Notes under the pieces: model-generated
What the model was told of the DNA's origin: nothing
The model's database searches: none
The model's input: the letters and a program-made list of their open reading frames with translations, nothing else
Source: Actinomycetota bacterium
Lineage (GTDB): Bacteria > Actinomycetota > Acidimicrobiia > Acidimicrobiales > Ilumatobacteraceae
DNA: 64,000 nt
Direction of reading: 5' to 3'
Assembly (NCBI GenBank): GCA_039800005.1
Contig: JBDLRN010000064.1
Location: 5,540 to 69,539 of the forward strand
Position numbers and translations under genes: made by a program
In this document: piece by piece, positions 1 to 64,000 of the stretch
Layout of the letters: every line of letters begins with the position of its first letter
How positions within the stretch are numbered: the first letter of the stretch is position 1

Positions 1-654
1 GTAGTTCGTGGTGCGCTGTTCGCCGATGGTGCTGACCGTGTTCGTCGACAGGTTCTTTCCACATGCGCTGCCCGCACCGTGCGCGGGATACACGAGCGTC
101 GTGTCGGGCAACTTCATCAACTTCTCGTGCAGCGAATGGAACAGCATGCGACCGAGGTCCTCGGCGGTGTGGCCGACGGCGGCCAGCAAGTCGGGGCGGC
201 CGACGTCGCCGATGAACAGAGTGTCGCCCGTGAACACGGCGTGCGGAGTGGCCGTCGCGTTCTCTTTCACGACCACCGAGATCGACTCAGGAGTGTGGCC
301 GGGGGTCTCGAGGATCTCGAGGCGAACGTTGGCGTCGGAGTCACCGAGCACGATCACCGAACCGTGCGACTTCGCATCGATGGCGAAGTCGGTGCGACCG
401 GCGGCCGCGGCACCGAACACGATGGTGGCACCGGTCGCTTCGGCGAGTTCGAGATGGCCCGACAGGAAGTCGGCGTGGAAGTGCGTCTCGATCACGTGCC
501 GGATGGTGAACCCGTTCTCGGCCGCCTCGGTGAGGTAGGCCGAGATGTCGCGCTGAGGATCGACGACGACGGCGACCTTGCTCTCGGTGTCGGCCACCAC
601 GTACGAAGCGTGCGAGAGACAGGCCAGATAGTGCTGAGTCAGGTGCAGGGCCAT
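1..654 (-). CDS. MBL-fold metallo-hydrolase, persulfide-dioxygenase-like (N-terminal 218 aa; 3' end lies beyond the window)
   Basis: Own translation of minus strand from ATG at 654: MALHLTQHYLACLSHASYVVAD...IETHFHADFLSGH...LETPGHTPESI...FTGDTLFIGDVGRPDL. HxHxD metal motif. Frame stays open to position 1. Starts 4 nt after the stop of the CsoR-family gene. Confidence 0.75.
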   Translation of the reverse strand, partial: MALHLTQHYLACLSHASYVVADTESKVAVVVDPQRDISAYLTEAAENGFTIRHVIETHFHADFLSGHLELAEATGATIVFGAAAAGRTDFAIDAKSHGSVIVLGDSDANVRLEILETPGHTPESISVVVKENATATPHAVFTGDTLFIGDVGRPDLLAAVGHTAEDLGRMLFHSLHEKLMKLPDTTLVYPAHGAGSACGKNLSTNTVSTIGEQRTTNY

Positions 655-658
655 GGGG

Positions 659-928
659 TCAGGCCAACTTCAAGAAGAGTTTCTCGACTTCGGCGAGGTC
701 GAAACCGTTCTCGGCCGCGGCGACCGGATCGGCCAAACAGTGACTGAGTCCGGTGGCGAGCAGTTTGAACCCCACCTGATCGAGGGCCTTGCTCGCCGCC
801 GAGACCTGGGCGACGATGTCGCGGCACTCGCGGCTCTCGGTGAGCATCTGCTGGATGCCGCGTACCTGGCCTTCGATGCGTCGCAGACGCCGGGTCAGTT
901 CGTCGAGGGTGTCGTCGGGGAGTTGCAT
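659..928 (-). CDS. CsoR/RcnR-family (DUF156) metal- or persulfide-sensing repressor
   Basis: ORF 659..982 trimmed to ATG 928 (MQLPDDTLDELTRRLRRIEGQVRGIQQMLTESRECRD...LSHCL). AGGAGG just upstream. Family signature RRIEGQxRGxxxM plus two Cys. Confidence 0.85.
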   Translation of the reverse strand: MQLPDDTLDELTRRLRRIEGQVRGIQQMLTESRECRDIVAQVSAASKALDQVGFKLLATGLSHCLADPVAAAENGFDLAEVEKLFLKLA

Positions 929-971
929 GGGGCCTCCTGTCGGTCGCCCCACACCATACCCTTGGGGGTAT

Positions 972-2231
972 CTACTGTCCACCCCGCAACGACACCGGTG
1001 TCACCGATTCGATCACCACTCCGGCCTCACCCACGGTCACCTCGGTGTACCCCCCGGTGTCGTCGGGACCCTGGCGGGCCGAACAGTCGTCCATTTGCAC
1101 CGGTGGCACGGTCTCGGTGACGATCTGGTGGGCGACTGCTCGGAAGGCTTCGGCGGCCGGACCGGTGCCGGTCAGGGCCACCGGCTCACCGACGTCGGAA
1201 CCGGCGGCCACCGACGGTTCGAGTGGGATCTGACCGAGCAACGGGACACCGATCTCGTCGGCCAGCGCCTGGCCGCCCCCGCGCCCGAAGAGCGGGTACC
1301 GCTCACCGTGATCGCAGATGAATTCGCTCATGTTCTCGATGACGCCGGCGATGCGCAGGAACGAGCGGCGCGCCATGTCGGCGGCGCGGATGGCGACCTT
1401 CTGGGCGCTGACGGCTGGCGTGGTCACGATGATCATGTCGGTACGCGGGAGCATGCGGGCCAGACCCATCTGCACGTCACCGGTCCCGGGTGGCATGTCG
1501 ATCACGAGGTAGTCGAGATGTCCCCACGCCACGTCGCGCAGGAACTGCTCGAGGGCCTTGGTGAGCATGAGACCGCGCCACATGAGAGCGGTTCCCTCGT
1601 CGTCGACGAGGAATCCGGTCGACACCACCTTCAACGATCCGCGTCCGACCGAGCGCGTGTTGGGCTGGATCTTCGGGCGTCCGGTCACCGCGTCGGCCTC
1701 GGCCTGGAGGCGGCGGTCGATCCCGAGCATGCGTGGCACCGAGAAGCCCCAGATGTCGGCGTCGAGCACACCGACGGTGAATCCTTCGGCGGCGATGGCG
1801 GCGGCGAGATTGACCGTGACCGAACTCTTGCCGACTCCGCCCTTACCCGAGGAGATGGCGAGGATGCGCGTCGACGGTGCGATCGCCGTGTCGGGAGCGC
1901 GCTCCCGGGCGTTCCAGCGGGCCTTCGACATGGTGGCCGAACGCTCCTCGCCCGTCATCTCGCCCCACTCGATCTTCACGCCCCGCACACCCGGATGAGT
2001 GGCGACACGGGTCTCGATGTCTTTCTTGATCTGGGCCCGCAACGGGCACCCGCCGATCGTGAGCTTCACGTCGACCACCACGAAACCGTCGTCGGACACC
2101 GAGCGGCACGAGGCCATGCCGAGATCGACGACGTCGGATCCGAGTTCAGGGTCGATCACGGCACGCAGGAGTTCGGTCACCACCGCTGGAGTGAGAGGAC
2201 TGGGGGAGGGAGGCACGCCAGTCGACGCCAT
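972..2231 (-). CDS. mrp: Mrp/ApbC-type Fe-S cluster carrier ATPase with N-terminal DUF59 domain
   Basis: ORF 972..2354 trimmed to ATG 2231 (MASTGVPP...). DUF59-like AVIDPELGSDVVDLGM. P-loop SSGKGGVGKSS. Confidence 0.85.
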   Translation of the reverse strand: MASTGVPPSPSPLTPAVVTELLRAVIDPELGSDVVDLGMASCRSVSDDGFVVVDVKLTIGGCPLRAQIKKDIETRVATHPGVRGVKIEWGEMTGEERSATMSKARWNARERAPDTAIAPSTRILAISSGKGGVGKSSVTVNLAAAIAAEGFTVGVLDADIWGFSVPRMLGIDRRLQAEADAVTGRPKIQPNTRSVGRGSLKVVSTGFLVDDEGTALMWRGLMLTKALEQFLRDVAWGHLDYLVIDMPPGTGDVQMGLARMLPRTDMIIVTTPAVSAQKVAIRAADMARRSFLRIAGVIENMSEFICDHGERYPLFGRGGGQALADEIGVPLLGQIPLEPSVAAGSDVGEPVALTGTGPAAEAFRAVAHQIVTETVPPVQMDDCSARQGPDDTGGYTEVTVGEAGVVIESVTPVSLRGGQ

Positions 2232-2368
2232 GGGCGAAGGGTACCGGCGATTTCCGACTGTCGAGATGTGCGAGCAGCCAGTAAATTGTTCTCGTCGGTC
2301 AGAGCCGACCGAACGGGCACCATCTCGTTTCGACCTCCATGATTCGTCGTCCACGAGGAGACACCACG

Positions 2369-2692
2369 ATGATCACTCTCACCGATTCAGCAGCCGTCAA
2401 GGTCAAGGAGTTGCTCGCCGCCGAGGGCGCCGACGATCTCGCGCTTCGAGTCGCGGTTCGTCCCGGTGGGTGCAGTGGCTTCTCGTACGAGATGTTCTTC
2501 GACGGCGACATCGCCACCGACGATCTTCAGGCCACCTACGGTGACGCAGTGCGCGTGGTCGTCGATCCCGCCTCGGCTCAGCTGCTCGAGGGCGCGACGC
2601 TCGATTACAAGGACGGCCTCAACCAGGCCGGGTTCAACATCACGAACCCCAACGCGACTCGCTCGTGCGGTTGCGGCCAGTCGTTCAGCTGA
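2369..2692 (+). CDS. HesB/IscA/ErpA-family Fe-S cluster insertion protein
   Basis: ATG 2369 (MITLTDSAAVKVKELL) preceded by GAGGAG. GGCSGFSY and C-terminal CGCGQSF cluster-ligand motifs. Divergent from mrp. Confidence 0.85.
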   Translation: MITLTDSAAVKVKELLAAEGADDLALRVAVRPGGCSGFSYEMFFDGDIATDDLQATYGDAVRVVVDPASAQLLEGATLDYKDGLNQAGFNITNPNATRSCGCGQSFS

Positions 2693-2701
2693 ACTCGATC
2701 G

Positions 2702-3676
2702 TCAGTTCAGCAGCGCCCGCACTTCGTCGACGTCCCACACCGCGTCGAGTCGCTCGACGATGCGTCCCGTCGCGTCGGTGACGAACAACACCGGCTCGAA
2801 GGTGAGTTTGGCCGCGGTCACGGCCGGGGCCGGTTCGGTGGCCGCGACGTCGGCGTACACGTCGGCGTGAACGAACACCACTGAGTCGCCGAGTTCGTCG
2901 GCGAGTTCCATCAACTGGTCGAGCACCGGCCCGCACACACCGGTCTGGCAGTGCGCGGGTGTGCCCACGAGATACACGACCGGTTTGCCGGTCGCCAACG
3001 CTTCGGTGAGCGTGAGATCGTGGAACGGACACGGTTCGGGTTGGCGTGTGCAGATCACTTCCACGCCGCGTGGGTCGTCGAACGTCGGCGTGTCGAAACC
3101 GTCGAGTCGGTCGCCGGCGCGGTTCACCACCAGATCGGCCGGATCCTGGATCTGGAACGCGGCCCCTTCGGCCGGTCCACCGTCGACGACGAGGGCGTAG
3201 AAGCCCGGTTCGGTGAGTGAGGTGCGGAAGGTCCAGAACGGAATCGTGCCCTCGCCGAGGGATCGACGGTCGGCGAAGAGTCGTTCGACGACCGTCGAAT
3301 CGTCGGCCAACGAGATCACGTCGGCGAGGAGGCGATCGGGACCCTCCTGAGACAAGCCAGCGGCATCACCGACCGACACGGGGAGTCGCTGTGACCCGGG
3401 TCCGAGTTCGGTGGGGATCCAGCGCGCGGCGAGGATCGCCTCGGGCGGGAGCGCTGCACCACCCGTCGCACCATCGGTCGAACCGTTCGTCGACCGGTCC
3501 CCCGAACTGCTCGTGGACTCGCCGCACGCGTTCAACAGGGCGATCACCGGGAGTCCGACGACGGTCGTTGCACCGAGGTGGAGCAGACGTCGACGAGACA
3601 AGAGCCGGTGTTCGGGTGTCACGGAGCGAACATATCCCGAGGGTCCTTGTGCCGACCGGTCGCCAGCGTGTGACAT
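2702..3676 (-). CDS. Tat-signal lipoprotein with thioredoxin-fold-like C-terminal domain (function unknown)
   Basis: C-terminal part of ORF 2702..4612. Twin-arginine LSRRRLLHLG, lipobox-like LLNAC, then HCQTGVCGP. Start ATG 3676 is uncertain; in-frame GTG codons lie downstream. Confidence 0.6.
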   Translation of the reverse strand: MSHAGDRSAQGPSGYVRSVTPEHRLLSRRRLLHLGATTVVGLPVIALLNACGESTSSSGDRSTNGSTDGATGGAALPPEAILAARWIPTELGPGSQRLPVSVGDAAGLSQEGPDRLLADVISLADDSTVVERLFADRRSLGEGTIPFWTFRTSLTEPGFYALVVDGGPAEGAAFQIQDPADLVVNRAGDRLDGFDTPTFDDPRGVEVICTRQPEPCPFHDLTLTEALATGKPVVYLVGTPAHCQTGVCGPVLDQLMELADELGDSVVFVHADVYADVAATEPAPAVTAAKLTFEPVLFVTDATGRIVERLDAVWDVDEVRALLN

Positions 3677-3682
3677 GGAGGG

Positions 3683-5266
3683 GTGAGTGGAGACGTGCGG
3701 CCCGTGGAGTTCGTGCTCGACGGGCGCCCGGTGACGGTGTCGGGCCGGGGTACGTTGCTCGCCGCACTGCGCGACGAACTCGGAATCCGTTCGGCCAAGG
3801 ACGGTTGCGCTCCGCAAGGTCAGTGCGGATGCTGCACGGTGTGGGTCGACGGTGAACCTCGCGTCAGTTGCGTGACGCCCATCGCGCGAGTGGCCGGCCG
3901 TTCGATCACCACCATCGACGGTCTCGATGCGCATGTGCGCGACGACTGGGCCGAGGCGCTGTGCGACACCGGTGGCAGCCAATGCGGGTTCTGCACACCG
4001 GGCATCGTGATGCGCCTGACCGCCGCGCGACATACGAACGGCGATCGCGCCGAGATCGCCAACAGTCTCACCGCGCACGTGTGTCGGTGCACCGGATGGC
4101 AGACGATCGTCGATGCCGCAGTCACGGTGGCGACGGGAGATCGACGGACGTTCTCTCGTGGGTCGTCTCGTGATCTCGCGGCGGCATCGCGGCGAGCGAC
4201 GATCGAAGGGAGATCTCCGCAACGAGTCGCTCCCGACGTCGCTCTCGGCGCGGGTGGCTTCGCCGACGACACGGCACCAGCCGACGCCCTGGCGGCGATA
4301 CTCGCACCATCGGGGGAGTGGGTCGTCGCATCGACGGTGACCGAGGCTCGGGAGCGGGCTGGTGTGGTGCAAGGCCGACGGTCGACGCTCGGTGTGTCGT
4401 GGCCGATCGAACTGCCCGGTGTTCGATCCGACTCGAGTGACTTCGTGCGCACGCTCACGACGACCTGGGTCGAGCCGGGATATCTCGAACCTGATGCGGT
4501 GTGGTGTCGACCGGGGGACGATCCGGTGGGTCCGTCGACGAACGGTGGTGCGTTCGGCTCGAAGATGTCGACATGGCTGCGAGGCGAGGCGAGCCGACTC
4601 GCCGACGAACACGATCGAACGGTGCGAGTGGTGATGTCGCGCGAAGACGTGGTTCGTCGTGGCGCGAAGCGACCTCCACTAGCCGCTGGTGTTCGCGCCG
4701 ACGGTTCGGGTGTGGTGTACGTGCGTCGTACCGACGGAGTGGTCGAACTCGTTCGGTCGATCTTCCCTGACTGGGTCGTTCACGAAGTCGACGCACCCGG
4801 GCCGCCCACCACTCTCGACCGTCGCGGTGCGGTGTGGGCCGAGATCGCCGCGCTGGTGTCGTCATCACGTGATGACCCGTGGGACCACGTCGTGTCACCT
4901 GACGGTGCAGAGGCGTGGGCGCAGGTCGACGAGTCCGGGGTGCACGTTCGAGTTCGTTGCGGTGAGAACCTCGACGAGACCGTGCTTCGCTCGTATTGCA
5001 TCGGCGCCGCTCACATGGCTCTCGGTTGGGTGCGGTCCGAAGGCCTGGCCGTCGACGAGCAGGGAACCGTGCACGACCTCACGATGAGGTCGTTCGGCAT
5101 CGTGCGGGCGAGCGACACACCTCACGTGTCGATCGAGATCCTCGCCCCGGGCGACGGCGACGACGCCACGCCTGTCAACGGGAGCGATGCGGTCTTCGCC
5201 GCCGTGGCCGCTGCAGTCTGGCGTCACGACGGTTGGCCCTCGCACTGGCCGTCGGCTCGCCGTTGA
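3683..5266 (+). CDS. Fused [2Fe-2S]-binding / shortened molybdopterin-binding xanthine-dehydrogenase-family protein
   Basis: N-terminus has DGCAPQGQCGCCTV and GGSQCGFCTPG...CRCTGW (XDH small-subunit 2Fe-2S motifs). The rest carries GGAFGSK and IGAAHMALGW-type MoCo-subunit motifs. Only 527 aa. Confidence 0.75.
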   Translation: MSGDVRPVEFVLDGRPVTVSGRGTLLAALRDELGIRSAKDGCAPQGQCGCCTVWVDGEPRVSCVTPIARVAGRSITTIDGLDAHVRDDWAEALCDTGGSQCGFCTPGIVMRLTAARHTNGDRAEIANSLTAHVCRCTGWQTIVDAAVTVATGDRRTFSRGSSRDLAAASRRATIEGRSPQRVAPDVALGAGGFADDTAPADALAAILAPSGEWVVASTVTEARERAGVVQGRRSTLGVSWPIELPGVRSDSSDFVRTLTTTWVEPGYLEPDAVWCRPGDDPVGPSTNGGAFGSKMSTWLRGEASRLADEHDRTVRVVMSREDVVRRGAKRPPLAAGVRADGSGVVYVRRTDGVVELVRSIFPDWVVHEVDAPGPPTTLDRRGAVWAEIAALVSSSRDDPWDHVVSPDGAEAWAQVDESGVHVRVRCGENLDETVLRSYCIGAAHMALGWVRSEGLAVDEQGTVHDLTMRSFGIVRASDTPHVSIEILAPGDGDDATPVNGSDAVFAAVAAAVWRHDGWPSHWPSARR

Positions 5267-5287
5267 GCCGACCGCTAGCGTGTCGGC

Positions 5288-5758
5288 ATGGCGTCTTCGA
5301 AACCCGCTCAGCCCATCGGTCCCTACACCCCGGTCGTTCGCGCCGGTGACTGGATCATCGTGTCCGGCCAGCTCGGTATCGCCGACGGAAAGTTGGTCTC
5401 CGGTGGTGTGGCCGCCCAGACCGCGCAGGCCGTCGTCAACCTGAAGGCGCGTCTGAAAGAAGCCGGTGCGTCGATCTCCGACGTGTCGAAGACCTTGTGC
5501 TTCCTCACCGACATGGACACCTTTCCCACGTTCAACGACGCCTATGTGGCCGGTTTCGGTTCGTCGCGTCCGGCCCGGTCGACCATCGGTGTGGCAGCAC
5601 TGCCCTTCGGCGGCGCGGTCGAGATCGAGGCCTGGGCCTACAAGCCCCTGGCCCCGGCGAAGAAGAGCGCGGCGAAGAAGCCGGCCAAGAAGTCGGCCGC
5701 CAAGACAGGCGCCAAGAAGACCGCCAAGAAGTCGCCGGCCACGAAGAGCCGAAAGTAG
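5288..5758 (+). CDS. RidA/YjgF-family deaminase with Lys/Ala-rich histone-like C-terminal tail
   Basis: PIGPYTPVVRAGDWIIVSGQLG...VEIEAWA RidA core, followed by PAKKSAAKKPAKKSAAKTGAKKTAKKSPATKSRK. Confidence 0.85.
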   Translation: MASSKPAQPIGPYTPVVRAGDWIIVSGQLGIADGKLVSGGVAAQTAQAVVNLKARLKEAGASISDVSKTLCFLTDMDTFPTFNDAYVAGFGSSRPARSTIGVAALPFGGAVEIEAWAYKPLAPAKKSAAKKPAKKSAAKTGAKKTAKKSPATKSRK

Positions 5759-5767
5759 GGTGACGTC

Positions 5768-5923
5768 GTGCCCGGTGCCATCGTCCTCGTCATCGCTCTG
5801 TTCGCCTTCCCGGTGATCGTGGGTCTGAGTTCGGTCGCCATCGCCGCTTTGCTCGGTCATCTGCTCTGGAAGGACGGCGAAGCCCGTCACGAGGGCAGCG
5901 AACTTCTCGATCTGAACACCTGA
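5768..5923 (+). CDS. Possible 51-aa single-pass membrane peptide
   Basis: Own reading: GTG 5768, VPGAIVLVIALFAFPVIVGLSSVAIAALLGHLLWKDGEARHEGSELLDLNT, TGA 5921-5923. GC-rich third positions. 9 nt after the ridA stop. Below the ORF-track size cutoff. Confidence 0.35.
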   Translation: MPGAIVLVIALFAFPVIVGLSSVAIAALLGHLLWKDGEARHEGSELLDLNT

Positions 5924-5953
5924 TCGAGTGAGCGTCGTCGCTCGCCTGATCCC

Positions 5954-7342
5954 ATGACTGCACCTGCCATCGTCGATCTTCTGATTCGCAATGCGTCGCT
6001 CGTGGCGACCATGGACGACCAGCGACGTGAACTGGCAGGCGGTTGGGTGGCCATCACCGACGGACTCGTGTCGGCCGTCGGATCGTCGACCCAGGAACCG
6101 CCGTCGGCCCGAGAAGTGATCGACGCGACCGACTGTCTCGTGACCCCGGGTCTCGTCAACACCCACCATCACATCTACCAGAACCTCACGCGTGCCTATC
6201 CGCCCATGACCGACAAGCCGTTGTTCGGGTGGTTGCAGTCGCTGTACCCGTTGTGGCGAGGGATCGACGAGGAGTCGGTGTACGTGAGCGCGTTCGCCGG
6301 TCTCGCCGAGTTGGCGATGTCGGGGTGCACCACCAGCACCGACCATCTGTATCTGCATCCGCGCGGGGCCGGTGATCTGCTCGGCGCCGAAATCGCCGCG
6401 GCGCGTGATCTCGGCATGCGTTTCCATCCCACACGTGGGTCGATGTCGTTGTCGGAGAAGGACGGTGGTCTGCCTCCCGACGACGTGGTGGCCGACGACG
6501 ACGAGATTCTCGCCGAGAGCGAACGAGCGGTGCATCGACATCACGACCGTTCGCACGGTGCGATGGTGCGCATCGCGCTCGCACCGTGTTCGCCGTTCAG
6601 CGTGACCGAAGATCTCATGGTTCGCTCGGCCGAACTCGCCGAGAAACTCGACGTGAGGCTGCACACGCACTTCGCCGAGAACGCCGAGGACGACGAGTTC
6701 TCGTTGGCCACCTTCGGCTGCCGGCCCATGGAGTATCTCGAGCGCACGGGCTGGTGCACCGATCGCACGTGGGTCGCGCATTGCGTGATGCCCAACGAAC
6801 ACGAGGTGCAGCGTCTGGGTGCGGCCGGTGTAGGAGTGGCGCACTGCCCGAGCAGCAATCTGATCCTCGCCTCGGGGATCTCGCCGATCGTTCCGTTGCG
6901 TCGTGCCGGAGCCAAGGTGGGCCTCGGTGTCGACGGGTCGTCGTCGGCCGACTCGGCCTCGCTGTGGCTCGAGGCGCGTCAGGCGATGTTGTTGGCCAAA
7001 CTGCGTGACGGGGCCGCGGCCGGTACGGCACGTATGGCGCTCGAAGTGGCCACGCGCGGTGGAGCCGGTTGTCTCGGTCGCGAAGGAGAGATCGGCGAGT
7101 TGAGCGTCGGTGCGGTGGGAGACGTCGCTGTGTGGCGTCTCACCGGTCCGCAGTTCGCCGGAGCGCTGGCCGATCCGATCGAGGCCTGGTTGCGTTGTGG
7201 ACCGATCGGTGCCCACCACACGATCGTGCACGGACGTTCGGTGGTGCGTGACGGCTTGATCGTCGACCCGCGACTCGACGACGTGCTGCATCGTCACGCC
7301 GTCGAGAGTCGTCGAATCCAACGACTCGATGCCCGTGACTGA
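5954..7342 (+). CDS. Amidohydrolase-superfamily deaminase (8-oxoguanine/guanine deaminase-like)
   Basis: GLVNTHHHIYQ metal motif, HTHFAEN, GVDGSSS. 462 aa. Confidence 0.75.
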   Translation: MTAPAIVDLLIRNASLVATMDDQRRELAGGWVAITDGLVSAVGSSTQEPPSAREVIDATDCLVTPGLVNTHHHIYQNLTRAYPPMTDKPLFGWLQSLYPLWRGIDEESVYVSAFAGLAELAMSGCTTSTDHLYLHPRGAGDLLGAEIAAARDLGMRFHPTRGSMSLSEKDGGLPPDDVVADDDEILAESERAVHRHHDRSHGAMVRIALAPCSPFSVTEDLMVRSAELAEKLDVRLHTHFAENAEDDEFSLATFGCRPMEYLERTGWCTDRTWVAHCVMPNEHEVQRLGAAGVGVAHCPSSNLILASGISPIVPLRRAGAKVGLGVDGSSSADSASLWLEARQAMLLAKLRDGAAAGTARMALEVATRGGAGCLGREGEIGELSVGAVGDVAVWRLTGPQFAGALADPIEAWLRCGPIGAHHTIVHGRSVVRDGLIVDPRLDDVLHRHAVESRRIQRLDARD

Positions 7343-8030
7343 ATCGAACTTTCCTCACGCCGTCCTCTGGGACATGGACGGCACGTTGGTCGACACCGAG
7401 CCCTACTGGATCGACGCCGAGTTCGACATCGTCGAGATGCACGGTGGCACGTGGAGTCACGACCACGCCAAGGCTCTGGTCGGATCCGATCTTCTCGACT
7501 CCGGTGCCTACATCCGCGAGCACGGTGGTGTCGATCGATCGCCGGCCGAGATCGTCGAGATGTTGCTCGACCGCGTGGTGGCTCGGGTTCGGGCCGAGGT
7601 GCCGTGGCGACCGGGAGCTCGCGAGTTGTTGGGTGCGGTGCGCGGCGCGGGGGTCGACACCGCGCTCGTGACCATGTCGTGGAAGCGGTTCTCCGACGAA
7701 GTGGTGAACTGTCTGCCGAGCGGCAGTTTCACGGTGTCGGTGACCGGTGACGAAGTGGTGCGAGGCAAACCGCATCCCGAGCCGTACTTGCTCGCCGCCG
7801 AACGTCTCGGTGTGCGTGCCGATCAGTGCGTGGCCATCGAGGATTCACCGACGGGTGTGCGCTCGGCACTGGCCGCGGGTTGTCGAGTGATCGGCGTACC
7901 GCACGTGGTCGACATTCCGGCCGACGTGGCCGATCTCCCCGAATCCGTCGGCTATCTCACTCTTCTCCCCACCCTCGACGGGCTGCAACTCGGTGATCTG
8001 GTGAGGATTTTTCACCGTATGGGTCGATAA
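7329..8030 (+). CDS. HAD-superfamily hydrolase (beta-phosphoglucomutase-like)
   Basis: WDMDGTLVDTE (DxDGT) motif and GKPHPEPY. The last ~12 codons and the TAA stop lie inside the repeat element at 7992. Confidence 0.8.
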   Translation: MPVTESNFPHAVLWDMDGTLVDTEPYWIDAEFDIVEMHGGTWSHDHAKALVGSDLLDSGAYIREHGGVDRSPAEIVEMLLDRVVARVRAEVPWRPGARELLGAVRGAGVDTALVTMSWKRFSDEVVNCLPSGSFTVSVTGDEVVRGKPHPEPYLLAAERLGVRADQCVAIEDSPTGVRSALAAGCRVIGVPHVVDIPADVADLPESVGYLTLLPTLDGLQLGDLVRIFHRMGR

Positions 8031-8129
8031 GTCTCACCAGAAAGCGCGGTGACGGCTCACCGCGTTGAACAACGATTTTTCTGGTGCGCGATCTTTACCC
8101 ATACGGTGAAAAATCCTCACCAGATCACC
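7992..8129. repeat. Composite nested palindromic element (two inverted REP/MITE-like units flanking a small hairpin)
   Basis: Perfect 33-bp terminal inverted repeat: GGTGATCTGGTGAGGATTTTTCACCGTATGGGT (7992-8024) and its complement (8097-8129). Inner CACCAGAAA/TTTCTGGTG arms. Central CGCGGTGA-CGGC-TCACCGCG hairpin (8045-8064). It fills the gap between two convergent stop codons. Confidence 0.85.
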
Positions 8130-8131
8130 GG

Positions 8132-8821
8132 TCAGGGGGACCAGCGGGGGGATTGGCCGAAGCGGTAGCCGACGCTGCGCACGGTCTGAATGAGGTTGGC
8201 GTGCTCCTCGCCCAACTTGGCGCGCAGGCGTCGGATGTGCACGTCGACCGTGCGCGCGCCGCCGTAGTAGTCGTATCCCCAAACCCGTGACAGCAACATC
8301 TCGCGTGTGAACACCTTGCCCGGGTTCTGCACGAGGAACTTCAGCAACTCGTACTCCATGTAGGTGAGATCGAGTGGACGTCCTTCGACCGAAGCCTGAT
8401 ACGTCTCGAGGTTGAGCACCAGTTCGCCGTAGTCGACGAGCTCGGCTCGTGGAGCGGTGGTCGTGTACGAGAAGAGATGTCGCAGGCGAGCCTCGAGTTC
8501 GCGCGGATGGAACGGCTGCAGACAGAAGTCGTCGAACAACTCGTCGCGCAAGGTGAGTTCGTCGAGTTGAGCCCCGGTCACCAGCACGAGCAGAGGAACG
8601 ACGACCGAATCCTTCTTTCGCAGCACTCGGCAGAACGCCCACGCCGCTTCGAGATCGGCGTCACCGCACACGATCGCACCCATCCAGCCGTCGGCGATCT
8701 CGGCCTTCGAGAGTTCGTCGGCCGACGAGAAGGCCTTCCACCGATAGCCGGCGAGATCGAGCGTGCGCGCGAGTTCCGGCGGCGGCGGCTCGGGAAAGAC
8801 GGCGATCAGATCGCTGGTCAT
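8132..8821 (-). CDS. glnR: GlnR-type orphan OmpR-family nitrogen regulator with atypical receiver domain
   Basis: ORF trimmed to ATG 8821 (MTSDLIAVF...), 2 nt after the glnA stop. C-terminal LDLTYMEYELLKFLVQNPGKVFTREMLLSRVWGYDYYGGARTVDVHIRRLRAKLG...VRSVGYRF closely matches actinomycete GlnR as I recall it. Confidence 0.8.
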   Translation of the reverse strand: MTSDLIAVFPEPPPPELARTLDLAGYRWKAFSSADELSKAEIADGWMGAIVCGDADLEAAWAFCRVLRKKDSVVVPLLVLVTGAQLDELTLRDELFDDFCLQPFHPRELEARLRHLFSYTTTAPRAELVDYGELVLNLETYQASVEGRPLDLTYMEYELLKFLVQNPGKVFTREMLLSRVWGYDYYGGARTVDVHIRRLRAKLGEEHANLIQTVRSVGYRFGQSPRWSP

Positions 8822-8823
8822 GG

Positions 8824-10167
8824 TCAGAGCGACCTCAGGTACCGACTCAACTCGAACGGGGTGACTTGAGTCTTGTAACCCCGCCACTCGGAACGCTTGT
8901 TGCGGAGGAACCACTCGAAGATGTGCTCACCGAGCGCTTCGTGCACGAGGCTCGAGTTCTCCATCACCTTGAGAGCGTCCGACAGCGACTGCGGCAGTTG
9001 ATCGATGCCCAACTTGGTGAGTGCATCGTCGCCCATCTCGAAGAGGTTGGCGTCGGCCTCGGCCGGCAATTCGTACTTCTGCTCGATCCCGCGCAATCCG
9101 GCGGCGAGGATGACCGAGAAGGCCAGGTACGGGTTGCAGGCCGGGTCGGGGGAACGGTACTCGATGCGGGTGGCCAGCGGATTGGCCCGCTTCGGAATCG
9201 GCACTCGAATCAGGCCACTGCGGTTGTTGCGGGCCCACGACACGTGCACGGGCGCTTCGAAACCGGGAACCAAACGCTTGTAACTGTTCACGGTCTGGTT
9301 GGTGACCGCGGTGATCTCACTCGCGTGGAACAAGAGGCCGGCCATGAAGTGCTTGGCGACCGGTGAGAGGTTGTAGGCGTCGTCGGGAGAGTAGAAGGCG
9401 TTGCCCTCGCCGTCGGAGAGCGACAGATGCAGATGCATGCCGCTTCCCTGCACGCCTTCCAACGGCTTGGGCATGAAGGTGGCGTGCACTCCTTGCGCGG
9501 CAGCCACTTCCTTCACCACGAGGCGGAAGGTCATCACGCTGTCGGCCATGGTGAGGGCGTCGGTGTGGCGCAAGTCGATCTCGTGTTGCGACGGAGCGTC
9601 CTCGTGGAACGAGTACTCGACCGGGATCGAGAGAGTCTCGAGAGTGCGAATCGTCTCCTTGCGCAGACTTCCGGTCACGTCGGTGGTGGTGAGATCGAAG
9701 AACGACGCCTCGTCGAGTGGTCGCGGCGCCTGTCCGGGCTCGGGTGGCGCGAAGTAGAAGAACTCGATGTCGGGCGCGATCAGGAAGTCGTACCCCGATG
9801 CGTGCGCGCGCTGCAGGTTGCGACGCAACACCTGACGAGGGTCGCCGCCGAAGGGCGCGCCGTCGAGATCGTGGATGTCGCAGAAGATGCGGGCCTCGGG
9901 CGCCTTGGCGTCGGCCCACGGAAGAGTCACGAACGTGTTCGGGTCGGGGATCGCCAGAACGTCGCTCTCCTGGATGCGCGAGAAGCCGTCGATCGACGAA
10001 CCGTCGAAGGTCATGCCGTCTTCGAGGGCGTTCTCGAGTTCGGCCGGGCTGATGGCGAAACTCTTCAGACTGCCGAGAACGTCAGTGAACCAGAGACGGA
10101 TCAGGCGCACGCCGCGTTCTTCGACCGTTCGCAGGACGTAGTCACGCTGCTGATCCATCATGTTCAT
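8824..10167 (-). CDS. glnA: Glutamine synthetase type I
   Basis: ORF trimmed to ATG 10167 (MNMMDQQRDYVLRTVEERGVRLIRLWFTDVLG). GS motifs FDGSSI, HEDAPSQHEI, GSGMHLHLSL, NSYKRLVPG. Confidence 0.9.
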   Translation of the reverse strand: MNMMDQQRDYVLRTVEERGVRLIRLWFTDVLGSLKSFAISPAELENALEDGMTFDGSSIDGFSRIQESDVLAIPDPNTFVTLPWADAKAPEARIFCDIHDLDGAPFGGDPRQVLRRNLQRAHASGYDFLIAPDIEFFYFAPPEPGQAPRPLDEASFFDLTTTDVTGSLRKETIRTLETLSIPVEYSFHEDAPSQHEIDLRHTDALTMADSVMTFRLVVKEVAAAQGVHATFMPKPLEGVQGSGMHLHLSLSDGEGNAFYSPDDAYNLSPVAKHFMAGLLFHASEITAVTNQTVNSYKRLVPGFEAPVHVSWARNNRSGLIRVPIPKRANPLATRIEYRSPDPACNPYLAFSVILAAGLRGIEQKYELPAEADANLFEMGDDALTKLGIDQLPQSLSDALKVMENSSLVHEALGEHIFEWFLRNKRSEWRGYKTQVTPFELSRYLRSL

Positions 10168-10173
10168 GGCCTC

Positions 10174-10179
10174 ATTCTG
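10174..10179 (-). promoter_or_regulatory. Candidate -10 box (CAGAAT) for a leaderless glnA
   Basis: Minus strand reads CAGAAT-GAGGCC-ATG. This is the same 6-nt GAGGCC spacer seen at proC (TAGCGT-GAGGCC-GTG). Confidence 0.3.
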
Positions 10180-10190
10180 CCGGTCCTGTC

Positions 10191-10229
10191 GGAAAAACAC
10201 GAGAGCCGGGGGACGGGCCCCCGGCTCTC
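10191..10229 (-). terminator. Rho-independent terminator downstream of glnII
   Basis: Minus strand: GAGAGCCGGGGG-CCCGT-CCCCCGGCTCTC (12-bp perfect stem) followed by GTGTTTTTCC. Begins 27 nt after the glnII stop. Confidence 0.85.
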
Positions 10230-10255
10230 GCCACTGCAATTCGAGTCGTACGAAC

Positions 10256-11260
10256 TCAGCCGCAGACCGTCTCGATGAGGAGGCGGGTCACGGTGTAGGG
10301 ATCCATGTTGGCGTTCGGACGACGGTCCTCGGCGTAGCCCTTGCCCGTCTTCTCGACCGACCACGGGATACGGATCGAGGCGCCGCGGTTCGAAACGCCG
10401 TAGCTGAACTTGTTGTACGGGGCCGTCTCGTGTGCACCCGTGAGGCGACTCTCGATGTCGTGTCCGTAGTTCTTGACGTGCAGATCGACCTTCTTGCCGA
10501 TGGCTTCGCACGCCGCCTTGATGGCCTTCATGTCCTTGTCGTTGCGCATCGCCTTGGTCGAGAAGTTGGTGTGAGCACCGGCGCCGTTCCAGTCGCCCTT
10601 CTGGGGCTTGGCGGCGAGCGAGATCACCACGTCGTAGTCCTCGGCGATGCGATGCAGCAACCAACGAGCGACCGTGAGGTGATCACTCACGGTGAGAGCG
10701 TCGGCTGCGCCGATCTGGAACTCCCACTGGCCGGGCATGACTTCGGCGTTGGTTCCCTCGATCAGAAGTCCGGCGTCGAGACACGCCTGCGTGTGCTCTT
10801 CGATGATGTCGCGACCGACGACACGACCCGTACCGACACCGCAGTAGTACGGACCCTGCGGAGCGGCGAAGCCACCGACCGGGAATCCGAGCGGCGTACC
10901 GTCCAGGCGGAGCATCGTGTACTCCTGCTCGATGCCGAAGATCATCTCGTCGGAGGCGAACTTCTTGGCGGTCTTCGCGCAGGCGGCGCGAGTGTTGGTG
11001 GGGTGCGGCTTGCCCGTCTGGGCGAGCATCACTTCGCAGAGCACGAGAATGTTGCGGCCACCGCGGATCGGATCGGGGCAGGTGAAGACCGGGTGCAGCG
11101 CGCAGTCCGACTTGTCGCCAGGAGCCTGGTTGGTCGACGAACCGTCGAAACCCCAGATCGGGGGCTCGGTGACCGAGTCGTCGATGATCTTGGTCTTCGA
11201 ACGGAGAAGGGGCGTCGGCTCGGTGCCGTCGACCCAGATGTATTCGGCTTGGTAGGCCAT
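10256..11260 (-). CDS. glnII: Glutamine synthetase type II (eukaryote-like GSII)
   Basis: ORF trimmed to ATG 11260 (MAYQAEYIWVDGTEPTPLLRSKTK). GFDGSST, GIEQEYT, PGQWEFQIG and NGAGAHTNFS are typical GSII motifs. Confidence 0.9.
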   Translation of the reverse strand: MAYQAEYIWVDGTEPTPLLRSKTKIIDDSVTEPPIWGFDGSSTNQAPGDKSDCALHPVFTCPDPIRGGRNILVLCEVMLAQTGKPHPTNTRAACAKTAKKFASDEMIFGIEQEYTMLRLDGTPLGFPVGGFAAPQGPYYCGVGTGRVVGRDIIEEHTQACLDAGLLIEGTNAEVMPGQWEFQIGAADALTVSDHLTVARWLLHRIAEDYDVVISLAAKPQKGDWNGAGAHTNFSTKAMRNDKDMKAIKAACEAIGKKVDLHVKNYGHDIESRLTGAHETAPYNKFSYGVSNRGASIRIPWSVEKTGKGYAEDRRPNANMDPYTVTRLLIETVCG

Positions 11261-11339
11261 GTTGTGGGGGTCCTCCATGGGTGTTGGCCGGCTTCGAAGT
11301 CCGGTTCTGTTTGGGGCACCTCTACTCTCGCAGCGAGCC

Positions 11340-11377
11340 GTTTCCCGACCGTTGCCCGATTGTGAACGCTGTGTGAA
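11340..11377 (-). promoter_or_regulatory. Candidate GlnR operator (four 5-nt sites at 11-nt periodicity) in the glnII/nadE divergent region
   Basis: Read toward glnII: TTCAC-n6-TTCAC-n6-GCAAC-n6-GAAAC, 80-117 nt upstream of the glnII ATG. Resembles the published gTnAc-n6-GaAAc-n6-GtnAC-n6-GAAAc architecture. Confidence 0.45.
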
Positions 11378-11479
11378 CCGAGATCGGTGAAGGTTCCGAG
11401 TCGAGGTCCGGGTCGACGTCCTGGTCAGGGACTTCGACGCCGGAAGGGCAGCGGTCGGTCGCCGTTAGCCTGCGGAGCC

Positions 11480-13189
11480 GTGACGGTCCTGCGAGTCGGT
11501 CTGGCTCAGTCGAATCCCCTGGTGGGCGATCTGGCCGGCAATCGCGACTCGATCCTGACCACGTATCGTGCGGCGGCCGACGAGGGCTGCGACGTCGTGG
11601 TGTTCGGTGAACTGTCGGTCACCGGTTATCCGCCCGAGGATCTCGTCCTGAAACCCGGTTTCGTCCGCGACAACCGCGCCGTTCTCGATCAGATCGCAGC
11701 CGAGACCGGCGACTGCGTCGCCGTCGTCGGATTCGTCGATCGCAGCGGCCGAATCGATCCGGCCACCGGACGTGACGTCTTGTTCAACGCGGCGGCGATC
11801 TGCTCGCACGGGGTGGTGCGCGGCGTGTACCACAAGCGCATCCTTCCCAACTACGACGTGTTCGACGAAGAGCGCACTTTCGAACCTGGATCCGGACCGC
11901 ATCATCTGTACGAGATCGCCGGTGTGCCCGTGGGTGTCTCGATCTGCGAGGACATCTGGTTCGAAGACGGACCGGTGGCCGAGCAGGCACGCGGTGGAGC
12001 GCGTCTCAACGTCAACATCAACGGCTCCCCGTTTCATCGTCGCAAGGTCGAACAGCGTGAGCGCATGTTGTCGGAGCGCGCCCGTACCAACCGCTGCGCG
12101 ATCGTCTACGTGAATCAGGTGGGCGGTCAGGACGAACTCGTCTTCGACGGTGCGTCGATGGTGGTCGACGCACATGGTGAAGTCGTCGACCGTCGACCGC
12201 AGTTCGTGTCCGATCTGCACGTCGTCGACGTTCGAGTCGACGATCGCGACGACACTCCCGTCACGTTCCCCGTCACCACGATCTCCCGATCGTCACGGGC
12301 TGTCGGGTCGCCGCGGCCTGGTTCCCTCACGCCGATCCTCGATCGATCGGCCGAGATGTACGAGGCGCTGGTCCTCGGTACGCGCGACTACGTCACCAAG
12401 AACCGCTTCACCGACGTGGTGATCGGTCTGTCGGGTGGAATCGACAGTTCGCTCGTGGCCTGTGTGGCGGTCGACGCCCTCGGAGTCGAACACGTGCACG
12501 GTGTGGCCATGCCGTCGCGGTATTCGTCGCAAGGGTCGAAAGACGATGCCTACGCACTGGCCGCCGCGCTCGGGATCGACGTGCGCACCATCTCCATCGA
12601 ACCCGCGTTCCAGGCCTATCTCGATCTGCTCGCACCCAGCTTCGACGGACGCGACCCCGATCTCACCGAGGAGAATCTGCAGAGCCGCTGCCGTGGTCAG
12701 ATCCTCATGGCTCTCTCGAACAAGTTCGGCTGGATGGTTCTCACCACCGGCAACAAGAGCGAGATGGCGGTCGGCTACTTCACCATCTACGGCGACTCGG
12801 TCGGTGGCTACGCCGTGATCAAGGACTTGCTCAAGACCGACGTGTTCGCACTCAGTCGCTTCGTGAACGATCGTGCCGGTCGCGTGTTGATCCCGGAATC
12901 GGTGCTCACCAAGCCACCCTCGGCGGAACTCCGTCCCGATCAGCGCGACGATCAGTCGCTGCCGCCGTACGACGTTCTCGACCCGATCCTCGAGTTGTAC
13001 GTGGAGCAAGATCTGACGGCGGCCGAGATCGTTCATCGTGGGCACGACGAGGCCGTCGTCCGCCGCATCGCGCGACTCGTCGACCTGAACGAATACAAGC
13101 GGCGTCAGTGCCCGCCTGGTGTGCGCGTGTCGGCGAAGGCGTTCGGCAAGGACCGTCGACTGCCGATCACGAACGGCTATCGGGGCTGA
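11480..13189 (+). CDS. nadE: Glutamine-dependent NAD+ synthetase
   Basis: ORF trimmed to GTG 11480 (VTVLRVGLAQSNP). N-terminal CN-hydrolase domain (FGELSVTGYPPEDL, ICEDIW). PP-loop GLSGGIDSS. Confidence 0.88.
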   Translation: MTVLRVGLAQSNPLVGDLAGNRDSILTTYRAAADEGCDVVVFGELSVTGYPPEDLVLKPGFVRDNRAVLDQIAAETGDCVAVVGFVDRSGRIDPATGRDVLFNAAAICSHGVVRGVYHKRILPNYDVFDEERTFEPGSGPHHLYEIAGVPVGVSICEDIWFEDGPVAEQARGGARLNVNINGSPFHRRKVEQRERMLSERARTNRCAIVYVNQVGGQDELVFDGASMVVDAHGEVVDRRPQFVSDLHVVDVRVDDRDDTPVTFPVTTISRSSRAVGSPRPGSLTPILDRSAEMYEALVLGTRDYVTKNRFTDVVIGLSGGIDSSLVACVAVDALGVEHVHGVAMPSRYSSQGSKDDAYALAAALGIDVRTISIEPAFQAYLDLLAPSFDGRDPDLTEENLQSRCRGQILMALSNKFGWMVLTTGNKSEMAVGYFTIYGDSVGGYAVIKDLLKTDVFALSRFVNDRAGRVLIPESVLTKPPSAELRPDQRDDQSLPPYDVLDPILELYVEQDLTAAEIVHRGHDEAVVRRIARLVDLNEYKRRQCPPGVRVSAKAFGKDRRLPITNGYRG

Positions 13190-14360
13190 CCCGTCGTCCG
13201 TACGCCGTCAGGCAGGCGATCATCACCAGTGCACATGTCGATCCGATGATCGCGGGCACAGCGATGCCGTAGGCGTCGAAAGCGGCCGTGGCCACCAACG
13301 ACATGACGGCCCGTCCGAGCGTGCCCCCGCCGATGGCATACCCGAGTCCGCGCGCCGGTGAGTCGGGGATCATGTTGGCGGCGAGGGGGAGCAGACTCAC
13401 GATTCCGAACTCGAAGCCGAGGAGGAACACGGCGAGAAAGATCAGTCCGAGCGGCAGGTGCGAACTCGTGAGAGCGAGGAGTATTCCACTCGGAACGATG
13501 AGCGCGGCGCCCAAGATCGTGCTGCGCTCCTTGCCCCACACGTCGGTGCGTCGCGCGCTGGTGATCGAAGCCAAGAGTTCGAAGGTGCCGAGACCGAACG
13601 CCACGGCGGCGATTCCTGCTTCGGAGACGCCGAAGTCCTCGTCGAGCCACGACCCGAAGGTCACGAACATGCACTGGCTGGCCGCCATGAGGAAGAACAT
13701 CGACAGGATCACCCAATAGCTGTGCGCAGTGAGTCGGGAAGGTCGTGAACGATCGTGGCGGGCGACTTGATGCGGTGCGTCGGGTCCGAGTCGGCGTGCC
13801 ACGACCACGGCCATCGCCGCGGTCGCCGCGGCTCCGGTCACGTAGCCCCATCGCCAACTGCTCGCCGACGCGACGAGCCCCATGATCGTGACTCCGAGGA
13901 GAAGGCCGAGAGCCCACGACGTCTCGGTGATACCGATCACTCGGCCGCGTCGCTCGTAGTCGACGTGATCGTTGACCCATGCCGTGAGTCCGACGTCGAA
14001 CACGAGTTTCGACATACCGAGCAAGGCGATGGCGGCGACGAAGACGATCAGACCTGGACTCGTCGCTGCGAGTGCGGCGGCGGCTGTCACCCCCGAGAGA
14101 CCCGCCACCATCGACGTACGACGGTGCATGCGGTCGACGTACGACCCGATCACGGGCGACACGATCATCATGAGTTCGGTGATCATGAGAGCGACACCGA
14201 TGCGACTCAGACTCGTCGACAGATCGTCGGAGATGCTGGCGAGGAACGGTGGCGCGAAACGAAAACTGCCGTTGGTGGTGAGACGCGCCACGGTGAGGGC
14301 GACGACGTGGCGACGTGTCTCTTCGGGATACGTGTCGTCGAGGAGTCGATCGATCAGCAC
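13167..14360 (-). CDS. MFS transporter
   Basis: C-terminal 397 aa of ORF 13167..15086, about 12 hydrophobic segments. GTG 14360 (VLIDRLLDD) sits next to the stop of the upstream DUF45 gene. Confidence 0.7.
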   Translation of the reverse strand: MLIDRLLDDTYPEETRRHVVALTVARLTTNGSFRFAPPFLASISDDLSTSLSRIGVALMITELMMIVSPVIGSYVDRMHRRTSMVAGLSGVTAAAALAATSPGLIVFVAAIALLGMSKLVFDVGLTAWVNDHVDYERRGRVIGITETSWALGLLLGVTIMGLVASASSWRWGYVTGAAATAAMAVVVARRLGPDAPHQVARHDRSRPSRLTAHSYWVILSMFFLMAASQCMFVTFGSWLDEDFGVSEAGIAAVAFGLGTFELLASITSARRTDVWGKERSTILGAALIVPSGILLALTSSHLPLGLIFLAVFLLGFEFGIVSLLPLAANMIPDSPARGLGYAIGGGTLGRAVMSLVATAAFDAYGIAVPAIIGSTCALVMIACLTAYGRRVSPDSRS

Positions 14361-14848
14361 GACGGATCTTCCTCGCCGCTCTTTGCGATCAAATATCCGA
14401 TGGCCCGTTCGGTTCGGGGATAGCGGTTCACCACGTGCCAGAAGTCGGCACCATGATCGGCGATCACGAGATGCGCGAGTTCGTGCACGATCACGTAGTC
14501 GAGAACCCAGTTCGGGAAGCCGACCATCCGTGTCGAGATCCTGATCTGGCCGTCGTGAGGTGTGCACAGACCCCAGACCGCGGTGAGTTTGTCGGACCAG
14601 GTGATCGATGTGGGAAGTGGAAGCATGTGGGCCGAAGCGAGTTCGTGGGCGCGGGACATGAGGTCGACGTTCTCCGAGGCGACCTTGCGTTCGAAGCGCC
14701 GCACCATCTCGCGCACGGCGTCTTCCTCTTCGGCACGTGACATCCACGACGGAACGGTGACCTTCACGACACCGCTCTCGAGCCGGGCGCCCACACTTCG
14801 CTTGCGGCGGGTCGAGCGGACCACCTCCACGCGGAACGGAATCGTCAC
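14354..14848 (-). CDS. YgjP/DUF45-type zinc metallopeptidase (M48-like)
   Basis: HELAHL motif. GTG 14848 overlaps the upstream stop (GTGA). Sequence VTIPFRVEVVRSTRRKRSVGARLESG... Confidence 0.7.
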   Translation of the reverse strand: MTIPFRVEVVRSTRRKRSVGARLESGVVKVTVPSWMSRAEEEDAVREMVRRFERKVASENVDLMSRAHELASAHMLPLPTSITWSDKLTAVWGLCTPHDGQIRISTRMVGFPNWVLDYVIVHELAHLVIADHGADFWHVVNRYPRTERAIGYLIAKSGEEDPSC

Positions 14849-15507
14849 TCCACGGCCCCGTGATTTCGGAGTTCCTCGGCGATGAGTTCGAGCGGGAACA
14901 GCAGCGAGCCGGCCGACCAACCCTCGGTGGCGTGGTGTTCGAACCACGAACCACCGAGATTCGGGAAACGATGCTCGGAGCCGGTGAGCAAACGCCGCAA
15001 CAGACGGAGGACTCCACCGTGCGACACCACGAGGATGCATCCGCCGCGGTGGTAGTCGACGATGTCGGTGAAAGCTGCCATCGCACGCGCTTGTGTGGAG
15101 TCGGCGGCCTCGAAGCCCGGTGGCCGACGATCGGCTTCGAGCCATCCGGGCCATTCCGTCTGGATCTCTTGGCGGGTCAGTCCCTGCCATTCGCCGGCGT
15201 GGTTCTCGCGCCAACGGCGGTCGATGCGACGGTGGGGGCATCCGAGAACCTCGGCCAGAAGGTCTGCGGTCACCGAGGCGCGTTCGAGGTCACTGGAGAT
15301 CACGAGATCGAAAGGTGGGCATTCCGAGGCCAGAAGGGAGCCCGCTTGGCGAGCCTGCAGACGACCGAGGGTGGTGAGAGGCGGGTCGGCTTGCCCTTGC
15401 CATCGGCCGAGCGCGTTCCATTCGCTCTGTCCGTGACGCACGACGAGAACACGGGTGACGTCACGAGCGTTGTCACTCGTGACGTCATGAGAGTCGGGGG
15501 CGGACAC
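14845..15507 (-). CDS. Histidine phosphatase family protein (phosphoglycerate-mutase-like)
   Basis: VVRHGQSEWN catalytic RHG motif and VSHGGV. Confidence 0.8.
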   Translation of the reverse strand: MSAPDSHDVTSDNARDVTRVLVVRHGQSEWNALGRWQGQADPPLTTLGRLQARQAGSLLASECPPFDLVISSDLERASVTADLLAEVLGCPHRRIDRRWRENHAGEWQGLTRQEIQTEWPGWLEADRRPPGFEAADSTQARAMAAFTDIVDYHRGGCILVVSHGGVLRLLRRLLTGSEHRFPNLGGSWFEHHATEGWSAGSLLFPLELIAEELRNHGAVE

Positions 15508-15540
15508 GGTCGTCCACGGTACCCCCGCTACGCTCGGCCC

Positions 15541-15783
15541 GTGGTCACCGTGCGACTCTTCGCCCAGGCGCGAGAAGCAGCGGGCACCTCGCGTGACGAG
15601 ATCTCCGGATCCACCGTCGACGAGGTCGTGCGAGCGGCGGGCGAGAAGTTCGGCGAACGCTTCGTCGCTTTGCTGCCCACCTGTCGCGTGTGGTTGAACG
15701 GCGAGGAAGTCCCCCCGACGACTCCGGTCACCGACAAAGATGAGGTGGCGGTGTTGCCGCCGGTCTCGGGAGGATGTCGATGA
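15541..15783 (+). CDS. MoaD/ThiS-family ubiquitin-like sulfur carrier
   Basis: VVTVRLFAQAREAAGTSRDEISGSTVDEVV...VWLNGEEV...DKDEVAVLPPVSGG followed by two extra residues (CR). GTG 15541 chosen from ORF 14860..15783. Confidence 0.65.
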   Translation: MVTVRLFAQAREAAGTSRDEISGSTVDEVVRAAGEKFGERFVALLPTCRVWLNGEEVPPTTPVTDKDEVAVLPPVSGGCR

Positions 15784-16265
15784 GCACGAACGATCTCACG
15801 TCGATGCCCTTGCCCGACTTGCGCGCCGAACGCGACGCGTTGCGCACCGAAGAGGATGCGGTGTCGTTCGTTCGTCGTCTGGCTCAAGGTCGAGTCGATC
15901 TCGTGGCGGCCGTTCGGACGCATCGGGGATCGGGCGGGAGCGGTTCGGCCGCCGAGATCATCCGATCTGGTGTGGGTCCCGCTCCGAGCACCGGATCCAG
16001 TCGACCGCCGCGCGACACCGAGGTCGCGGCCGACCATCCGTTGGTCGACGAGTTCGATCGTCTGTGCGATTCCCTCGGCTTCGACGACATGGCCGATCTC
16101 GACGACGCGGCACTCGCCCGGCTCGGCGACGGACTTGCGTCCTTCGAGGCACGCCTGTCGACGCGGCGCCGAGAACTCTTCGATCGGATCGACGCCCTCA
16201 CCGCCGAATTGGTGCGCAGGTATCGCGACGGTGACGCGTCGGTCGATTCGCTCCTGCAGGGCTGA
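15774..16265 (+). CDS. RsiG-like coiled-coil protein (candidate c-di-GMP-binding anti-sigma factor)
   Basis: Contains EDAVSFVRRLAQGRVD, an exact E-x3-S-x2-R-x3-Q-x3-D match (aa 27-42). Also EARLSTRRRELFDRID, 4 of 5 positions (aa 125-140). Confidence 0.55.
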   Translation: MSMSTNDLTSMPLPDLRAERDALRTEEDAVSFVRRLAQGRVDLVAAVRTHRGSGGSGSAAEIIRSGVGPAPSTGSSRPPRDTEVAADHPLVDEFDRLCDSLGFDDMADLDDAALARLGDGLASFEARLSTRRRELFDRIDALTAELVRRYRDGDASVDSLLQG

Positions 16266-16348
16266 TCACGACCTCTCATCAACGTCTTGCCCTGGCCAGC
16301 GGGCCCGACTGAGCGTTCTTTTCGGGGGGCCGGTAGGTTCACCCTTCT

Positions 16349-17560
16349 GTGACTCGTGTGGCGATGCTCTCCCTGCACACCTCGCCGTTGGTCCAACCCG
16401 GTGCTGGTGATTCCGGTGGCATGAATGTCTACGTACGCGAACTCGTGGCCGCGCTCGCCCACGCCGGAATCGAGTGCACCACGTACACGCGACAGTGGAA
16501 TCGCGATCTGCCGCGCGAGATCCTCGTCGAGCCGAACCACCGCGTGGTTCACGTGCCGGCCGGACGCTTCGATCTGCCAAAGGAAGAACTCGAGTCGGTG
16601 GTGCCGGCATTCACCGACTTCGTTCTCGACGATCTGCGCGGCCAGTCGTCGACCGACGTCGTCCACGCCAACTACTGGTTGTCGGGTCTGGCCGGCCACT
16701 CGATCAAGCACGAATTGGGCGTTCCGCTCGTCAGCACCTTCCACACCCTCGCCCGTGTGAAGGCCGAAGGTGGCGATCCCGAGTCGGCGCGCCGCGAAGT
16801 CGCCGAGGCCTCGATCATCGGATGCTCCGACGCGATCTGCGTGTCGTGCGACGAAGAGGAAGAGCAGTTCCGTCGTCTTTACGGTGATCCGCCTGGGCGT
16901 ATGGAGATCGTGGCTCCTGGCGTCGAGCACGCTTTCTTCACCCCCGGTGATCAGCGCGGAGCGCGCCACGCACTCGGCATCGGCGACGGTCCGATGATCC
17001 TGTTCGTCGGGCGTCTGCAGCCGTTGAAGGGTGTCGACGTGGCGGTGCGAGCTCTGGCGGCCCTCGGTCGGTCCGACGCCTCGCTCTACGTGGTGGGTGG
17101 ATCGAGTGGGGCCGAAGGCGATTCGTACGTCGACGGAGTGAATCGTCTGATCGACGATCTCGGTCTGCGTTCGCGCGTCCACTTCGTGCCTCCGCAGGCG
17201 CACCACATCTTGTCGACCTACTACCGCGCGGCCGATGCGGTGTGGGTGCCCAGTCGTTCCGAGAGTTTCGGACTGGTCGCTCTCGAAGCTGCGGCCTGCG
17301 GCGTCCCCGTGGTCGCCAACGCCGTGGGCGGATTGGTGTCGCTCATCGAACACGAGCGCACCGGTTTCCTGGTCCCGGGCCGCGATCCAGAGATGTTCGC
17401 TCGGCACACCGCCGAACTTCTCGGCGACTCCGATCTGCGCACCCGCATGTCGGTGGCTGCTGCCGAAGGCGGTCGCCGCTACACGTGGAGTTTCGCCGCC
17501 GCTCGCCTCCGCCGGCTCTACACCGACGTCACCTCGCGTTCCCTCGTCAACTGCTCGTGA
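16349..17560 (+). CDS. mshA: D-inositol-3-phosphate glycosyltransferase (mycothiol biosynthesis)
   Basis: LHTSPLVQPGAGDSGGMNVYV MshA-type N-terminus and the GT4 motif ESFGLVALEAAACGVPVV. Confidence 0.88.
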   Translation: MTRVAMLSLHTSPLVQPGAGDSGGMNVYVRELVAALAHAGIECTTYTRQWNRDLPREILVEPNHRVVHVPAGRFDLPKEELESVVPAFTDFVLDDLRGQSSTDVVHANYWLSGLAGHSIKHELGVPLVSTFHTLARVKAEGGDPESARREVAEASIIGCSDAICVSCDEEEEQFRRLYGDPPGRMEIVAPGVEHAFFTPGDQRGARHALGIGDGPMILFVGRLQPLKGVDVAVRALAALGRSDASLYVVGGSSGAEGDSYVDGVNRLIDDLGLRSRVHFVPPQAHHILSTYYRAADAVWVPSRSESFGLVALEAAACGVPVVANAVGGLVSLIEHERTGFLVPGRDPEMFARHTAELLGDSDLRTRMSVAAAEGGRRYTWSFAAARLRRLYTDVTSRSLVNCS

Positions 17561-18030
17561 GTGATCTGCACGACGACGAATCGCTCGCCGTACTCGAACG
17601 GCGAATCGACGAGTGGCTCGGCTCGTTGCGTTCCAGCAACTCGGCGATCGTGGCCATCGACCGGGCCGAACCCGAATCGGCGTTCCGGGCCCGGTGGTAC
17701 GTCCGCATGAAGGGCGAGAGCAAGGACTTCACCACGTTGTGGATCACGCTCGGTCAGCGCACATTGCGTTACGAGACCTACGTGATGCCGGCACCGGAGG
17801 AGAACTTCGTGGAGTTCTTCGACAACCTCCTGCGTCGCAACGAGAGGTTGGTGGGCGCTCACTTCTCGATCGGCGCCGAAGACGCCGTGTTCCTTCGTGG
17901 CGACCTTCCGCTCACGGCGTTGAACGAAGCCGAACTCGATCGCATCGTCGGTTCGCTCTACGCCTACGTCGAGCAGTGCTTCCGGCCGTTGCTCGCCCTC
18001 GGTTTCGCCTCGCGCTTCCGTTCGGCCTGA
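17557..18030 (+). CDS. YbjN-domain protein
   Basis: GTG 17557 overlaps the mshA stop (GTGA). VSDLHDDESLAVLERRIDEWL...WYVRMKGESKDFTTLWITLGQRTLRYETYV. The position after mshA is as recalled for mycobacteria. Confidence 0.65.
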   Translation: MSDLHDDESLAVLERRIDEWLGSLRSSNSAIVAIDRAEPESAFRARWYVRMKGESKDFTTLWITLGQRTLRYETYVMPAPEENFVEFFDNLLRRNERLVGAHFSIGAEDAVFLRGDLPLTALNEAELDRIVGSLYAYVEQCFRPLLALGFASRFRSA

Positions 18031-18051
18031 GCTCGTTCCCACCTTCGGCGG

Positions 18052-18098
18052 CTCCACCGGCGAGATCGGGAAGTCGTGCCGGTGGAGCATTCCCGATC
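18052..18098 (+). other. Two interleaved inverted repeats (A-B-A'-B') between ybjN and proC
   Basis: A CTCCACCGGC 18052-61 pairs with A' GCCGGTGGAG 18078-87. B GATCGGGAA 18064-72 pairs with B' TTCCCGATC 18090-98. Confidence 0.6.
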
Positions 18099-18130
18099 GA
18101 TCTCCGCATCGTCACGTCGTGGCGGGTGGT

Positions 18131-18136
18131 TAGCGT
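18131..18136 (+). promoter_or_regulatory. Candidate -10 box (TAGCGT) for a leaderless proC
   Basis: TAGCGT-GAGGCC-GTG(18143). The block GGGTGGYTAGCGTGAGG recurs at 20250. Confidence 0.4.
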
Positions 18137-18142
18137 GAGGCC

Positions 18143-18958
18143 GTGACTTCTTCCTCCGGATCCGCTGCCACCGATTCCGTGCTCGCCGTCGTCGGCGGCG
18201 GCAACATGGGCGCCGCACTGGTGGGCGGCCTCCTCTCCTCCGGAGTCGTTTCTCCTTCCGGGGTGGTGATCGTCGAGGTCTCGCCGGAACGCCGGGCCCA
18301 TCTGGTGGCTTCGTTCCCCGGTGTGGCGGTCACCGAGTCGATCCCGGTGTGCACGGAAGCCCTCATCGCCGTCAAGCCACCCGATGTGGCGGCGGCGTGC
18401 ACCGCGGCCGTCGCCGCGGGGGCGCGTCGTGTTCTGTCGATCGCCGCCGGCATCACGATTGCGCGTCTCGAAGCGGCGTCGGGTGCCGGTGTCGCCGTCG
18501 TTCGCGCCATGCCCAACACGCCTGCGCTCGTCGGCGAGGGTGCCTCGGCGATCGCGGCCGGATCGTCGGCTTCCGAGGCCGATGTGTCGTGGGCCGAACG
18601 CATTCTCGGCTCGGTCGGACTCGTGGTGCGCGTGCCGGAGGATCGTCTCGACGCGGTGACCGGACTCATCGGCAGCGGTCCGGCGTATCTCTTCCTCGTG
18701 GCCGAGTCGTTGATGGCGGCCGGTCGGGCCGAAGGCATCGATGACCTCGTGGTCGACGCCATGGTGCGTCAGCTCTTCACCGGTGCGGCGCGACTTCTGG
18801 CCGTCGGAGACGACCCGGCCGACCTACGTGTGCGCGTCACGTCACCCGGTGGAACGACGGCGGCCGGCCTCGGCGTTCTCGACGGTCGCGGTGTGCGCGA
18901 GGCGTTCGTCGCCGCAGTGGCGGCGGCAACGGCGCGCAGTCGTGAACTCGGTTCCTGA
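18143..18958 (+). CDS. proC: Pyrroline-5-carboxylate reductase
   Basis: VVGGGNMGAAL Rossmann motif, RAMPNTPALVG, GSGPAYLF, VTSPGGTT. Confidence 0.9.
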   Translation: MTSSSGSAATDSVLAVVGGGNMGAALVGGLLSSGVVSPSGVVIVEVSPERRAHLVASFPGVAVTESIPVCTEALIAVKPPDVAAACTAAVAAGARRVLSIAAGITIARLEAASGAGVAVVRAMPNTPALVGEGASAIAAGSSASEADVSWAERILGSVGLVVRVPEDRLDAVTGLIGSGPAYLFLVAESLMAAGRAEGIDDLVVDAMVRQLFTGAARLLAVGDDPADLRVRVTSPGGTTAAGLGVLDGRGVREAFVAAVAAATARSRELGS

Positions 18959-19009
18959 GCAGGATTTTTTTCGCCGTTTTTCTCCGATGATTTCGTAGTC
19001 GTCGCAGGT

Positions 19010-19091
19010 CAACGATTTAGTGCAAAAGCACGTTTTTCTGCAGTGTGCAACGATTGACGAAAAATGTGCTCGACGCACTTGGGAGCACGTG
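19010..19091. promoter_or_regulatory. AT-rich island with repeated CAACGATT / GTGC-n4-5-GCAC modules (candidate operator array)
   Basis: CAACGATT at 19010 and 19048. GTGCAAAAGCAC at 19020-31. GTGCTCGACGCAC at 19066-78. CACGTG at 19086-91. Confidence 0.35.
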
Positions 19092-19114
19092 ACGAACGTG
19101 CCTAATCTGTCGCA

Positions 19115-19220
19115 CAGGTCACAAGACCACCGGCTCATCGCAGCCGGGAGACGCACCCGCAAGGGAAGCGCCGAAAGGGCCGGTGCCATCGGGGGGTTGG
19201 CACCGGCCCTTTCGCATTTC
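19115..19220 (+). ncRNA. Candidate ~105-nt structured small RNA or terminator-containing 5' leader
   Basis: Putative -35 TTGGGA (19079-84) and -10 TAATCT (19103-08), 18-nt spacer. Hairpins CCGGCT-CATCGC-AGCCGG (19130-47) and CGCACCC-GCAA-GGGAAGCG (19152-70). A 16-bp terminator-like stem at 19173-19213. Confidence 0.4.
19173..19220 (+). terminator. Strong 16-bp hairpin, weak T-tract
   Basis: GAAAGGGCCGGTGCCA-TCGGGGGGT-TGGCACCGGCCCTTTC followed by GCATTTCC. Orientation is not certain. Confidence 0.5.
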
Positions 19221-19312
19221 CGGGATCTTCCCCCGACGTCGCCGTCGCTCCATCGCTCGCGAGTTCGCGGTGCATGTCGCATTCACGAGTCGTCACTGAC
19301 ACACTGCCCACG

Positions 19313-20179
19313 ATGGTGAACGGACGTACCTACGACACCGTGTCGTTCCTCTCCGATCTCGGACAGGGATCCGATGCCGTCGGTGTCGTTCACGCATTGT
19401 TGCGCGATCTGGCCCCTGGACTTCACGTCGTCGACATCACACACGACGTCCCACCGTTCGACGTGCGTGCCGGATCACTCGCGCTCGCCCGGGCCGTGGC
19501 GTACGTGCCGAGCGGAATCGTCGTGGCGTGTGTCGACCCGGGCGCCGGCACCGATCGTCGACTCGTGGCGATCGAAGTGGCGGGTGGAAACGGGGTGTTC
19601 CTCGGACCCGACAACGGATTGTTGGCGACGGGTGTGGCGCTGGCTGGTGGTGCCGAACGCGCCGTCATTCTCGATCGAGACGAACACCATCTCGCGTCAC
19701 CGGGTGCCACGTTCGCCGCGCGCGACGTGTTGGCTCCCGTGACGGCGGCTCTCGCTCGCGGCGTCGACATGTCGGAGCTCGGTTCGCCGATCGATCCGGG
19801 ATCGTTGCTCCCGAGTGTGGTCCCGATTCCACGAGAGGAGGACGGAACCTTGGCGTGCGAGATCCTCTGGGTCGATCGTTTCGGCAACTGTCAGATCAAC
19901 GTGTCGTACGACGACGTCCTCGGTGTGTTCGGACCCGATACCTCCCGAGTTCGCATCGCTTTCGGCGACGAGCTGCGCAACGTCGAGATCGTCACGGCCT
20001 TCGGCGCGCTCGGTACCGGCGCCTTCGGCTTGGTGATCGACGCGTCAGGTCTGCTCGCCCTGGCCTTCGATCGAGCGTCGGCGTCCCGAGAACTCGGCCT
20101 CGGTGAGGGAGACGCGGTACGTCTGTCACCAGCCGAGGGGCCCGGTGGCGTGACGGTCCCGGTGACATTGCGATCCTGA
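19313..20179 (+). CDS. SAM hydrolase / SAM-dependent halogenase family protein (DUF62, SAM hydroxide adenosyltransferase-like)
   Basis: TVSFLSDLGQGSDAVGVVH...VDPGAGTDRR...LGPDNGLL...WVDRFGNCQINV. Start at ATG 19313, or alternatively 19274. Confidence 0.75.
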   Translation: MVNGRTYDTVSFLSDLGQGSDAVGVVHALLRDLAPGLHVVDITHDVPPFDVRAGSLALARAVAYVPSGIVVACVDPGAGTDRRLVAIEVAGGNGVFLGPDNGLLATGVALAGGAERAVILDRDEHHLASPGATFAARDVLAPVTAALARGVDMSELGSPIDPGSLLPSVVPIPREEDGTLACEILWVDRFGNCQINVSYDDVLGVFGPDTSRVRIAFGDELRNVEIVTAFGALGTGAFGLVIDASGLLALAFDRASASRELGLGEGDAVRLSPAEGPGGVTVPVTLRS

Positions 20180-20191
20180 GTCGAAGCCCGA

Positions 20192-20247
20192 GTCGAATCT
20201 GGTGCGGGATCTTCACCTATGCGGTGAAGAATCCTCACCAGAACACC
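20192..20247 (-). repeat. REP/MITE-like palindromic unit, copy B
   Basis: The reverse complement, GGTGTTCTGGTGAGGATTCTTCACCGCATAGGTGAAGATCCCGCACCAGATTCGAC, is near-identical to copy C and to the right unit of the composite at 8076-8129. Confidence 0.85.
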
Positions 20248-20256
20248 GGGGGTGGC

Positions 20257-20262
20257 TAGCGT
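20257..20262 (+). promoter_or_regulatory. Candidate -10 box (TAGCGT) upstream of the micro-ORF and acyl-CoA synthetase
   Basis: GGGGGTGGCTAGCGTGAGGGGC-GTG. The same block occurs at proC. Confidence 0.35.
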
Positions 20263-20269
20263 GAGGGGC

Positions 20270-20353
20270 GTGAGGCCGGCGACCACTCTCACCGTTGCGC
20301 TGTTGCTGGCGGGGATCTTCATCGCCGGGATCGTGTCACTCCTGAGTCTGTGA
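20270..20353 (+). CDS. Possible leaderless 27-aa hydrophobic micro-protein
   Basis: GTG 20270, VRPATTLTVALLLAGIFIAGIVSLLSL, TGA 20351-53. The next gene starts 10 nt later. Confidence 0.25.
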   Translation: MRPATTLTVALLLAGIFIAGIVSLLSL

Positions 20354-20362
20354 CGTGGTGCC

Positions 20363-21865
20363 GTGAACCTTGCGTCCATCGTCGCCACGCACGCCGCCGC
20401 CCGCCCAGCCATCATCAGCCGTGGACGCACCACCGATTACGGAACTCTGCGCGCGCAGATCGACGGTCTGCGCGGATCACTCGCCGCGCTCGGCGTGCAG
20501 CGCAACGACCGGGTCGCTCTCGTGTGCGGCAACAGCCGGGCCTTCGTGGTGTCGTACCTGGCGACCATCGGTCTCGGCGCCATCGCCGTGCCGCTCAACC
20601 CACTCGCCCCCACACCCGAATTGCAGCGCGAACTCGAGGTCGTGACCCCGACGGCCGCAGTCGTCGAAGTGTCGGGTCGCCCCTCGTTCTCCGGTCTCTC
20701 GTTCGATCGTCTCCCGACGTTGCGGGACGTGATCCTCACTGACGATCAGAACGTCGAGTTTCCGGCCCCGCTCGCCACTCATTCGTTCGACGCACTGCTC
20801 GCCGGATCTCCGGTTCCGATCGCCGACGTCGATCCGAGGCAGCCGGCCGTGCTGATGTTCACCAGCGGAACAGCTGGCGCGCCGCGGGCCGCGATCCTCA
20901 CTCACGGCAACTTGCTCGCCAACATCGAGCAGAACGAGCGCATGCCCGACCACGTGCGTGCCGACGACGTGGTGTTCGGCGTTCTTCCGGTGTTCCACAT
21001 CTTCGGACTCAACGTGGTCGTCGGAATGTCGCTCCACGCCGGAGCGTGTGTGGTTCTCATTCAACGTTTCGATCCGGTGGCGGCCGTCGAGACGCTTTCC
21101 GAACGGGGCATCACCGTGCTGCCGGGTGCGCCGCCGGTCTGGGTCGCTTTGTCACTCCTCGAGGGTTTCGACGCGTCCCACTTCACAACGGTTCGTCTGG
21201 CCCTCACTGGTGCGTCGCGTATGCCCGGTGACGCCATCGAGCGACTCGAGCGCAAGTTCGGACTCGTGCTGCGCGAGGGCTACGGACTCACCGAAGCCGC
21301 ACCCGTGGTCACGAGTTCGGTGGGAATCGAGCCCCGGCGCGATTCGGTCGGTCAGGTGGTACCCGGTGTCGAGGTACGCGTCGTCGATTCCGAGGGCGAC
21401 GACATCCTCGCCGGTGACAGTGGTGAAGTACTCGTGCGCGGTGACAACGTGTTCGTCGGCTATTGGAACGATGCCGAGGCGACGGCTCGCGTACTCGACG
21501 TCGACGGCTGGCTGCACACCGGCGACATCGCGACGGTCGACGGTGACGGCTACCTCTATTTGCTCGATCGAGCCAAGGACCTGATCATCGTGTCGGGATT
21601 CAACGTCTTCCCCGCCGAGGTGGAGGAAGTGCTCATGCGTCATCCAGCGGTGTTCGAAGCCGGAGTGATCGGTGTTCCGCATCCGCAGACGGGCGAAGCG
21701 GTGCGCGCCTACGTGGTGCTGAAGCCGGGAGCCGAAGCCGACGAGGACGCTCTCATCGACCACTGTCACGATCACGTCGCGCGCTACAAGTGCCCGACCA
21801 AGGTGTTGATCGTCGACGCGCTACCGCACAACCACTTCGGCAAGCTGCTCCGTCGCTCGTTGTGA
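20363..21865 (+). CDS. AMP-dependent acyl-CoA synthetase/ligase (FadD-like)
   Basis: MFTSGTAGAPRAA AMP-binding motif, GYGLTEAAP, TGDIATVDGDGYLYLLDRAKDLI. Confidence 0.85.
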   Translation: MNLASIVATHAAARPAIISRGRTTDYGTLRAQIDGLRGSLAALGVQRNDRVALVCGNSRAFVVSYLATIGLGAIAVPLNPLAPTPELQRELEVVTPTAAVVEVSGRPSFSGLSFDRLPTLRDVILTDDQNVEFPAPLATHSFDALLAGSPVPIADVDPRQPAVLMFTSGTAGAPRAAILTHGNLLANIEQNERMPDHVRADDVVFGVLPVFHIFGLNVVVGMSLHAGACVVLIQRFDPVAAVETLSERGITVLPGAPPVWVALSLLEGFDASHFTTVRLALTGASRMPGDAIERLERKFGLVLREGYGLTEAAPVVTSSVGIEPRRDSVGQVVPGVEVRVVDSEGDDILAGDSGEVLVRGDNVFVGYWNDAEATARVLDVDGWLHTGDIATVDGDGYLYLLDRAKDLIIVSGFNVFPAEVEEVLMRHPAVFEAGVIGVPHPQTGEAVRAYVVLKPGAEADEDALIDHCHDHVARYKCPTKVLIVDALPHNHFGKLLRRSL

Positions 21866-22564
21866 CGATGCCACCAGGAAACCGGCGAACAGGATCACCA
21901 CTCCGACCACCAGCGTGACCGCGAAGGCGCGATCCTCGCCCAGTCGACCGGCGAACGAACCACTCGCGGACAACACGAGGGTTCCGACCGCGATGAGCAC
22001 GTTGGCGACGGTGTGTCGACGAACGTCGGAGATCTGCCGCGTCGCACCGGACAGAGCGGGTATTCGCCCGCGAAGCGATCGAGCGACCGACCACAGGGCA
22101 CCCACGATGATCACGAGCGCCGCCACACCCGACCCCACGGCGGCGAACGCACGCGGTGCGGCGTCGAACAGTTCGCTGCCCTGAGGCATCGCACTTCCTT
22201 CGACGTCGACCCACTTCATCGGGGCGACGAGCGTGACGCCGACCGCGGCGCCCGAGAGCCCGACGAGCCAGGCGCGAACTCGATCGCCGAGAACACGACC
22301 GCCGAGCAGGTACACCGTGCCGAGGGCCAGCCACGGGACGTTGAGAATCGCCCCGGCGAGATAGAAGACGCGGAACGAGGATCGACTCCAGCCGCGGGCC
22401 TCGGCCCACCACAGTGCCGCCGAACCCAGAGCGAACAAGACGAGTGACACGGTCCAGGCCGCTTCGTGGGCACGACGACGACGCAACCAGCGATCGAAGG
22501 TCGACAGCGCGAACGCCGACGCCACGAGAGTTGCCGAGGCGGCCAGTGCGGCATCGAGAGTCAC
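21821..22564 (-). CDS. Integral membrane protein, unknown function
   Basis: 247-aa ORF with about 7 hydrophobic segments. GTG start at 22564. The 3' end overlaps the convergent fadD-like gene by 45 nt. Confidence 0.55.
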   Translation of the reverse strand: MTLDAALAASATLVASAFALSTFDRWLRRRRAHEAAWTVSLVLFALGSAALWWAEARGWSRSSFRVFYLAGAILNVPWLALGTVYLLGGRVLGDRVRAWLVGLSGAAVGVTLVAPMKWVDVEGSAMPQGSELFDAAPRAFAAVGSGVAALVIIVGALWSVARSLRGRIPALSGATRQISDVRRHTVANVLIAVGTLVLSASGSFAGRLGEDRAFAVTLVVGVVILFAGFLVASSQRATEQLAEVVVR

Positions 22565-22713
22565 GCTTCCACGTTAGAAGTGACCGAGGTGAAAAGTCCT
22601 GGTGTGGCCGGTCGCGATCGGTCGCGACCCGGCAGAGACGTTCGGCCCGGCCACGGTGACCGATGACCGGCCGGTGAATCGATCGTGACTTCGTGAATTT
22701 GCGAACGTCGCCC

Positions 22714-22719
22714 TAGCGT
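22714..22719 (+). promoter_or_regulatory. Candidate -10 box (TAGCGT) 9 nt upstream of the rex ATG
   Basis: CCTAGCGT-TTCGGAACG-ATG. Confidence 0.35.
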
Positions 22720-22728
22720 TTCGGAACG

Positions 22729-23412
22729 ATGGTCGATCGCCCCCGACGCCGCATTCCCGAAGCCACGGTCATCCGTCTGCCCCTGTACCTGCGCATCCTC
22801 AACGAGGTGGCCGACGAGGGGGTCGAGCACCTGTCGTCGGATCGTCTGGCCGAACTGGCCGGCGTCAACGCCGCCAAGGTCCGCAAGGACCTGAGCTACC
22901 TCGGCAGTTATGGCACGCGAGGCGTGGGGTACGAAGTGTCGTATCTCGTGTACCAGATACAGCGCGAACTCGGCCTCAACCACGAGTGGCCGATCGTGAT
23001 CATCGGTGCCGGCAACCTGGGTCAGGCCCTGTCCGGCTACGCCGGTTTCGGACAGCGCGGCTTCCCGGTGGCAGGCATCGTCGACGTCGACACCGAGAAG
23101 GTGGGTTCGGTGATCGGAGGAGTTCGGGTGCGTCACATCGACGACCTGCCGCAGATCGTCGCCGCCCGTCAGGTCTCGATCGGCGTCGTGGCGGTACCGC
23201 CGGTCGCCGCTCAGGACGCGGCCGATCGTCTCGTGCGGGCCGGTGTCACCAGCATTCTGAACTTCGCCCCGGTGGTCCTGTCGGTGCCGCGCGGTGTGAC
23301 CGTTCGCAAGGTCGACCTGGCTCTCGAACTGCAGATCCTCAGCTACTACGAACAGAAGCGAGCGTCGACCCTGCAGATCGTTCCGCGATCGGGCTCCGGC
23401 GCGTCGGCCTGA
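22729..23412 (+). CDS. rex: Redox-sensing transcriptional repressor Rex
   Basis: IPEATVIRLPLYLRIL winged-helix N-terminus. SYGTRGVGYEV. IIGAGNLGQAL Rossmann motif. NFAP. Confidence 0.9.
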   Translation: MVDRPRRRIPEATVIRLPLYLRILNEVADEGVEHLSSDRLAELAGVNAAKVRKDLSYLGSYGTRGVGYEVSYLVYQIQRELGLNHEWPIVIIGAGNLGQALSGYAGFGQRGFPVAGIVDVDTEKVGSVIGGVRVRHIDDLPQIVAARQVSIGVVAVPPVAAQDAADRLVRAGVTSILNFAPVVLSVPRGVTVRKVDLALELQILSYYEQKRASTLQIVPRSGSGASA

Positions 23413-23441
23413 CGCCGACCGCGCCGATCTACGCTCGACCC

Positions 23442-24038
23442 ATGCGACAGTTCGCCACGTGGCGATTCTGGGCGACCATCGCCACTCTCGTCGTCGTGAC
23501 ACTCGTGTTACGAGGCTGTCTCGGCTCCGAGGCCGATTCGACAGATGTCGACGTCGTCACGTCGCGACGTGTCGATCTGATCTCGCTCACCGCCACGATC
23601 CGATCCGATGCGCCGTGGTTCGTGTCCGGTGGTGCGATGGTCGGAGACGCCACCGTGGTCCTCGCGAACGGACGAGTGATCCGCCTGACCGACGGAACGA
23701 TCGGCGAGAGTTCGTGTCTCTATCCCGACGTCACGAACGCGTGCGTTCTGTTGGCCGACACTCTGGGCGACGGTGTCGTGTGGTTCGCGCTGCTGCCGGC
23801 TCCGCCGAGTGCGTCGAACGAACTCGAACTGCCACCCATCGTCGAATTACTCGAGGGAGTCACGTTCGCTCGACTCGACAACGGCTGGGAGATTCCGCTT
23901 CTCGACCGCGTCGTCCGGCGATGCGAGACCGAATCACCGAATCTGACGGCATTCGTGCAACGGTTCGCCGATCGACACGCCACCATCGTCGATCTCGATC
24001 GCGCCCAGGTGTCGGCCGTTCGCTGTCTCGAGAACTGA
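23442..24038 (+). CDS. Membrane-anchored or secreted Cys-containing protein, unknown function
   Basis: ATG 23442 within ORF 22986..24038. N-terminal hydrophobic helix WATIATLVVVTLVL then RGC. 198 aa. 30 nt after rex. Confidence 0.5.
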   Translation: MRQFATWRFWATIATLVVVTLVLRGCLGSEADSTDVDVVTSRRVDLISLTATIRSDAPWFVSGGAMVGDATVVLANGRVIRLTDGTIGESSCLYPDVTNACVLLADTLGDGVVWFALLPAPPSASNELELPPIVELLEGVTFARLDNGWEIPLLDRVVRRCETESPNLTAFVQRFADRHATIVDLDRAQVSAVRCLEN

Positions 24039-24060
24039 TCGCAGCGAGCGAGGTCGCGCC

Positions 24061-25326
24061 TCAGGCGTTGGGCGCCAGACGCACGATGGTCGCCGCGGCC
24101 TTGTAGGCGGCTTCGGCCGGACCGATCTCGTCGGGACGCAGCAGGTTGGCCATGATACGCAACACCCATTCCATGAGCGTGCGACTGTGCATGCCCACCC
24201 GACTCAACTCGCGCATGATGACCGGACGGCCGATGATGCGTGCGAACAGTCGAGCCACCTTGAAGTACTGGCCGTACTCGGCGTCGAGCAACTGCTGGTA
24301 CTGCTGCAACGCAGCCGGATCGTTCTCACTGATCGCTTGATACAGAACATCGGCGGCGATGCGCGCGGTCTCGTACGCATAGTCGATCCCTTCGCCGTTG
24401 AAGGGGTTCACACTTCCGGCGGCGTCGCCGACGACGAGATACGTGGGGCCCCACTTCGGTCCGACCGAACCGCCCATGGGGATACGACCCGACGTGGCCT
24501 TGTTGGTGGGATTGTCGGGATCGATCTCCCACTTGTCGGCCACCATGTGTGCGTACTCGTTGAGCAGGTGAGTCGTGTTGACGCTCTTGAAGTCGCGGAA
24601 CGTGGAGAGCAATCCGACACCGATGTTCACCGTGCCGTCGCCCACCGGGAAGATCCAGCCGTAACCGGGCAACGGGTTTCCGTTGCGATCCTTCACGTCG
24701 AGAGCCGATTCGATCCAGGGATCGGCGTGACGGGGCGTCTCCCAGTACGTGCGAATCGCCGTTCCGTAAGGCCATTCCTTGGTGCGGAAGGTTCCGAGCG
24801 CGCGACCGAAACGACTGTTGGCACCATCGGCCACGACCACGTAGTTGGCCGACACGTCGATCGACTTTCCGTCCTTGTTGGTGAGCGTCGCGCCACGCAC
24901 GAAACCTCGATCGAGAATCGGTGCTCCGGCTTCGTGACCTTCGAGAAGGGTTGCGCCGGCTCGCTCGGCGTTGCGCGCCACCATCGTGTCGAGTTCCCGA
25001 CGACGCACGACGTAGCCGTGCTGTGGGTAGATCGGATGGGTGGGCCACTGCAGTTCGAGTTCACGTCCGTGCGCCGTGGCCCGCAGACCTTCGTACCGAT
25101 GGAACTGCGACAACTCGTCGGCCAGGCCCATGTCGCCGAGCTGTTTCACCGCTCGCGGGGTCAGACCGTCACCACAGGTCTTCTCGCGCGGGAAGGTCTT
25201 CTTGTCGACCATGACCACGTCGAGGCCGTGGCGAGCCAACCAGTACCCGGCCGCTGAACCGGCCGGACCGGCCCCGATCACCAGGACGTCGTGATGAGAG
25301 CCGTCATGGACCGTTGAAGTCGACAT
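24061..25326 (-). CDS. Geranylgeranyl reductase family flavoprotein (MenJ-like menaquinone reductase candidate)
   Basis: DVLVIGAGPAGSAAG FAD motif, KTCGDGLTPRA, GDAAGSVNPFNGEGI. Confidence 0.8.
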   Translation of the reverse strand: MSTSTVHDGSHHDVLVIGAGPAGSAAGYWLARHGLDVVMVDKKTFPREKTCGDGLTPRAVKQLGDMGLADELSQFHRYEGLRATAHGRELELQWPTHPIYPQHGYVVRRRELDTMVARNAERAGATLLEGHEAGAPILDRGFVRGATLTNKDGKSIDVSANYVVVADGANSRFGRALGTFRTKEWPYGTAIRTYWETPRHADPWIESALDVKDRNGNPLPGYGWIFPVGDGTVNIGVGLLSTFRDFKSVNTTHLLNEYAHMVADKWEIDPDNPTNKATSGRIPMGGSVGPKWGPTYLVVGDAAGSVNPFNGEGIDYAYETARIAADVLYQAISENDPAALQQYQQLLDAEYGQYFKVARLFARIIGRPVIMRELSRVGMHSRTLMEWVLRIMANLLRPDEIGPAEAAYKAAATIVRLAPNA

Positions 25327-25423
25327 GGGCGTCAGTGTGTCGGCTGACGGACTCCACCGCCCAGGCGGGCGAGCTCTGATGGGGTGACGAGCGACTCAGG
25401 CGCAGGGCCCGGGCCGCTGCGGC

Positions 25424-26245
25424 TCACATGCCGTATTCGGTACCGGCGGTCGTGCCGAGGCGGGGCTCGGTGCCGACCCCGACTTCGGGGCTGTCGAAGG
25501 TCAAAGAACCATTCTCGAGACCGAGGAAGATCTCGCTCTCCTCGCTACACCACTTCTCGTACTCCTCGGCCCACTCGCCACCCTCATCGGCTCCGGAGAG
25601 GTCGTAGCGGATGTGGCAGACCACGCCCAGGATCTCGTACTCGGTCAGGGCCCCACCGTACGTGGCTCCCTGGGCCGGCATGGGGCTGCCGTTGTAGGAC
25701 CGGGGGGCGTGGGCACCACCCTCACGATCCGGGTCGCCGTAGGTGGCGACGCCCGCCGCTTCCCAGGCTTCCGTCCCTGCGTAGACCCACAAAAGCATGT
25801 CCTCGATGTGCGGGAAGGTCTTCAACGATTCGCCACCGCTCAGCACGCGACCGGCTCCGCCACCGCCGTCCCCACCGTGGCAGGACGCGCAGGTGCCGTA
25901 GTTCTCGATGCCGATGGCAATCGGGCCGCTGGCCTCGGCTTTTTGGGGCTGGAGACCCCGGACGTACATGAACAAGAAGATGGGCAGCAGGGCCAGGGTC
26001 AACATGGCCCAGGAGGGGATGCGAGTCCGCGTCTTGGCGGCGGTGACGTAGGCCGGGTCCGGCGTGACCGGCGGGGTGACCGGGGCCGGAGCCTCGGCTC
26101 GCGGGGCCGGGCTGGCCGACGTGGTGGCCGGGACGGGGGCCGAGGCTCCCTCGGCCGACCCCGACGATGCCGAGCTGTCGCTCGACGCTCCGCCAGCACG
26201 GCGGTCGCGAGAGCGCTTCAGAAGGTGTTCGGGAATCTCGGTCAC
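25424..26245 (-). CDS. Membrane-anchored mono-haem cytochrome c
   Basis: One CASCH haem motif. Single TM helix (WAMLTLALLPIFLFMYV). The N-terminal MTEIPEHLLKRS is shared with the subunit-IV-like gene at 28401. Confidence 0.75.
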   Translation of the reverse strand: MTEIPEHLLKRSRDRRAGGASSDSSASSGSAEGASAPVPATTSASPAPRAEAPAPVTPPVTPDPAYVTAAKTRTRIPSWAMLTLALLPIFLFMYVRGLQPQKAEASGPIAIGIENYGTCASCHGGDGGGGAGRVLSGGESLKTFPHIEDMLLWVYAGTEAWEAAGVATYGDPDREGGAHAPRSYNGSPMPAQGATYGGALTEYEILGVVCHIRYDLSGADEGGEWAEEYEKWCSEESEIFLGLENGSLTFDSPEVGVGTEPRLGTTAGTEYGM

Positions 26246-26307
26246 TGACCAGTCCTTTCGGGGGACCCGATGGGGGCACGAACGACTGCACAGAATAGAG
26301 CCCCGGC

Positions 26308-26332
26308 GGTCCGGAACGGGAATTCCCGGACC
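26308..26332. promoter_or_regulatory. Palindrome in the divergent cytochrome c / bc-cluster intergenic region
   Basis: Perfect 12-bp CGGGAATTCCCG (26317-28), nested in GGTCCGG...CCGGACC arms. Confidence 0.35.
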
Positions 26333-26669
26333 GACGTCACGGTACCCCTGTCGGGTCGTCGCAGTGAGTGATCGAACACGAGTTCACAACCACCCCTGTC
26401 GAGCGGTCGAACCTGATAGACCACACCGTTGGAACCTCTCTCGGTCGGTACGTCGCCGGGTCGGTTCTCGCACCCTCCGCCCTCCCGGTGGCCCCGCCAA
26501 GGTCGCCGAACGTGACCGACGTCGTCGGTTCCGGTCGTGGCGAGTTGGGTGGTCGAGAACCCCTGCCGACTAAGGTCGCGAAAGTATCCACACGGTGGTG
26601 CATCGTCCTGTGCGACGGTTCGCCTTCGACAAACGACCAGTTCACGCGGCCCGACGGGGCACAGAAGGG

Positions 26670-27158
26670 ATGACCGGCACGATGCTGGCGATCGACATTC
26701 TGAAATGGCCGGGGATGAATCAGGCTTTCCTCTTCACCTTTGCGCTCACGCTCGTGCTCACCGGCCTCGTCTTCGTGTACGGCAAGCGCCGTCCGCTCGG
26801 CACCCCGGTCTCGTGGGGTGAGGCGATGATCGGCTCGGTCTACGCGTTCTTCGTGATGTTCCTGGCCTACGGCGTGGTGCCGCACCAGTGGCTGGTTCAC
26901 GTCCAGAACGAACTCGGCTGGCAGTCCGACAAGATGCTCTACGGCCCTGGCGACATCTTCAAGTCACAGGCGAAGGGTGGAAGCTTTCCCTTCGACATCA
27001 ACTACCTGCAGGTCGGCGACATCCTCGTGACCGGCATCTACGGACTCTTCCTCGGTCTGCAGATCTACATCTGGGTGTGGTGGCAGAAGCGGGGCAAGTC
27101 GGCCTCCACCGAACTCGAGAAGTCCACGTACGGCCGCCCGTTGGTGAAGAAGGTCTGA
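26670..27158 (+). CDS. Integral membrane protein, unknown function, first gene of the bc-type cluster
   Basis: ORF 26595..27158. ATG 26670 or 26682 preferred (MTGTMLAIDILKW...). Four hydrophobic segments. The stop is 1 nt before the ferredoxin ATG. Confidence 0.6.
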   Translation: MTGTMLAIDILKWPGMNQAFLFTFALTLVLTGLVFVYGKRRPLGTPVSWGEAMIGSVYAFFVMFLAYGVVPHQWLVHVQNELGWQSDKMLYGPGDIFKSQAKGGSFPFDINYLQVGDILVTGIYGLFLGLQIYIWVWWQKRGKSASTELEKSTYGRPLVKKV

Positions 27159-27159
27159 C

Positions 27160-27573
27160 ATGGCTCGCACCGACGCCAATCCGCCGATGATGCCGTACAC
27201 CGACCAGTACCAACTGGTCGAGGTCGATGCCGATTACCTGACCAAGGCCGTCAAGCCCAAGCAGTTCATCCACATCGATCAGTCCGAATGCATCATGTGC
27301 GAGGGTTGCGTCGACATCTGCCCCTGGAAGTGCATCCACATGGTGCAGCCCGAGGCGATCGTCGAAGCCACCGGCACCGAGAGGCCGGGTCTCGACCCCA
27401 ACGACAACGTGATCTTCATCATCGACGACGACGTGTGCACGCGTTGTGCACTGTGCGTCGATCGCTGCCCCACTGGTGTGATCATCCTCGGCAAGGCCGG
27501 CGCGGCCCTCGCCACGGGTGACACCCACATGCGCACCAACAACCACGGTTACGCCTACGGAATGCGTTTCTAG
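27160..27573 (+). CDS. 2x[4Fe-4S] dicluster ferredoxin-domain protein
   Basis: CIMCEGCVDICP and CTRCALCVDRCP motifs. Confidence 0.85.
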   Translation: MARTDANPPMMPYTDQYQLVEVDADYLTKAVKPKQFIHIDQSECIMCEGCVDICPWKCIHMVQPEAIVEATGTERPGLDPNDNVIFIIDDDVCTRCALCVDRCPTGVIILGKAGAALATGDTHMRTNNHGYAYGMRF

Positions 27574-27586
27574 GAGACGACGAACT

Positions 27587-28369
27587 ATGGCCAAGGTCAT
27601 CGACAACCCCCGCCCCACCGCCAAGGAGCGTCTGAACAAGACGATCGAATCGGTTCAGGGCAGCCAAGCCTGGAACTCGATCTTCCGACCCGGATCGATC
27701 TTCCGCAAGGGCTACACCGACAGCCCACGTAATCGTTCGTACGTGGTGATGAACTCGGTGCTCTACCACTTGCACCCCGTGAAGGTGAAGCGTCACGCCG
27801 TCAAGGTGAGCTACACGCTCTGCCTCGGTGGACTCAGCTTCTTCCTCTTCATCCTGCTCACCGTCACCGGCATCTTCTTGATGTTCTTCTACCGCCCCGA
27901 AGCCACGGCGGCCTGGAACGACATCAAGAGTCTGCAGACGTCGGTGGCTTTCGGATTGCTGGTGCGCAACATGCATCGCTGGGGAGCCCACCTGATGGTG
28001 CTCTCGGTGTTCTTGCACATGGCGCGCGTCTTCTACCACGGTGCGTACAAGCCGCCGCGAGAGTTCAACTGGGTGATCGGCGTCGTGCTGCTCACTCTCA
28101 CGTTGTTGCTGTCGTTCACCGGCTATCTGCTGCCGTGGGACCAGTTGGCCATGTGGGCCGTCGCCGTGGGTACCAACATGATGGGGTACACACCGGTGTT
28201 CGGTTCGCAAGTTCGTTTCGTGCTGCTCGGCGGTGTCGAGATCGGCTCCGAAACTCTGTTGCGTTGGTACGTGTTGCATGTGCTGATGCTTCCCTTCGTG
28301 ATCGTCATCTTCATGGCGATCCACTTCTGGCGAGTTCGTAAGGACGGAGGCATCTCGGGTCCGCTGTGA
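27587..28369 (+). CDS. qcrB: Cytochrome b6-type (four-helix, split) cytochrome b
   Basis: ATG 27587 after AGGAG. Helix-B His pair NMH...FLH (i, i+14). Helix-D His pair HVLMLPFVIVIFMAIH with 14 residues between. YTLCLGG Cys at 27821-23. The protein ends after helix D. Confidence 0.85.
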   Translation: MAKVIDNPRPTAKERLNKTIESVQGSQAWNSIFRPGSIFRKGYTDSPRNRSYVVMNSVLYHLHPVKVKRHAVKVSYTLCLGGLSFFLFILLTVTGIFLMFFYRPEATAAWNDIKSLQTSVAFGLLVRNMHRWGAHLMVLSVFLHMARVFYHGAYKPPREFNWVIGVVLLTLTLLLSFTGYLLPWDQLAMWAVAVGTNMMGYTPVFGSQVRFVLLGGVEIGSETLLRWYVLHVLMLPFVIVIFMAIHFWRVRKDGGISGPL

Positions 28370-28400
28370 TCCGAGAGCCGAAAGGACGCACGAGAGAACC

Positions 28401-29159
28401 ATGACCGAGATCCCCGAACACCTGCTGAAGCGAGCCCAGGCGGCTCGCGAGAAGGCGGCATCCGAGCAAGGAGATGCGGCGAGCGGCTCCGGCGACGCGC
28501 CGGCTTCCGATCCGCGCATCCCCGCGCATTTGCTCGAGCGCAGTCGCGCCGCCAAGGCCAAGACCGAGGGCGACGGCGGTGCCGTGGCCGTCGCCGAGAA
28601 GGTCGCCGCCCTCGTGACTGCTGCGCCGTCTGCCGGCGGCGTGCCCGTGGGCGCCGGACCCGGCGGCCACACGCAGCGTCTGCTCACCGTCGTGAAGTCG
28701 GGTTCGATCCAGGACGTGAAGGCCACGCCGGTCGACAAGGTGCACACCTGGCCGCATCTGCTCGCCGTCGAATTCGTGGCGGCGTTGGCCTGTACGGCGT
28801 TCCTGTTCTTCTTCTCGATCTTCGTGAACGCACCTCTGCTCCAGTTGGCCAACCCCAACCAGACGCCCAACCCGTCGAAGGCCCCGTGGTACTTCCTCGG
28901 TCTGCAGGAATTGCTCACCATGTTCCATCCGATGGTGGCCGGTGTGACCATTCCGGGTATCGCTCTCTTCGCCTTGATCCTGGCGCCGTACATCGACAAG
29001 AACCCGTCCAACAAGCCGGAGGACCGCAAGTTCGCCACGTCATTGATGACGGTCCACCTCATGTTCTGGGCGGTGCTGGTGATGATCGGTTCCTTCTTCC
29101 GGGGCCCCGGATTCAACTTCGTGTTCCCCTGGCGCGACGGCCTCTTCTTCGAGTTGTGA
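28401..29159 (+). CDS. Cytochrome b6f subunit IV-like protein (C-terminal half of cytochrome b) with long N-terminal extension
   Basis: KAPWYFLGLQELL (PEWY-region variant). Three C-terminal TM helices. ~110-aa N-terminal extension with two IP(E/A)HLL(K/E)R repeats. Confidence 0.8.
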   Translation: MTEIPEHLLKRAQAAREKAASEQGDAASGSGDAPASDPRIPAHLLERSRAAKAKTEGDGGAVAVAEKVAALVTAAPSAGGVPVGAGPGGHTQRLLTVVKSGSIQDVKATPVDKVHTWPHLLAVEFVAALACTAFLFFFSIFVNAPLLQLANPNQTPNPSKAPWYFLGLQELLTMFHPMVAGVTIPGIALFALILAPYIDKNPSNKPEDRKFATSLMTVHLMFWAVLVMIGSFFRGPGFNFVFPWRDGLFFEL

Positions 29160-29169
29160 GGTAGATCCC

Positions 29170-30033
29170 ATGAGCTCAGCAGCAACCATCGCCATCGTCA
29201 TCGTCGCCATCGTCGTGTTGGCCGGCGTCGTGTTCGTCACGACCGCTCGTCGTTCCGACGTGCGCGGTGCCGGGGCTCTGTCACGAGAAACCGTGAAGCG
29301 CGACAAGGCCGCCTACCGCTCCGAAGACAAGGTGTCGGTCGCGTCCGGTGCCTCGTTCGAATCGGCCGAAGTGGCCACTCGCTCGCAGGCGCTCGAAAAG
29401 GCCCCCGAGGTCGCTCCGGTCGCCTGGGTCGCTCCCGACGAGGAAGCGGTCGGCGTCTCGCGTCGTCAATTCTTCAACCGCGCTGCGGTCACCATGATGA
29501 GCGCCAGTATCGGTGCTTTCGGAGTGGCGGTCGTGGCGTTCCTCTGGCCGCGTGCCGGCGGAGGTTTCGGTTCCAAGGTGAACGTCGGTCGTCTCGACGA
29601 CCTGCTCGTGCAGATCCGCAACGAAAAGGGCTTCGTCTACAAGCCCGAAGCCCGCACCTGGCTCACCGCCTATCCGGCCGGTGCACTTCCCAAGGCTCGG
29701 GCGGCCTACGCCGCTCAGCCGTCGGTGCTCGCCGGAATGGAAGCGGGCATCTCGGCGCTGTACCAGAAGTGCCCGCACCTCGGATGCCGTGTGCCCGAGT
29801 GCAAGAGCTCGCAGTGGTTCGAATGCCCGTGTCACGGTTCGCAGTACGACCGTTCGGGTGAGAAGAAGGCCGGTCCGGCCCCGCGCGGTATGGATCGTTT
29901 CGGCGTGTCGATCAGCAACGGAAACGTCATCGTCGACACCGGCACGGTGTTCAACGGCGCTCCGATCGGTACCAACACGACCGGTCAGGAAGCGGAAGGT
30001 CCGCACTGCATCACCGGCGGAGGAGGCCACTGA
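29170..30033 (+). CDS. qcrA: Rieske [2Fe-2S] iron-sulfur protein
   Basis: CPHLGCRV and CPCHGSQY boxes. SRRQFFNRAAV Tat-like motif. Extra N-terminal TM helix. Confidence 0.9.
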   Translation: MSSAATIAIVIVAIVVLAGVVFVTTARRSDVRGAGALSRETVKRDKAAYRSEDKVSVASGASFESAEVATRSQALEKAPEVAPVAWVAPDEEAVGVSRRQFFNRAAVTMMSASIGAFGVAVVAFLWPRAGGGFGSKVNVGRLDDLLVQIRNEKGFVYKPEARTWLTAYPAGALPKARAAYAAQPSVLAGMEAGISALYQKCPHLGCRVPECKSSQWFECPCHGSQYDRSGEKKAGPAPRGMDRFGVSISNGNVIVDTGTVFNGAPIGTNTTGQEAEGPHCITGGGGH

Positions 30034-30035
30034 TC

Positions 30036-31100
30036 ATGTTCGCCCTCGCCACGACCACCATCGCGATCCTCATCGCCGTCACGGTCACTCTCGCCTGGGG
30101 CGTCTACGCCTTTTTCAACTGGGCGTCGGGTCGGGCCGAGATCGGTTCCGAGATCGAGCTGGCCGCCAACCGCAAGCCGTATTACGACGACGAAGTCCTC
30201 GAAGGCAAGCGCCTCGAGCGTGTGCAGTTCCTCGGTGTCTTGTTGCTCGCCACCATCACCATCGGTCTGCCGGTGTATTGGCTCTACGAGCCGGAGCGTC
30301 AGGCCAACGCGACCGAAGGGTTCGAGAATCGATTCGCCAGTTGGGGATCGCAGTTGTTCGACGTGACGGCCAACGGTGGCTTCAACTGCGCCGGTTGCCA
30401 CGGTGGCATGAACGCCACGGGTGGTGCGGCCGAGTACACCGTGACCGACTCCAAGACCGGCCAGGTCAAGGCGGTGTCCTGGAAGGCACCGGCGCTCAAC
30501 ACCGTGTTCTACCGCTTCAGTGAAGACGAGGTGCGATTCATTCTCGAGTACGGCCGCCCGTTCTCGCCCATGTCTCCTTGGGGTGTTCGTGGCGGTGGCC
30601 CGATGAACGATCAGCAGATCAACAACTTGATCTACTACTTGAAGAGCATTCAGGTGCCGCGTGAGAACTGCATCGTGGCCGATGCCGATCCGCTCAATTG
30701 TGACGGCGGACATCTGCCCGCTTCCGTGCAGGACGACATTCAGGCCGCCGCCGAGCGATCAGTGGACGACGGCACCTACAGCAGCATCGGTGAAGCACTG
30801 TTCAATCTCGAGCTCGGTTCCGGCGCGTACAGTTGCGCGCGGTGTCACACGCCGGGTTGGAGCTGGGGCGAACCTGGCGAAACAGGAGCCGGCGCCTTTG
30901 GTTGGAACCTCACTGGTGGAGCGACCAACTCGCACTTCGCCACCGAGCAGGAGATGATCGACTTCATCAAGGCCGGTTCGGTGTACGGCGCCAAGTACGG
31001 TGTCCAGGGCCAGGGCAGCGGCCGCATGCCGGGATTCGGCAGCACCCTCACCGATGACCAGATCCGCGAGATCGTGAACTACGTACGGAGCGAGCTGTGA
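30036..31100 (+). CDS. qcrC: Membrane-bound dihaem cytochrome c (QcrC-like)
   Basis: CAGCH and CARCH haem motifs. Two N-terminal TM helices. Confidence 0.85.
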   Translation: MFALATTTIAILIAVTVTLAWGVYAFFNWASGRAEIGSEIELAANRKPYYDDEVLEGKRLERVQFLGVLLLATITIGLPVYWLYEPERQANATEGFENRFASWGSQLFDVTANGGFNCAGCHGGMNATGGAAEYTVTDSKTGQVKAVSWKAPALNTVFYRFSEDEVRFILEYGRPFSPMSPWGVRGGGPMNDQQINNLIYYLKSIQVPRENCIVADADPLNCDGGHLPASVQDDIQAAAERSVDDGTYSSIGEALFNLELGSGAYSCARCHTPGWSWGEPGETGAGAFGWNLTGGATNSHFATEQEMIDFIKAGSVYGAKYGVQGQGSGRMPGFGSTLTDDQIREIVNYVRSEL

Positions 31101-31918
31101 GTGCGATCTTGAGCATCGGCTGGGAGCCCGAAATTCGTGGCCTTCTCACCGTCATCATCGGTGCGGTGGCTTTGGGGGGCAGCGTCTATCTGCTTCTCGC
31201 CACCAACATGGGAATTCGGCTCGGTTTCCTCGTCGCCTTCGCCGGGCTGTTCGGCTGGATGGCGACCATGGGCGCGATCTGGTGGGCATACGGCATCGGT
31301 CTCACCGGCCGTATGCCGACGTGGGAGCCGGCCCAGCCCTTCACCATCGTGCGTGAGGGACCGCGACTGCTCGACGCGGAGGTTCTCGACACGCCCGTGA
31401 TCGTGGACGGTGGTGAGTCGTACACCGAAATCGCTTCGGCGACCGAGGAGGCGCTCGTCACCGACGGCTGGACCAAGTTGCCCGACGACGATCAGGGCCG
31501 AGGGCAGGCGGTGGCCGCCGCCGACGAGATCATCCAGGTCGAGGCCGAATTGTTCGCAGCCGGGGAATATCAGGCCGTGGCGGTGTACACCCGTGGCGGA
31601 GAGCGTTGGCCCAAGATCGGCGACAACATCGACTTCCTCGCTTTCTTCCACGACCCGCATTACGCCGTCGTCGAGATCGCCCCGGTCGTCCCTCAGCGCG
31701 TCGAGCCTGGTCGCGCTCCGGCCCGTCCGGTGATCGACGAGGCACAGCCTCATCAGTACGTGGTGATGCTCCGCGATCTCGGCACCAAGCGTCAGCCGGC
31801 TGCGTTCATCACCATCGGTTCGACGATCATCTTCCTGGTGAGCTGCTGGGTGCTCCACCGCCGAGATCGGGTGTTGGCCCGCCACCTCTCGGGTGCTGTC
31901 GTCCCGGCCCGGAGCTGA
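31097..31918 (+). CDS. Integral membrane protein, unknown function, linking the bc-type and nuo genes
   Basis: GTG 31097 overlaps the qcrC stop (GTGA). Three N-terminal TM helices and one C-terminal. Ends 3 nt before nuoA. Confidence 0.6.
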   Translation: MSAILSIGWEPEIRGLLTVIIGAVALGGSVYLLLATNMGIRLGFLVAFAGLFGWMATMGAIWWAYGIGLTGRMPTWEPAQPFTIVREGPRLLDAEVLDTPVIVDGGESYTEIASATEEALVTDGWTKLPDDDQGRGQAVAAADEIIQVEAELFAAGEYQAVAVYTRGGERWPKIGDNIDFLAFFHDPHYAVVEIAPVVPQRVEPGRAPARPVIDEAQPHQYVVMLRDLGTKRQPAAFITIGSTIIFLVSCWVLHRRDRVLARHLSGAVVPARS

Positions 31919-31921
31919 GCC

Positions 31922-32386
31922 ATGGGACAGTACCTTCCGGTCATCGCGCTCATGATCCTGGGGGTTCTGTTCGGCGTACTCAGTTTCGTGGCGTCGCGAT
32001 TGCTCGCGCCTCGTCGCCCGTCGGTGGCCAAGGAAGCTCCCTACGAGTGTGGCATCGTGCCGAGCCGAGAGAACCCGGAACGTTTCCCGGTGAGCTTCTA
32101 CATAGTGGCGATGTTGTTCATCATGTTCGACATCGAGATCGTGTTCATCTATCCCTACGCCGTGAGCCGTGGTGAACTCGGAGCCTTCGCCTTCTGGGAG
32201 ATGGTCGCCTTCAGCGCAGTCTTCTTCGCCGCTTTCGTGTACGTGATCGCCCGCGGTGCGCTCGATTGGGGTCCGGTGGCCAAGGCGCGCCGCCTGGTGG
32301 ACGGTGTGACGTCCGAACGGACGTCCACTTCGACGATTCGTCGCGTCGGTCTGGAAGGACGCGTCGACGCCGACCAGGCGGCCTGA
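31922..32386 (+). CDS. nuoA: NADH-quinone oxidoreductase subunit A
   Basis: YECGI...FDIEIVFIYPYA motifs. Position in the operon. Confidence 0.88.
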   Translation: MGQYLPVIALMILGVLFGVLSFVASRLLAPRRPSVAKEAPYECGIVPSRENPERFPVSFYIVAMLFIMFDIEIVFIYPYAVSRGELGAFAFWEMVAFSAVFFAAFVYVIARGALDWGPVAKARRLVDGVTSERTSTSTIRRVGLEGRVDADQAA

Positions 32387-32401
32387 CGGCGGAGGTTTGA
32401 C

Positions 32402-33001
32402 ATGAGTCTTGTTCGCAACGTCCTCGACGACGGTCTCGGTGGGATCCAGCACAACTTCCTCACCGGCAAGATCGAGGACCTCGTCAAGTGGTCGCGCAGT
32501 CGCTCGAGTTGGGGTGCGACCTTCGGTCTGGCCTGCTGTGCCATCGAGATGATGGGCACCGGTGGCGCGCACTACGACATCGCGCGTTTCGGAATGGAAG
32601 TGTTCCGCGCCTCTCCGCGTCAGGCCGACATTCTCATCGTCGCCGGCCGCGTGAGTCAGAAGATGGCGCCCGTTCTTCGCCAGGTGTACGACCAGATGAT
32701 GGAACCGAAGTGGGTCATCTCGATGGGCGTGTGCGCATCGAGCGGCGGCATGTTCAACAACTACGCCATCGTGCAGGGCGTCGACCAGGTCGTGCCGGTC
32801 GACGTGTACGCCCCTGGATGCCCCCCGACTCCCGAGACCCTCATCCACGCCATCGAGACCCTTCATCAGAAGATCGAGGACGGCGAGATCATGCGTCGTC
32901 GTCGTGAGACGGGTGCGGGTGCCGAGATCCACATCACCGAGATCGCGCCCGAGCAGGTGCCGGTGTCGCTCGGTTCGTCGTTGCGGAGCGTGACGGCATG
33001 A
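32402..33001 (+). CDS. nuoB: NADH-quinone oxidoreductase subunit B
   Basis: [19 protein letters not shown] and GCPPTPE, the N2 cluster ligands. Confidence 0.92.
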
Positions 33002-33510
33002 GCGACACTCCGGCCTCAGCCGCCGACGACGAGTCATTGCCCGAATCTCTTCACGGTTGCCCAGTCACGTATTCACGTGACCAGAAGGTCGTTCATCCGT
33101 CGCGTGATCAGTACGTCGTGCTGCTGAAGAAGTTGATCGACGAAGGTTTCACCATGTGCGCCGATCTCACGGCGGCCGACTACCTCACGCATCCCGGGCG
33201 CGCTCTCCCGGCCGGTGTGAACGCCGAGCGGTTCGAGGTCGTGCTCAATCTGTTGTCGATCACCAAGCGTGAGCGACTGCGTGTTCGCGTGCAGGTACCC
33301 GAGTCCGATCCCACCATCGCATCGTGCTTCGACTTGTGGCCGGGCACCGAGGCCATGGAGCGCGAAGTGTTCGACATGTTCGGTGTGCGTTTCGACGGCC
33401 ACCCCGATCTCACCCGCATCCTCATGCCCGAGGACTGGGAGGGGCACCCCTTGCGCAAGGACTACGCCATCGGCCGGATCCCGGTCCAGTTCAAGGGAGC
33501 CCACTCGTGA
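32998..33510 (+). CDS. nuoC: NADH-quinone oxidoreductase subunit C
   Basis: [43 protein letters not shown]. Confidence 0.9.
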
Positions 33511-34838
33511 CCGCCGTCGAAAACGTCCGTCTCACGAGCGAAGGCGCGCAGGAGATGAAGCCCCGAAGCGAACTCGGGGCCAAGGAACTGATGCGCGAAG
33601 TCGGTGCGGTGCTCCGTATGAGCGAAGCCGAAGCGGCTCGCCTCGGTGAGTTGCCCGCCGACGACGAAGACCAGACGATGATCATCAACATGGGTCCGCA
33701 GCACCCCAGCACCCACGGTGTGTTGCGCCTCATGCTCGAATTGCAGGGCGAGACGGTTCTGCGCTGCAAGCCGATCATCGGCTACCTGCACACCGGCATG
33801 GAGAAGACCGGTGAGGAACTCACCTTCCTCCAGGGTGGCACCAACGTCACGCGCATGGACTACCTCAGTCCGCTGAACAACGAATTGGTGTTCTCGATGG
33901 CCACCGAGAAGTTGCTCGGCATCGACGGCGACATTCCCGAGCGTGCGGTCTGGATGCGCATGCTGCTCTCGGAGATGAACCGCATGAGCAGTCACCTTCT
34001 CTTCCTCGCCACCAACGGCATGGACCTCGGCGCGGTGTCGATGATGCTCTACGGCTGGCGCGAACGCGAAGAGGTGTTGCGGTTCTTCCAGAAGGTCACC
34101 GGACTGCGGATGAACCACAACTTCATCCGACCCGGTGGGCTCGCCGCCGACTTGCCGCCGGGTTGGCGCGACGACGTGCTGTCGATTCTCGAGATGCTGC
34201 CGTCGCGCCTCGAGGAATACGACGTCCTCATGACCAACCAGCCCATCTGGCGCGAACGCCTGCAAGGTGTGGGTGTCATCACGGCCGAGGAAGCTCTCGC
34301 CCTCGGAACCACCGGCCCGATCCTCCGCTCGACCGGGGTGCCATTCGACCTTCGTCGTGACATGCCGTACATGCACTACGACGAACTCGACTTCGACGTG
34401 ATCGTCGGATCGTACGGTGACGCTTTCGATCGCTATGCGATTCGTCTCAACGAGGTGCGCGAGTCGATCAAGATCGTCCACCAGATCCTCGACCGTATGC
34501 CGTCGGGTGACTATCGCATCCAGAACAAGAAGGTCACACCGCCGCCGCGAGCCCGCATCGACGAGTCGATGGAGGCACTCATCCACCACTTCAAGATCTT
34601 CACCGAGGGCTTCAAAGTGCCCGAAGGCGAGGTGTACGTGGGAATCGAGAGCCCGCGCGGCGAGATCGGTTGCTACATCGTGAGCGACGGAGGCCCCAAG
34701 CCCTATCGCATCCACATGCGTGCCCCGAGTTTCGTCAACATCCAAGCACTGCCGCACATGATGCGCGGTGGTCTGGTCGCCGATGCGGTCGCCGTGATCT
34801 CGTCGGTCGACCCCGTTCTCGGAGACGTCGATCGCTGA
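33507..34838 (+). CDS. nuoD: NADH-quinone oxidoreductase subunit D
   Basis: GTG 33507 overlaps the nuoC stop. NMGPQHPSTHGVLRL. C-terminal DPVLGDVDR. Confidence 0.92.
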   Translation: MTAVENVRLTSEGAQEMKPRSELGAKELMREVGAVLRMSEAEAARLGELPADDEDQTMIINMGPQHPSTHGVLRLMLELQGETVLRCKPIIGYLHTGMEKTGEELTFLQGGTNVTRMDYLSPLNNELVFSMATEKLLGIDGDIPERAVWMRMLLSEMNRMSSHLLFLATNGMDLGAVSMMLYGWREREEVLRFFQKVTGLRMNHNFIRPGGLAADLPPGWRDDVLSILEMLPSRLEEYDVLMTNQPIWRERLQGVGVITAEEALALGTTGPILRSTGVPFDLRRDMPYMHYDELDFDVIVGSYGDAFDRYAIRLNEVRESIKIVHQILDRMPSGDYRIQNKKVTPPPRARIDESMEALIHHFKIFTEGFKVPEGEVYVGIESPRGEIGCYIVSDGGPKPYRIHMRAPSFVNIQALPHMMRGGLVADAVAVISSVDPVLGDVDR

Positions 34839-35452
34839 TGGCCCGCCTCACTGAAGACAACGTCCGCCTGGCGCGCGAGATCATCGCGCGTTACCCGCGC
34901 TCGCGCTCGGCCACCATTCCGTTGCTGCATCTCGCGCAGCAGCAGGACGGGTACGTGACCAACGAGGCCATGGCTCACATCGGCGAACTGGTCGGAGCCA
35001 CGTCCGCCGAGGTGTACGGCACCGCCTCGTTCTACGAGATGTTCAAGTTCGAACCGGTCGGCAAGTACCTCATCAACATCTGCGGCACCATGTCGTGCGC
35101 GCTGATGGGTGCCGAGGAACTCATCCATCACGCCGAGGATCGCTTGGGCGTGAAATTGGGTGGCACCACGGCCGACGGCAACTTCACTCTCGAGCGTGCC
35201 GAGTGCCAGGCGGCCTGCACCGAGGCCCCGTGCCTCCAGGTCAACTATCGCTATCGGTATCGCGTCACGCCCGCCGAGTTCGACGGCCTCGTCGACGATC
35301 TGGCGGCGGGGCGACTCGACGCCGAGATCCCGGCTCATGGCACCGTGGCCCGTGTGCGTCAGCGCGTCACACCCGACCGAATGGTCGGAGCGGTTCCTCC
35401 GGAGGACGTGACCGAAGCACCGGTCTGGATGGACGGGAAGGCGGCACTGTGA
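34838..35452 (+). CDS. nuoE: NADH-quinone oxidoreductase subunit E
   Basis: ATG 34838 (TGATG overlap). CGTMSCALMG...CQAAC 2Fe-2S motifs. Confidence 0.9.
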   Translation: MARLTEDNVRLAREIIARYPRSRSATIPLLHLAQQQDGYVTNEAMAHIGELVGATSAEVYGTASFYEMFKFEPVGKYLINICGTMSCALMGAEELIHHAEDRLGVKLGGTTADGNFTLERAECQAACTEAPCLQVNYRYRYRVTPAEFDGLVDDLAAGRLDAEIPAHGTVARVRQRVTPDRMVGAVPPEDVTEAPVWMDGKAAL

Positions 35453-36855
35453 GCGCGCAGGGCAGTTACGCACACGCACCGGGATTCTTCGTCGGTGATC
35501 GGCCACGGATCGTCACCTCGCGGTTCGAATACGAGGACTCGCACACCCTCGAGCGTTACCTCGCCACCGATGGCTATCAGGGATTGCGACGAGCCTTGGC
35601 GCGCCCGGCTTCCGAGATCCACGACGATGTCAAAGGCGCGACCGTTCTCGGACGCGGAGGCGCGGGATTCCCGGCCGGCACCAAGTGGGGCCTCACTCCG
35701 CAGGGCGTGTTTCCGCGTTACCTCGTCGTCAACGGTGACGAGAGCGAGCCGGGCACCTACAAGGACCGTCTGCTCATGGAGCGCGATCCTCATCAGCTCA
35801 TCGAGGGTTGTCTGATCGCGTGTTACGCCGCGGGTCTGTCGCAGTGCTTCCTCTACATCCGTGGCGAGATGGCGCTGGCCCAAGAGCGCGTGGCCGCGGC
35901 TCTGAACGAGGCCTACGCCGCCGGTTACGTGGGCAAGAACGTGCTCGGCAGTCGCTTCTCGATCGACATCACTCTTCACTGGGGAGCCGGTGCCTACGTG
36001 GTCGGCGAAGAGACCGCTCTCATCGAGAGTCTCGAAGGCAACCGGGGTATGCCGCGTTTGAAGCCGCCGTACTTCCCGGCCGCCATCGGTCTCTACGGGC
36101 AGCCCACGATCGTCAACAACGTCGAGACTCTGGCCAACCTGCCCTGGATCGCGCGCAACGGTGTGGCGGCGTACACCGCCATCGGGACCGCCACGTCGCC
36201 GGGCACTCGCATGGTCGCGGTGTCCGGACACGTGAATCGTCCCGGTGTGTACGAGATCGTCAACGGCACCACGACCTTCCGCGATCTGATCTACGGCGAC
36301 GAGTTCTGCGGCGGCATCCGCAACGGCAACGAACTGAAGGCTTTCGTCCCCGGTGGTGGATCGGCTCCGTGGTTCACACCCGAACAACTCGACCTCCCGT
36401 TCGAAGCCAGCCAGATCGGACCAGCCGGGTCGATGCTCGGTTCGGGCGCCATCATGGTGATGGACCACACCACCGACATTCCGCGCGCCGCGCTCACCCT
36501 CACGCGTTTCTACGCCCACGAGTCGTGCGGCAAGTGCACCCCGTGCCGTGAAGGCGGCACGTGGCTCGAGCGCATCCTGTCGCGCATCGTCGACGGCAAG
36601 GGCACCGATGCCGACATCGAGCAACTGTTCGAAGTCGGCGAGTCGATCTGTCCCGGCGCCTTCCCGCACGCGTCGAGTTCCAAGCTCGGGCTGTCGGCCA
36701 CTCCGTTCCCGTATCGCATGAACACGATCTGCTTCGTCGGACCGTCGGCATACGCGCCGATCCACTCGGCACTCACTCTCTTCCGTGAGGAATTCGAGTC
36801 ACGGGTGACCAAACGCCATCGCATCCCTGTCACCGCATCCGGAGCGTCATCGTGA
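35449..36855 (+). CDS. nuoF: NADH-quinone oxidoreductase subunit F
   Basis: GTG 35449 overlaps the nuoE stop. GRGGAGFPAGTKW FMN/NADH motif. ESCGKCTPCREG N3 cluster. Confidence 0.92.
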   Translation: MSAQGSYAHAPGFFVGDRPRIVTSRFEYEDSHTLERYLATDGYQGLRRALARPASEIHDDVKGATVLGRGGAGFPAGTKWGLTPQGVFPRYLVVNGDESEPGTYKDRLLMERDPHQLIEGCLIACYAAGLSQCFLYIRGEMALAQERVAAALNEAYAAGYVGKNVLGSRFSIDITLHWGAGAYVVGEETALIESLEGNRGMPRLKPPYFPAAIGLYGQPTIVNNVETLANLPWIARNGVAAYTAIGTATSPGTRMVAVSGHVNRPGVYEIVNGTTTFRDLIYGDEFCGGIRNGNELKAFVPGGGSAPWFTPEQLDLPFEASQIGPAGSMLGSGAIMVMDHTTDIPRAALTLTRFYAHESCGKCTPCREGGTWLERILSRIVDGKGTDADIEQLFEVGESICPGAFPHASSSKLGLSATPFPYRMNTICFVGPSAYAPIHSALTLFREEFESRVTKRHRIPVTASGASS

Positions 36856-39224
36856 GCACGACCGAAACCACTCCCGACGAGAATCTCCCGCCGGCCGACC
36901 CCAACGCGGTGCGCATCACGATCAACGGTCGTGAGGTCGAGGCGCGCAAGGGCGAGTGGATCATCGCCGCGGCCGATCGCAGTGGCGACTACATCCCGCG
37001 CTTCTGCTACCACCCGCGCATGAACTCGGTCGGCATGTGCCGCCAGTGTCTCGTCGAAGTCGAAGGGCCTCGCGGTCCGATGATGGTGGTGTCGTGCATG
37101 ACGCCGGTCGCCGACGGCCAGATCGTGCGCACCGACACGCCGCAGGTGAAGCGAGCTCACGAGGGAATCCTCGAGTTGTTGCTCGCCAATCACCCACTCG
37201 ACTGTCCGGTCTGCGACAAGGGCGGCGAGTGCCCACTTCAGGACCAGGCCTTCAGCCACGGGCCGGGGGAGAGTCGCTTCATCGAAGAGAAGCGACACTA
37301 CGAGAAGCCGATTCCGATCTCCGATCTGGTGTTGCTCGATCGCGAGCGGTGCATTCTGTGCGATCGCTGCACGCGCTTCGCCGACGAGGTCGCCGGCGAC
37401 GCTCTCATTCATTTCACGTCCCGCGGCAACAACACCCAGGTTCTCACGTTCCCCGACGAGCCGTTCAGCAGCTACTTCTCCGGCAACACGGTGCAGATCT
37501 GCCCGGTGGGTGCGCTCACTGCGAAGCCCTACCGCTTCAAGGCTCGTCCCTGGGACCTCGACAAGACCGAGAGCACCTGCACCACGTGTTCGGTCGGCTG
37601 TCGCATCACCGTCGAGTCGAGCCGCGATCAATTGCTCCGCTACCAAGGCGTCGACAGTGATCCGGTCAACTGGAGTTGGCTGTGCGACAAGGGTCGCTTC
37701 AACTTCGAAGCCGTCGAATCAGTCGATCGTCTCGGCGAACCACTGGTGTCACGGGACGGAACGCTCACTCCGGTGTCGTGGAGTGTGGCGATGCGTCAGG
37801 CTGCTGCTCTGGTGTCGGCCGCCATCGCCGAAGGCGGTGCCTCGAGTGTGGCGATTCTCGGCGGTGCTCGTGGTACCAACGAGGACGCTTTTGCGTGGGC
37901 GTCGTTCGCCCGTTCCCTCGGCGTCACGCTCACCGACGCGCAACTCGCCGACGGCCTGCCGGCCTCGGTGTTCGGCTACCCGCAGGCCACGATCGACGAA
38001 GCGGCCTCGGCCAAGACGGTCATCCTCCTCGGACCCGACCTGAAAGAAGAGCTTCCTGTGCTGCATCTGCGTCTGCGCGATGCGGCGGAGAAGAAGCGTT
38101 CGCGTCTCGTCGAGTTGTCGCCCAAGGAGACCGGCCTCACTCGGTACGCCTGGAACAGCCATCTGTACGAACCCGGACATCAGGTGGACGCGGTCGACGC
38201 GTTGCTCGACGATCCGAAAGTCGCCGCGCAGATCGCTTCGGGTTCGGTCGTCGTAGTGGTGGGTCGGGCCAATCTGGCCGAAGCACCCGAATTCACCATG
38301 GCCGCCCTGCAGCGTCTCACCAGTCGTGTGCCCGACGCCAAAGTTCTTCCCGTGTTGCGTCGAGGAAATGTGCGCGGCGCGATCCACGCCGGTCTCTCGA
38401 GTTCCGATGCGGTCGGTGTCCTTCAGGCGGCGACCGAAGGTCGAGTCAACTGTCTGATCCTCGTCGGTGCCGATCCGATCGCCGACGTGCCCGACTCCGA
38501 TCTGGCTCGACGCGCCATGGCAGCCGTACCGCGTCTCATCAGCGTCGACACCTTCATGACAGCGTCGAATCAGAATGCCGACGTGATCCTGCCGGCGGCA
38601 GCCTTCGCCGAGAAGGACGGCACGACCACCAATCTCGAAGGTCGCGTCACGCAGTTGGCGCGCAAGGTCACGGTGCACGGCACCGCTCGCCCCGACTGGA
38701 TGATCGCGGTCGAACTGGCCGATGTGTCGGGTGCCGAACTGCCGATCGGCTCGGTGCACGAGGTGCACGACGCCATGGTGCGTTCGGTGCCGGAGTTCGC
38801 CCCGGTGTCGCGCGATGCATTGCGCGAACGTCCCGACGGCATCCTGGTGGCGGCATCCCGCGAAAGCCGTCACGAAATTGCCACCAGAACGCCCAACGAG
38901 CGGGCGGGGTTCGCCTATCGGTTGGTGGTCAGCCGCAAGTTGTACGACGGCGGTCGCAACGTCGAGAAGTCGCCGTCGCTCGCCGGTCTCGCCACTGGAG
39001 CGGCTCTGCACCTCCACCCACTCGACCTCGATCGCCTCGGCGCACCCGAAGGGGCACAGGTCAAGGTGATCAGTGATCGCACGTCCATCGTCATGAAGGT
39101 CGTGTCCGATCCTTCGGTTCAGCGCAACACGGCGTGGGCCCCGTGGAACCAGCCCGGTGCCAACATCGGTGAACTCATCGATGCCACGCGACCGGTGAAC
39201 GACGTGCGAGTGGAGACGCTCTGA
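36852..39224 (+). CDS. nuoG: NADH-quinone oxidoreductase subunit G
   Basis: CYHPRMNSVGMCRQCLVEV, HPLDCPVCDKGGECPLQD, CILCDRCTRF. 790 aa. Confidence 0.92.
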   Translation: MSTTETTPDENLPPADPNAVRITINGREVEARKGEWIIAAADRSGDYIPRFCYHPRMNSVGMCRQCLVEVEGPRGPMMVVSCMTPVADGQIVRTDTPQVKRAHEGILELLLANHPLDCPVCDKGGECPLQDQAFSHGPGESRFIEEKRHYEKPIPISDLVLLDRERCILCDRCTRFADEVAGDALIHFTSRGNNTQVLTFPDEPFSSYFSGNTVQICPVGALTAKPYRFKARPWDLDKTESTCTTCSVGCRITVESSRDQLLRYQGVDSDPVNWSWLCDKGRFNFEAVESVDRLGEPLVSRDGTLTPVSWSVAMRQAAALVSAAIAEGGASSVAILGGARGTNEDAFAWASFARSLGVTLTDAQLADGLPASVFGYPQATIDEAASAKTVILLGPDLKEELPVLHLRLRDAAEKKRSRLVELSPKETGLTRYAWNSHLYEPGHQVDAVDALLDDPKVAAQIASGSVVVVVGRANLAEAPEFTMAALQRLTSRVPDAKVLPVLRRGNVRGAIHAGLSSSDAVGVLQAATEGRVNCLILVGADPIADVPDSDLARRAMAAVPRLISVDTFMTASNQNADVILPAAAFAEKDGTTTNLEGRVTQLARKVTVHGTARPDWMIAVELADVSGAELPIGSVHEVHDAMVRSVPEFAPVSRDALRERPDGILVAASRESRHEIATRTPNERAGFAYRLVVSRKLYDGGRNVEKSPSLAGLATGAALHLHPLDLDRLGAPEGAQVKVISDRTSIVMKVVSDPSVQRNTAWAPWNQPGANIGELIDATRPVNDVRVETL

Positions 39225-40432
39225 TGACTCGAATCCTCGCTCTCGATCCGATCGCGATCGGCGACCTCGTGTGGACGCCGCTTCTCATCATCCTCCTGAA
39301 GGTCGTCGGCATCTTCGTCGTCGGCCTCGTCGTCACCATGTTCATGGTGTGGTTCGAGCGCAAGGCCATCGCTGGGATGCAGAACCGCATCGGTCCGAAC
39401 AAGGCCGGCCCGTTCGGACTCCTTCAGACCCTCGCCGACGGCATCAAGCTCTTCTTCAAGGAAGATCTGATTCCCGATCGCGCCGATCGTTTCGTCTTCA
39501 AGTTGGCGCCGTACCTCGCGTTCGTGCCGGCCTTTCTCGTGTGGGCGGTCATCCCGCTCGGCGGCGATTTCTCCGACGGCAAGGACGGCCTCGTGACCTG
39601 GTTCGGCGAGACCACACGGGTGCAGCTCGCCGATCCGCCGATCGGCATCCTGCTCGTGCTCGCCATGTCGTCGATCGCGGTGTACGGCATCATGCTCGCC
39701 GGCTGGTCGAGCGGCTCGAAGTACCCGCTGCTCGGTTCGGTGCGCGCGTCGGCGCAGATGGTGTCGTACGAAGCGGCGCTCGGGCTGAGTCTCGGCACGG
39801 TTCTCCTCCTCGCCGGCACGCTGTCCACCAGTGGCATCGTCGCCAATCAGGATCGGTTCCTCGACTGGCACGTGGTGTCGACTGGCGTCGTGCCCTTCGT
39901 GATCTTCCTCATGGCGGCCACCGCCGAACTGAATCGCCCTCCCTTCGACCTCGTCGAAGCCGAACAGGAACTCGTGGGCGGCTTCAACACCGAGTACTCC
40001 AGCATCCGCTTCGGCCTCTTCTTCCTCGCTGAATTCATGAATGCGGTCACCATGAGCGGCATCATCGTCACGCTGTTCTGGGGCGGCCCGCAGGGACTGT
40101 TCGACATCCCGGTGATCCCGGGTGCGATCGAAGGCACCGTCTGGTTCATCGCCAAGACCCTCGTGTTCCTCTATGTGTACGTGTGGTTCCGCGCCACGTT
40201 GCCACGGTTCCGCTACGACCAGCTCATGGATCTCGGCTGGAAGATTCTCATCCCAGCCGCGCTCGGCTGGTTCTTGTTGATGGCGGCTTTGCGACTCGGC
40301 CGCGACCAGGACTGGAACGCCGTCGCGGTGGCGGTGGTGGCGGCGGTCGTTCTGATCGCTTGCGCAGGCTTGATCGCGGCCGCCATGAAGGTGAGTCGAA
40401 GCAATCGCGAGCGGGAAGGGGCGATGTTCTGA
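39224..40432 (+). CDS. nuoH: NADH-quinone oxidoreductase subunit H
   Basis: [34 protein letters not shown]. Confidence 0.92.
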
Positions 40433-41121
40433 TGGGCTACCTCGGAGGATTCCTCGTCTCGATCAGCCAGGTCGGTCGTCGCAACAAGATGACCCGCGAA
40501 TATTCGGGTGGTCGAGAGTTCAAGAAGGGCAAGCCGCATCGCGACGAGAAGGCCCCCAAGCCGGAGCGTCTGCACGGTCGTCACGTTCTCAATCGGTACG
40601 AGGACGGGATGGAGAAGTGCATCGGCTGCGAACTCTGCGCCGGTGTGTGCCCGGCCAAGTGCATCTACGTGCGCGGGGCCGACAACGATCCCGAGAACCC
40701 CACCTCGCCTGGGGAGCGTTTCGGGTTCGTCTACGAGATCAACTACTTGCGGTGCATCCACTGCGACCTGTGCGTGGAAGCCTGCCCCACCGAAGCCATC
40801 ACGGAATCGAAGTTGTTCGAGTTCTCGTTCACCAATCGACGCGACGCGATCTACACCAAGACCGAACTTCTCGTGGGCGACGATGGAAAGCCGCAGCACA
40901 TGCCGTGGGAGGACTGGCGCGACGGCGAAGACCTGCACACGTCGGGTTGGGTGCGTGCCACGGCGCCGTCGGGCGATGCGACGTTCGAGGGAGTCGTGGG
41001 CTGGAGCGGTGAGCTCGGCTACGGTGTTCGCGCCCCCGAACCGGCGCAGGCCGAGCGTGACCGGGCCGACAACGACCCCGCCGAGAACGACCCCGCCGAG
41101 AACGACAAGGAGCGCTCGTGA
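40432..41121 (+). CDS. nuoI: NADH-quinone oxidoreductase subunit I, with acidic repeat tail
   Basis: ATG 40432 (TGATG). [12 protein letters not shown] and [13 protein letters not shown]-terminal [13 protein letters not shown]. Confidence 0.9.
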
Positions 41122-41666
41122 TGGAACTCGTCGTCTTCGTCCTGGCGGCGGCGATGATCCTCGTCGGGGCGATCGGCGTGATCGTGCGCAGCAATCCGGT
41201 GCACGCCGCGCTGAGTCTCGTCCTCACCTTGTTCGGCATCGCGGTGCTCTTCGTCGCCCAAGAGGCTCATTTCCTCGCTGCCGTGCAGGTGATCGTCTAC
41301 GCCGGCGCCATCGTCGTTCTGTTCCTGTTCGTGATCATGCTCCTCGGCGTCGACCGCACCGAGGACATCAAGATCGAGCCGTTCCGTGTCCAGCGTCCGT
41401 TGGCCGCCGTGGTCGGCCTCGGTGTGGTCGGCCTGGTCGTCGCGTCGGTGTCGGCGTCGCGTGACGCCATCGGCACGGGAACCGGTGCCGGTCTCGACAT
41501 CCCCACCGTCACCGGCGACAACGACTCCAACATTCGTCAGATCGCCCGCAGCGTCTTCACCGATTACGTCGCGGCCTTCGAACTCACCTCGGTGCTGCTC
41601 GTGGTGGCCGTGGTCGGAACGGTGATGTTGACCCGCCGGATCAAGAGCGGAAAGGGTCGCTCGTGA
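41121..41666 (+). CDS. nuoJ: NADH-quinone oxidoreductase subunit J
   Basis: Operon position and five hydrophobic segments. Start at ATG 41121, or GTG 41118. Confidence 0.85.
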
Positions 41667-41989
41667 ACCCCCTTCTGTCTGCCGCCACACCCACGACCAC
41701 CTGGTACCTCGTACTGGCCGCCGTTCTGTTCGGTATCGGAGCAGTCGGTGTGCTCGTGCGTCGGAATCCCCTCGTCATGTTCATGTGCATCGAACTGATG
41801 CTCAACGCCGTGAACCTGAGCTTCGTGGCCCTGGCCAAGCGCCTGGGCGACATCGGAGGTCAGACCACCGTGTTCTTCGTGATGGTCGTGGCGGCCGCCG
41901 AAGTCGTGGTCGGTCTCGGCATCATCGTGTCCATCATGCGACGGCGCCCCGGAGCGACCGCCGACGACATCGCGGCGCTGAAGGGCTGA
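41663..41989 (+). CDS. nuoK: NADH-quinone oxidoreductase subunit K
   Basis: [11 protein letters not shown]...[11 protein letters not shown] motifs. Confidence 0.9.
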
Positions 41990-41992
41990 CCC

Positions 41993-43906
41993 ATGCTCGA
42001 TCTCATCTGGCTCGTTCCTGCCCTGCCGCTGGCCGGCTTCGTGATCATTCTCCTCTTCGGCCGACTCCTCGGTGAACCCAAGGCTGGTTTCCTCGCCACG
42101 GCGATGGTCGGCGGATCGTTCGCCGTCACGGCCGGAGTCTTCTTCGACCTGCTCTCGCGCCCCGAAGCCGAACGTGCTCATGTCGAGAAGCTCTTCACCT
42201 GGATGCCGGTCGGGTCGCTGCAGGTCGACTTGGCCTTCCTCGCCGATCCTCTGAGCATCACGATGGCCCTCTTCGTCACGGGAATCGGTTCGCTCATCCA
42301 CCTCTACGCCATCGGCTACATGCACGGTGACCCGAAGTTCTCGAAGTTCTTCCTGTACCTCAACCTTTTCGTCTTCTCGATGTTGATGTTGGTGCTCGGC
42401 GAGAACCTGCTCGTCACCTTCCTCGGTTGGGAAGGTGTGGGTGCCTGCTCGTACTTCCTCATCTCGTTCTGGCACACGCGTGAGAGTGCGGCCACGGCCG
42501 GCAAGAAGGCCTTCGTCACCAACCGTGTCGGCGACTGGGGCGTCATGATGGCCATGTTCCTGGCCTTCGGTGCGGCCGGCACGCTCAGCTATTCCGGTAT
42601 CAACCACGCCGCCGAAGAGGGAATCATCTCGGGTGTCACCGCCACGGCGATCGGCCTCATGCTGTTCGTCGGCGCGGCCGGCAAGAGCGCGCAGTTGCCG
42701 TTGTACGTGTGGTTGCCCGACGCCATGGAAGGCCCCACCCCGGTGTCGGCGCTCATCCACGCCGCCACCATGGTCACCGCGGGTGTGTTCCTCATGACCC
42801 GCGTCAATCCGGTGCTGGAAGTCGCCTACGACTGGGCGCCCACCATCATCGCGATCGTCGGTGTCGCCACCGCCTTGTTCGCCGCGACCATCGCGGTCGC
42901 GCAGAACGACATCAAGAAGGTGCTGGCGTACTCGACCGTGAGCCAGTTGGGCTTCATGTTCCTCGCCGTCGGCTCGGGTGCCTACGTGGCCGCCATCTTC
43001 CACATGGTGACCCACGCCTTCTTCAAAGCGCTGCTGTTCCTCGGTTCGGGTTCGGTCATCCACGGCATGCACCACGAACAGGACATGCGCAAGATGGGGG
43101 CGTTGCGGGTACTCATGCCGGTCACTGCGTTCACCTTCATCATCGGTTGGCTCGCCATCGCCGGCGTGCCGCCGTTCGCCGGGTTCTGGAGCAAGGACGA
43201 GATTCTCCTCTATGCGTTCGCCGAGAGCCCGATCCTCTATGCGGTCGGAATGGTCACCGCGTTGCTCACCGCCTACTACATGACGCGTCAGGTGATCATG
43301 GTGTTCTTCGGCGAGGCCCGTTGGAACGATCACAGCGAGGAGCACGGCGCGCACGGCGACTTCAAGCCCCACGAGAGCCCGGTCGTCATGTTGATCCCGC
43401 TCGTCGTCCTGGCCGGTCTGTCGGTCGTCGGTGGGGCGATGCAATTGCCGTTCAGCAAGGATCTGCACTTCCTCGAGGAGTGGTTGCATCCGGTGGTCGA
43501 ATTCGGCGAGGCCGACATCAAGGGCACCTGGGCCTACGACAACAAGTACGTCTTGCTCGGCGTGGCCGTGGTGGTGGCGTTGGTCGGCATCGCCGTGTCG
43601 GTCGCCGTCTACGCCAGGAAGAAGATCGCCGCCGTCGAGCCGAAGCTGCTCGCCGACGGCTGGTACTACGACTCGGCCATCGCGCGCTTCATGGGCGGCC
43701 CGGGTCGCAAGGCGTTCGACGGTGTCGCTTGGGTCGACCGCAACGTGGTCGACGGTGCGGTCAACGGTGTGGGTCGCGTCGTGCAGGTGGCCGGTGGCAC
43801 CTTGCGTCGTGGTCAGACCGGCGCGGTGCGTAACTACGCGGCGTTCATCGGTGTGGCGGTGGTCGCCTTGCTGGTCTGGTTCTTCGTGCGAGGGGTGGTG
43901 CTCTGA
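41993..43906 (+). CDS. nuoL: NADH-quinone oxidoreductase subunit L
   Basis: FLGWEGVGACSY, WLPDAMEGPTPVSALIHAATMV. 637 aa. Confidence 0.92.
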   Translation: MLDLIWLVPALPLAGFVIILLFGRLLGEPKAGFLATAMVGGSFAVTAGVFFDLLSRPEAERAHVEKLFTWMPVGSLQVDLAFLADPLSITMALFVTGIGSLIHLYAIGYMHGDPKFSKFFLYLNLFVFSMLMLVLGENLLVTFLGWEGVGACSYFLISFWHTRESAATAGKKAFVTNRVGDWGVMMAMFLAFGAAGTLSYSGINHAAEEGIISGVTATAIGLMLFVGAAGKSAQLPLYVWLPDAMEGPTPVSALIHAATMVTAGVFLMTRVNPVLEVAYDWAPTIIAIVGVATALFAATIAVAQNDIKKVLAYSTVSQLGFMFLAVGSGAYVAAIFHMVTHAFFKALLFLGSGSVIHGMHHEQDMRKMGALRVLMPVTAFTFIIGWLAIAGVPPFAGFWSKDEILLYAFAESPILYAVGMVTALLTAYYMTRQVIMVFFGEARWNDHSEEHGAHGDFKPHESPVVMLIPLVVLAGLSVVGGAMQLPFSKDLHFLEEWLHPVVEFGEADIKGTWAYDNKYVLLGVAVVVALVGIAVSVAVYARKKIAAVEPKLLADGWYYDSAIARFMGGPGRKAFDGVAWVDRNVVDGAVNGVGRVVQVAGGTLRRGQTGAVRNYAAFIGVAVVALLVWFFVRGVVL

Positions 43907-45531
43907 TGTCGCTACTCGCTTCCGGAACCGGTGAAGCCCTCTCGTTCCCCATCCTGACCGCGCTCGTGCTGGTCCCGCTGATCGGTGCGATCGCCACTCT
44001 CTTCACGACAGCGCGTCGTCCCGAGATCACCAAGATGGTGGCTCTCTTCTCATCGGTGGTCACCGGCGGAATGAGCCTGTGGTTGCTCGCGTCGTTCGAG
44101 ACCGGTGACGCCGGATTCCAGTTCGTGTCGAAGCACGAGTGGATCCAGTCGTGGGGGATCGGTTGGCATCTCGGTGTCGACGGGATCTCGCTGTTCCTCG
44201 TCGTGCTCACCGGAGTGCTGTTCCCGCTCGCCATCGTCGGCTGCGATCCACATCACGACGAGAAGCCCTACTTGGCCTGGATCCTGATGCTCGAGGCCGG
44301 AGTCATGGGTTCGTTCCTGAGCCTCGACCTCGTCCTGTTCTTCCTCTTCTTCGAGATCGTGCTCGTGCCCATGTACTTCCTCATCGGTCGTTGGGGTTAC
44401 GACCAGCGCGTGTACGCCGCCACCAAGTTCTTCCTGTACACGATGGTGGGTTCGGCGTTCATGTTGGTGGGCATCGTCACCACGGCTCTGCTGGCATCGG
44501 ACCAGCTCGGCGGAGTCACGTTCGATCTGGTCGAGATCGCCGAGGGCGCCAACTTCGCGGCGAGCACCGGTCGTTGGCTGTTCTTCGCCTTTGCCATCGC
44601 CTTCGCCGTGAAGGTTCCGCTCTTCCCATTGCACACGTGGTTGCCCGATGCGCACACTCAGGCCCCGACGGCCGGTTCGGTCATCTTGGCCGGTGTATTG
44701 CTGAAGCTCGGCACCTACGGCCTGGTGCGCTTCGGCGTGTACTTGTTCCCCGAGGCCGCCGTGTGGAGCCGCGAGTTGTTCCTCACTCTCGCCGTGATCG
44801 GCATTCTCTGGGGAGCGATCGCCGCGACCATGCAGACCGATCTGAAGCGACTGGTCGCCTATTCGTCGGTGGCTCACCTCGGTTTCATCGTGCTCGGTAC
44901 GTTCGCCTTCACCACCGAAGCCATCAGCGGCGGGGTGATGCAGATGGTCAACCATGGTGTGTCGACCGGTGCACTCTTCCTCCTGGTCGGCATGATCTAC
45001 GAACGACGCCACACGCGGGCCATCGCCGAGTTGAAGGGCCTGCAGAAGGTCGCGCCGATCTTCGCCGCCGCGTTCATGGTCGTGATGCTCTCGAGCATCG
45101 GTGTTCCCGGCCTCAACGGTTTCGTGGGCGAGTTCCTGGTCCTCATCGGGAGCTTCTCGACCGCTCGCTGGTGGGTCGTGATCGGCACGGTCGGTGTGAT
45201 CCTCGCCGCGCTCTATCTGCTCTGGGCCTACCAGCGGGTCTTCCACGGTGAGCCCGACGAGGCCAACTCGTCGTTCCGCGAGTTGCGCCTGCGAGAGGGT
45301 GCAGTGCTCTTGCCCTTCATCGGCCTCATCGTGTTCTGCGGTCTCTACCCCAAGCCCATGCTCGATCGCATCGAGCCGAGTGTGAAGGTTCTGCTCGAAC
45401 GGGTGGAGGAACGGACAGGCTTCCAGACGTCGACCGGTGATCACTCCCACGGCGACATGCATGGCGATTCCGACGACGAGTCCCACGGCGAGTCCCACGA
45501 CGAGTCCGACAACGAGAAGGGTGAAGGCTGA
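43906..45531 (+). CDS. nuoM: NADH-quinone oxidoreductase subunit M, His/acidic C-terminal tail
   Basis: HTWLPDAHTQAPTAGSVILAGVLLK. Tail TGDHSHGDMHGDSDDESHGESHDESDNEKGEG. Confidence 0.92.
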   Translation: MSLLASGTGEALSFPILTALVLVPLIGAIATLFTTARRPEITKMVALFSSVVTGGMSLWLLASFETGDAGFQFVSKHEWIQSWGIGWHLGVDGISLFLVVLTGVLFPLAIVGCDPHHDEKPYLAWILMLEAGVMGSFLSLDLVLFFLFFEIVLVPMYFLIGRWGYDQRVYAATKFFLYTMVGSAFMLVGIVTTALLASDQLGGVTFDLVEIAEGANFAASTGRWLFFAFAIAFAVKVPLFPLHTWLPDAHTQAPTAGSVILAGVLLKLGTYGLVRFGVYLFPEAAVWSRELFLTLAVIGILWGAIAATMQTDLKRLVAYSSVAHLGFIVLGTFAFTTEAISGGVMQMVNHGVSTGALFLLVGMIYERRHTRAIAELKGLQKVAPIFAAAFMVVMLSSIGVPGLNGFVGEFLVLIGSFSTARWWVVIGTVGVILAALYLLWAYQRVFHGEPDEANSSFRELRLREGAVLLPFIGLIVFCGLYPKPMLDRIEPSVKVLLERVEERTGFQTSTGDHSHGDMHGDSDDESHGESHDESDNEKGEG

Positions 45532-47030
45532 TGCCCCCCATCGACTATCCCGCGATCGACTGGCTGGCCGTCTCGCCCATGATCGTGGTGCTCGTCGGGG
45601 CACTCGTTCTGCTCGTGGTCGGATCGCTCACCCGCATGTGGCCGCGCTCGCTCTACGCCCTCGTCACCGTGGCTGTCGTCGTGCCGGCCGTGATTCTGGA
45701 GATGGTGCTCTGGAACCGAGTCGGGCACGAAGGGCCGGTGTCCATCGTCGACGACGCGCTCTCGATCGATCGTCTGACGCTGTTCGCCTGGATCGGAATC
45801 ACCGTCGCCGTGGGTCTGGTCGCCTTGTCGACGTCGGAGTACCTGCGTCGAGAAGAACTCGACGGCCCCGAGACCTACGCCATGTACCTCGCCGCCGCCA
45901 TCGGTGCCATGGTCATGGCCTCGGCCAACGACTTCGTCGTGATGTTCCTCGGTCTGGAGACCCTGTCGATCGCCCTCTACGTATTGGCGGCGAGCCATCG
46001 TCGTCGCGCCGAGAGCCAAGAGAGCGGTCTCAAGTACTTCGTTCTCGGTGGCTTCGCGTCGGCTTTCTTCCTCTACGGCATCGCGCTCCTCTACGGCTCG
46101 ACCGGCACCACCAACCTGTCGGGTATGGGCGAGTTCCTCAGAGGGCAAGTGTTCCTCGACGGTGACGACGCCATGCTCCTCGCCGGACTGGCCCTGTTGT
46201 TGGTGGGTCTCGGCTTCAAGATCGCCGCCGTGCCGTTCCACTTCTGGACACCCGACGTGTACCAGGGTGCACCGACGCCCACCACGTCGTTCATGGCGTC
46301 GATCGGCAAGTTCGCGGCCTTCGCCGCGATGTTGCGTGTCCTGCTCGTGGCGCTGCCCACTCGCGCCGACGACTGGCGTCCGGTCGTCTGGGTGATGGCC
46401 ATCGCGTCGGTCGTGATCGGCTCGATCCTCGCCGTGGCCCAGACCGACGTGAAGCGCATGCTCGCCTACTCGTCGATCAGCCACGCCGGTTTCATCCTCA
46501 TCGGCGTGGAAGCGGCCGGACACAGTGGCGACACCGCCGGTCTGCCGTCGGCTCTCCTGTACCTGATGCTCTATTCGGTCCTCGTCGTCGGCACGTTCAC
46601 GGTGATCTCCCTCGTGAGTCGTACCGGTGACGGTCGCACCGATCTGGCTTCGTTCCGTGGGCTGTCGAAAGAGCGACCGGCCTTGGCGCTGGCCATGACG
46701 GTGTTCCTCTTCGCCCAGGCCGGAATGCCGGTCACGTCCGGCTTCATCGCCAAGTTCGGCGTGATCAAGGCGGCGGCCGACAACCAGAGTTACGCCGTCG
46801 CCATCGTGGCCATGGTCGCCTCGGTCATCGCTGCCGTCCTCTACCTACGCATCATGATCAGCATGTGGCTGTCGGACGCCGAAACAGGCGACGAAACTCG
46901 CGAGAAGGTTGCCGTTCCGTTCACCTCGGCGATCGTGATCCTGGCCGCGGTGATCTTCACGATCGTGGCCGGTGTGTTCCCGGGCTGGCTGATCGACGCC
47001 AGTCGTGACGCGCTGGCCGTTGTTCGCTGA
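45531..47030 (+). CDS. nuoN: NADH-quinone oxidoreductase subunit N
   Basis: FKIAAVPFHFWTPDVYQGAPTP. Confidence 0.92.
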   Translation: MPPIDYPAIDWLAVSPMIVVLVGALVLLVVGSLTRMWPRSLYALVTVAVVVPAVILEMVLWNRVGHEGPVSIVDDALSIDRLTLFAWIGITVAVGLVALSTSEYLRREELDGPETYAMYLAAAIGAMVMASANDFVVMFLGLETLSIALYVLAASHRRRAESQESGLKYFVLGGFASAFFLYGIALLYGSTGTTNLSGMGEFLRGQVFLDGDDAMLLAGLALLLVGLGFKIAAVPFHFWTPDVYQGAPTPTTSFMASIGKFAAFAAMLRVLLVALPTRADDWRPVVWVMAIASVVIGSILAVAQTDVKRMLAYSSISHAGFILIGVEAAGHSGDTAGLPSALLYLMLYSVLVVGTFTVISLVSRTGDGRTDLASFRGLSKERPALALAMTVFLFAQAGMPVTSGFIAKFGVIKAAADNQSYAVAIVAMVASVIAAVLYLRIMISMWLSDAETGDETREKVAVPFTSAIVILAAVIFTIVAGVFPGWLIDASRDALAVVR

Positions 47031-47055
47031 TTCTCTGTTCCGGCCCCAGTGTTGC

Positions 47056-47079
47056 GGTGTGTCCCGACGGGCACACACC
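47056..47079 (+). terminator. Hairpin after nuoN (terminator-like, no T-tract)
   Basis: GGTGTGT-CCCGACGGGC-ACACACC, 26 nt after the nuoN stop. Confidence 0.3.
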
Positions 47080-47098
47080 TGCGTGACAGACTGGCGTC

Positions 47099-47869
47099 GT
47101 GCTGACACCCCCGGCCTATCTCTCGCCGTCGTCGATCGGTACGTATCGGGACTGCCCGCAGAAATTCAAGTTCTCGCGCATCGACGGACTGAAAGAGCCA
47201 CCCACCTGGGCCACCCACCTCGGAACCTTCGTCCACGAGGTGCTCGAACACCTCTACCAACTCGATCCCGACGAACGCACCGTCGACGCAGTTCGCACGC
47301 TGGCGGGGGAGCGGTGGCGGATCAGCGATTGGGAAGCCGCGGTCCTGGCCCTCGAGAACCGGCCCGGTGAGATCAAGGACTTCAAGGTCCAGGCCTTTGC
47401 GTGCATGCAGAACCTCTGGAAGCTCGAGGAGCCCCGTGAGGTCGAACTGATGGGCATGGAGCACGAAGTCAAGGTGTCCGTCGAGGGAGTCGCTCTGCGC
47501 GGATTCATCGATCGCTTCCTGATCGGTGACGACGGGGCGGTCGTGATCGGCGACTACAAGACCGGCAAGGTACCCAATCCGCGCTTCACGTCCGAAGACG
47601 CCAAGTTCTTCCAGTTGCTCACCTACGCGCTCATGTTGCGCGAATCCGATCAGGAAGAGACGTCACGCGTCGAGTTGCTCTATCTGAAGGACGGGGTCCG
47701 GCACGACGTCACCGTCACGCCGGTGAAGTTGGCCATCGCCCAGGGAACCATCGTCGAGACCAAGGAAGCCATCGACGCGGCGTGTGATCGTGGCGAGTTC
47801 GAATGCAACGTGACCAAACTCTGCGACTGGTGTTATTTCAAGCCCCAGTGTCCGGCCCACCAGAAGTAG
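47099..47869 (+). CDS. PD-(D/E)XK nuclease, RecB/Cas4-like with 4-Cys cluster
   Basis: YRDCPQKF...GFIDRF...VIGDYKTGK...CDWCYFKPQC, i.e. C-x(n)-C-x2-C-x5-C. Confidence 0.75.
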   Translation: MLTPPAYLSPSSIGTYRDCPQKFKFSRIDGLKEPPTWATHLGTFVHEVLEHLYQLDPDERTVDAVRTLAGERWRISDWEAAVLALENRPGEIKDFKVQAFACMQNLWKLEEPREVELMGMEHEVKVSVEGVALRGFIDRFLIGDDGAVVIGDYKTGKVPNPRFTSEDAKFFQLLTYALMLRESDQEETSRVELLYLKDGVRHDVTVTPVKLAIAQGTIVETKEAIDAACDRGEFECNVTKLCDWCYFKPQCPAHQK

Positions 47870-47870
47870 T

Positions 47871-48566
47871 TCAGCGCGCGACGCGGATCAACCTGTCGAA
47901 CAGTCGTTGCTGTTCGGGGTCGACATCGGCCGAGTCCTCGGGATGCCACTGCACACCGACGACCCAGGTCTTGCGGGTGGCTTCGACGGCTTCGATCGTT
48001 CCGTCGTCGTGACGGCCGACCACGTGCAGATCGTCGGCGACGCGATCGAGGCATTGATGATGGTACGAATGGCAGCGAGCCGGACGTGCGGTCGCCATGG
48101 CCTCGGCGACCCGAGAGCCGCCCTCGAGTTCGACCGGATGGAACTCCTTGGTGTGCCCCGGTGCGGTGATGTGCTGCACGAGGGTTCCACCGAGCGACAC
48201 GTTCAGGATCTGGATGCCGCGACAGATGGCCAGGATCGGCTTGTCGGCCCGCCAGAAGGCGTCGACGACCGCGAGCTCGACGGCGTCGTGCCGATCGTTG
48301 ACGCCGTACAGCTGTGGTGCGTTCGTCTCCTGCCCGTAGCGAGCCGGATTCACGTCACCGCCGCCGTGCAACACGAGCGCGTCGCACGCGGCGACGAGTC
48401 GGTCGATCGACGCACGGTCGAAGTCGAGTGGGGGAACGATGACCGGAGTACCACCGGCGCGGGCGACGGCTTCGGAGTAGCGCCGTCCGGCTCCGAAGGC
48501 CTCGCCGCGCACCCCCGGTCCTTCGGGCATCTCCCGTCCGACGATCGACACGAGTGGTGACGTCAT
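47871..48566 (-). CDS. Gamma-glutamyl-GABA hydrolase-like class I glutamine amidotransferase (peptidase C26)
   Basis: ORF trimmed to ATG 48566 (MTSPLVSIVG). AICRGIQILN nucleophile motif. VQWHPE. Confidence 0.75.
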   Translation of the reverse strand: MTSPLVSIVGREMPEGPGVRGEAFGAGRRYSEAVARAGGTPVIVPPLDFDRASIDRLVAACDALVLHGGGDVNPARYGQETNAPQLYGVNDRHDAVELAVVDAFWRADKPILAICRGIQILNVSLGGTLVQHITAPGHTKEFHPVELEGGSRVAEAMATARPARCHSYHHQCLDRVADDLHVVGRHDDGTIEAVEATRKTWVVGVQWHPEDSADVDPEQQRLFDRLIRVAR

Positions 48567-48607
48567 CGGATCATTGTGCCAGGTGGGCGACACGGCATGA
48601 TGTCTCC

Positions 48608-49681
48608 ATGAGTTCACTCTTCGACACCGTGTCGTTCGCCCACGGACCGTCCATGCCCAATCGCTTCATGCTTGCGCCGCTCACCAACATGCAGAGTCAC
48701 GCCGACGGAACGTTGTCCGACGACGAGAAGAATTGGCTCGTGAAGCGGGCCGAGGGCGGATTCGGTCTGGTGATGACCTGTGCCGCTCACGTGCAGAAGC
48801 GCGGACAGGGATTCCCCGGACAACTCGGCACGTTCGCCGACGATCACGTGCCGGGTCTCGCCGGTCTGGCGAGTGCCATCAAGAGTCACGGCAGTGTGGC
48901 CGTGGTGCAGTTGCATCACGCCGGGCATCGTTCGCCCAAGGACCTGATCGGTGAAGCGCCGGTCTGTCCGTCGGACGATCCGGAGACCGGAGCGCGTGCG
49001 CTTTCCACTGAGGAGACCGAGCAGTTGATCGCCGATTTCGTGGCCGCCGCGGTGCGCTGCGATCGAGCCGGTTTCGACGGTGTCGAACTGCACGGCGCCC
49101 ACGACTACATGATCTGCGAGTACCTCAACCCGGAACTCAACCGACGTACCGATCACTACGGTGGGTCGTTGGAGAACCGATCGCGACTGTTGATGGAGAT
49201 CGTGGCCGGGATCCGCCGCGACTGTCGCTCCGACTTCAATCTGTCCGTTCGACTGTCACCCGAGCGATTCGGTATGCGCACCCCGGAGATCCGTGAAGTG
49301 TTCGGCTCGTTGGTCGACGCGGGAGTCGATTTCGTCGACATGTCGTTGTGGGACGTGTTCAAGGAACCGGCCGATCCCGACTTCGCCGGTCGACGGCTGA
49401 TCGACGTCTTCGCCGAATTGCCGCGGGGGCGAACTCGTCTCGCGGTGGCCGGCAAGTTGTACTCAGCGGCCGATGCGCAACGCGCCATCGACGCCGGAGC
49501 CGACATCGCGGTACTCGGACGCGCAGCGATCCTGCACCACGACTTCCCCCGACTCGCGAAGGACGACGCCCAGTTCGTGATGCGCGATCTCCCGGTCTCT
49601 CCCGAGACGCTGAAGAGCGAAGGGTTGTCCGACTCGTTCGTCGGCTACATGCGCAACTGGCCGGGTTTCGTCACCGAGTGA
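48608..49681 (+). CDS. NADH:flavin oxidoreductase (Old Yellow Enzyme family)
   Basis: ATG 48608. NRFMLAPLTN, VQLHHAGH, GVELHGAHDYMI, RLSPERF. Confidence 0.75.
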   Translation: MSSLFDTVSFAHGPSMPNRFMLAPLTNMQSHADGTLSDDEKNWLVKRAEGGFGLVMTCAAHVQKRGQGFPGQLGTFADDHVPGLAGLASAIKSHGSVAVVQLHHAGHRSPKDLIGEAPVCPSDDPETGARALSTEETEQLIADFVAAAVRCDRAGFDGVELHGAHDYMICEYLNPELNRRTDHYGGSLENRSRLLMEIVAGIRRDCRSDFNLSVRLSPERFGMRTPEIREVFGSLVDAGVDFVDMSLWDVFKEPADPDFAGRRLIDVFAELPRGRTRLAVAGKLYSAADAQRAIDAGADIAVLGRAAILHHDFPRLAKDDAQFVMRDLPVSPETLKSEGLSDSFVGYMRNWPGFVTE

Positions 49682-49700
49682 CGATCGTGACGGTCGCGGC

Positions 49701-50909
49701 TCAGTCGCGTAGGTCGTAACCGGCCGCGCGAACAGCGTCGACGATGCGTTCGGCGTGTTCGGGTCCGCGCACCTCGAGAACGGCGTTCACACCTGTTTCA
49801 CGCACGTGCAGGTCGACCCCCTCGCGCACGTGCTCGATGTCGATCACACTCGCGCCGTTGTCGGCGAAGACCGTGAGCAGTTTGGCGAGTCCACCAGGGC
49901 GGTCGCTCACCCGCACGAAGAGGATGAGTCGACGCCCGGCTTGGGTCTCGTGACGTCGGATGAGGCCGGGCACCACGCCGAGATCGACGTTGCCTCCCGA
50001 CAGCACGACGCAGGTGGTGCCATGACGCGCCGGTGCGACGCGTTCCGACAGAAGTGCGGCCACACCGACCGCACCAGCGCCTTCCACGTACAACTTGGCG
50101 CGCTCCATGAGATACACCATCGAATCGGCGACCGCGTCTTCGTCGACCACCACCACGTCGTCGATCCAGTTCTCGACGAGCGGCTCGGTGTACTGGCCCG
50201 GACGCTTCACCGCGATCCCGTCGGCGAGAGTGACGACCGGACCCGACGGCACGACGCCGTTGGCGTACGGCGCGCACGCCTCCACTTGGACGCCGATCAC
50301 CTTGATCGAAGGGTCGTGCATCTTCACGGCGATCGCCACACCGGTCGCCAGTCCACCACCGCCGAGGGGAACGATCACTCGACGCAAATCCGACACGTCG
50401 TCGATCAATTCGAGTCCGAGCGTGGCCTGTCCGGCGATTACGATCGGATCGTCGTACGGATGGCAGAACGTCATTCCGGTTTCGCTCGAGTGCTGGCGCG
50501 CGAAGCCGACGGCGTCGTCGAGTGAATCGCCACCTTCGATGACGTTGGCGCCGAATTCGCGACACGCCGCGATCTTGGCGATCGGGGCATTGGTCGGCAC
50601 GAAGATGTCGCACGGTGCGCCGAACTCGCGGGCGGCGAAGGCGAGTGACTGTGCGTGATTTCCCGCACTACCGGCCGTGACCCCGCAGCGCGCCGCATCG
50701 CCGAGCGAGGCCAGTTTGTTCATCGCGCCGCGAATCTTGAAACTCCCGGTGCGTTGCAGGTTTTCGGCTTTCAGCACCACCTGGCCGCCCGTGCGCTGCG
50801 ACAGCGTGTACGACCCGGTGATCGGCGTGTGTTGGACGACCCCGACGCCGGCGGCCCGGGCCGCGTCGATCTGCGCCCGGGTGATCTCCGGGACCCCGCT
50901 CTTCCCCAT
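49701..50909 (-). CDS. ilvA: Threonine ammonia-lyase (short form with ACT-like domain)
   Basis: GSFKIRGA PLP-lysine motif, SAGNHAQ, LGGGGL. C-terminal regulatory domain. Confidence 0.8.
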   Translation of the reverse strand: MGKSGVPEITRAQIDAARAAGVGVVQHTPITGSYTLSQRTGGQVVLKAENLQRTGSFKIRGAMNKLASLGDAARCGVTAGSAGNHAQSLAFAAREFGAPCDIFVPTNAPIAKIAACREFGANVIEGGDSLDDAVGFARQHSSETGMTFCHPYDDPIVIAGQATLGLELIDDVSDLRRVIVPLGGGGLATGVAIAVKMHDPSIKVIGVQVEACAPYANGVVPSGPVVTLADGIAVKRPGQYTEPLVENWIDDVVVVDEDAVADSMVYLMERAKLYVEGAGAVGVAALLSERVAPARHGTTCVVLSGGNVDLGVVPGLIRRHETQAGRRLILFVRVSDRPGGLAKLLTVFADNGASVIDIEHVREGVDLHVRETGVNAVLEVRGPEHAERIVDAVRAAGYDLRD

Positions 50910-50929
50910 GCGCGGTCTACCGTACCGGT

Positions 50930-51628
50930 GTGCGCGCCCTCGTGATCGCCAACGCCGACGACGCCGATCCCGGGATCGTGGGGGAGCGGTTCCGCCACCA
51001 CGGGGTGGCCTTCGCCGACGGATTCCGGGAGCACCCCGGCGACTGGCCCGATCTGGCCGGCCGAGACCTGGTCCTCCTGCTCGGGTCGGAGTGGAGCGTC
51101 TATTGGGACCAGGTGGCCGACTCGGTCCGAGCCGAATGTGCGCTCGTGAACGAGGCCGTTCGGCGGGGGACCCCGGTCTTCGCCATCTGTTTCGGGGCCC
51201 AGATCACCGCGAAAGCCCTGGGTGGGACGGTCGAGCGGGCTCGGCGCCCCGAGGTCGGCTGGCACCGCGTCGACAGCGATCGGCCCGATCTGATCGAGTC
51301 CGGCCCCTGGTTGCAGTGGCATTTCGACACCTTCACCGTCCCAGCCGGGCTCACCGAGATCGCCCGCAGCCCGTCGGGACCCCAGGCCATGGTGGGTCCA
51401 CGGCTGCTGGCCACCCAGTTCCATCCGGAAGCGACCGAGACCATGTTGTCGCAGTGGACCTCGGGTGACCCCGACGACCTCATCCGGTTGGGCCTCGACC
51501 CCGACCAGATCATGGCCGACACCCGACGCGAGGTCGTGGCCAGCCGCCCGCGGGCCGAAGCTCTGGTCGACTGGTTCGTCGAACAGCACCTGGGACGAGT
51601 CGGGGTCCGGGTCGCGACGAGCGAATAG
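50930..51628 (+). CDS. Type 1 glutamine amidotransferase-domain protein
   Basis: VFAICFGAQ nucleophile elbow. TQFHPE. Confidence 0.7.
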   Translation: MRALVIANADDADPGIVGERFRHHGVAFADGFREHPGDWPDLAGRDLVLLLGSEWSVYWDQVADSVRAECALVNEAVRRGTPVFAICFGAQITAKALGGTVERARRPEVGWHRVDSDRPDLIESGPWLQWHFDTFTVPAGLTEIARSPSGPQAMVGPRLLATQFHPEATETMLSQWTSGDPDDLIRLGLDPDQIMADTRREVVASRPRAEALVDWFVEQHLGRVGVRVATSE

Positions 51629-51674
51629 AGGTCACACGCTGGGCCGAAGTTGGGTCGTGGTTCGACCCTCGTAG

Positions 51675-51680
51675 TAGCGT
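51675..51680 (+). promoter_or_regulatory. Candidate -10 box (TAGCGT) 9 nt upstream of the second nuoA
   Basis: TTGGGT (51650-55), 19 nt, TAGCGT, CTCACGACG, ATG(51690). Confidence 0.35.
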
Positions 51681-51689
51681 CTCACGACG

Positions 51690-52055
51690 ATGTCGGACTT
51701 TCTGAGGTCGTACCTCACCGTCTTCTGGTTCGGGCTGGCGGCCCTCCTTTTGGCCTCCCTCTTGTTGGGGATCTCCGCCCTCATCCGCCCGGTACGTCCC
51801 ACCCGGGAGAAGTTGCTCACCTACGAGAGCGGTGTCGATCCGGTCGGTGACGGCTGGACGCAGAGCCAGATTCGTTATTACGTCTTCGCCCTGTTGTTCG
51901 TCGTGTTCGACGTGGAAGCCGTCTTCATCTTCCCGTGGGCCACTCAACTCGAGCGCTATGGCACCTTCGGCCTGGTCGAAATGGGTGTCTTCGTCGGAGT
52001 TCTCTTGCTCGGTCTCGTCTACGCCTGGCGCAAGGGCGTCCTTCGCTGGGTGTAA
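51690..52055 (+). CDS. nuoA: NADH-quinone oxidoreductase subunit A (second cluster)
   Basis: YESGVDP...FDVEAVFIFPWA. Confidence 0.88.
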   Translation: MSDFLRSYLTVFWFGLAALLLASLLLGISALIRPVRPTREKLLTYESGVDPVGDGWTQSQIRYYVFALLFVVFDVEAVFIFPWATQLERYGTFGLVEMGVFVGVLLLGLVYAWRKGVLRWV

Positions 52056-52070
52056 TCACAAAGGAGTCAC

Positions 52071-52625
52071 ATGGGTCTCGTCGACCGCGGGCGGCTCCCC
52101 AAGCCGCTGAATTCACTGCTCAACCTCGGACGCTCCTACTCGATGTGGGTGTATCAGTGGGGACTCGCGTGTTGCGCCATCGAGATGGGCGCGGCGTTCG
52201 GCTCACCGCGTTACGACGTGATGCGTCTCGGTGTGATCCCGTTGCCCGCCAGCCCTCGTCAGGCCGACCTGGTCGTGATCTCGGGAACCGTGACCGACAA
52301 GATGGCACCGGCCATCAAGCGTCTCTACGAGCAGATGCCCGATCCGAAATACGTGATCTCGATGGGTTCGTGCGCCAACTGCGGCGGCCCGTACTGGGAC
52401 AGCTACTCGGTCACCAAGGGAGTCGATCAGTTGATCCCGGTCGACGTGTACATCCCGGGTTGTCCGCCGCGGCCCGAAGCACTCCTCGAAGGTGTGGTTC
52501 TTCTGCAGCAGCGCATTCGCAACGAGGACATGGGTGCCCGTTGGCGTGGCGAGGGCTCCAAGCCCATCGTCGTCGAGGACCGTGGACGTCGCAGCCTGAA
52601 GGCGGGTGAGCCGAGTGTCGTCTGA
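52071..52625 (+). CDS. nuoB: NADH-quinone oxidoreductase subunit B (second cluster)
   Basis: [26 protein letters not shown]. Confidence 0.92.
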
Positions 52626-53268
52626 CGCCCCGGTCGCCGAGATTCCCGGCGACACACTTCGCGAACGCATCGTCGACGACCTGCGCTCGCACATCGGCGA
52701 CGCCCTCGTCGACAGCCTGGTGAAGCCGGGTGACGACGTGTGGGTGCGCGTTCGCCCCGACGCCTGGCTCGACACCGCGCGGACTCTTCGTCAGCAGATG
52801 GGCTTCGATTACTTCTGCTTCCTCTCGGCCATCGACTGGATGCCGTCGCCGTACGGCAAGGGTGAAGACGACCCCACCGCCCCGCCGCCCGAGCGCGACG
52901 ACACCATCCGCCAGGGTTACGCCGGTGGTGACACTCGGTTCCAGATGCTGGCTCGAGTCACGCATCCGACACTCCATGTGGGCGTCAACGTGAAGTGTGA
53001 CCTCGACGACGCTCAGCCGGTCGTCGATTCGTGGATCCCCGTGTACGCCGGCGCCAATTGGCACGAGCGCGAGACACACGAGATGTTCGGCATCGGATTC
53101 AACGGCCACCCCGATCTGCGCAACATGTACCTGCCCACCGACTTCGAGGGTCATCCGCTTCGCAAGGACTTCCCGCTGCTCGCGCGCATGGTCAAACCGT
53201 GGCCGGGCATCGTCGACGTGGAACCCCTCCCCGGTGGCGGCGACGACGAGGAAGGTGACGGAGAATGA
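52606..53268 (+). CDS. nuoC: NADH-quinone oxidoreductase subunit C (second cluster)
   Basis: [40 protein letters not shown]. Start at GTG 52606 or 52615. Confidence 0.88.
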
Positions 53269-54446
53269 CCTCGACCGAATCGCTGATCGACCGTCGTCAG
53301 ATGGCGTACATCGCGGCCCAGGCCTCCGATGCCCGTCTCAACGTCGAACTCGAGACCGAGGGCATGACCCTCAACATCGGACCGCAGCACCCGGCCACGC
53401 ACGGGACCCTGCGCATCATCGCCCGTCTCGACGGCGAACAGGTGGTGTGGGCCGAGCCGTCGTGCGGCTACATGCACCGCGGATACGAGAAGCTCACCGA
53501 AGTGCGCACCTATCCGCAGGTGACCACTCTCGTCAACCGCATCGACTGGCTCGGATCGTTCGCCAACGAGGTGCCGTTCATCCTGGCGGCCGAGAAGTTG
53601 ATGGGTATCGAGGCACCGCCGCGTGCCCAGTGGATCCGCACGATCCTCTTCGAGTTGTCGCGCATCGCCAACGTGTCGTTGTTCCTCGGCGACCTCGGTG
53701 TGCAGATGGGTGCCATCACACCGGTGTTCATGGCGTTCCGCGACCGCGAATACGTGCTCAACCTCATCGAAGGAGCCACGGGTGGTCGCTTCCATCCCAA
53801 CTTCGACCGTATCGGCGGCTTGAAGGACGATCTGCCGGCCGGATTCGTCGACGAGACCCGCGCCGTGATGAAGAAGTTGCGCAACTTCTGCGACGAGATC
53901 GAAAACCTGCTGTTCGGCAACGAGATCTTCCAGAGTCGTATGCGTGGCATCGGTGTGATCCCGAAGGACGTCGCTCTGCAGTACGGCCTGTCGGGCGCCA
54001 ACCTGCGCGCGAGCGGTGTCGACTGGGACCTGCGCCGTGATCAGTCGCTTCCCATGGCCTGGAACAAGGTCGACTGGAAGGTCTGGACCCATCCCGACGG
54101 CGACTCGTTCGCTCGTTGCTGGGTGCGTCTCCAGGAGACGCGGGAAGCGACGCTCATCGTCGACCAGCTGCTCGACTCGATTCCGTCCGGCCCGGTCATG
54201 GCCAAGGTGCCGCGCATCATCAAGGTGCCCGAAGGTGAGGCGTGGGTCTCGACCGAGAACCCGCTCGGCGAGATGGGCTACTACGTCGTGAGCAAGGGCG
54301 ACCTCGGACCGTTCCGCACCAAGATCCGCTCGGCGAGCTTCAACAACATCTCGATCGTGCCGTGGGTGCTGAAGGGTGTCTACGTCCCCGACATCATCAC
54401 GATCCTGGCGTCGCTGTACTTCATCCTCGGAGACATCGATCGCTGA
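53265..54446 (+). CDS. nuoD: NADH-quinone oxidoreductase subunit D (second cluster)
   Basis: [16 protein letters not shown]-terminal [13 protein letters not shown] overlap with nuoC. Confidence 0.92.
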
Positions 54447-55507
54447 TGAACGCCGCCTCGCTCCTCGCCGTCGACCTGCCGTACTGGGCGCAGTCGCTCC
54501 TGCGCGTCCTCGGTGGAATCGTCGCCGTGCTCCTGCCGGCCGGCACGATCGTCTACGTCTTCCTCTTCAAGATGATGTCGTTCATGCAGAGCCGACTCGG
54601 ACCCATGGAAGCCGGACCCTTCGGTTCTCTCCAGTTGGTGGCCGAAGTCGGCAAGTGGCTGCAGAAGGAGGACATCACTCCGGAGCGGGCCGATCGGTTC
54701 ATCTTCAAGGCCGCGCCGTTGGTGGTGCTGGTCTCGACGTTCTTGTTGGTGGCAGTCGTGCCGTTCGGTCCCGATGCGTGGTTCACCGACTTCGAAGCCG
54801 GTGTCTTCTACATGCTCGCGGTGGGTTCGGTGAGCGTGCTCGGCATCATCATGGCGGGCTGGGCCAGTGCCAACAAGTACTCGCTCCTCGGCGGTTTGCG
54901 AGCCGCCGGTCAGCTCATCGCCTACGAGTTGCCGATGGTGCTCGCCGTGGTCGGTGTGATCATCCAGGCCGGCAGCATGAACCTCCAGCAGATCGTGTTC
55001 GCGCAGAACGCCGGCTCGATGTTCGGCTGGGACGGTCTGGGCAATCCGTATCTGCTCACTCAGTTCGTGGGCTTCCTCGTCTTCATGATCGCCGTCCAGG
55101 CCGAACTCACCCAGGCGCCGTTCGACATGCCGATCGCCGAATCCGAACTCGTGTCGGGTTACATGACCGAGTACTCGGGATTCCGCTTCCTGACCTTCTT
55201 CATCGCCGAGTTCGCCACCGCAGGCGTGTTCTCGCTCATCGCCTCGGTGCTGTTCCTCGGTGGCTGGGGCATTCCGTTCGCCTGGTTCGGTTGGGAGACG
55301 CTGAACGACGTCGACGACTGGATGAACGTCGTCGGCCCGCTGATCATGGTCGCCAAGATGATGCTGCTCGCCTTCATCATCATGTGGGTCCGTTTCAGTT
55401 ATCCGCGTTTCCGCGAGGACCAGTTGCAGAAGTTCGCGTGGAAGGTGCTCGTTCCCGTGTCGTTGATCAACATCATGTTCACCGCGATTCTGAAGGTGGC
55501 GTTCTGA
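54446..55507 (+). CDS. nuoH: NADH-quinone oxidoreductase subunit H (second cluster; follows nuoD directly)
   Basis: ATG 54446 overlaps the nuoD stop (TGATG). [32 protein letters not shown]. Confidence 0.9.
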
Positions 55508-55998
55508 TGCCCAAGGTCCCCGGTCTCATCAAAGGTCTCGGTGTCACCCTCAACACGCTCGTCCGTACGACGACGCAGGGTGCCAACACCGTGCAGTACC
55601 CGCACGAGAAGGAAGCACCGCCGCTGCGCGCGCGCGGTGTCATCGCCCTGCGCGAAGACAATTGCACGTCGTGCATGTTGTGCGCGCGCTCGTGTCCCGA
55701 CTGGTGCATCTACATCGAGGGTCACAAGGAACTCGCTCCGCCGCGCCGCGCTGGTGGCAAGCCCCGTCAGGTGAACAAGCTCGACCGCTTCGACATCGAC
55801 TACGCGCTGTGCATGTACTGCGGCATCTGCGTGGAAGTGTGCCCCTTCGACGCTCTCTTCTGGAGCCCCGAGTACGAGTACAGCGAACCGCACATCGCCG
55901 ATCTGCTCCACGACAAGAACAAATTGGGCGAGTGGATGGAAACCGTGCCCGAGGCTCCGGCTCTCGAGGCCGGCGCCGAGAAGAAGGGCAAGAAGTGA
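55507..55998 (+). CDS. nuoI: NADH-quinone oxidoreductase subunit I (second cluster)
   Basis: [12 protein letters not shown] and [12 protein letters not shown]. Confidence 0.9.
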
Positions 55999-56516
55999 TG
56001 GTCGCCGCCGACGTCCTCGTGGCCCAGAACGTCGGGTTCGGGATCATCTCGTTGTTGATGATCGTCGGCGCCCTACGAGTCGTCACCGTGAAGAACGTCG
56101 TTCATGCCGCTCTCTGGCTGGTCATCGTCCTCTCGGGTGCCGCCGCCCAGTACCTGCTGCTGTCGGCCGAATTCGTGGCGGTGACCCAGGTGCTCGTCTA
56201 CGTGGGAGCGGTGATGGTGCTGTTCCTGTTCGGCACCATGCTCACCCGCGCCAAGATCGGTGCCGAGGCCGACCTGAACAACAAGAACTGGGGTATCGCC
56301 GTTCCGGTGTCGCTGGTCATGCTCGGCGTGATCTCGTGGGTACTGATCGACGGTTTCGGTGACGACCGGCTTCCGAACCCTGACGAAGCCGGCCAGGTGC
56401 CCGTTCAGGTGTTGAGTGACGACATCTTCGGCCCGTACCTCCTGCCCTTCTGGGCCCTGTCGTTCGTCCTGCTCGCCGCCGTCATCGGTGCCATCGTTCT
56501 GGCCAGGAAGGACTGA
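55998..56516 (+). CDS. nuoJ: NADH-quinone oxidoreductase subunit J (second cluster)
   Basis: ATG 55998 (TGATG). AEFVAVTQVLVYVGAVMVLFLF. Confidence 0.85.
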   Translation: MVAADVLVAQNVGFGIISLLMIVGALRVVTVKNVVHAALWLVIVLSGAAAQYLLLSAEFVAVTQVLVYVGAVMVLFLFGTMLTRAKIGAEADLNNKNWGIAVPVSLVMLGVISWVLIDGFGDDRLPNPDEAGQVPVQVLSDDIFGPYLLPFWALSFVLLAAVIGAIVLARKD

Positions 56517-56521
56517 GAGCC

Positions 56522-56821
56522 ATGCTGACCGTCCAGTTCCTCCTGTTGGCCGCGATCCTGTTCTCGATCGGCGTGTACGGCGTACTCGCTCGCAAGAACG
56601 CGGTCATGGTCCTCATGTCGATCGAGTTGATCCTGAACGCGGTCAACTTGAACCTCATCGCCTTCGCCTATCGACTCCAGTCGATCGACGGCAACACCTT
56701 CGCCTTGTACGTGATCGCCATCGCAGCGGCCGAAGTGGGCGTGGGTCTGGCCCTCGTGCTCCTGATCTACCGCAACCGGCGCTCCATCGCGCTCGACGAA
56801 CTGTCCGAGATGAAGGGCTGA
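56522..56821 (+). CDS. nuoK: NADH-quinone oxidoreductase subunit K (second cluster)
   Basis: SIELILNAVNL...AAAEVGVGLAL. Confidence 0.9.
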   Translation: MLTVQFLLLAAILFSIGVYGVLARKNAVMVLMSIELILNAVNLNLIAFAYRLQSIDGNTFALYVIAIAAAEVGVGLALVLLIYRNRRSIALDELSEMKG

Positions 56822-56824
56822 TCG

Positions 56825-59236
56825 ATGATCGCTGCCGAAGCCTCCCACGTCATGTCCCATTCCGCCGGCTGGTTCCTCGAGCACGCCTGGATCATCCCGA
56901 TCGTTCCGGCGGTCGCGTTCGTGCTCATCATCTTCTTCGGCAAGCGTCTGCCGATGAAGGGCAGCGAACTGGGCGTCGCGTCGATGATCGGTTCGCTCGT
57001 GCTCGCGCTCGGCGCGGCATATCAGTGGATCCAGCGCGTCGACGACGCGTCCGGCCACAGTGCCGCGTCGTTGATGAAGGCCGGTGGCGAATCGTCGCCG
57101 TTCGTGGGTCCGGTCATCCGTGAATGGACCTGGTGGCAGAGCGGCGGCCTCGAGTTCGGAATCGGCCAGCACATCGACGGACTCGCGCTCACGCTCCTCG
57201 TGGTGGTCGCCTTCATCTCGACGCTGGTGCAGTTCTACTCGCTCGAGTACCTGCGCGGAGATCGTCGCTACACCCACTTCTTCGCCGCGCTCACGCTGTT
57301 CTCGGCCGGCATGTTGAGCATGGTGCTCGCACCCAACATGGTGCAGCTCATCCTCGGCTGGGAGATCATGGGCCTCTGCTCGTTCATGTTGATCGGGCAC
57401 TGGTGGGAGGACCAGGCCAACGCCCGCGCCGCCCTGAAAGCCTTCTTCACCGTGCGCGTCGGCGACGTCGGCTTGCTGGTGGGTACCGGGGTCCTCTTCT
57501 TCTCGGCCAATGCCTGGACGCAGCAGAACCTGGGCGTCAGCGGTTTCAACATCTCGGGTCTGTCGGCCTGGGCCATGTCGGGTGCGGCGAGCCAGAGCGC
57601 GCTCACGTGGGGCGCGGTCGCCCTCTTCATCGCCTGCATCGGCAAGTCCGGCCAGTTCCCGCTGCACACCTGGTTGCCCGACGCCATGGCCGGACCCACG
57701 CCGGTCAGTTCGCTGCTCCACTCGAGCACCATGGTCGTGGCCGGCGTGTTCCTGGTCGCTCGCGTGTACCCGGTCTTCTGGGAAGGCCTCGAGATCACCG
57801 ACACTAACATCAACTTCATCGCCCTCATCGGCGGTGTCACCATCGTGATCGCCGCGCTGCTGGCGTTCGTGCAGCACGACATCAAGAAGGTGCTGGCGTA
57901 CTCAACGGTGTCGCAGCTCGGCTACATGATGCTCGGCCTCGGTGCCGGCGCCTGGTTGCCGGCTGTGTTCCACATCTTCACGCACGCCTTCTTCAAGGCG
58001 TGTCTGTTCCTCGCCGCCGGCTCGGTGAGCCATTCGGGTTCGCATCACTCCTTCGACATGAAGAAGGACATGGGCGGTTTGGCCAAGAAGATGCCCATCA
58101 CGGCGACCACGTGGATCATTTCCACGCTCGCCCTGGCGGGCGTGTTCCCGCTGGCCGGTTTCTTCTCCAAGGACGAGATCATCGACAACGTCGGCCACAA
58201 CGGCTACCAGGTCTTCATGATCGTCGGTCTGTGCGGGGCCTTCCTCACCGCCGCCTACATGACCCGCGCGACGTACCTCACCTTCTTCGGTGAAGCACGC
58301 GGTGCGGCGGCCGGTGAACATCACGACGACCATGCCGATGCACATGCCGATCACGGTCACGCCGACGATCACGGACACGATGCTCACGCGGCGCACGGAG
58401 CGCACGACGATCACGGACACGATGGTCATGATGCTCACGGCCCGCACGAGAGCCCCAAGCTCATCACCGTGCCGCTGGTGATCCTGGCCGCGCTCGCCCT
58501 CACCGCCGGTCTGGCCAACGCCACGCCGTTCGGATCGAGTTGGGAACGTTTCAAGAAGTACGTCGAACCGAGTCCGGCCTTCGTGGTCGCCGAGTCCACC
58601 ATGGCCACCGGTCCCGGTGAAGCGATCCGCATCGTCGAGGCCACCACGGCCACCGAAGGTGGCGGGGAAGAGGCCAAGGCCGGTTGCTCGTACGAGAACC
58701 CGCCTGCGGGCGAGGTCTGCTACTTCCCGGCCGTCAGCCATGCCAAGTTCAAGTGGAGCAAGGGTCTCTTGTCGCTCGCGATCGTGGCCGCCGGCCTGGT
58801 GTCGAGTTGGGTCTTCAGCGTTCAGTACTACACGCGTCGTAACCGTCGACTCGTGGGGCTCACCGAACGCAGCCGCGTGTTGCGCGGTGGCTATCAGTTC
58901 CTCTGGAACAAGTACTACCTCGACGTTCTCTACGAGAAGTACATCGTGCGCGCCGTCGCCTATCCGATCGCCAAGGCCACCAACTGGTTCAACCAGAACG
59001 CCATCGACGGAGTGGTCAACGGTTCCGGTCGCATCTCCCGCCGCATCGCAGGCTGGGTGTATCGCAACATCGATCAACGCGTCGTCGACGGCGCGGTGAA
59101 CACCTCGGGCGCCGCGGCCCGAGGCACGGGTGGGGCCCTGCGTCCCATCCAGTCCGGCAAGGTCAATCAGTACGGAGCGCTGCTGTTCGCTGCGGCCGCC
59201 ATCGGCGCTCTCGTACTCGTCATCATCAACACCTGA
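56825..59236 (+). CDS. nuoL: NADH-quinone oxidoreductase subunit L (second cluster; enlarged, 803 aa, His/Asp-rich insert)
   Basis: ILGWEIMGLCSF, WLPDAMAGPTPVSSLLHSSTMV. Insert GEHHDDHADAHADHGHADDHGHDAHAAHGAHDDHGHDGHDAHGPHE. Confidence 0.9.
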   Translation: MIAAEASHVMSHSAGWFLEHAWIIPIVPAVAFVLIIFFGKRLPMKGSELGVASMIGSLVLALGAAYQWIQRVDDASGHSAASLMKAGGESSPFVGPVIREWTWWQSGGLEFGIGQHIDGLALTLLVVVAFISTLVQFYSLEYLRGDRRYTHFFAALTLFSAGMLSMVLAPNMVQLILGWEIMGLCSFMLIGHWWEDQANARAALKAFFTVRVGDVGLLVGTGVLFFSANAWTQQNLGVSGFNISGLSAWAMSGAASQSALTWGAVALFIACIGKSGQFPLHTWLPDAMAGPTPVSSLLHSSTMVVAGVFLVARVYPVFWEGLEITDTNINFIALIGGVTIVIAALLAFVQHDIKKVLAYSTVSQLGYMMLGLGAGAWLPAVFHIFTHAFFKACLFLAAGSVSHSGSHHSFDMKKDMGGLAKKMPITATTWIISTLALAGVFPLAGFFSKDEIIDNVGHNGYQVFMIVGLCGAFLTAAYMTRATYLTFFGEARGAAAGEHHDDHADAHADHGHADDHGHDAHAAHGAHDDHGHDGHDAHGPHESPKLITVPLVILAALALTAGLANATPFGSSWERFKKYVEPSPAFVVAESTMATGPGEAIRIVEATTATEGGGEEAKAGCSYENPPAGEVCYFPAVSHAKFKWSKGLLSLAIVAAGLVSSWVFSVQYYTRRNRRLVGLTERSRVLRGGYQFLWNKYYLDVLYEKYIVRAVAYPIAKATNWFNQNAIDGVVNGSGRISRRIAGWVYRNIDQRVVDGAVNTSGAAARGTGGALRPIQSGKVNQYGALLFAAAAIGALVLVIINT

Positions 59237-59247
59237 GGAGACACGGC

Positions 59248-60849
59248 ATGGAAGTACTCCGTGACCAAAACTGGCTACTGACCGTCGGCACATTCTTGCC
59301 GCTGGTCGGCGTGCTGGTGATGCTGTTCATTCCCAAGGCCGACGAAGAGCTCCACAAGTTGGTCGCTCTCGTCACCGCTGCGGCCACGCTGGGAGTCGGC
59401 ATCTACACCCTCACCCAGTTCGACTTCGACCAGTCCGAGAAGCTGCAGTTCTTCGCCGACACCGAGTGGATCAAGGTCATCTCGAGCAATTACACGATCG
59501 GTCTCGACGGCATGAGCCTGCCGCTCTACGTCCTGTCGATGATCGTCACCTTCCTGGTGATGATCTACTCCTGGAACCACATCCCGTCGCCGGGCAACCC
59601 GAAGGCCTTCCTCAGCCTCATGTTGATCCTGCAAACGGGTATGGCCGGAACCTTCGTCGCGCAGGACCTCATCCTCTTCTTCGTGTTCTTCGAAGTGGTG
59701 CTCCTGCCGATGTACTTCATGATCGGCGTGTGGGGTGGCGAACAGCGTCAGTACGCGTCGCTCAAGTTCTTTCTCTACACGATGTTCGGATCGGCCCTCA
59801 TGTTGGTCGCTTTCATCGCTCTCTTCTTCAAGGTACGCGGCGCGCTGCCCGAAGGTGTCGAGCCGTCGTTCTCGATTCCGATGCTCACCGAATACGGCGG
59901 ATTGCTCGGCCGTTCGGCGCAGGTCTGGATCTTCGCCGGCATGTTCATCGGATTCGCCGTCAAAGTTCCGATGTTCCCGTTCCACACGTGGTTGCCCGAT
60001 GCTCACACGCAGGCGCCCACGCAGGGTTCGGTCATCCTGGCCGCCATCCTCCTGAAGCTCGGAACCTACGGCTTCGTGCGTATCGCCATTCCGATCCTTC
60101 CCGAAGCGGCCAAGGAATGGGCGCCCTGGATCGGCTTGTTGGCCGTGATCGGCATCATCTACGGCGCCTTCGGCTGTCTCGCCCAGACCGACATGAAGCG
60201 GCTCATCGCCTTCTCGTCGGTGGCGCACATGGGTTTCGTGATGCTCGGCATCTCGACCCTCACGCCGATGGGTTTCAACGCCGCCCTGTTCGGCATGGTC
60301 GCCCATGGTCTCATCACCGGCATGTTGTTCTTCGTGGCGGGAAGTGTGAAGGAGCGCTACCACACGCTCGAGATCGCGCGCCTCGGCGGCATGCTGAAGC
60401 AGATGCCGAAGTTGGGATGGATCCTCGGTTTCAGCGCCATGGCGTCGCTCGGCCTGCCGGGCCTGGCCGGTTTCTGGGGCGAGTTCCCGGCCATCCTCGC
60501 CGCCTACTCGCCGGCCGATGGTCTCCCGGTCGAGACCTTCCGCACCTACATGATCATCGCCGCCATCGGCACGGTGTTCGCCGCGGCCTATCTCTTGTGG
60601 ATGTTCCAGCGCACCGCGTTCGGTGAGCCCAAGCCCGAGTTCGCCGGTGGCGGTCACGGATCGCACGGCGATCATGGTCACGGCCACGATGATCACGGTC
60701 ACGACGACCTGCACGACGTGAACACCTACGAGTGGATCGCCTGGACCCCGTTCCTCATCGCCATCGTGGTGTTCGGTGTGTACCCGCAACTCATGTTCGA
60801 GATCTTCGACCCGGCGGTCGAAGTCGCGCTGTCGGCGTTCGGAGGCTGA
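59248..60849 (+). CDS. nuoM: NADH-quinone oxidoreductase subunit M (second cluster; His-rich loop)
   Basis: HTWLPDAHTQAPTQGSVILAAILLK. GGGHGSHGDHGHGHDDHGHDDLHD. Confidence 0.9.
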   Translation: MEVLRDQNWLLTVGTFLPLVGVLVMLFIPKADEELHKLVALVTAAATLGVGIYTLTQFDFDQSEKLQFFADTEWIKVISSNYTIGLDGMSLPLYVLSMIVTFLVMIYSWNHIPSPGNPKAFLSLMLILQTGMAGTFVAQDLILFFVFFEVVLLPMYFMIGVWGGEQRQYASLKFFLYTMFGSALMLVAFIALFFKVRGALPEGVEPSFSIPMLTEYGGLLGRSAQVWIFAGMFIGFAVKVPMFPFHTWLPDAHTQAPTQGSVILAAILLKLGTYGFVRIAIPILPEAAKEWAPWIGLLAVIGIIYGAFGCLAQTDMKRLIAFSSVAHMGFVMLGISTLTPMGFNAALFGMVAHGLITGMLFFVAGSVKERYHTLEIARLGGMLKQMPKLGWILGFSAMASLGLPGLAGFWGEFPAILAAYSPADGLPVETFRTYMIIAAIGTVFAAAYLLWMFQRTAFGEPKPEFAGGGHGSHGDHGHGHDDHGHDDLHDVNTYEWIAWTPFLIAIVVFGVYPQLMFEIFDPAVEVALSAFGG

Positions 60850-60852
60850 TCA

Positions 60853-62370
60853 GTGTTGTCGTCGATTCTCGCCCAGGTGCCGTGGCAGGCGCCGACGGTC
60901 GACTATCACGCGCTCGCGCCCGAGATCGTGCTGGCGGCCGGTATCTGCCTCGTCATCGTCGTCGACCTCGTGGTCGGTGAGACGAAGAAGTGGATCGCTG
61001 CGTCCCTGACCGGCTTCGTACTGCTCGGCGCGCTGTTGCCGGTCGTCACGCTCGCCGTTCACGACTCCGACGTTCGTTCGCTGTTCGACGGACGGTACGT
61101 GATCGACGAGTTCTCGCTCACTCTGAAAGCACTCTTCCTCATCGCCGGTTACGTGGTGGTCCTGCTCTCTCAGAATCACGTGGAAGAAGGCGACTATCAC
61201 CAGGGCGAGTACTACATCTTGTTGCTCACGTCGCTCACCGGTATGGCGATGATGGCGTCGAGCCGTGATCTCGTCAGCATCTTCGTCGCTCTCGAGTTCC
61301 TGAGCATTCCGGCCTACATGCTCGCCGCGTGGCGCAAGCGTGACCGCAAGAGCAACGAAGCCGGCGTGAAGTACTACCTGCTCGGCGTGTTCGCCTCGGC
61401 GGTCATGTTGTACGGCATGAGTCTTCTCTACGGCGTCACAGGTTCGACTCTCCTGACCGACATCGGCCGGAGCATCACGGTCGACGGCGACTTCGGCGGG
61501 GTTCACGTGCTGGCCGTGGTGTTCGTGATCGTCGGCTTCGCCTTCAAGGTGTCGGCGGTTCCGTTCCACACCTGGGCTCCCGACACGTACGAAGGTGCGC
61601 CCACGCCCATCACCGCCTTCTTGTCGGTGGCGAGCAAGGCGGCTGGTTTCATCGCTCTGGTGACCGTGATCTACGTCGGCTTCCCGCAGGCGTCCGATGT
61701 GTGGCAACCGTTCCTCTGGGTGATGGCCGCTCTCACCATGACGGTGGGCAACTTGGTCGCGCTGCGTCAGACCAACATCGTGCGCATGCTCGCCTACTCG
61801 TCGATCAGCCAGGGCGGCTTCATCCTCATGCCGCTCGCAGTGGCCGGGATCGGCGACGCCGCCGAACCGGCTCTGCAGGCCGTGGTCGTGTATCTGCTCG
61901 TGTACGCGGCGATGAATCTCGGCATGTTCGCGGTGGTCATCGCCGTGAGCCGCACCACGCGCAGTGGTGAGATCTCGAGTCTCGGTGGACTCTTCTCGTA
62001 CGCGCCCGGACTCGGCGTGTTGATGACATTGTTCCTCGCGTCGTTGGCCGGCATCCCGCCTCTCGGCGGTTGGATCGCCAAGTTCGCCGCTTTCCGTGCC
62101 GTACTCGAGGCCGGCAACGGTTGGGCCTACGCCATCGCCGTGATCGGTGCCGTCAACTCGGTCGTCGCCTTCGGCTACTACGGCAACGTCATGCGCGAGA
62201 TCTGGATGCGTCCCACGCCTCACGGTGAGACGACTGCCGTGCGCACGCCGGGTTCCCTCGTGGCGGCCCTCACCATCACTGGTGCGGCCACCGTCGTGCT
62301 CGGTGTGCTGCCGGGATCGGTGTTGCGCTTCGGCGATCTGTCCGATCTGGTCGGCGCCTTCGGCGGCTGA
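60853..62370 (+). CDS. nuoN: NADH-quinone oxidoreductase subunit N (second cluster)
   Basis: FKVSAVPFHTWAPDTYEGAPTP. GTG 60853. Confidence 0.9.
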   Translation: MLSSILAQVPWQAPTVDYHALAPEIVLAAGICLVIVVDLVVGETKKWIAASLTGFVLLGALLPVVTLAVHDSDVRSLFDGRYVIDEFSLTLKALFLIAGYVVVLLSQNHVEEGDYHQGEYYILLLTSLTGMAMMASSRDLVSIFVALEFLSIPAYMLAAWRKRDRKSNEAGVKYYLLGVFASAVMLYGMSLLYGVTGSTLLTDIGRSITVDGDFGGVHVLAVVFVIVGFAFKVSAVPFHTWAPDTYEGAPTPITAFLSVASKAAGFIALVTVIYVGFPQASDVWQPFLWVMAALTMTVGNLVALRQTNIVRMLAYSSISQGGFILMPLAVAGIGDAAEPALQAVVVYLLVYAAMNLGMFAVVIAVSRTTRSGEISSLGGLFSYAPGLGVLMTLFLASLAGIPPLGGWIAKFAAFRAVLEAGNGWAYAIAVIGAVNSVVAFGYYGNVMREIWMRPTPHGETTAVRTPGSLVAALTITGAATVVLGVLPGSVLRFGDLSDLVGAFGG

Positions 62371-62380
62371 TCCGGCGTTC

Positions 62381-63391
62381 ATGGCCGACGAACCGGCCCT
62401 CGTCCGCTTCGACGAGTTCCTCGACGACGCGCTCTACGGGCCGAGCGGCTTCTACACCACCGGTGGCCGAGCCGGTCGGCGGGGCGACTTCATCACGTCA
62501 CCCGAAGTGGGCCCGTTGTTCGGAGCGGTGCTCGCGCGTTGGTGCGACGCCATGTGGCGTGAACTCGGCGAACCGTCGGACTTCTGCGTGTACGACCTGG
62601 GTGCGGGTCCGGGGACCCTGGCCCGCTCGATCCTCGCCTCCGCGCCAGAGTGTCTGGGTGGTGACGCGTCGCGTTACGTGGCGGTGGAGGTGTCGGCCGA
62701 ACAGCGGGCCCGTCACCCCGAGGGCATCACCTCGGTGAGTGAGATCGGGGGCCGAGGCGACGGGTCACGGCTCACGGGAGTGGTGATCGCCAACGAACTG
62801 CTCGACAACGTGCCGTTCCGCATGCTGGTGTTCGATGGTGGATGGCGCGAATCGTGGGTGCTGCGCGACGGCGAGAACGCGAGTGAAGTGTTGCGCGACG
62901 TCGACGGTGAGATCCCGGTGCGCCTGCCCGATCGAGCGCCGCACGGTGCCCGGGTGCCGTGGCACGAACGCGGAGTGCAGATGTTGCGCGACGTGTCGGA
63001 TCGACTCGACGGACATCTGTTGGTGATCGACTACATGGTGCCGGTCACGGCGTCGTTGGCGCAGCGACCGTGGCGCGAATGGTTGCGTACGTATCGCGGC
63101 CAGGAGCGCGGCGCGCACTACCTGCGCGACGTCGGGAAGCAGGACGTCACCACCGAGGTGTGCGTCGATCAACTCGAGGCCGGACTCGGTGCGGCGCGAG
63201 CCGTGCGGTCCCAGGCCCAGTTCCTCCAGCTGTGGGGGATCGAGGAGTTGGTCGAGGAAGGCAAACGGGTGTGGGCCACCGAGGCGGCGCGCCCTGGACT
63301 GCGCGCGATGACGATGCGCAGTCGGGTGAGCGAAGCCGAAGCCCTTCTCGACCCGGCCTCTCTCGGCTCCTTTACTGCCCTCACATGGTGA
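62381..63391 (+). CDS. MidA/NDUFAF7-family (DUF185) SAM-dependent methyltransferase
   Basis: ATG 62381, 10 nt after the nuoN stop. FDEFLDDALYGPSGFYT...GDFITSPEVGPLFG...VYDLGAGPGTLA...ANELLDNVPF. The stop codon lies inside repeat copy C. Confidence 0.7.
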   Translation: MADEPALVRFDEFLDDALYGPSGFYTTGGRAGRRGDFITSPEVGPLFGAVLARWCDAMWRELGEPSDFCVYDLGAGPGTLARSILASAPECLGGDASRYVAVEVSAEQRARHPEGITSVSEIGGRGDGSRLTGVVIANELLDNVPFRMLVFDGGWRESWVLRDGENASEVLRDVDGEIPVRLPDRAPHGARVPWHERGVQMLRDVSDRLDGHLLVIDYMVPVTASLAQRPWREWLRTYRGQERGAHYLRDVGKQDVTTEVCVDQLEAGLGAARAVRSQAQFLQLWGIEELVEEGKRVWATEAARPGLRAMTMRSRVSEAEALLDPASLGSFTALTW

Positions 63392-63442
63392 TCTGGTGAG
63401 GAATTTTCACCGTATAGGTGAAGATCACGCACCAGATTCGGC
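63387..63442 (+). repeat. REP/MITE-like palindromic unit, copy C
   Basis: GGTGATCTGGTGAGGAATTTTCACCGTATAGGTGAAGATCACGCACCAGATTCGGC. Contains the stop codons of both convergent flanking genes. Confidence 0.85.
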
Positions 63443-64000
63443 CGGCTCGGGTCGGGATGTCATCACGGCTCCCACCACCACGACGGCCATGCCGAGCAAG
63501 GCCCACCACGAAATGTGTTCGTCGCGAAACGAGACACCGAGGATCACGCTCACGATGGGTGTGAAGAAGTTGCCGATCATGCTGCGAACCGGACCGGCAC
63601 GACCGAGCAGGACGCCGTACACCGCGAAGGCCACGCCGGTACCGACCGCCCCCAGCACGAAGATCGAACTCCAAGCGCTCAGTGTGTGCTCGCTGCGGAA
63701 CATCGCCGGCACTCCGAGCGGGAGGGCCCACAGCACGGCTGCGAACTCGGTCCAGAACATGAGGCGCAACGATCCGTACTTCTCGCGCAGTGGCGCGGCG
63801 ATGTTGACCGCCGAGGCGTAGCACATCAGCGAGATCAGCAGCAGTGACACCCCCTTGACGTCGGCTGTCGGACCGTCGTCCTCGGCGTTGATCGACGAGA
63901 ACGAGATGACGGCGATGCCGACGAAACCGACCACGACAGCGACCATGCGATGAATCGACGGAACTCGTCGGGCCCACATCGCTGTCACCACCACGCCGAC
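63425..64000 (-). CDS. DMT/EamA-family transporter (C-terminal part; 5' end beyond the window)
   Basis: Hydrophobic ORF 63425..63994, open to the window end. The C-terminal half resembles EamA (...GVAFAVYGVLLGRAGPVRSMIGNFFTPIVSVILGV). Confidence 0.6.
   Translation of the reverse strand, partial: VGVVVTAMWARRVPSIHRMVAVVVGFVGIAVISFSSINAEDDGPTADVKGVSLLLISLMCYASAVNIAAPLREKYGSLRLMFWTEFAAVLWALPLGVPAMFRSEHTLSAWSSIFVLGAVGTGVAFAVYGVLLGRAGPVRSMIGNFFTPIVSVILGVSFRDEHISWWALLGMAVVVVGAVMTSRPEPAESGA

Follow-up and report, generated by a model that had tools for sequence, protein, structure and literature searches.

A b6-type Rieske/cytochrome b operon of Acidimicrobiia that includes a dicluster ferredoxin and appears to encode a complex III

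Gene content and genomic context

The window analysed, a stretch of 64,000 nucleotides from an Ilumatobacteraceae (Acidimicrobiia) genome, contains a cassette of seven genes at positions 26670–31918 (Table 1). The open reading frames gave the order TM1, 2x[4Fe-4S] ferredoxin, four-helix cytochrome b, subunit IV (SUIV), Rieske protein and dihaem cytochrome c, with intergenic gaps of 1, 13, 31, 10 and 2 nt; the original prediction had listed this order, with gaps of 1–31 nt and with the ferredoxin and a TM gene in the operon, and all of it was present. The feature extends beyond the coordinates first assigned to it: a seventh gene, TM2, overlaps the cytochrome c gene by 4 nt, and nuoA starts 3 nt downstream of TM2, an adjacency seen in 62 loci. 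The nuo operon is probably co-transcribed with the cassette, and a search of this region for terminator-like sites gave none above chance.

Table 1. Features of the cassette and its surroundings (positions in the window).
Feature	Position	Strand	Basis and remarks
Redox-sensing repressor Rex	22729..23412	+	NCBIfam Rex, 333 bits
MenJ-like FAD reductase	24061-25326		neighbour of cassette
Divergent membrane-anchored monohaem cytochrome c (CASCH)	25424..26245	-	ORF, motif
TM1	26670..27158	+	ORF; 162 aa; first cassette gene
Ferredoxin	27160..27573	+	Pfam Fer4 families; 137 aa
b6-type cytochrome b	27587..28369	+	Pfam Cytochrome_B; 260 aa
Subunit IV (SUIV) homologue	28401..29159	+	Pfam Cytochrom_B_C; 252 aa
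Rieske [2Fe-2S] protein	29170..30033	+	Pfam Rieske; 287 aa
Membrane-anchored dihaem cytochrome c	30036..31100	+	Pfam Cytochrome_CBB3/Cytochrom_C; 354 aa
TM2	31097..31918	+	ORF; 273 aa; last cassette gene
nuo operon, 14-subunit type (complex I)	31922..47030	+	context
Second nuo cluster, 11 subunits, without nuoE/F/G	51690-62370		

The divergent monohaem cytochrome c has an N-terminus, (V)TEIPEHLLKRS, identical to that of SUIV. Its gene adjoins the cassette in the close (Ilumatobacteraceae-level) loci and in none of 5 distant loci. In the distant relatives L081, L083 and L085, too, a Rex gene adjoins the cassette, and in 5 distant relatives the cassette was found beside genes for a caa3-type oxidase, haem A/haem synthesis, cytochrome c maturation and Rex. 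Because the cassette abuts nuoA-N and has respiratory gene neighbours in five distant relatives, its seven genes appear to specify the complex III native to Acidimicrobiia-type Actinomycetota, a menaquinol:cytochrome c oxidoreductase.

The predicted catalytic core

The haem ligands of the cytochrome b (Pfam Cytochrome_B, E=1e-46) are His130/His144 (i/i+14) and His231/His246 (14 intervening residues), and its sole cysteine, Cys79, lies in YTLCLGG. Alignment with solved b6 chains was ungapped to one position near the C-terminus (6rqf, E=2.5e-48) and placed Cys79 on b6 Cys35 and the four histidines on the b6 ligands, which confirms the b6/Firmicute spacing and the haem ci-position cysteine that had been predicted. 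Cys79 and the four haem histidines were invariant in 83 of 83 related loci. The NCBIfam scores were 308.6 bits for ExtP (cut-off 290), 213.5 for Bacillus-type b6 (cut-off 325) and 118.8 for actinobacterial QcrB (cut-off 500); against PDB chains, b6 scored ~168 bits and actinobacterial QcrB ~87. The subunit is classed as b6-type and not QcrB-type. All haem ci binders confirmed by experiment conserve a Tyr directly before the cysteine (PMC4122944); the residue before Cys79 is Leu, and covalent haem binding at this position is for that reason only putative. A clade-specific N-terminal extension of ~44–50 residues bears WNSIFRPGSIFRKGY and HLHPVKVKRH; the ExtP model (NF040969) spans only residues 54–257 and the b6 alignment begins at 74. 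This n-side extension, the histidines of HLHPxKxKRH and the C-terminus RKDGGISGPL are conserved in all cassettes.

SUIV (Pfam Cytochrom_B_C, E=1.5e-8; aligned to 1q90_D) has three TM helices by hydropathy and the Qo motif APWY (KAPWY). Its N-terminal cytoplasmic extension reaches ~85 residues beyond Chlamydomonas subunit IV and holds two copies of IPxHLLxR, and at the n-side end of the first helix stands WPHLLAVEF, of which WPH....EF is kept in all cassettes. As judged from these sequences, a split b6-type cytochrome b and a subunit IV with an APWY Qo motif make up the catalytic core.

The Rieske protein (Pfam Rieske, E=8.5e-11) has an extra N-terminal TM helix, followed by SRRQFFNR and the anchor helix, and the cluster boxes CPHLGC and CPCHGSQY, with Ser and Tyr as in b6f. 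Its best PDB relatives were the anammox Rieske domains 9rk4/9rk3 and b6f PetC, and the NCBIfam scores were 63.9 bits for the b6f PetC-like model and 21.6 for QcrA, the cut-off of which is 275; it is assigned as b6f-like, not QcrA-like. The c subunit matched Pfam over two stretches and has two N-terminal hydrophobic helices and the haem motifs CAGCH (118–122) and CARCH (267–271), which, like APWY, had been read correctly from the start; in the distant relative L081 the c subunit is monohaem. The label 'actinobacterial dihaem c' did not hold up, as homology to QcrC was not demonstrable: there was no NCBIfam QcrC match and no phmmer hit in the PDB, and by profile comparison the subunit resembled the N-terminal portion of QcrC (E~1e-3) and SoxX/c6 (2e-5) only weakly.

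The original prediction took the complex for a hybrid, in which a b6f-like cytochrome b would recently have joined actinobacterial QcrA/QcrC partners. The actinobacterial host, the dihaem c subunit and its weak profile similarity to QcrC are consistent with this, but we consider it very improbable, given a PetC-like Rieske protein far under the QcrA cut-off, a c subunit that reaches no QcrC model and a complete cassette conserved over deep divergence. Moreover, the lineage already belongs to the multi-phylum 'APWY clade', a non-photosynthetic b6-type lineage catalogued in silico by Kao & Hunte (2014), who list Ilumatobacter among the actinobacterial split cytochromes b (PMC4122944). Overall, the complex is assigned as a coherent member of the known split, CxGG-bearing, APWY-type Rieske/cytochrome b lineage. 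This clade is probably Dibrova's subfamily G. The further claim that the complex is not of a described type thus fails for the cytochrome b lineage and stands for the ferredoxin/TM1/TM2 module, since no description of the seven-gene cassette TM1-ferredoxin-b6-SUIV-Rieske-c-TM2 was found in the literature.

Conservation and proposed role of the ferredoxin

The ferredoxin (Fer4 families, E to 7e-11) contains the cluster motifs CIMCEGCVDICP and CTRCALCVDRCP, with ligands C44/47/50/54 and C93/96/99/103, a 38-residue insert between them and a family-specific N-terminal motif DYxLxxVDxxYL; hydropathy indicated no TM helix. The eight ligands and the surrounding residues were invariant over deep divergence (44 family members). 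The family is narrow, with 153 representative clusters at E<1e-10 among 1.84 billion, and each member with context examined sits in the cassette. The best PDB profile matches were the FwdF/MvhB polyferredoxin modules, HdrA, NuoI/NdhI and NfnABC. Behind three repetitive polyferredoxins, the best single-domain matches outside the family were C-terminal dicluster domains of GltD/DPD-like NAD(P) oxidoreductases, and similarity to the anammox-type module was modest (E~1e-12 over 80 residues); the NAD(P) oxidoreductase subunit of the anammox complex has been reported to resemble the structures of FwdF (5t5i) and NfnABC (9bp5) (PMC12954380).

TM1 is predicted to span the membrane with three helices and has STYGRPLVKKV as a basic tail at its C-terminus; its family matched nothing in Pfam, NCBIfam or the PDB profile search, and positional homologues in close and distant cassettes conserve W49, P71, W84, D117, Q139 and Y154. 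TM2 has TM helices at the N-terminus and one more at the C-terminus, along with a variable outer domain; it matches no known family (Pfam included) and was found in 64 close loci, with a positional homologue in L081–L083 and L085.

The synteny of the ferredoxin and TM genes, originally proposed for checking in relatives, proved strict in close and distant loci. Of 75 close loci whose upstream DNA was long enough, 73 contained both genes, the other two being lone cytochrome b copies, and the cassette surrounded 5/5 distant ferredoxin relatives. TM1, the ferredoxin and TM2 are to be regarded as fixed operon members over deep divergence. The median identities over 72 loci were 90% for cytochrome b, 82% for the ferredoxin (a value also given across 68 loci), 76% for SUIV, 63% for the c subunit, 62% for the Rieske protein, 55% for TM1 and 51% for TM2. 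By this measure cytochrome b alone is better conserved than the ferredoxin, on which the constraint is stronger than on the c subunit or the Rieske protein. In three distant relatives compared (L081–L083) the ferredoxins were 37–47% and the cytochromes b 67–72% identical. The single nucleotide between the TM1 stop and the ferredoxin start is replaced by a 4-nt overlap in L082, and in one metagenome contig (L084) a 76-nt deletion fuses ferredoxin and cytochrome b in frame in an otherwise normal cassette, which fits a location of both on the n side.

The lack of a TM helix would suit a free soluble carrier that is merely co-transcribed and may serve the MenJ-like menaquinone reductase encoded next door or the complex I-like enzyme of the nuo cluster without nuoE/F/G. 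We regard this as improbable: in distant relatives MenJ and the second nuo cluster are absent beside the cassette and the ferredoxin is always there, the narrow family has all its context-checked members in the cassette, and the natural fusion ties it to cytochrome b. About equally doubtful is a role of the ferredoxin, with TM1 and/or TM2, as an assembly factor and not a subunit, for instance in covalent haem attachment to Cys79 from the cytoplasmic side. On chloroplast b6 this attachment is carried out by the CCB system, and the cassette has no CCB-type Pfam domain, so that haem ci, if it is present, would have to be matured on the n side by another route; that neither TM1 nor TM2 resembles any known subunit family points the same way. 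Such a factor would, however, hardly outrank the catalytic Rieske and c subunits in conservation, and the gene lies between two membrane subunit genes at 1–13 nt spacing, which suggests equal stoichiometry; the fusion in L084 also argues against it.

We lean, by a narrow preference, towards a native complex III with the ferredoxin as a bound n-side subunit and electron wire. In favour are its fixed place in the operon, its strong constraint, the tight spacing to TM1, the natural fusion, the conserved n-side features of cytochrome b and SUIV, and its best PDB matches, the FwdF/MvhB, HdrA, NuoI/NdhI and NfnABC proteins. It would be bound stoichiometrically at the periphery of the cytoplasmic (n) face, held by the basic C-terminal tail of TM1 and the N-terminal extensions of cytochrome b and SUIV, and its two clusters would act as a short wire that connects haem bH/haem ci (the Qi region) with a redox partner in the cytoplasm. 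Electrons could exit, the low-potential electron of bifurcated quinol oxidation reducing a low-potential acceptor, or enter, with ferredoxin-type reduction of haem ci and menaquinone. Against such a wire, every characterised quinol-oxidising complex works, to our knowledge, without an n-side Fe-S protein, and AF2 models, with pLDDT values of 56 and 53, gave no usable structure. Rather unlikely, in our view, is an ordinary complex III running only the normal Q cycle, with the ferredoxin bound off-pathway and its clusters structural or regulatory (sensing e.g. O2, NO or redox state), like supernumerary subunits of other bc complexes. The core does hold every element of a standard Q cycle, the cassette lies among aerobic respiratory genes and Rex, and extra subunits are frequent in Rieske/cytochrome b complexes (ten Brink 2013, as cited in PMC4683180); yet two intact clusters are needless in a purely structural subunit, all eight ligands and their surroundings are invariant, and the closest relatives of the ferredoxin are electron-wire modules.

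Comparison with known Rieske/cytochrome b complexes

A large group of actinobacteria from fresh water, the sea and soil would oxidise quinol in respiration by the complex that this operon encodes, the core of which is nearer to chloroplast cytochrome b6f than to the usual actinobacterial enzyme. The latter (bcc, QcrCAB of Mycobacterium and Corynebacterium) shares the phylum, the menaquinol substrate and a dihaem c replacing c1, but its QcrB is long and unsplit with a 13-residue helix-D spacing, it has no ferredoxin, and its QcrB, QcrA and QcrC models score low or not at all here. The Firmicute b6c complexes (Bacillus QcrABC; the heliobacterial complex) are likewise non-photosynthetic, menaquinol-oxidising and b6-type, without ferredoxin, TM1 or TM2; in Bacillus, subunit IV is fused to cytochrome c. 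Haem ci has been demonstrated biochemically in the Firmicute complex (as cited in PMC4122944). Many complexes of that clade have the C-terminal cytochrome b part fused to a class-I cytochrome c domain, and the Qo motif is mostly PDWY in Firmicutes and PEWY in heliobacteria (PMC4122944).

Cytochrome b6f (PetB/PetD/PetC) shares the near-ungapped b6 alignment (187 residues, one gap near the C-terminus), the His spacing, the Cys35 position, the C-terminal ISGPL, a three-helix subunit IV and the Rieske box CPCHGSQY. The present complex differs in lacking cytochrome f and PetG/L/M/N, in APWY for PEWY and Leu for Tyr before the cysteine, in long N-terminal extensions on b6, SUIV and Rieske, in its menaquinone host and in the dedicated ferredoxin, TM1 and TM2. 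The APWY clade, including Geobacter ExtO-P-Q (Cbc6), has the same split four-helix cytochrome b with a CxGG cysteine and SUIV with APWY, and the ExtP cut-off is exceeded here; SUIV, however, scores 50 bits for ExtQ (cut-off 150), LCLGG replaces the usual WCMGG of the clade, cytochrome b has the extra N-terminal extension, and the setting is aerobic respiration. The Geobacter cluster encodes 4- to 12-haem cytochromes c and a porin, and no ferredoxin (PMC5877670).

The anammox complexes of Kuenenia stuttgartiensis (Kuste4569-4574/Kustd1480-1485) also combine a b6-like cytochrome b with an SUIV-like protein, and their Rieske domains are the best PDB matches of the Rieske protein here. They have a cytoplasmic-side Fe-S protein, with a proposed electron path from haem bN/cN to [4Fe-4S] clusters (PMC12954380); Glu and His lie near haem cN, and WPH....EF is conserved here. 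Their c subunits are hexa- or octahaem, against a dihaem class-I protein here, their SUIV has five helices against three, and they work in the anaerobic anammoxosome and not in an aerobic respiratory chain. On the n side they have a large FAD/NAD(P) oxidoreductase subunit that contains four clusters, and here only the 137-aa dicluster ferredoxin, together with TM1, would take that place; in the reading of the ferredoxin as an electron wire, it would be the minimal counterpart of that oxidoreductase module.

The seven-gene cassette and its redox proteins

The original prediction described a row of six genes from a membrane protein to a dihaem cytochrome c, with a cytochrome b having the histidine spacing of b6 and a Cys at the haem ci position. 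Open reading frames, Pfam searches and a phmmer alignment to b6 recovered the gene row, the domains, the His spacing and the Cys. The coordinates of the six genes stood as given; the row was, however, one gene short, since a second membrane protein, TM2, follows (see table). All genes lie on the same strand with gaps of 1, 13, 31, 10 and 2 nt between TM1 and the dihaem c gene, and TM2 ends 3 nt before nuoA, the cassette running directly into a 14-subunit-type nuo operon. PDB profile searches with TM1 and TM2 gave no match.

Genes of the cassette and other features in the window and in related loci, with the median identity of the cassette proteins to those of the window (72 loci)
Feature	Position	Strand	Remarks	Median identity
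TM1	26670-27158	+	162 aa; no Pfam match	55%
Ferredoxin	27160-27573	+	137 aa; assignment backed by Pfam	82%
Cytochrome b	27587-28369	+	260 aa; assignment backed by Pfam	90%
Subunit IV	28401-29159	+	252 aa; assignment backed by Pfam	76%
Rieske	29170-30033	+	287 aa; assignment backed by Pfam	62%
Dihaem c	30036-31100	+	354 aa; assignment backed by Pfam	63%
TM2	31097-31918	+	4-nt overlap with the c gene	51%
Mrp/NUBPL-type Fe-S carrier ATPase	972-2354	-		
Two adjacent glutamine synthetase-family genes	8824-10239, 10256-11278	-	second gene short, with partial domains	
MenJ-like FAD-dependent menaquinone/geranylgeranyl reductase	24061-25326	-	344 bits to the MenJ model, below the cut-off of 700	
HLLKR-type peptide	26213-26245	-		
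HLLKR-type peptide	28401-28440, 28518-28541	+		
Intergenic region	26246-26669		424 nt; separates TM1 from the divergent cytochrome c gene	
Second complex I-like cluster	51690-62370	+	at least nuoA, B, C, D, H, J, K, L, M and N	
Lone b6-type gene, locus L063	8001-8786		85-87% identity for L063/L071; no ferredoxin, subunit IV or Rieske nearby	
Lone b6-type gene, locus L071	8001-8792		85-87% identity for L063/L071; no ferredoxin, subunit IV or Rieske nearby	
Ferredoxin-cytochrome b fusion, contig L084	1600-2733		377 aa	

Cytochrome b stops after helix D, and a separate next gene matches Cytochrom_B_C (Pfam) and encodes three hydrophobic helices (hydropathy). The haem ligands are His130/His144 (i/i+14) and His231/His246 (14 residues between). 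In a phmmer search of the PDB, residues 74-260 aligned to solved b6 chains with one gap near the C-terminus (best match 6rqf, E=2.5e-48), and the four His fell on the b6 ligands with no gap in that stretch; the scores were ~165 bits for b6 chains, ~115 for bc1 cytochromes b and ~87 for actinobacterial QcrB. The b6-type C-terminus, ...RK(D/Q)GISGPL, is retained. The top NCBIfam model was ExtP, from the Geobacter Rieske/cytochrome b cluster, which scored above its cut-off (308.6 versus 290 bits); the Bacillus-type b6 (213.5 versus 325), actinobacterial QcrB (118.8 versus 500) and SoxC (99.7 versus 740) models scored below theirs. Cys79 (YTLCLGG) is the sole Cys of the protein, aligns to Cys35 in 6rqf, 1vf5 and 1q90, and is invariant in 83/83 loci. 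The b6-type assignment is thus borne out by the split from subunit IV, the His spacing and the position of Cys79. The Tyr that precedes the haem ci Cys in b6 (Tyr34) is not present in YTLCLGG, where Leu78 aligns to it. Since a Tyr directly before the Cys is conserved across all experimentally confirmed haem ci binders (PMC4122944), the Leu counts against haem ci itself.

Relative to b6, cytochrome b carries 44 additional N-terminal residues, and the ExtP model starts only at residue 54. The extension contains WxS(I/M)FRPGS(I/L)F(R/Q)KGY and HLHPxKxKRH (three His), which are kept in all close and distant cassettes. The His triad, HLHPVKVKRH in the window (residues 61-70), lies on the n side (the cytoplasmic face) just before helix A and is invariant in 83/83 loci. 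In AlphaFold3 models of anammox complexes an extra b haem is predicted at the n-side dimer centre (PMC12954380), and the triad could conceivably bind such a haem here. The AlphaFold2 model of cytochrome b (36-sequence alignment) was poor, with a pLDDT of 53.

The Qo motif of subunit IV (SKAPWYFLGLQELL) is KAPWY in the window and in 78/79 loci, and APWY is also found in the distant cassettes. The protein has an N-terminal extension ~85 residues longer than that of Chlamydomonas subunit IV and reads WPH....EF where b6f has WPNDLLYMF; the Glu stands at or adjoining the position of the Glu ligand to the low-potential haem cN of menaquinone-type complexes (PMC12954380). The NCBIfam ExtQ model gave 50 bits, with a cut-off of 150. 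Subunit IV and the upstream, divergently transcribed cytochrome c share the N-terminal peptide (M/V)TEIPEHLLKR(A/S), and a second copy in subunit IV reads RIPAHLLERS. The three copies are the only ones in the window. The peptide is kept in most close loci, with 2 or 3 copies in 75 of the 86 loci scanned; it is missing from the distant cassettes, where different basic, Ala-rich helices form the N-termini. It may serve for docking on the cytoplasmic side.

The original prediction took the complex for a hybrid, a b6-like cytochrome b with actinobacterial partners. The closest PDB relatives of the Rieske protein are the anammox Rieske domains 9rk4/9rk3 and PetC of b6f; the NCBIfam PetC models gave 63-64 bits, and the QcrA model scored far below its cut-off (21.6 versus 275 bits). 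Box II, C(P/Q/G)CHGS(Q/K/T)Y, retains the Ser and Tyr found in high-potential Rieske proteins; the residue after its Cys varies among close relatives (CPCHGS, CQCHGS, CGCHGS). The c subunit, a membrane-anchored protein with two CxxCH motifs (monohaem in the distant relative L081), matched neither QcrC in NCBIfam nor any PDB entry by phmmer. A 16-sequence profile reached QcrC chains at E=1e-3 to 4e-3, over the N-terminal helix and the first haem motif and with no single significant stretch; the second domain resembles SoxX/c6 in a profile search. With a b6f/anammox-like Rieske and a c subunit that reaches QcrC only in the profile search, we now consider a b6/QcrAC hybrid very improbable. From its sequences, the complex appears to be a coherent b6-type Rieske/cytochrome b complex, the c subunit of which happens to be dihaem.

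Conservation and genomic surroundings

A scan of one genome per species yielded 589 relatives, the best 80 of which were examined as close loci (85-99% cytochrome b identity; Ilumatobacteraceae and other Acidimicrobiia MAGs). As determined by tblastn of the window proteins, the order divergent cytochrome c (- strand), TM1, ferredoxin, b6, subunit IV, Rieske, c, TM2, nuoA holds throughout. In 75 close loci the sequence extends 1.1 kb or more upstream of the cytochrome b gene, and 73 of them carry both the ferredoxin and TM1. In the exceptions, L063 and L071, cytochrome b stands alone in an unrelated setting, and the two copies could be solo paralogues or misassemblies; the L063 copy is on a long MAG contig, with sigma-factor and PadR-like genes as neighbours. 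By median identity, only cytochrome b is more constrained than the ferredoxin.

Distant relatives were found in a second search, with a profile of distant ferredoxins, and five (L081, L082, L083, L085 and L086) were then looked up on their contigs. The same cassette surrounds the ferredoxin in 5/5: a small membrane protein (115-161 aa), ferredoxin, b6 (256-268 aa), subunit IV, Rieske, cytochrome c and a membrane protein, the post-Rieske genes of L086 being called only as fragments. In every cassette, the ferredoxin gene is flanked by TM1 and cytochrome b. Identities to the window in L081-L083 were 67-72% for b6, 55-63% for subunit IV, 40-47% for Rieske, 37-47% for the ferredoxin and 28-29% for c; the TM1 and TM2 homologues are weak yet alignable. 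Neighbours of the distant loci include genes for caa3-type oxidase, CtaA/CtaB, haem synthesis, ResB/CcsA or Ccm, and Rex, a setting that, judged from gene content, would be expected for the main quinol:cytochrome c oxidoreductase of the organism. No canonical qcrCAB was found within the 64-kb window.

A promoter and terminator scan gave nothing above chance, terminator-like sites included. The Rex operator TTGTGAAN4TTCACAA had 0 matches at up to 3 mismatches, and Rfam gave no match in window positions 20000-34000. The intergenic region upstream of TM1 likewise gave neither an Rfam match nor a sigma-70-like promoter, and a Rex operator was not found there even with 3 mismatches allowed.

Two further features of the surroundings were observed. 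The MenJ-like gene adjoins the cassette in 52/80 close loci and was not seen beside it in the distant relatives; in archaea, members of its family have a ferredoxin as donor. The second complex I-like cluster, 20 kb from the cassette, has no nuoE/F/G between nuoD and nuoH and is of the NuoEFG-less type; such enzymes in other phyla are thought to accept ferredoxin-type donors.

The ferredoxin and its proposed role

A phmmer search of 1.84 billion cluster representatives with the ferredoxin gave 591 matches at E<1e-3, of which 153 stayed below 1e-10 and 38 below 1e-30; many are fragments, and the family is narrow. Full-length members down to 35% identity have in common DYxLxxVDxxWL, CIxCxxCxDxCPWxCI and FVIDDxxCTRCxxCVxRCP, and all eight Cys are invariant (44 family members). 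Beside this invariance, we consider it unlikely that the ferredoxin is an off-pathway structural or regulatory subunit. Only Fer4 domains were found by Pfam, with no FAD/NAD(P)-binding domain, and no flavoprotein gene was found in the cassette. With no hydrophobic helix (hydropathy) and no signal peptide (sequence inspection), the protein should be cytoplasmic.

The family profile matched, in the PDB, the polyferredoxin repeat modules of FwdF and MvhB, the inserted ferredoxin domain of HdrA, NuoI/NdhI and NfnABC (9bov/9bp5), all of which are electron wires within larger enzymes. We consider it improbable that the ferredoxin is instead an assembly factor, one that might help to attach haem on the n side. 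By Pfam, the cassette itself contains no CCB-type haem ci maturation domains. Three repetitive polyferredoxins, in which the score arises over many stretches, were set aside; the best non-family matches after them were C-terminal dicluster domains of 595-615-aa proteins (Fer4_20, Pyr_redox_2 and Fer4; GltD/DPD-like NAD(P) oxidoreductases), which share with the ferredoxin a long insert between the two cluster motifs. Short cytochromes b of subfamily G are found together with large Fe-S proteins that bind NAD(P) (PMC5600118), and anammox Kuste4570 and Kustd1483 resemble NfnABC (9bp5) and FwdF (5t5i) (PMC12954380), structure families that the ferredoxin profile matches as well.

One metagenome contig of 4.9 kb, L084, lacks 76 nt that are present in the window; the deletion fuses ferredoxin and cytochrome b in frame, and the cassette around them is otherwise normal. 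Since the N-terminus of b6 is on the n side, such a fusion makes topological sense. A free soluble carrier that is only co-transcribed would agree with a protein devoid of membrane helices; set beside the fusion and the fixed place of the gene, we give it little credence. Among the database candidates only P0031/L084 is a clean fusion; P0016, P0023 and P0059 (Fer4 plus cytochrome b) and P0262, P0341 and P0352 (TM1 plus ferredoxin) were rejected as frameshift artefacts with out-of-frame Arg/Pro-rich text. A joint MAFFT alignment for the natural fusion put ferredoxin sequences onto the cytochrome b part and was abandoned. The AlphaFold2 model of the ferredoxin (44-sequence alignment) was poor (pLDDT 56).

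Overall, we lean slightly towards a reading in which the ferredoxin would be docked on the n side as a subunit of complex III, its clusters would act as a wire between haem bH/ci and a cytoplasmic redox partner, and TM1 and TM2 would be clade-specific membrane subunits. That the clusters exchange electrons with haem ci/bH, so that the quinol-oxidising enzyme would have a third redox port on the cytoplasmic side, is a more tentative proposal, and we regard it as rather doubtful. In one possible version, menaquinol would be bifurcated to cytochrome c and a low-potential acceptor, providing reductant at the level of reduced ferredoxin in aerobes. Another possible version is a hard-wired ferredoxin:menaquinone reductase at haem ci; the ferredoxin:quinone reductase activity of b6f in cyclic electron flow has long been postulated and, to our knowledge, never isolated. 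Ilumatobacter uses menaquinone. For the anammox complexes it has been argued that, with a high-potential Rieske protein working on menaquinol, the b branch could have a very low potential (PMC12954380). If this argument applies, the b6f-like Ser/Tyr Rieske and menaquinone may allow the same here.

The purpose of haem ci, and the feeding or draining of the Qi side by ferredoxin in b6-type complexes, is a long-standing question. A non-photosynthetic complex with its own ferredoxin subunit would make it directly testable in culturable hosts, such as Aquihabitans sp. G128 and Ilumatobacter strain YM16-304 (PMC4122944). In lakes, carriers rank among the most abundant actinobacteria, and others live in oceans, soils and wastewater, as illustrated by freshwater acIV/Ilumatobacteraceae, Tara marine Acidimicrobiales and a Microthrixaceae MAG.

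Comparison with known Rieske/cytochrome b complexes

In contrast to QcrCAB, with its long, unsplit QcrB, the cytochrome b gene is split here and the Rieske protein is not of the QcrA type. The APWY clade of Kao and Hunte (2014) combines a split cytochrome b with a CxGG motif and has no characterised member; Ilumatobacter coccineum YM16-304 is named as a carrier of a split cytochrome b, and the Ilumatobacter protein is among the pairs assigned to the PEWY-cytochrome c or the APWY clade (PMC4122944). Of these two clades, the APWY motif points to the latter, whose members come from the delta-proteobacteria, Chloroflexi, Nitrospirae and Planctomycetes; the top score of the Geobacter ExtP model, the one passed by cytochrome b, is indirect support for a place in it.

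The Geobacter members ExtP and ExtQ belong to this clade. The ExtOPQ relatives have multihaem cytochromes and no ferredoxin, whereas a ferredoxin is present here, and no other genes of the ExtH-S operon (porin, rhodanese, multihaem cytochromes) were found in the window or the related loci. Actinobacterial members (P0033, P0075, P0527) are labelled 'selenite/tellurite reduction operon b-type cytochrome ExtP' by PGAP because the equivalog model is passed (308.6 versus 290 bits); as the other Geobacter ext genes are missing, this name is probably a misleading over-annotation. In public annotations the ferredoxin is a '4Fe-4S dicluster domain-containing protein' and cytochrome b is 'ExtP selenite/tellurite reduction operon' or 'quinol-cytochrome oxidoreductase', and the enzyme goes by the generic name 'menaquinol-cytochrome c reductase' in genome surveys (PMC12008989). 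The lineage of the cytochrome b is already known; since our literature search turned up nothing published on the ferredoxin/TM1/TM2 module of actinobacteria, we rate the seven-gene, ferredoxin-bearing form as new as a variant.

The anammox-type complexes likewise have a cytoplasmic Fe-S subunit within the Rieske/cytochrome b operon. Their n-side subunit bears an FAD/NAD(P)-binding domain that the cassette ferredoxin lacks, and their cytochrome c subunits have 6-8 haems, whereas two haem motifs are found here and one in L081. The cassette connects the NAD(P)-reductase-bearing complexes of anammox bacteria with a form that is much simpler and far more widely distributed.

Follow-up and report, generated by a model that had tools for sequence, protein, structure and literature searches.

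A second complex I-like gene cluster without NADH module in a freshwater acidimicrobial bacterium: conservation, quinone pocket and candidate electron donors

Which electron donor could serve a second complex I that has no NADH-oxidising part and lies beside a normal one? The question is raised by a freshwater actinobacterium of the order Acidimicrobiales, in which both enzymes are encoded on the 64,000-nucleotide stretch of contig JBDLRN010000064.1 analysed here (the window). We looked at the genes of the second cluster, nuo2, at its relatives and at the sites where electrons may enter and leave the enzyme.

Gene content and conservation of nuo2

Positions 51690 to 62370 of the window contain eleven intact and tightly packed ORFs, all on the + strand, in the order nuoABCDHIJKLMN and with no internal stop. 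The products of nuoA2 to nuoM2 matched the corresponding NCBIfam Nuo families, and NuoN2 matched Pfam Proton_antipo_M. The cluster begins with nuoA2 (51690-52055, 121 aa; best NCBIfam NuoA model 132.9 bits), nuoB2, whose product carries cluster N2 (52071-52625, 184 aa; NF005012, 219 bits for a cut-off of 116), nuoC2 (52606-53268, 220 aa from a GTG; PF00329, and TIGR01961 at 100.8 bits) and nuoD2 (53265-54446, 393 aa; NF004739, 386.9 bits for a cut-off of 360). It continues with nuoH2 (54446-55507, 353 aa; NF004741, 302.5 bits), nuoI2 (55507-55998, 163 aa; NuoI models, two [4Fe-4S] clusters), nuoJ2 (55998-56516, 172 aa; NuoJ models, 106 bits) and nuoK2 (56522-56821, 99 aa; NF004320, 115 bits for a cut-off of 57). 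The antiporter-like NuoL2 (56825-59236, 803 aa; TIGR01974, 509.9 bits for a cut-off of 407.5) has a loop rich in His and Asp and, preceding the lateral helix, about 100 inserted residues; nuoM2 (59248-60849, 533 aa; TIGR01972, 562 bits) and nuoN2 (60853-62370, 505 aa; PF00361) complete the set. Two metagenome contigs encode identical proteins, and their separate gene calls gave the same nuo2 genes, with the nuoC2 start at 52615 (217 aa). A cysteine-rich additional domain was looked for in NuoC2 and was absent.

The D2/H2, H2/I2 and I2/J2 junctions each consist of a TGATG overlap. Since nuoH2 starts within the nuoD2 stop, there is no space for nuoEFG between them. Neither NuoE, NuoF nor NuoG gave a match inside any nuo2 cluster, in the window or in 78 related loci, so that nuo2 lacks the FMN- and NADH-site subunits that a 14-subunit NADH:quinone oxidoreductase has of its own. 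Upstream, also on the + strand, lies the canonical nuo1 (nuoA-N, 31922-47030), which is complete by profile matches and paralogy, with NuoE (PF01257), NuoF (PF01512), NuoG (PF00384, PF22117, PF10588) and paralogues of the 11 other subunits. A preliminary description of this DNA had read it in the same way, as an 11-gene cluster with no room for nuoE, F or G downstream of a full 14-gene set.

The order nuoA2-B2-C2-D2-H2-I2-J2-K2-L2-M2-N2 was found in all 78 further Acidimicrobiales loci that we fetched, the aligned parts of D2 and H2 lying at most 205 nt apart. Carriers of the cluster include an Aquihabitans isolate. The N2 ligands of NuoB2 (Cys34, Cys35, Cys101 and Cys131) were invariant in 74-77 orthologues, as was the additional Cys104 (SCANCGG), and NuoB2 carries PGCPPRPE. 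NuoI2 has two CxxCxxCxxxCP motifs whose eight cysteines are the N6a/N6b ligands, and all nine of its cysteines were invariant in 73 orthologues. For proton pumping, residues of the antiporter-like subunits, NuoH, NuoK and NuoA were scored in 55-75 orthologues. Invariant were Asp74 and Glu76 of NuoA2 (VFDVEAV motif, 73 orthologues), Glu35 and Glu71 of NuoK2, the acidic residues checked in NuoH2, Glu180, Lys274, His299, Lys449 and Asp450 of NuoL2 (65 orthologues), Glu149, Lys239 and Lys270 of NuoM2 (58 orthologues; Glu412 in 55 of 56), and Glu148, Lys232, Lys262 and Lys410 of NuoN2 (55 orthologues). The median dN/dS per gene ranged from 0.11 to 0.41 across nuo2, and NuoD2 was at least 77% identical among the 80 top-ranking Acidimicrobiales species genomes of the search. 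Metatranscriptome contigs of relatives (85-95% identical) covered nuo2 about as densely as nuo1; this RNA evidence is contig-based, comes from relatives and may include DNA carry-over.

Judged from these comparisons, nuo2 is intact, under purifying selection and functional rather than decaying. The idea of a decaying or silent duplicate, to which we leave a negligible chance and for which we found no point in favour, is already refuted by the lack of frameshifts and stops, the low dN/dS, checked catalytic residues that are invariant or nearly so, the identity of NuoD2 between species and the RNA-library contigs. The preliminary description, which had pointed to the N2 ligands and both NuoI2 motifs as arguments against a pseudogene set and had named frameshifts or lack of expression as signs of decay, thus stands on these points.

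Ancestry and known relatives of nuo2

Identity between nuo2 and nuo1 paralogues was 28-47%, and in a NuoD phylogeny the NuoD2 clade was separate from NuoD1 (SH-aLRT 99). By these measures nuo2 is an old paralogue of a lineage separate from the co-resident 14-subunit enzyme, and no recent duplicate. In other actinobacteria the sister group of the NuoD2 type is made up of NuoD-like genes that stand alone; on the most tentative of our readings (last paragraph), this would point to an additional role of such NuoD proteins outside complex I. The nearest outgroup was an Actinomarinales-type NuoD (P0122, 57% identity), with a heliorhodopsin gene upstream at its locus.

'Ca. Actinomarinales', likewise of the class Acidimicrobiia, is known to have an EFG-less nuo paralogue (Lopez-Perez et al. 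2020, PMC7771536; Bulzu et al., preprint 10.1101/2021.02.01.429150). The enzyme type is therefore already published for related bacteria, and nuo2 adds another example. Common to both are the order nuoABCDHIJKLMN followed by an NDUFAF7 gene (PF02636), the proximity of a complete 14-gene nuo cluster on the genome and a Trp at the Tyr87 position of NuoD. Our host belongs to another order (Acidimicrobiales, Ilumatobacteraceae-like), genes for heliorhodopsin and an Fe-ABC transporter are missing upstream of its cluster, as are htpX, pspE and adenosine kinase genes downstream, its NuoL2 is much longer, and its quinone pocket differs, with Gln at 139 (Glu in Actinomarinales), Asp at 135 (there Ala) and Tyr at 401 (there Asp).

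Eleven-subunit enzymes (NUO11) have been described in general (Moparthi and Hagerhall 2011, PMC3144371) and for Desulfitobacterium hafniense (PMC11238625), and are reported from actinobacteria. Like NUO11 in general, nuo2 has Q and P modules only, with the N module absent and no dedicated partner gene identified; unlike them, it sits beside a co-existing 14-subunit enzyme within an aerobic-type respiratory island, has an operon-encoded MidA homologue and is devoid of the canonical Tyr87 and Asp139.

Among solved structures, the best relatives of NuoH2 were chloroplast and cyanobacterial NdhA, and NdhH was second-best for NuoD2. NDH-1 of cyanobacteria and plastids also lacks NuoEFG and takes electrons from ferredoxin at NdhI. 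Membership in that family was nevertheless rejected, since the models scored far below their cut-offs (NdhH 334/583, ndhI 64.5/302, NdhF 465/963, NdhJ 65/175, NdhC 85.5/145) and the oxygenic-specific small subunits (NdhL, M, N, O, S and V) have no gene in the nuo2 operon; in addition, NdhH keeps the Tyr and Asp that are changed in NuoD2. Group 4 membrane-bound [NiFe] hydrogenases (Ech, Mbh, FHL) were rejected too, with NRIDW and SLYFILGD in NuoD2 at the places of the two CxxC motifs that bind Ni-Fe in the hydrogenase large subunit, and MbhL and HycE being its weakest solved matches.

The NuoD2 quinone pocket and the linked methyltransferase

Beyond what the preliminary description covered, we observed that the quinone pocket of NuoD2 is altered. 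Positions were set by alignment to T. thermophilus Nqo4 and are given in Thermus numbering. Of the canonical quinone-headgroup set (His38, Tyr87, Asp139), NuoD2 keeps only His38 (its His46). The Tyr87/Asp139 pair is replaced by Trp/Gln (Trp95 and Gln147) in 79-80 of 80 species, Thr135 by an acidic residue (Asp143 here; Asp in 77/80, Glu in 3/80) and Asp401 by Tyr (Tyr385). NuoD1, in contrast, retains H38, Y87, T135, D139, R350 and D401. The pocket residues, together with Arg72, were conserved in 77-80 of the 80 orthologues, and the same pocket change was found across the wider NuoD2 clade. By alignment, NuoD2 has a variant quinone pocket and has not lost the family fold.

A Tyr87-to-Trp NuoD also occurs in a piericidin-producing Streptomyces, where it is rare, strain-specific, part of a NUO14 enzyme and read as self-resistance (Degli Esposti 2015, PMC4758237). 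The substitution of the quinone-ligand tyrosine is the same; here, unlike in Streptomyces, the Trp is fixed clade-wide in EFG-less enzymes and accompanied by three further pocket changes. Mutants of Yarrowia and E. coli in which Trp takes the place of the universal Tyr87, as cited in that paper, no longer carry out normal quinone reduction, and quinone reduction by Nuo2 is thus not assured.

The gene that starts 10 nt past nuoN2 (62381-63391, + strand, 336 aa) is probably the last of the nuo2 operon. Among 55 loci, 46 have this methyltransferase gene after nuoN2. The preliminary description had noted it and left it as the only adjacent donor candidate. Its presence holds but its candidacy does not: with a PF02636 score of 92 bits (cut-off 23.3; E 4.7e-26), invariant glycines in the class I SAM-binding motif DLGAGPG (46 orthologues) and 4f3n (COG1565), 5ztz (Dictyostelium NDUFAF7 homologue) and 1zkd as solved relatives, its product belongs to the MidA/NDUFAF7 type of complex I assembly factors. 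The mitochondrial enzyme targets Arg85 of NDUFS2. Judged by the HRG motif alone, NuoD2 Arg72 lies at the position of bovine Arg85; it is present in 80 of 80 NuoD2, whereas NuoD1 has a Thr, so that of the two only NuoD2 has the target arginine of the family. From linkage and homology we infer that the methyltransferase dimethylates Arg72. It shares with mitochondrial NDUFAF7 the PF02636 family and the homologous HRG arginine in the target, and differs from it in being bacterial, operon-encoded and tied to a paralogue without N module.

Candidate electron donors and direction of flow

No donor gene (ferredoxin, flavodoxin or oxidoreductase partner) was linked to nuo2 in any locus, and no nuo2 subunit had an additional cofactor domain. 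The donor must thus be unlinked and dock from solution. The preliminary description had likewise seen no other donor-module gene adjacent to the cluster, and none was conserved nearby in the window or in the fetched loci; its statement that NADH is not the donor of 11-subunit complexes is a generalisation. In the present case the NuoEFG of nuo1 may still be shared.

We favour ferredoxin over a shared NuoEFG or F420H2. There is, in our estimate, about an even chance that 51690-63391 is one conserved Acidimicrobiales operon for a working proton-pumping complex I-like enzyme without its own NADH module, plus its methyltransferase, fed by ferredoxin and reducing menaquinone. NuoB2, C2, D2 and I2 would form the Q module and NuoA2, H2, J2, K2, L2, M2 and N2 the P module. 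NuoI2, whose two [4Fe-4S] clusters lie open for want of a covering NuoG, would receive the electrons from a soluble carrier of low potential, with reduced ferredoxin the most likely one; 2-oxoacid:ferredoxin oxidoreductases, common in the class of the host, are a plausible source. From NuoI2 the electrons would reach menaquinone by way of N2 in NuoB2, the quinone pocket having its usual Tyr and Asp relocated (W95, D143, Q147, Y385), and their flow would drive proton export via H2, L2, M2 and N2. The methyltransferase would act on NuoD2 Arg72, beside N2, at assembly. The high scores of NuoH2 and NuoD2 against subunits of ferredoxin-dependent NDH-1 argue for this donor. Against it, the operon has no linked ferredoxin, flavodoxin or oxidoreductase partner, and counterparts of NdhS, NdhV and NdhO, the extra subunits without which cyanobacterial NDH-1 does not bind ferredoxin, were not seen in the nuo2 operon. 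Also in favour of ferredoxin, another, sister order in the class of the host runs a TCA cycle with 2-oxoglutarate:ferredoxin oxidoreductase in place of the dehydrogenase (PMC12008989), and ferredoxin is the favoured donor of the 11-subunit enzyme studied in Desulfitobacterium (PMC11238625).

Nuo2 might instead borrow NuoEFG from nuo1 and serve as another NADH:menaquinone oxidoreductase, an isozyme whose quinone pocket differs (resistant, for example, to natural Q-site inhibitors, or tuned to another quinone or potential). We consider this unlikely. It would fit the position of nuoN1, which precedes nuoA2 by 92-7557 nt at no fewer than 30 loci (about 10 directly in tandem; nuo1 and nuo2 are 4.7 kb apart in our window), the similar RNA coverage of both clusters in relatives and the Tyr87-to-Trp change, which is linked to piericidin and rotenone resistance (PMC4758237). 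Yet some fetched loci had no nuoN1 within about 8 kb upstream, meaning that tandem placement is not required; NuoC2, D2 and I2, on which NuoG would have to bind, are just 30-38% identical to their nuo1 paralogues; NuoD2 falls in a different deep clade; and related EFG-less enzymes operate in genomes without NuoEFG (PMC3144371).

An F420H2:menaquinone oxidoreductase of the Fpo/Fqo type, fed by an unlinked FpoF/FqoF-type subunit, seems improbable. For the Actinomarinales paralogue, Lopez-Perez et al. 2020 (PMC7771536) proposed F420 as donor, pointing to the frequency of F420 in actinobacteria and to an identity with Methanosarcina Fpo of up to 35%; identity with any other complex I, however, is at least as high. 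Each subunit with an Fpo model scored lower with it than with its Nuo model, and all seven Fpo models were far below cut-off (FpoC 81/220, FpoD 322/600, FpoH 249/475, FpoI 44/180, FpoJ 27/110, FpoK 102/145, FpoL 360/1050), so that NCBIfam gave no Fpo/Fqo membership. No FrhB/FpoF-like gene was conserved beside nuo2 in the window and 80 loci (flanks not scored with an FpoF or FrhB model).

We attach a similarly small probability to Nuo2 working mainly in reverse, with the proton-motive force driving electrons out of menaquinol and onto ferredoxin or a different acceptor of low potential, or to its reducing something other than ordinary menaquinone. Both ideas would account for the non-canonical pocket, in which the canonical proton-donor pair is lost in nearly all species and across the wider clade. 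Nevertheless, His38 is retained, the acidic residue at 135 and the Tyr at 401 nearby look like a quinone site that was relocated and still functions, and reverse flow has no evident use for an aerobic heterotroph.

A further and more tentative proposal, which we hold possible but would not bet on, is that the actinobacterial EFG-less Nuo2 enzymes form a functional class of their own within the complex I superfamily, with a rebuilt acceptor pocket (the catalytic Tyr moved from 87 to 401, Asp from 139 to 135, Trp in the old Tyr site) and an N2-proximal Arg modified by an operon-encoded MidA. Such a pocket would hold the quinone in another pose, with a different potential and proton chemistry. 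If this is true, Nuo2 might be naturally insensitive to piericidin- or rotenone-type inhibitors, or tuned for the ferredoxin-to-menaquinone span.

Gene content and conservation of nuo2

The nuo2 cluster consists of eleven genes on the + strand between 51690 and 62370: nuoA2 (51690-52055, 121 aa), nuoB2 (52071-52625, 184 aa), nuoC2 (52606-53268, 220 aa), nuoD2 (53265-54446, 393 aa), nuoH2 (54446-55507, 353 aa), nuoI2 (55507-55998, 163 aa), nuoJ2 (55998-56516, 172 aa), nuoK2 (56522-56821, 99 aa), nuoL2 (56825-59236, 803 aa), nuoM2 (59248-60849, 533 aa) and nuoN2 (60853-62370, 505 aa). None of these ORFs contains an internal stop, A2 to M2 matched the corresponding Nuo families (NCBIfam) and N2 matched Proton_antipo_M (Pfam); the identical gene set was called on two metagenome contigs with identical proteins. 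A TGATG overlap is found at each of the D2/H2, H2/I2 and I2/J2 junctions, and there is therefore no coding space between nuoD2 and nuoH2. The upstream nuo1 cluster (31922-47030), separated from nuo2 by 4.7 kb in the window, holds a paralogue of each of the eleven nuo2 genes and also encodes NuoE (PF01257), NuoF (PF01512, PF10589) and NuoG (PF00384, PF22117, PF10588). The preliminary description, which had reported an 11-gene cluster lacking nuoEFG downstream of a cluster with all 14 genes, was thus confirmed in every detail, and its reading of nuo2 is supported.

Some subunits showed additional features. NuoL2 (803 aa, compared with 637 aa for NuoL1) carries a His/Asp-rich loop (HHDDHADAHADHGHADDHGHDAHAAHGAHDDHGHDGHDAHGPHE) following TM14 and, ahead of the lateral helix, an insert of about 100 aa with two Cys (CSYENPPAGEVC) together with an additional hydrophobic stretch; it is also the least conserved nuo2 subunit, with 43-75% identity across loci. 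A loop resembling the His/Asp-rich one is present in NuoM2 (60646-60717, GHGSHGDHGHGHDDHGHDD). NuoB2 has an additional cysteine, Cys104, three residues past the N2 ligand Cys101 (52371-52382, SCANCGG), which is invariant in 77 Acidimicrobiales orthologues and missing in NuoB1 (VCASSGG) and in the Actinomarinales-type NuoB (SCSNSGG).

When one genome was scanned for each species, at least 595 stretches encoding a relative came up, the best 80 of which were used. All 80 belong to the Acidimicrobiales (Ilumatobacteraceae, Microthrixaceae, Aquihabitans, sponge-associated genera), with NuoD2 identities of 77-91%. When the two contigs with identical proteins were set aside, the order A2-B2-C2-D2-H2-I2-J2-K2-L2-M2-N2 was found in 78 of 78 loci, as far as the contigs extend; no more than 205 nt lay between the aligned portions of D2 and H2 in any of them, and no NuoE, F or G match was found inside these 78 nuo2 clusters. 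In about 30 loci, 92-7557 nt separate nuoA2 from the nuoN gene of an upstream 14-gene cluster, about ten of these being direct tandems of the two clusters. Matches to NuoD2 above 90% identity came from MAGs labelled Acidimicrobiales or Ilumatobacteraceae, the DNA runs with nuoD2 were freshwater, estuary and lagoon metagenomes, and nuo2 is carried by at least one completely sequenced isolate (Aquihabitans sp.).

The preliminary description had also stated that NuoB2 keeps the N2 ligands, that NuoI2 keeps both 4Fe-4S motifs and that nuo2 does not look like a set of pseudogenes. These statements held: the four NuoB2 N2 cysteines and the eight NuoI2 cluster cysteines are invariant across 55-80 species, as are the NuoK2 Glu pair, the NuoA2 Asp/Glu, the NuoH2 loop Glu residues and, in NuoL2, M2 and N2, the TM5 Glu, TM7 Lys, TM8 Lys/His and TM12 Lys/Glu, the sole exception among the checked residues being NuoM2 Glu412 (55/56). 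Median dN/dS ranged from 0.11 (B2) to 0.41 (L2) in pairwise Nei-Gojobori comparisons of 45-80 orthologues, with synonymous sites close to saturation. The purifying dN/dS and the invariant or nearly invariant catalytic residues, together with the open reading frames, rule out a decaying copy. As for expression, no RNA run from the same organism was found for a 6-kb stretch. Four freshwater or riverine metatranscriptomes, found by a one-gene search and sharing 5-7% of words with the query, contained 123-186 contigs per run for nuo2 and 150-221 for nuo1, with 85-95% DNA identity to the window when placed at an 85% likeness threshold; the density of coverage was thus similar for the two clusters. 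Since the two clusters share only 28-47% protein identity, the nuo2 contigs represent nuo2 orthologues of relatives; being contig-based, from other strains and open to DNA carry-over, they are weak evidence that nuo2 is expressed there.

With a cytochrome b/Rieske-type operon followed by nuo1 and then nuo2, the region 22729-47030 and nuo2 form a respiratory island. It also includes a Rex-like repressor gene (22729-23412), a geranylgeranyl-reductase-like flavoprotein gene on the minus strand (24061-25326) and, in the cytochrome b/Rieske-type operon, a gene for a 2x[4Fe-4S] protein (27160-27573). Despite the Rex gene, the window has no site matching the Rex operator TTGTGAA-N4-TTCACAA with up to 3 mismatches, and a promoter and terminator scan of 46800-64000 gave site counts no higher than in shuffles.

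Origin and family placement

Complex I-like enzymes with 11 subunits are widespread, also in actinobacteria, without an identified partner protein (PMC3144371). The co-occurrence of a 14-gene nuo cluster with an EFG-less 11-gene one in the same Acidimicrobiia genome has been described for 'Ca. Actinomarinales' (PMC7771536), and a nuoABCDHIJKLMN-NDUFAF7 operon with a 14-subunit cluster nearby in a 2021 preprint (10.1101/2021.02.01.429150). The paired clusters studied here are of the same kind as those of 'Ca. Actinomarinales', although they come from a different order; nuo2 is thus of an already published kind and ordinary for the class. In the literature searched we found no published account of its order-wide conservation.

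A search of 1.8 billion cluster representatives gave P0122 (57%) and P0128 (49%) as the closest full-length relatives of NuoD2 beyond its own group, followed by sequences at 43% or less. The P0122 contig carries an ABC transporter, a heliorhodopsin and an 11-gene nuo cluster, a locus type already described from 'Ca. Actinomarinales'. In a quick maximum-likelihood tree (IQ-TREE, 97 NuoD sequences), the Acidimicrobiia NuoD2 fell into one clade (SH-aLRT 99) with a sister group (relatives P0128, P0161, P0174, P0217, P0218, P0234 and P0266), and NuoD1 outside it, among typical 14-subunit sequences. The separate clade and the 28-47% identity between the clusters rule out a recent duplication of nuo1. 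Each sister-group member whose context was inspected proved to be a stand-alone NuoD-like gene without another nuo gene adjoining it. Those at loci L084-L088, from other actinobacteria, have a C-terminal GDIDK or GDVDK, and their neighbours encode bPH_2 membrane proteins, OpuAC, UbiA and others. At L085 a PF02636 methyltransferase gene lies two genes away; as this linkage was seen in only one of six contexts, we make no claim on it.

Scores against family models did not assign nuo2 to the Fpo type or to the cyanobacterial NDH-1 type, all Fpo and Ndh scores being under the respective cut-offs: D2 gave 396 bits with the best Nuo model, 322 with Fpo (cut-off 600) and 334 with Ndh (583), H2 302.5 with Nuo and 249 with Fpo (475), L2 530 with Nuo, 360 with Fpo (1050) and 465 with Ndh (963), and I2 93.8 with Nuo, 44 with Fpo (180) and 64.5 with Ndh (302). 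Against solved structures, NuoD2 scored highest with Thermus Nqo4 (338 bits), with cyanobacterial NdhH second (301), and reached only 229 bits against Mycobacterium NuoD. NuoH2 scored highest, at 218-228 bits, with chloroplast and cyanobacterial NdhA, compared with 181-183 for its Thermus and Mycobacterium counterparts. A hydrogenase was rejected, NuoD2 being devoid of Ni-Fe ligand motifs.

The NuoD2 quinone pocket and the downstream methyltransferase

Pocket equivalences were taken from a HMMER alignment to Thermus Nqo4, whose numbering is used, and a MAFFT alignment of 19 sequences, and conservation was counted in 80 Acidimicrobiales loci (the best 80 of at least 595). His38 is kept as NuoD2 His46 (79/79). 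Tyr87 is replaced by Trp95 (80/80), Thr135 by Asp143 (77 Asp, 3 Glu), Asp139 by Gln147 (79 Gln, 1 His), Phe146 by Val154 (73 Val, 4 Ala, 3 Ile), Arg350 by Leu and Asp401 by Tyr385 (80/80). NuoD1 has the canonical residue at all these positions except 146 (Met). The Actinomarinales-type NuoD shares Trp87 with NuoD2 but has Glu139, Ala135 and Asp401. Trp87 is also common to the stand-alone sister group, including L084-L088; the other 83 tree sequences mostly have Tyr, with Trp in only three, unrelated ones. We found no published account of the fixed four-residue change of the NuoD2 pocket (positions 87, 135, 139 and 401) in the literature searched. The Tyr87 to Trp change is known from NuoD of piericidin-producing Streptomyces, where it is tied to inhibitor resistance (Degli Esposti, PMC4758237); the same paper notes that in Yarrowia and E. 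coli this mutation severely impairs the reduction of decylubiquinone. The presence of a Tyr at 401 and of an acidic residue a single helix turn away from 139 suggests that the proton donors of NuoD2 may have been relocated rather than lost. Positions 87 and 401 should be spatial neighbours, because both lie in segments homologous to hydrogenase Ni-Fe ligand motifs, and from this proximity we infer that the quinone would adopt a shifted pose in NuoD2.

Ten nucleotides past nuoN2 starts a gene for a MidA/NDUFAF7-type methyltransferase (PF02636, 62381-63391, 336 aa, E 4.7e-26), whose solved relatives are bacterial COG1565/DUF185 proteins and the Dictyostelium NDUFAF7 homologue. It is found 3' of nuoN2 in 46 of the 55 loci with enough downstream sequence. 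The other nine (L038, L045, L050, L051, L053, L056, L064, L068 and L071) have no MidA-like gene in the 1.7-2.2 kb past nuoN2, and their downstream genes are unrelated and vary by locus; several are from sponge-associated or soil lineages. In mitochondria, the PF02636 family acts on the NuoD homologue NDUFS2, dimethylating its Arg85 within the motif LHRGxEK. The NuoD2 motif is GYMHRGYEK, with Arg72, equated with bovine Arg85 by motif match, in 80 of 80 orthologues (the best 80 of at least 595). NuoD1 reads GYLHTGMEK, with Thr at this position as in Thermus, a contrast of which we found no published account in the literature searched. Because of the Arg in NuoD2 and the Thr in NuoD1, the role of the family and its linkage to nuo2, the methyltransferase is probably a Nuo2-specific assembly or maturation factor. 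The preliminary description was right that no donor gene adjoins nuo2; its one possible candidate, this methyltransferase, belongs to an assembly-type family and was rejected as a donor module.

The electron donor of Nuo2

No additional cofactor domain was found in any nuo2 subunit, and the NuoC2 and NuoB2 extensions are without cysteine motifs. The genes between nuo1 and nuo2 (a Cas4-like nuclease, a C26 peptidase, an Old Yellow Enzyme homologue, a threonine dehydratase and a GATase) are unlikely donors and differ from lineage to lineage. The Old Yellow Enzyme-type NADH:flavin oxidoreductase gene (PF00724, 48554-49681) was seen among the fetched loci only on L002, the one identical contig extending that far, and is therefore unlikely to encode a conserved partner. 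Clustering of flanking ORFs in the 80 loci, noisy owing to shadow ORFs in high-GC DNA, gave no partner gene recurring beside nuo2 across families except the methyltransferase; the recurrent families were the methyltransferase, cluster 1 genes and lineage-specific PALP, GATase, C26 peptidase and MetH. With neither a cofactor domain nor a recurrent neighbour, the donor must be encoded elsewhere and dock at the exposed NuoI2 side.

We rank first ferredoxin or another small low-potential carrier, which would most likely be the donor. The matches of NuoH2 and NuoD2 to solved structures tend towards NDH-1 and, to our knowledge, ferredoxin serves every EFG-less relative whose donor has been established. 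Ferredoxin is the favoured donor of the Desulfitobacterium enzyme (PMC11238625), and a sister order of the same class has a TCA cycle with 2-oxoglutarate:ferredoxin oxidoreductase (PMC12008989). The use of the cluster 1 NuoEFG in trans, ranked second, would fit the frequent tandem placement of the clusters and agrees with an idea in Spero et al. (PMC4453560), but the subunits that would have to dock share only 30-38% identity with their paralogues. F420H2 delivered by an unlinked FpoF-like protein, as proposed for Actinomarinales (PMC7771536), comes third, unsupported by either the HMM scores or the neighbourhoods. Operation of Nuo2 in reverse ranks last, in fourth place.

The question of which donor feeds complex I enzymes lacking the N-module goes back to at least 2011, and the nuo2 locus narrows the search without settling it. 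Nuo2 is kept in 78 of 78 further loci (from the best 80 of at least 595) of an actinobacterial order abundant in freshwater, sea and soil, where the neighbouring normal complex I offers an internal control, and the Aquihabitans isolate (L058) may make biochemistry and genetics feasible. The parts that deserve experiment are the remodelled pocket and the MidA link: the fixed Trp/Gln/Asp/Tyr pocket provides a hypothesis on quinone chemistry, and the MidA-Arg72 pairing one on what a mitochondrial assembly factor does in bacteria, both of which can be tested by mutation.
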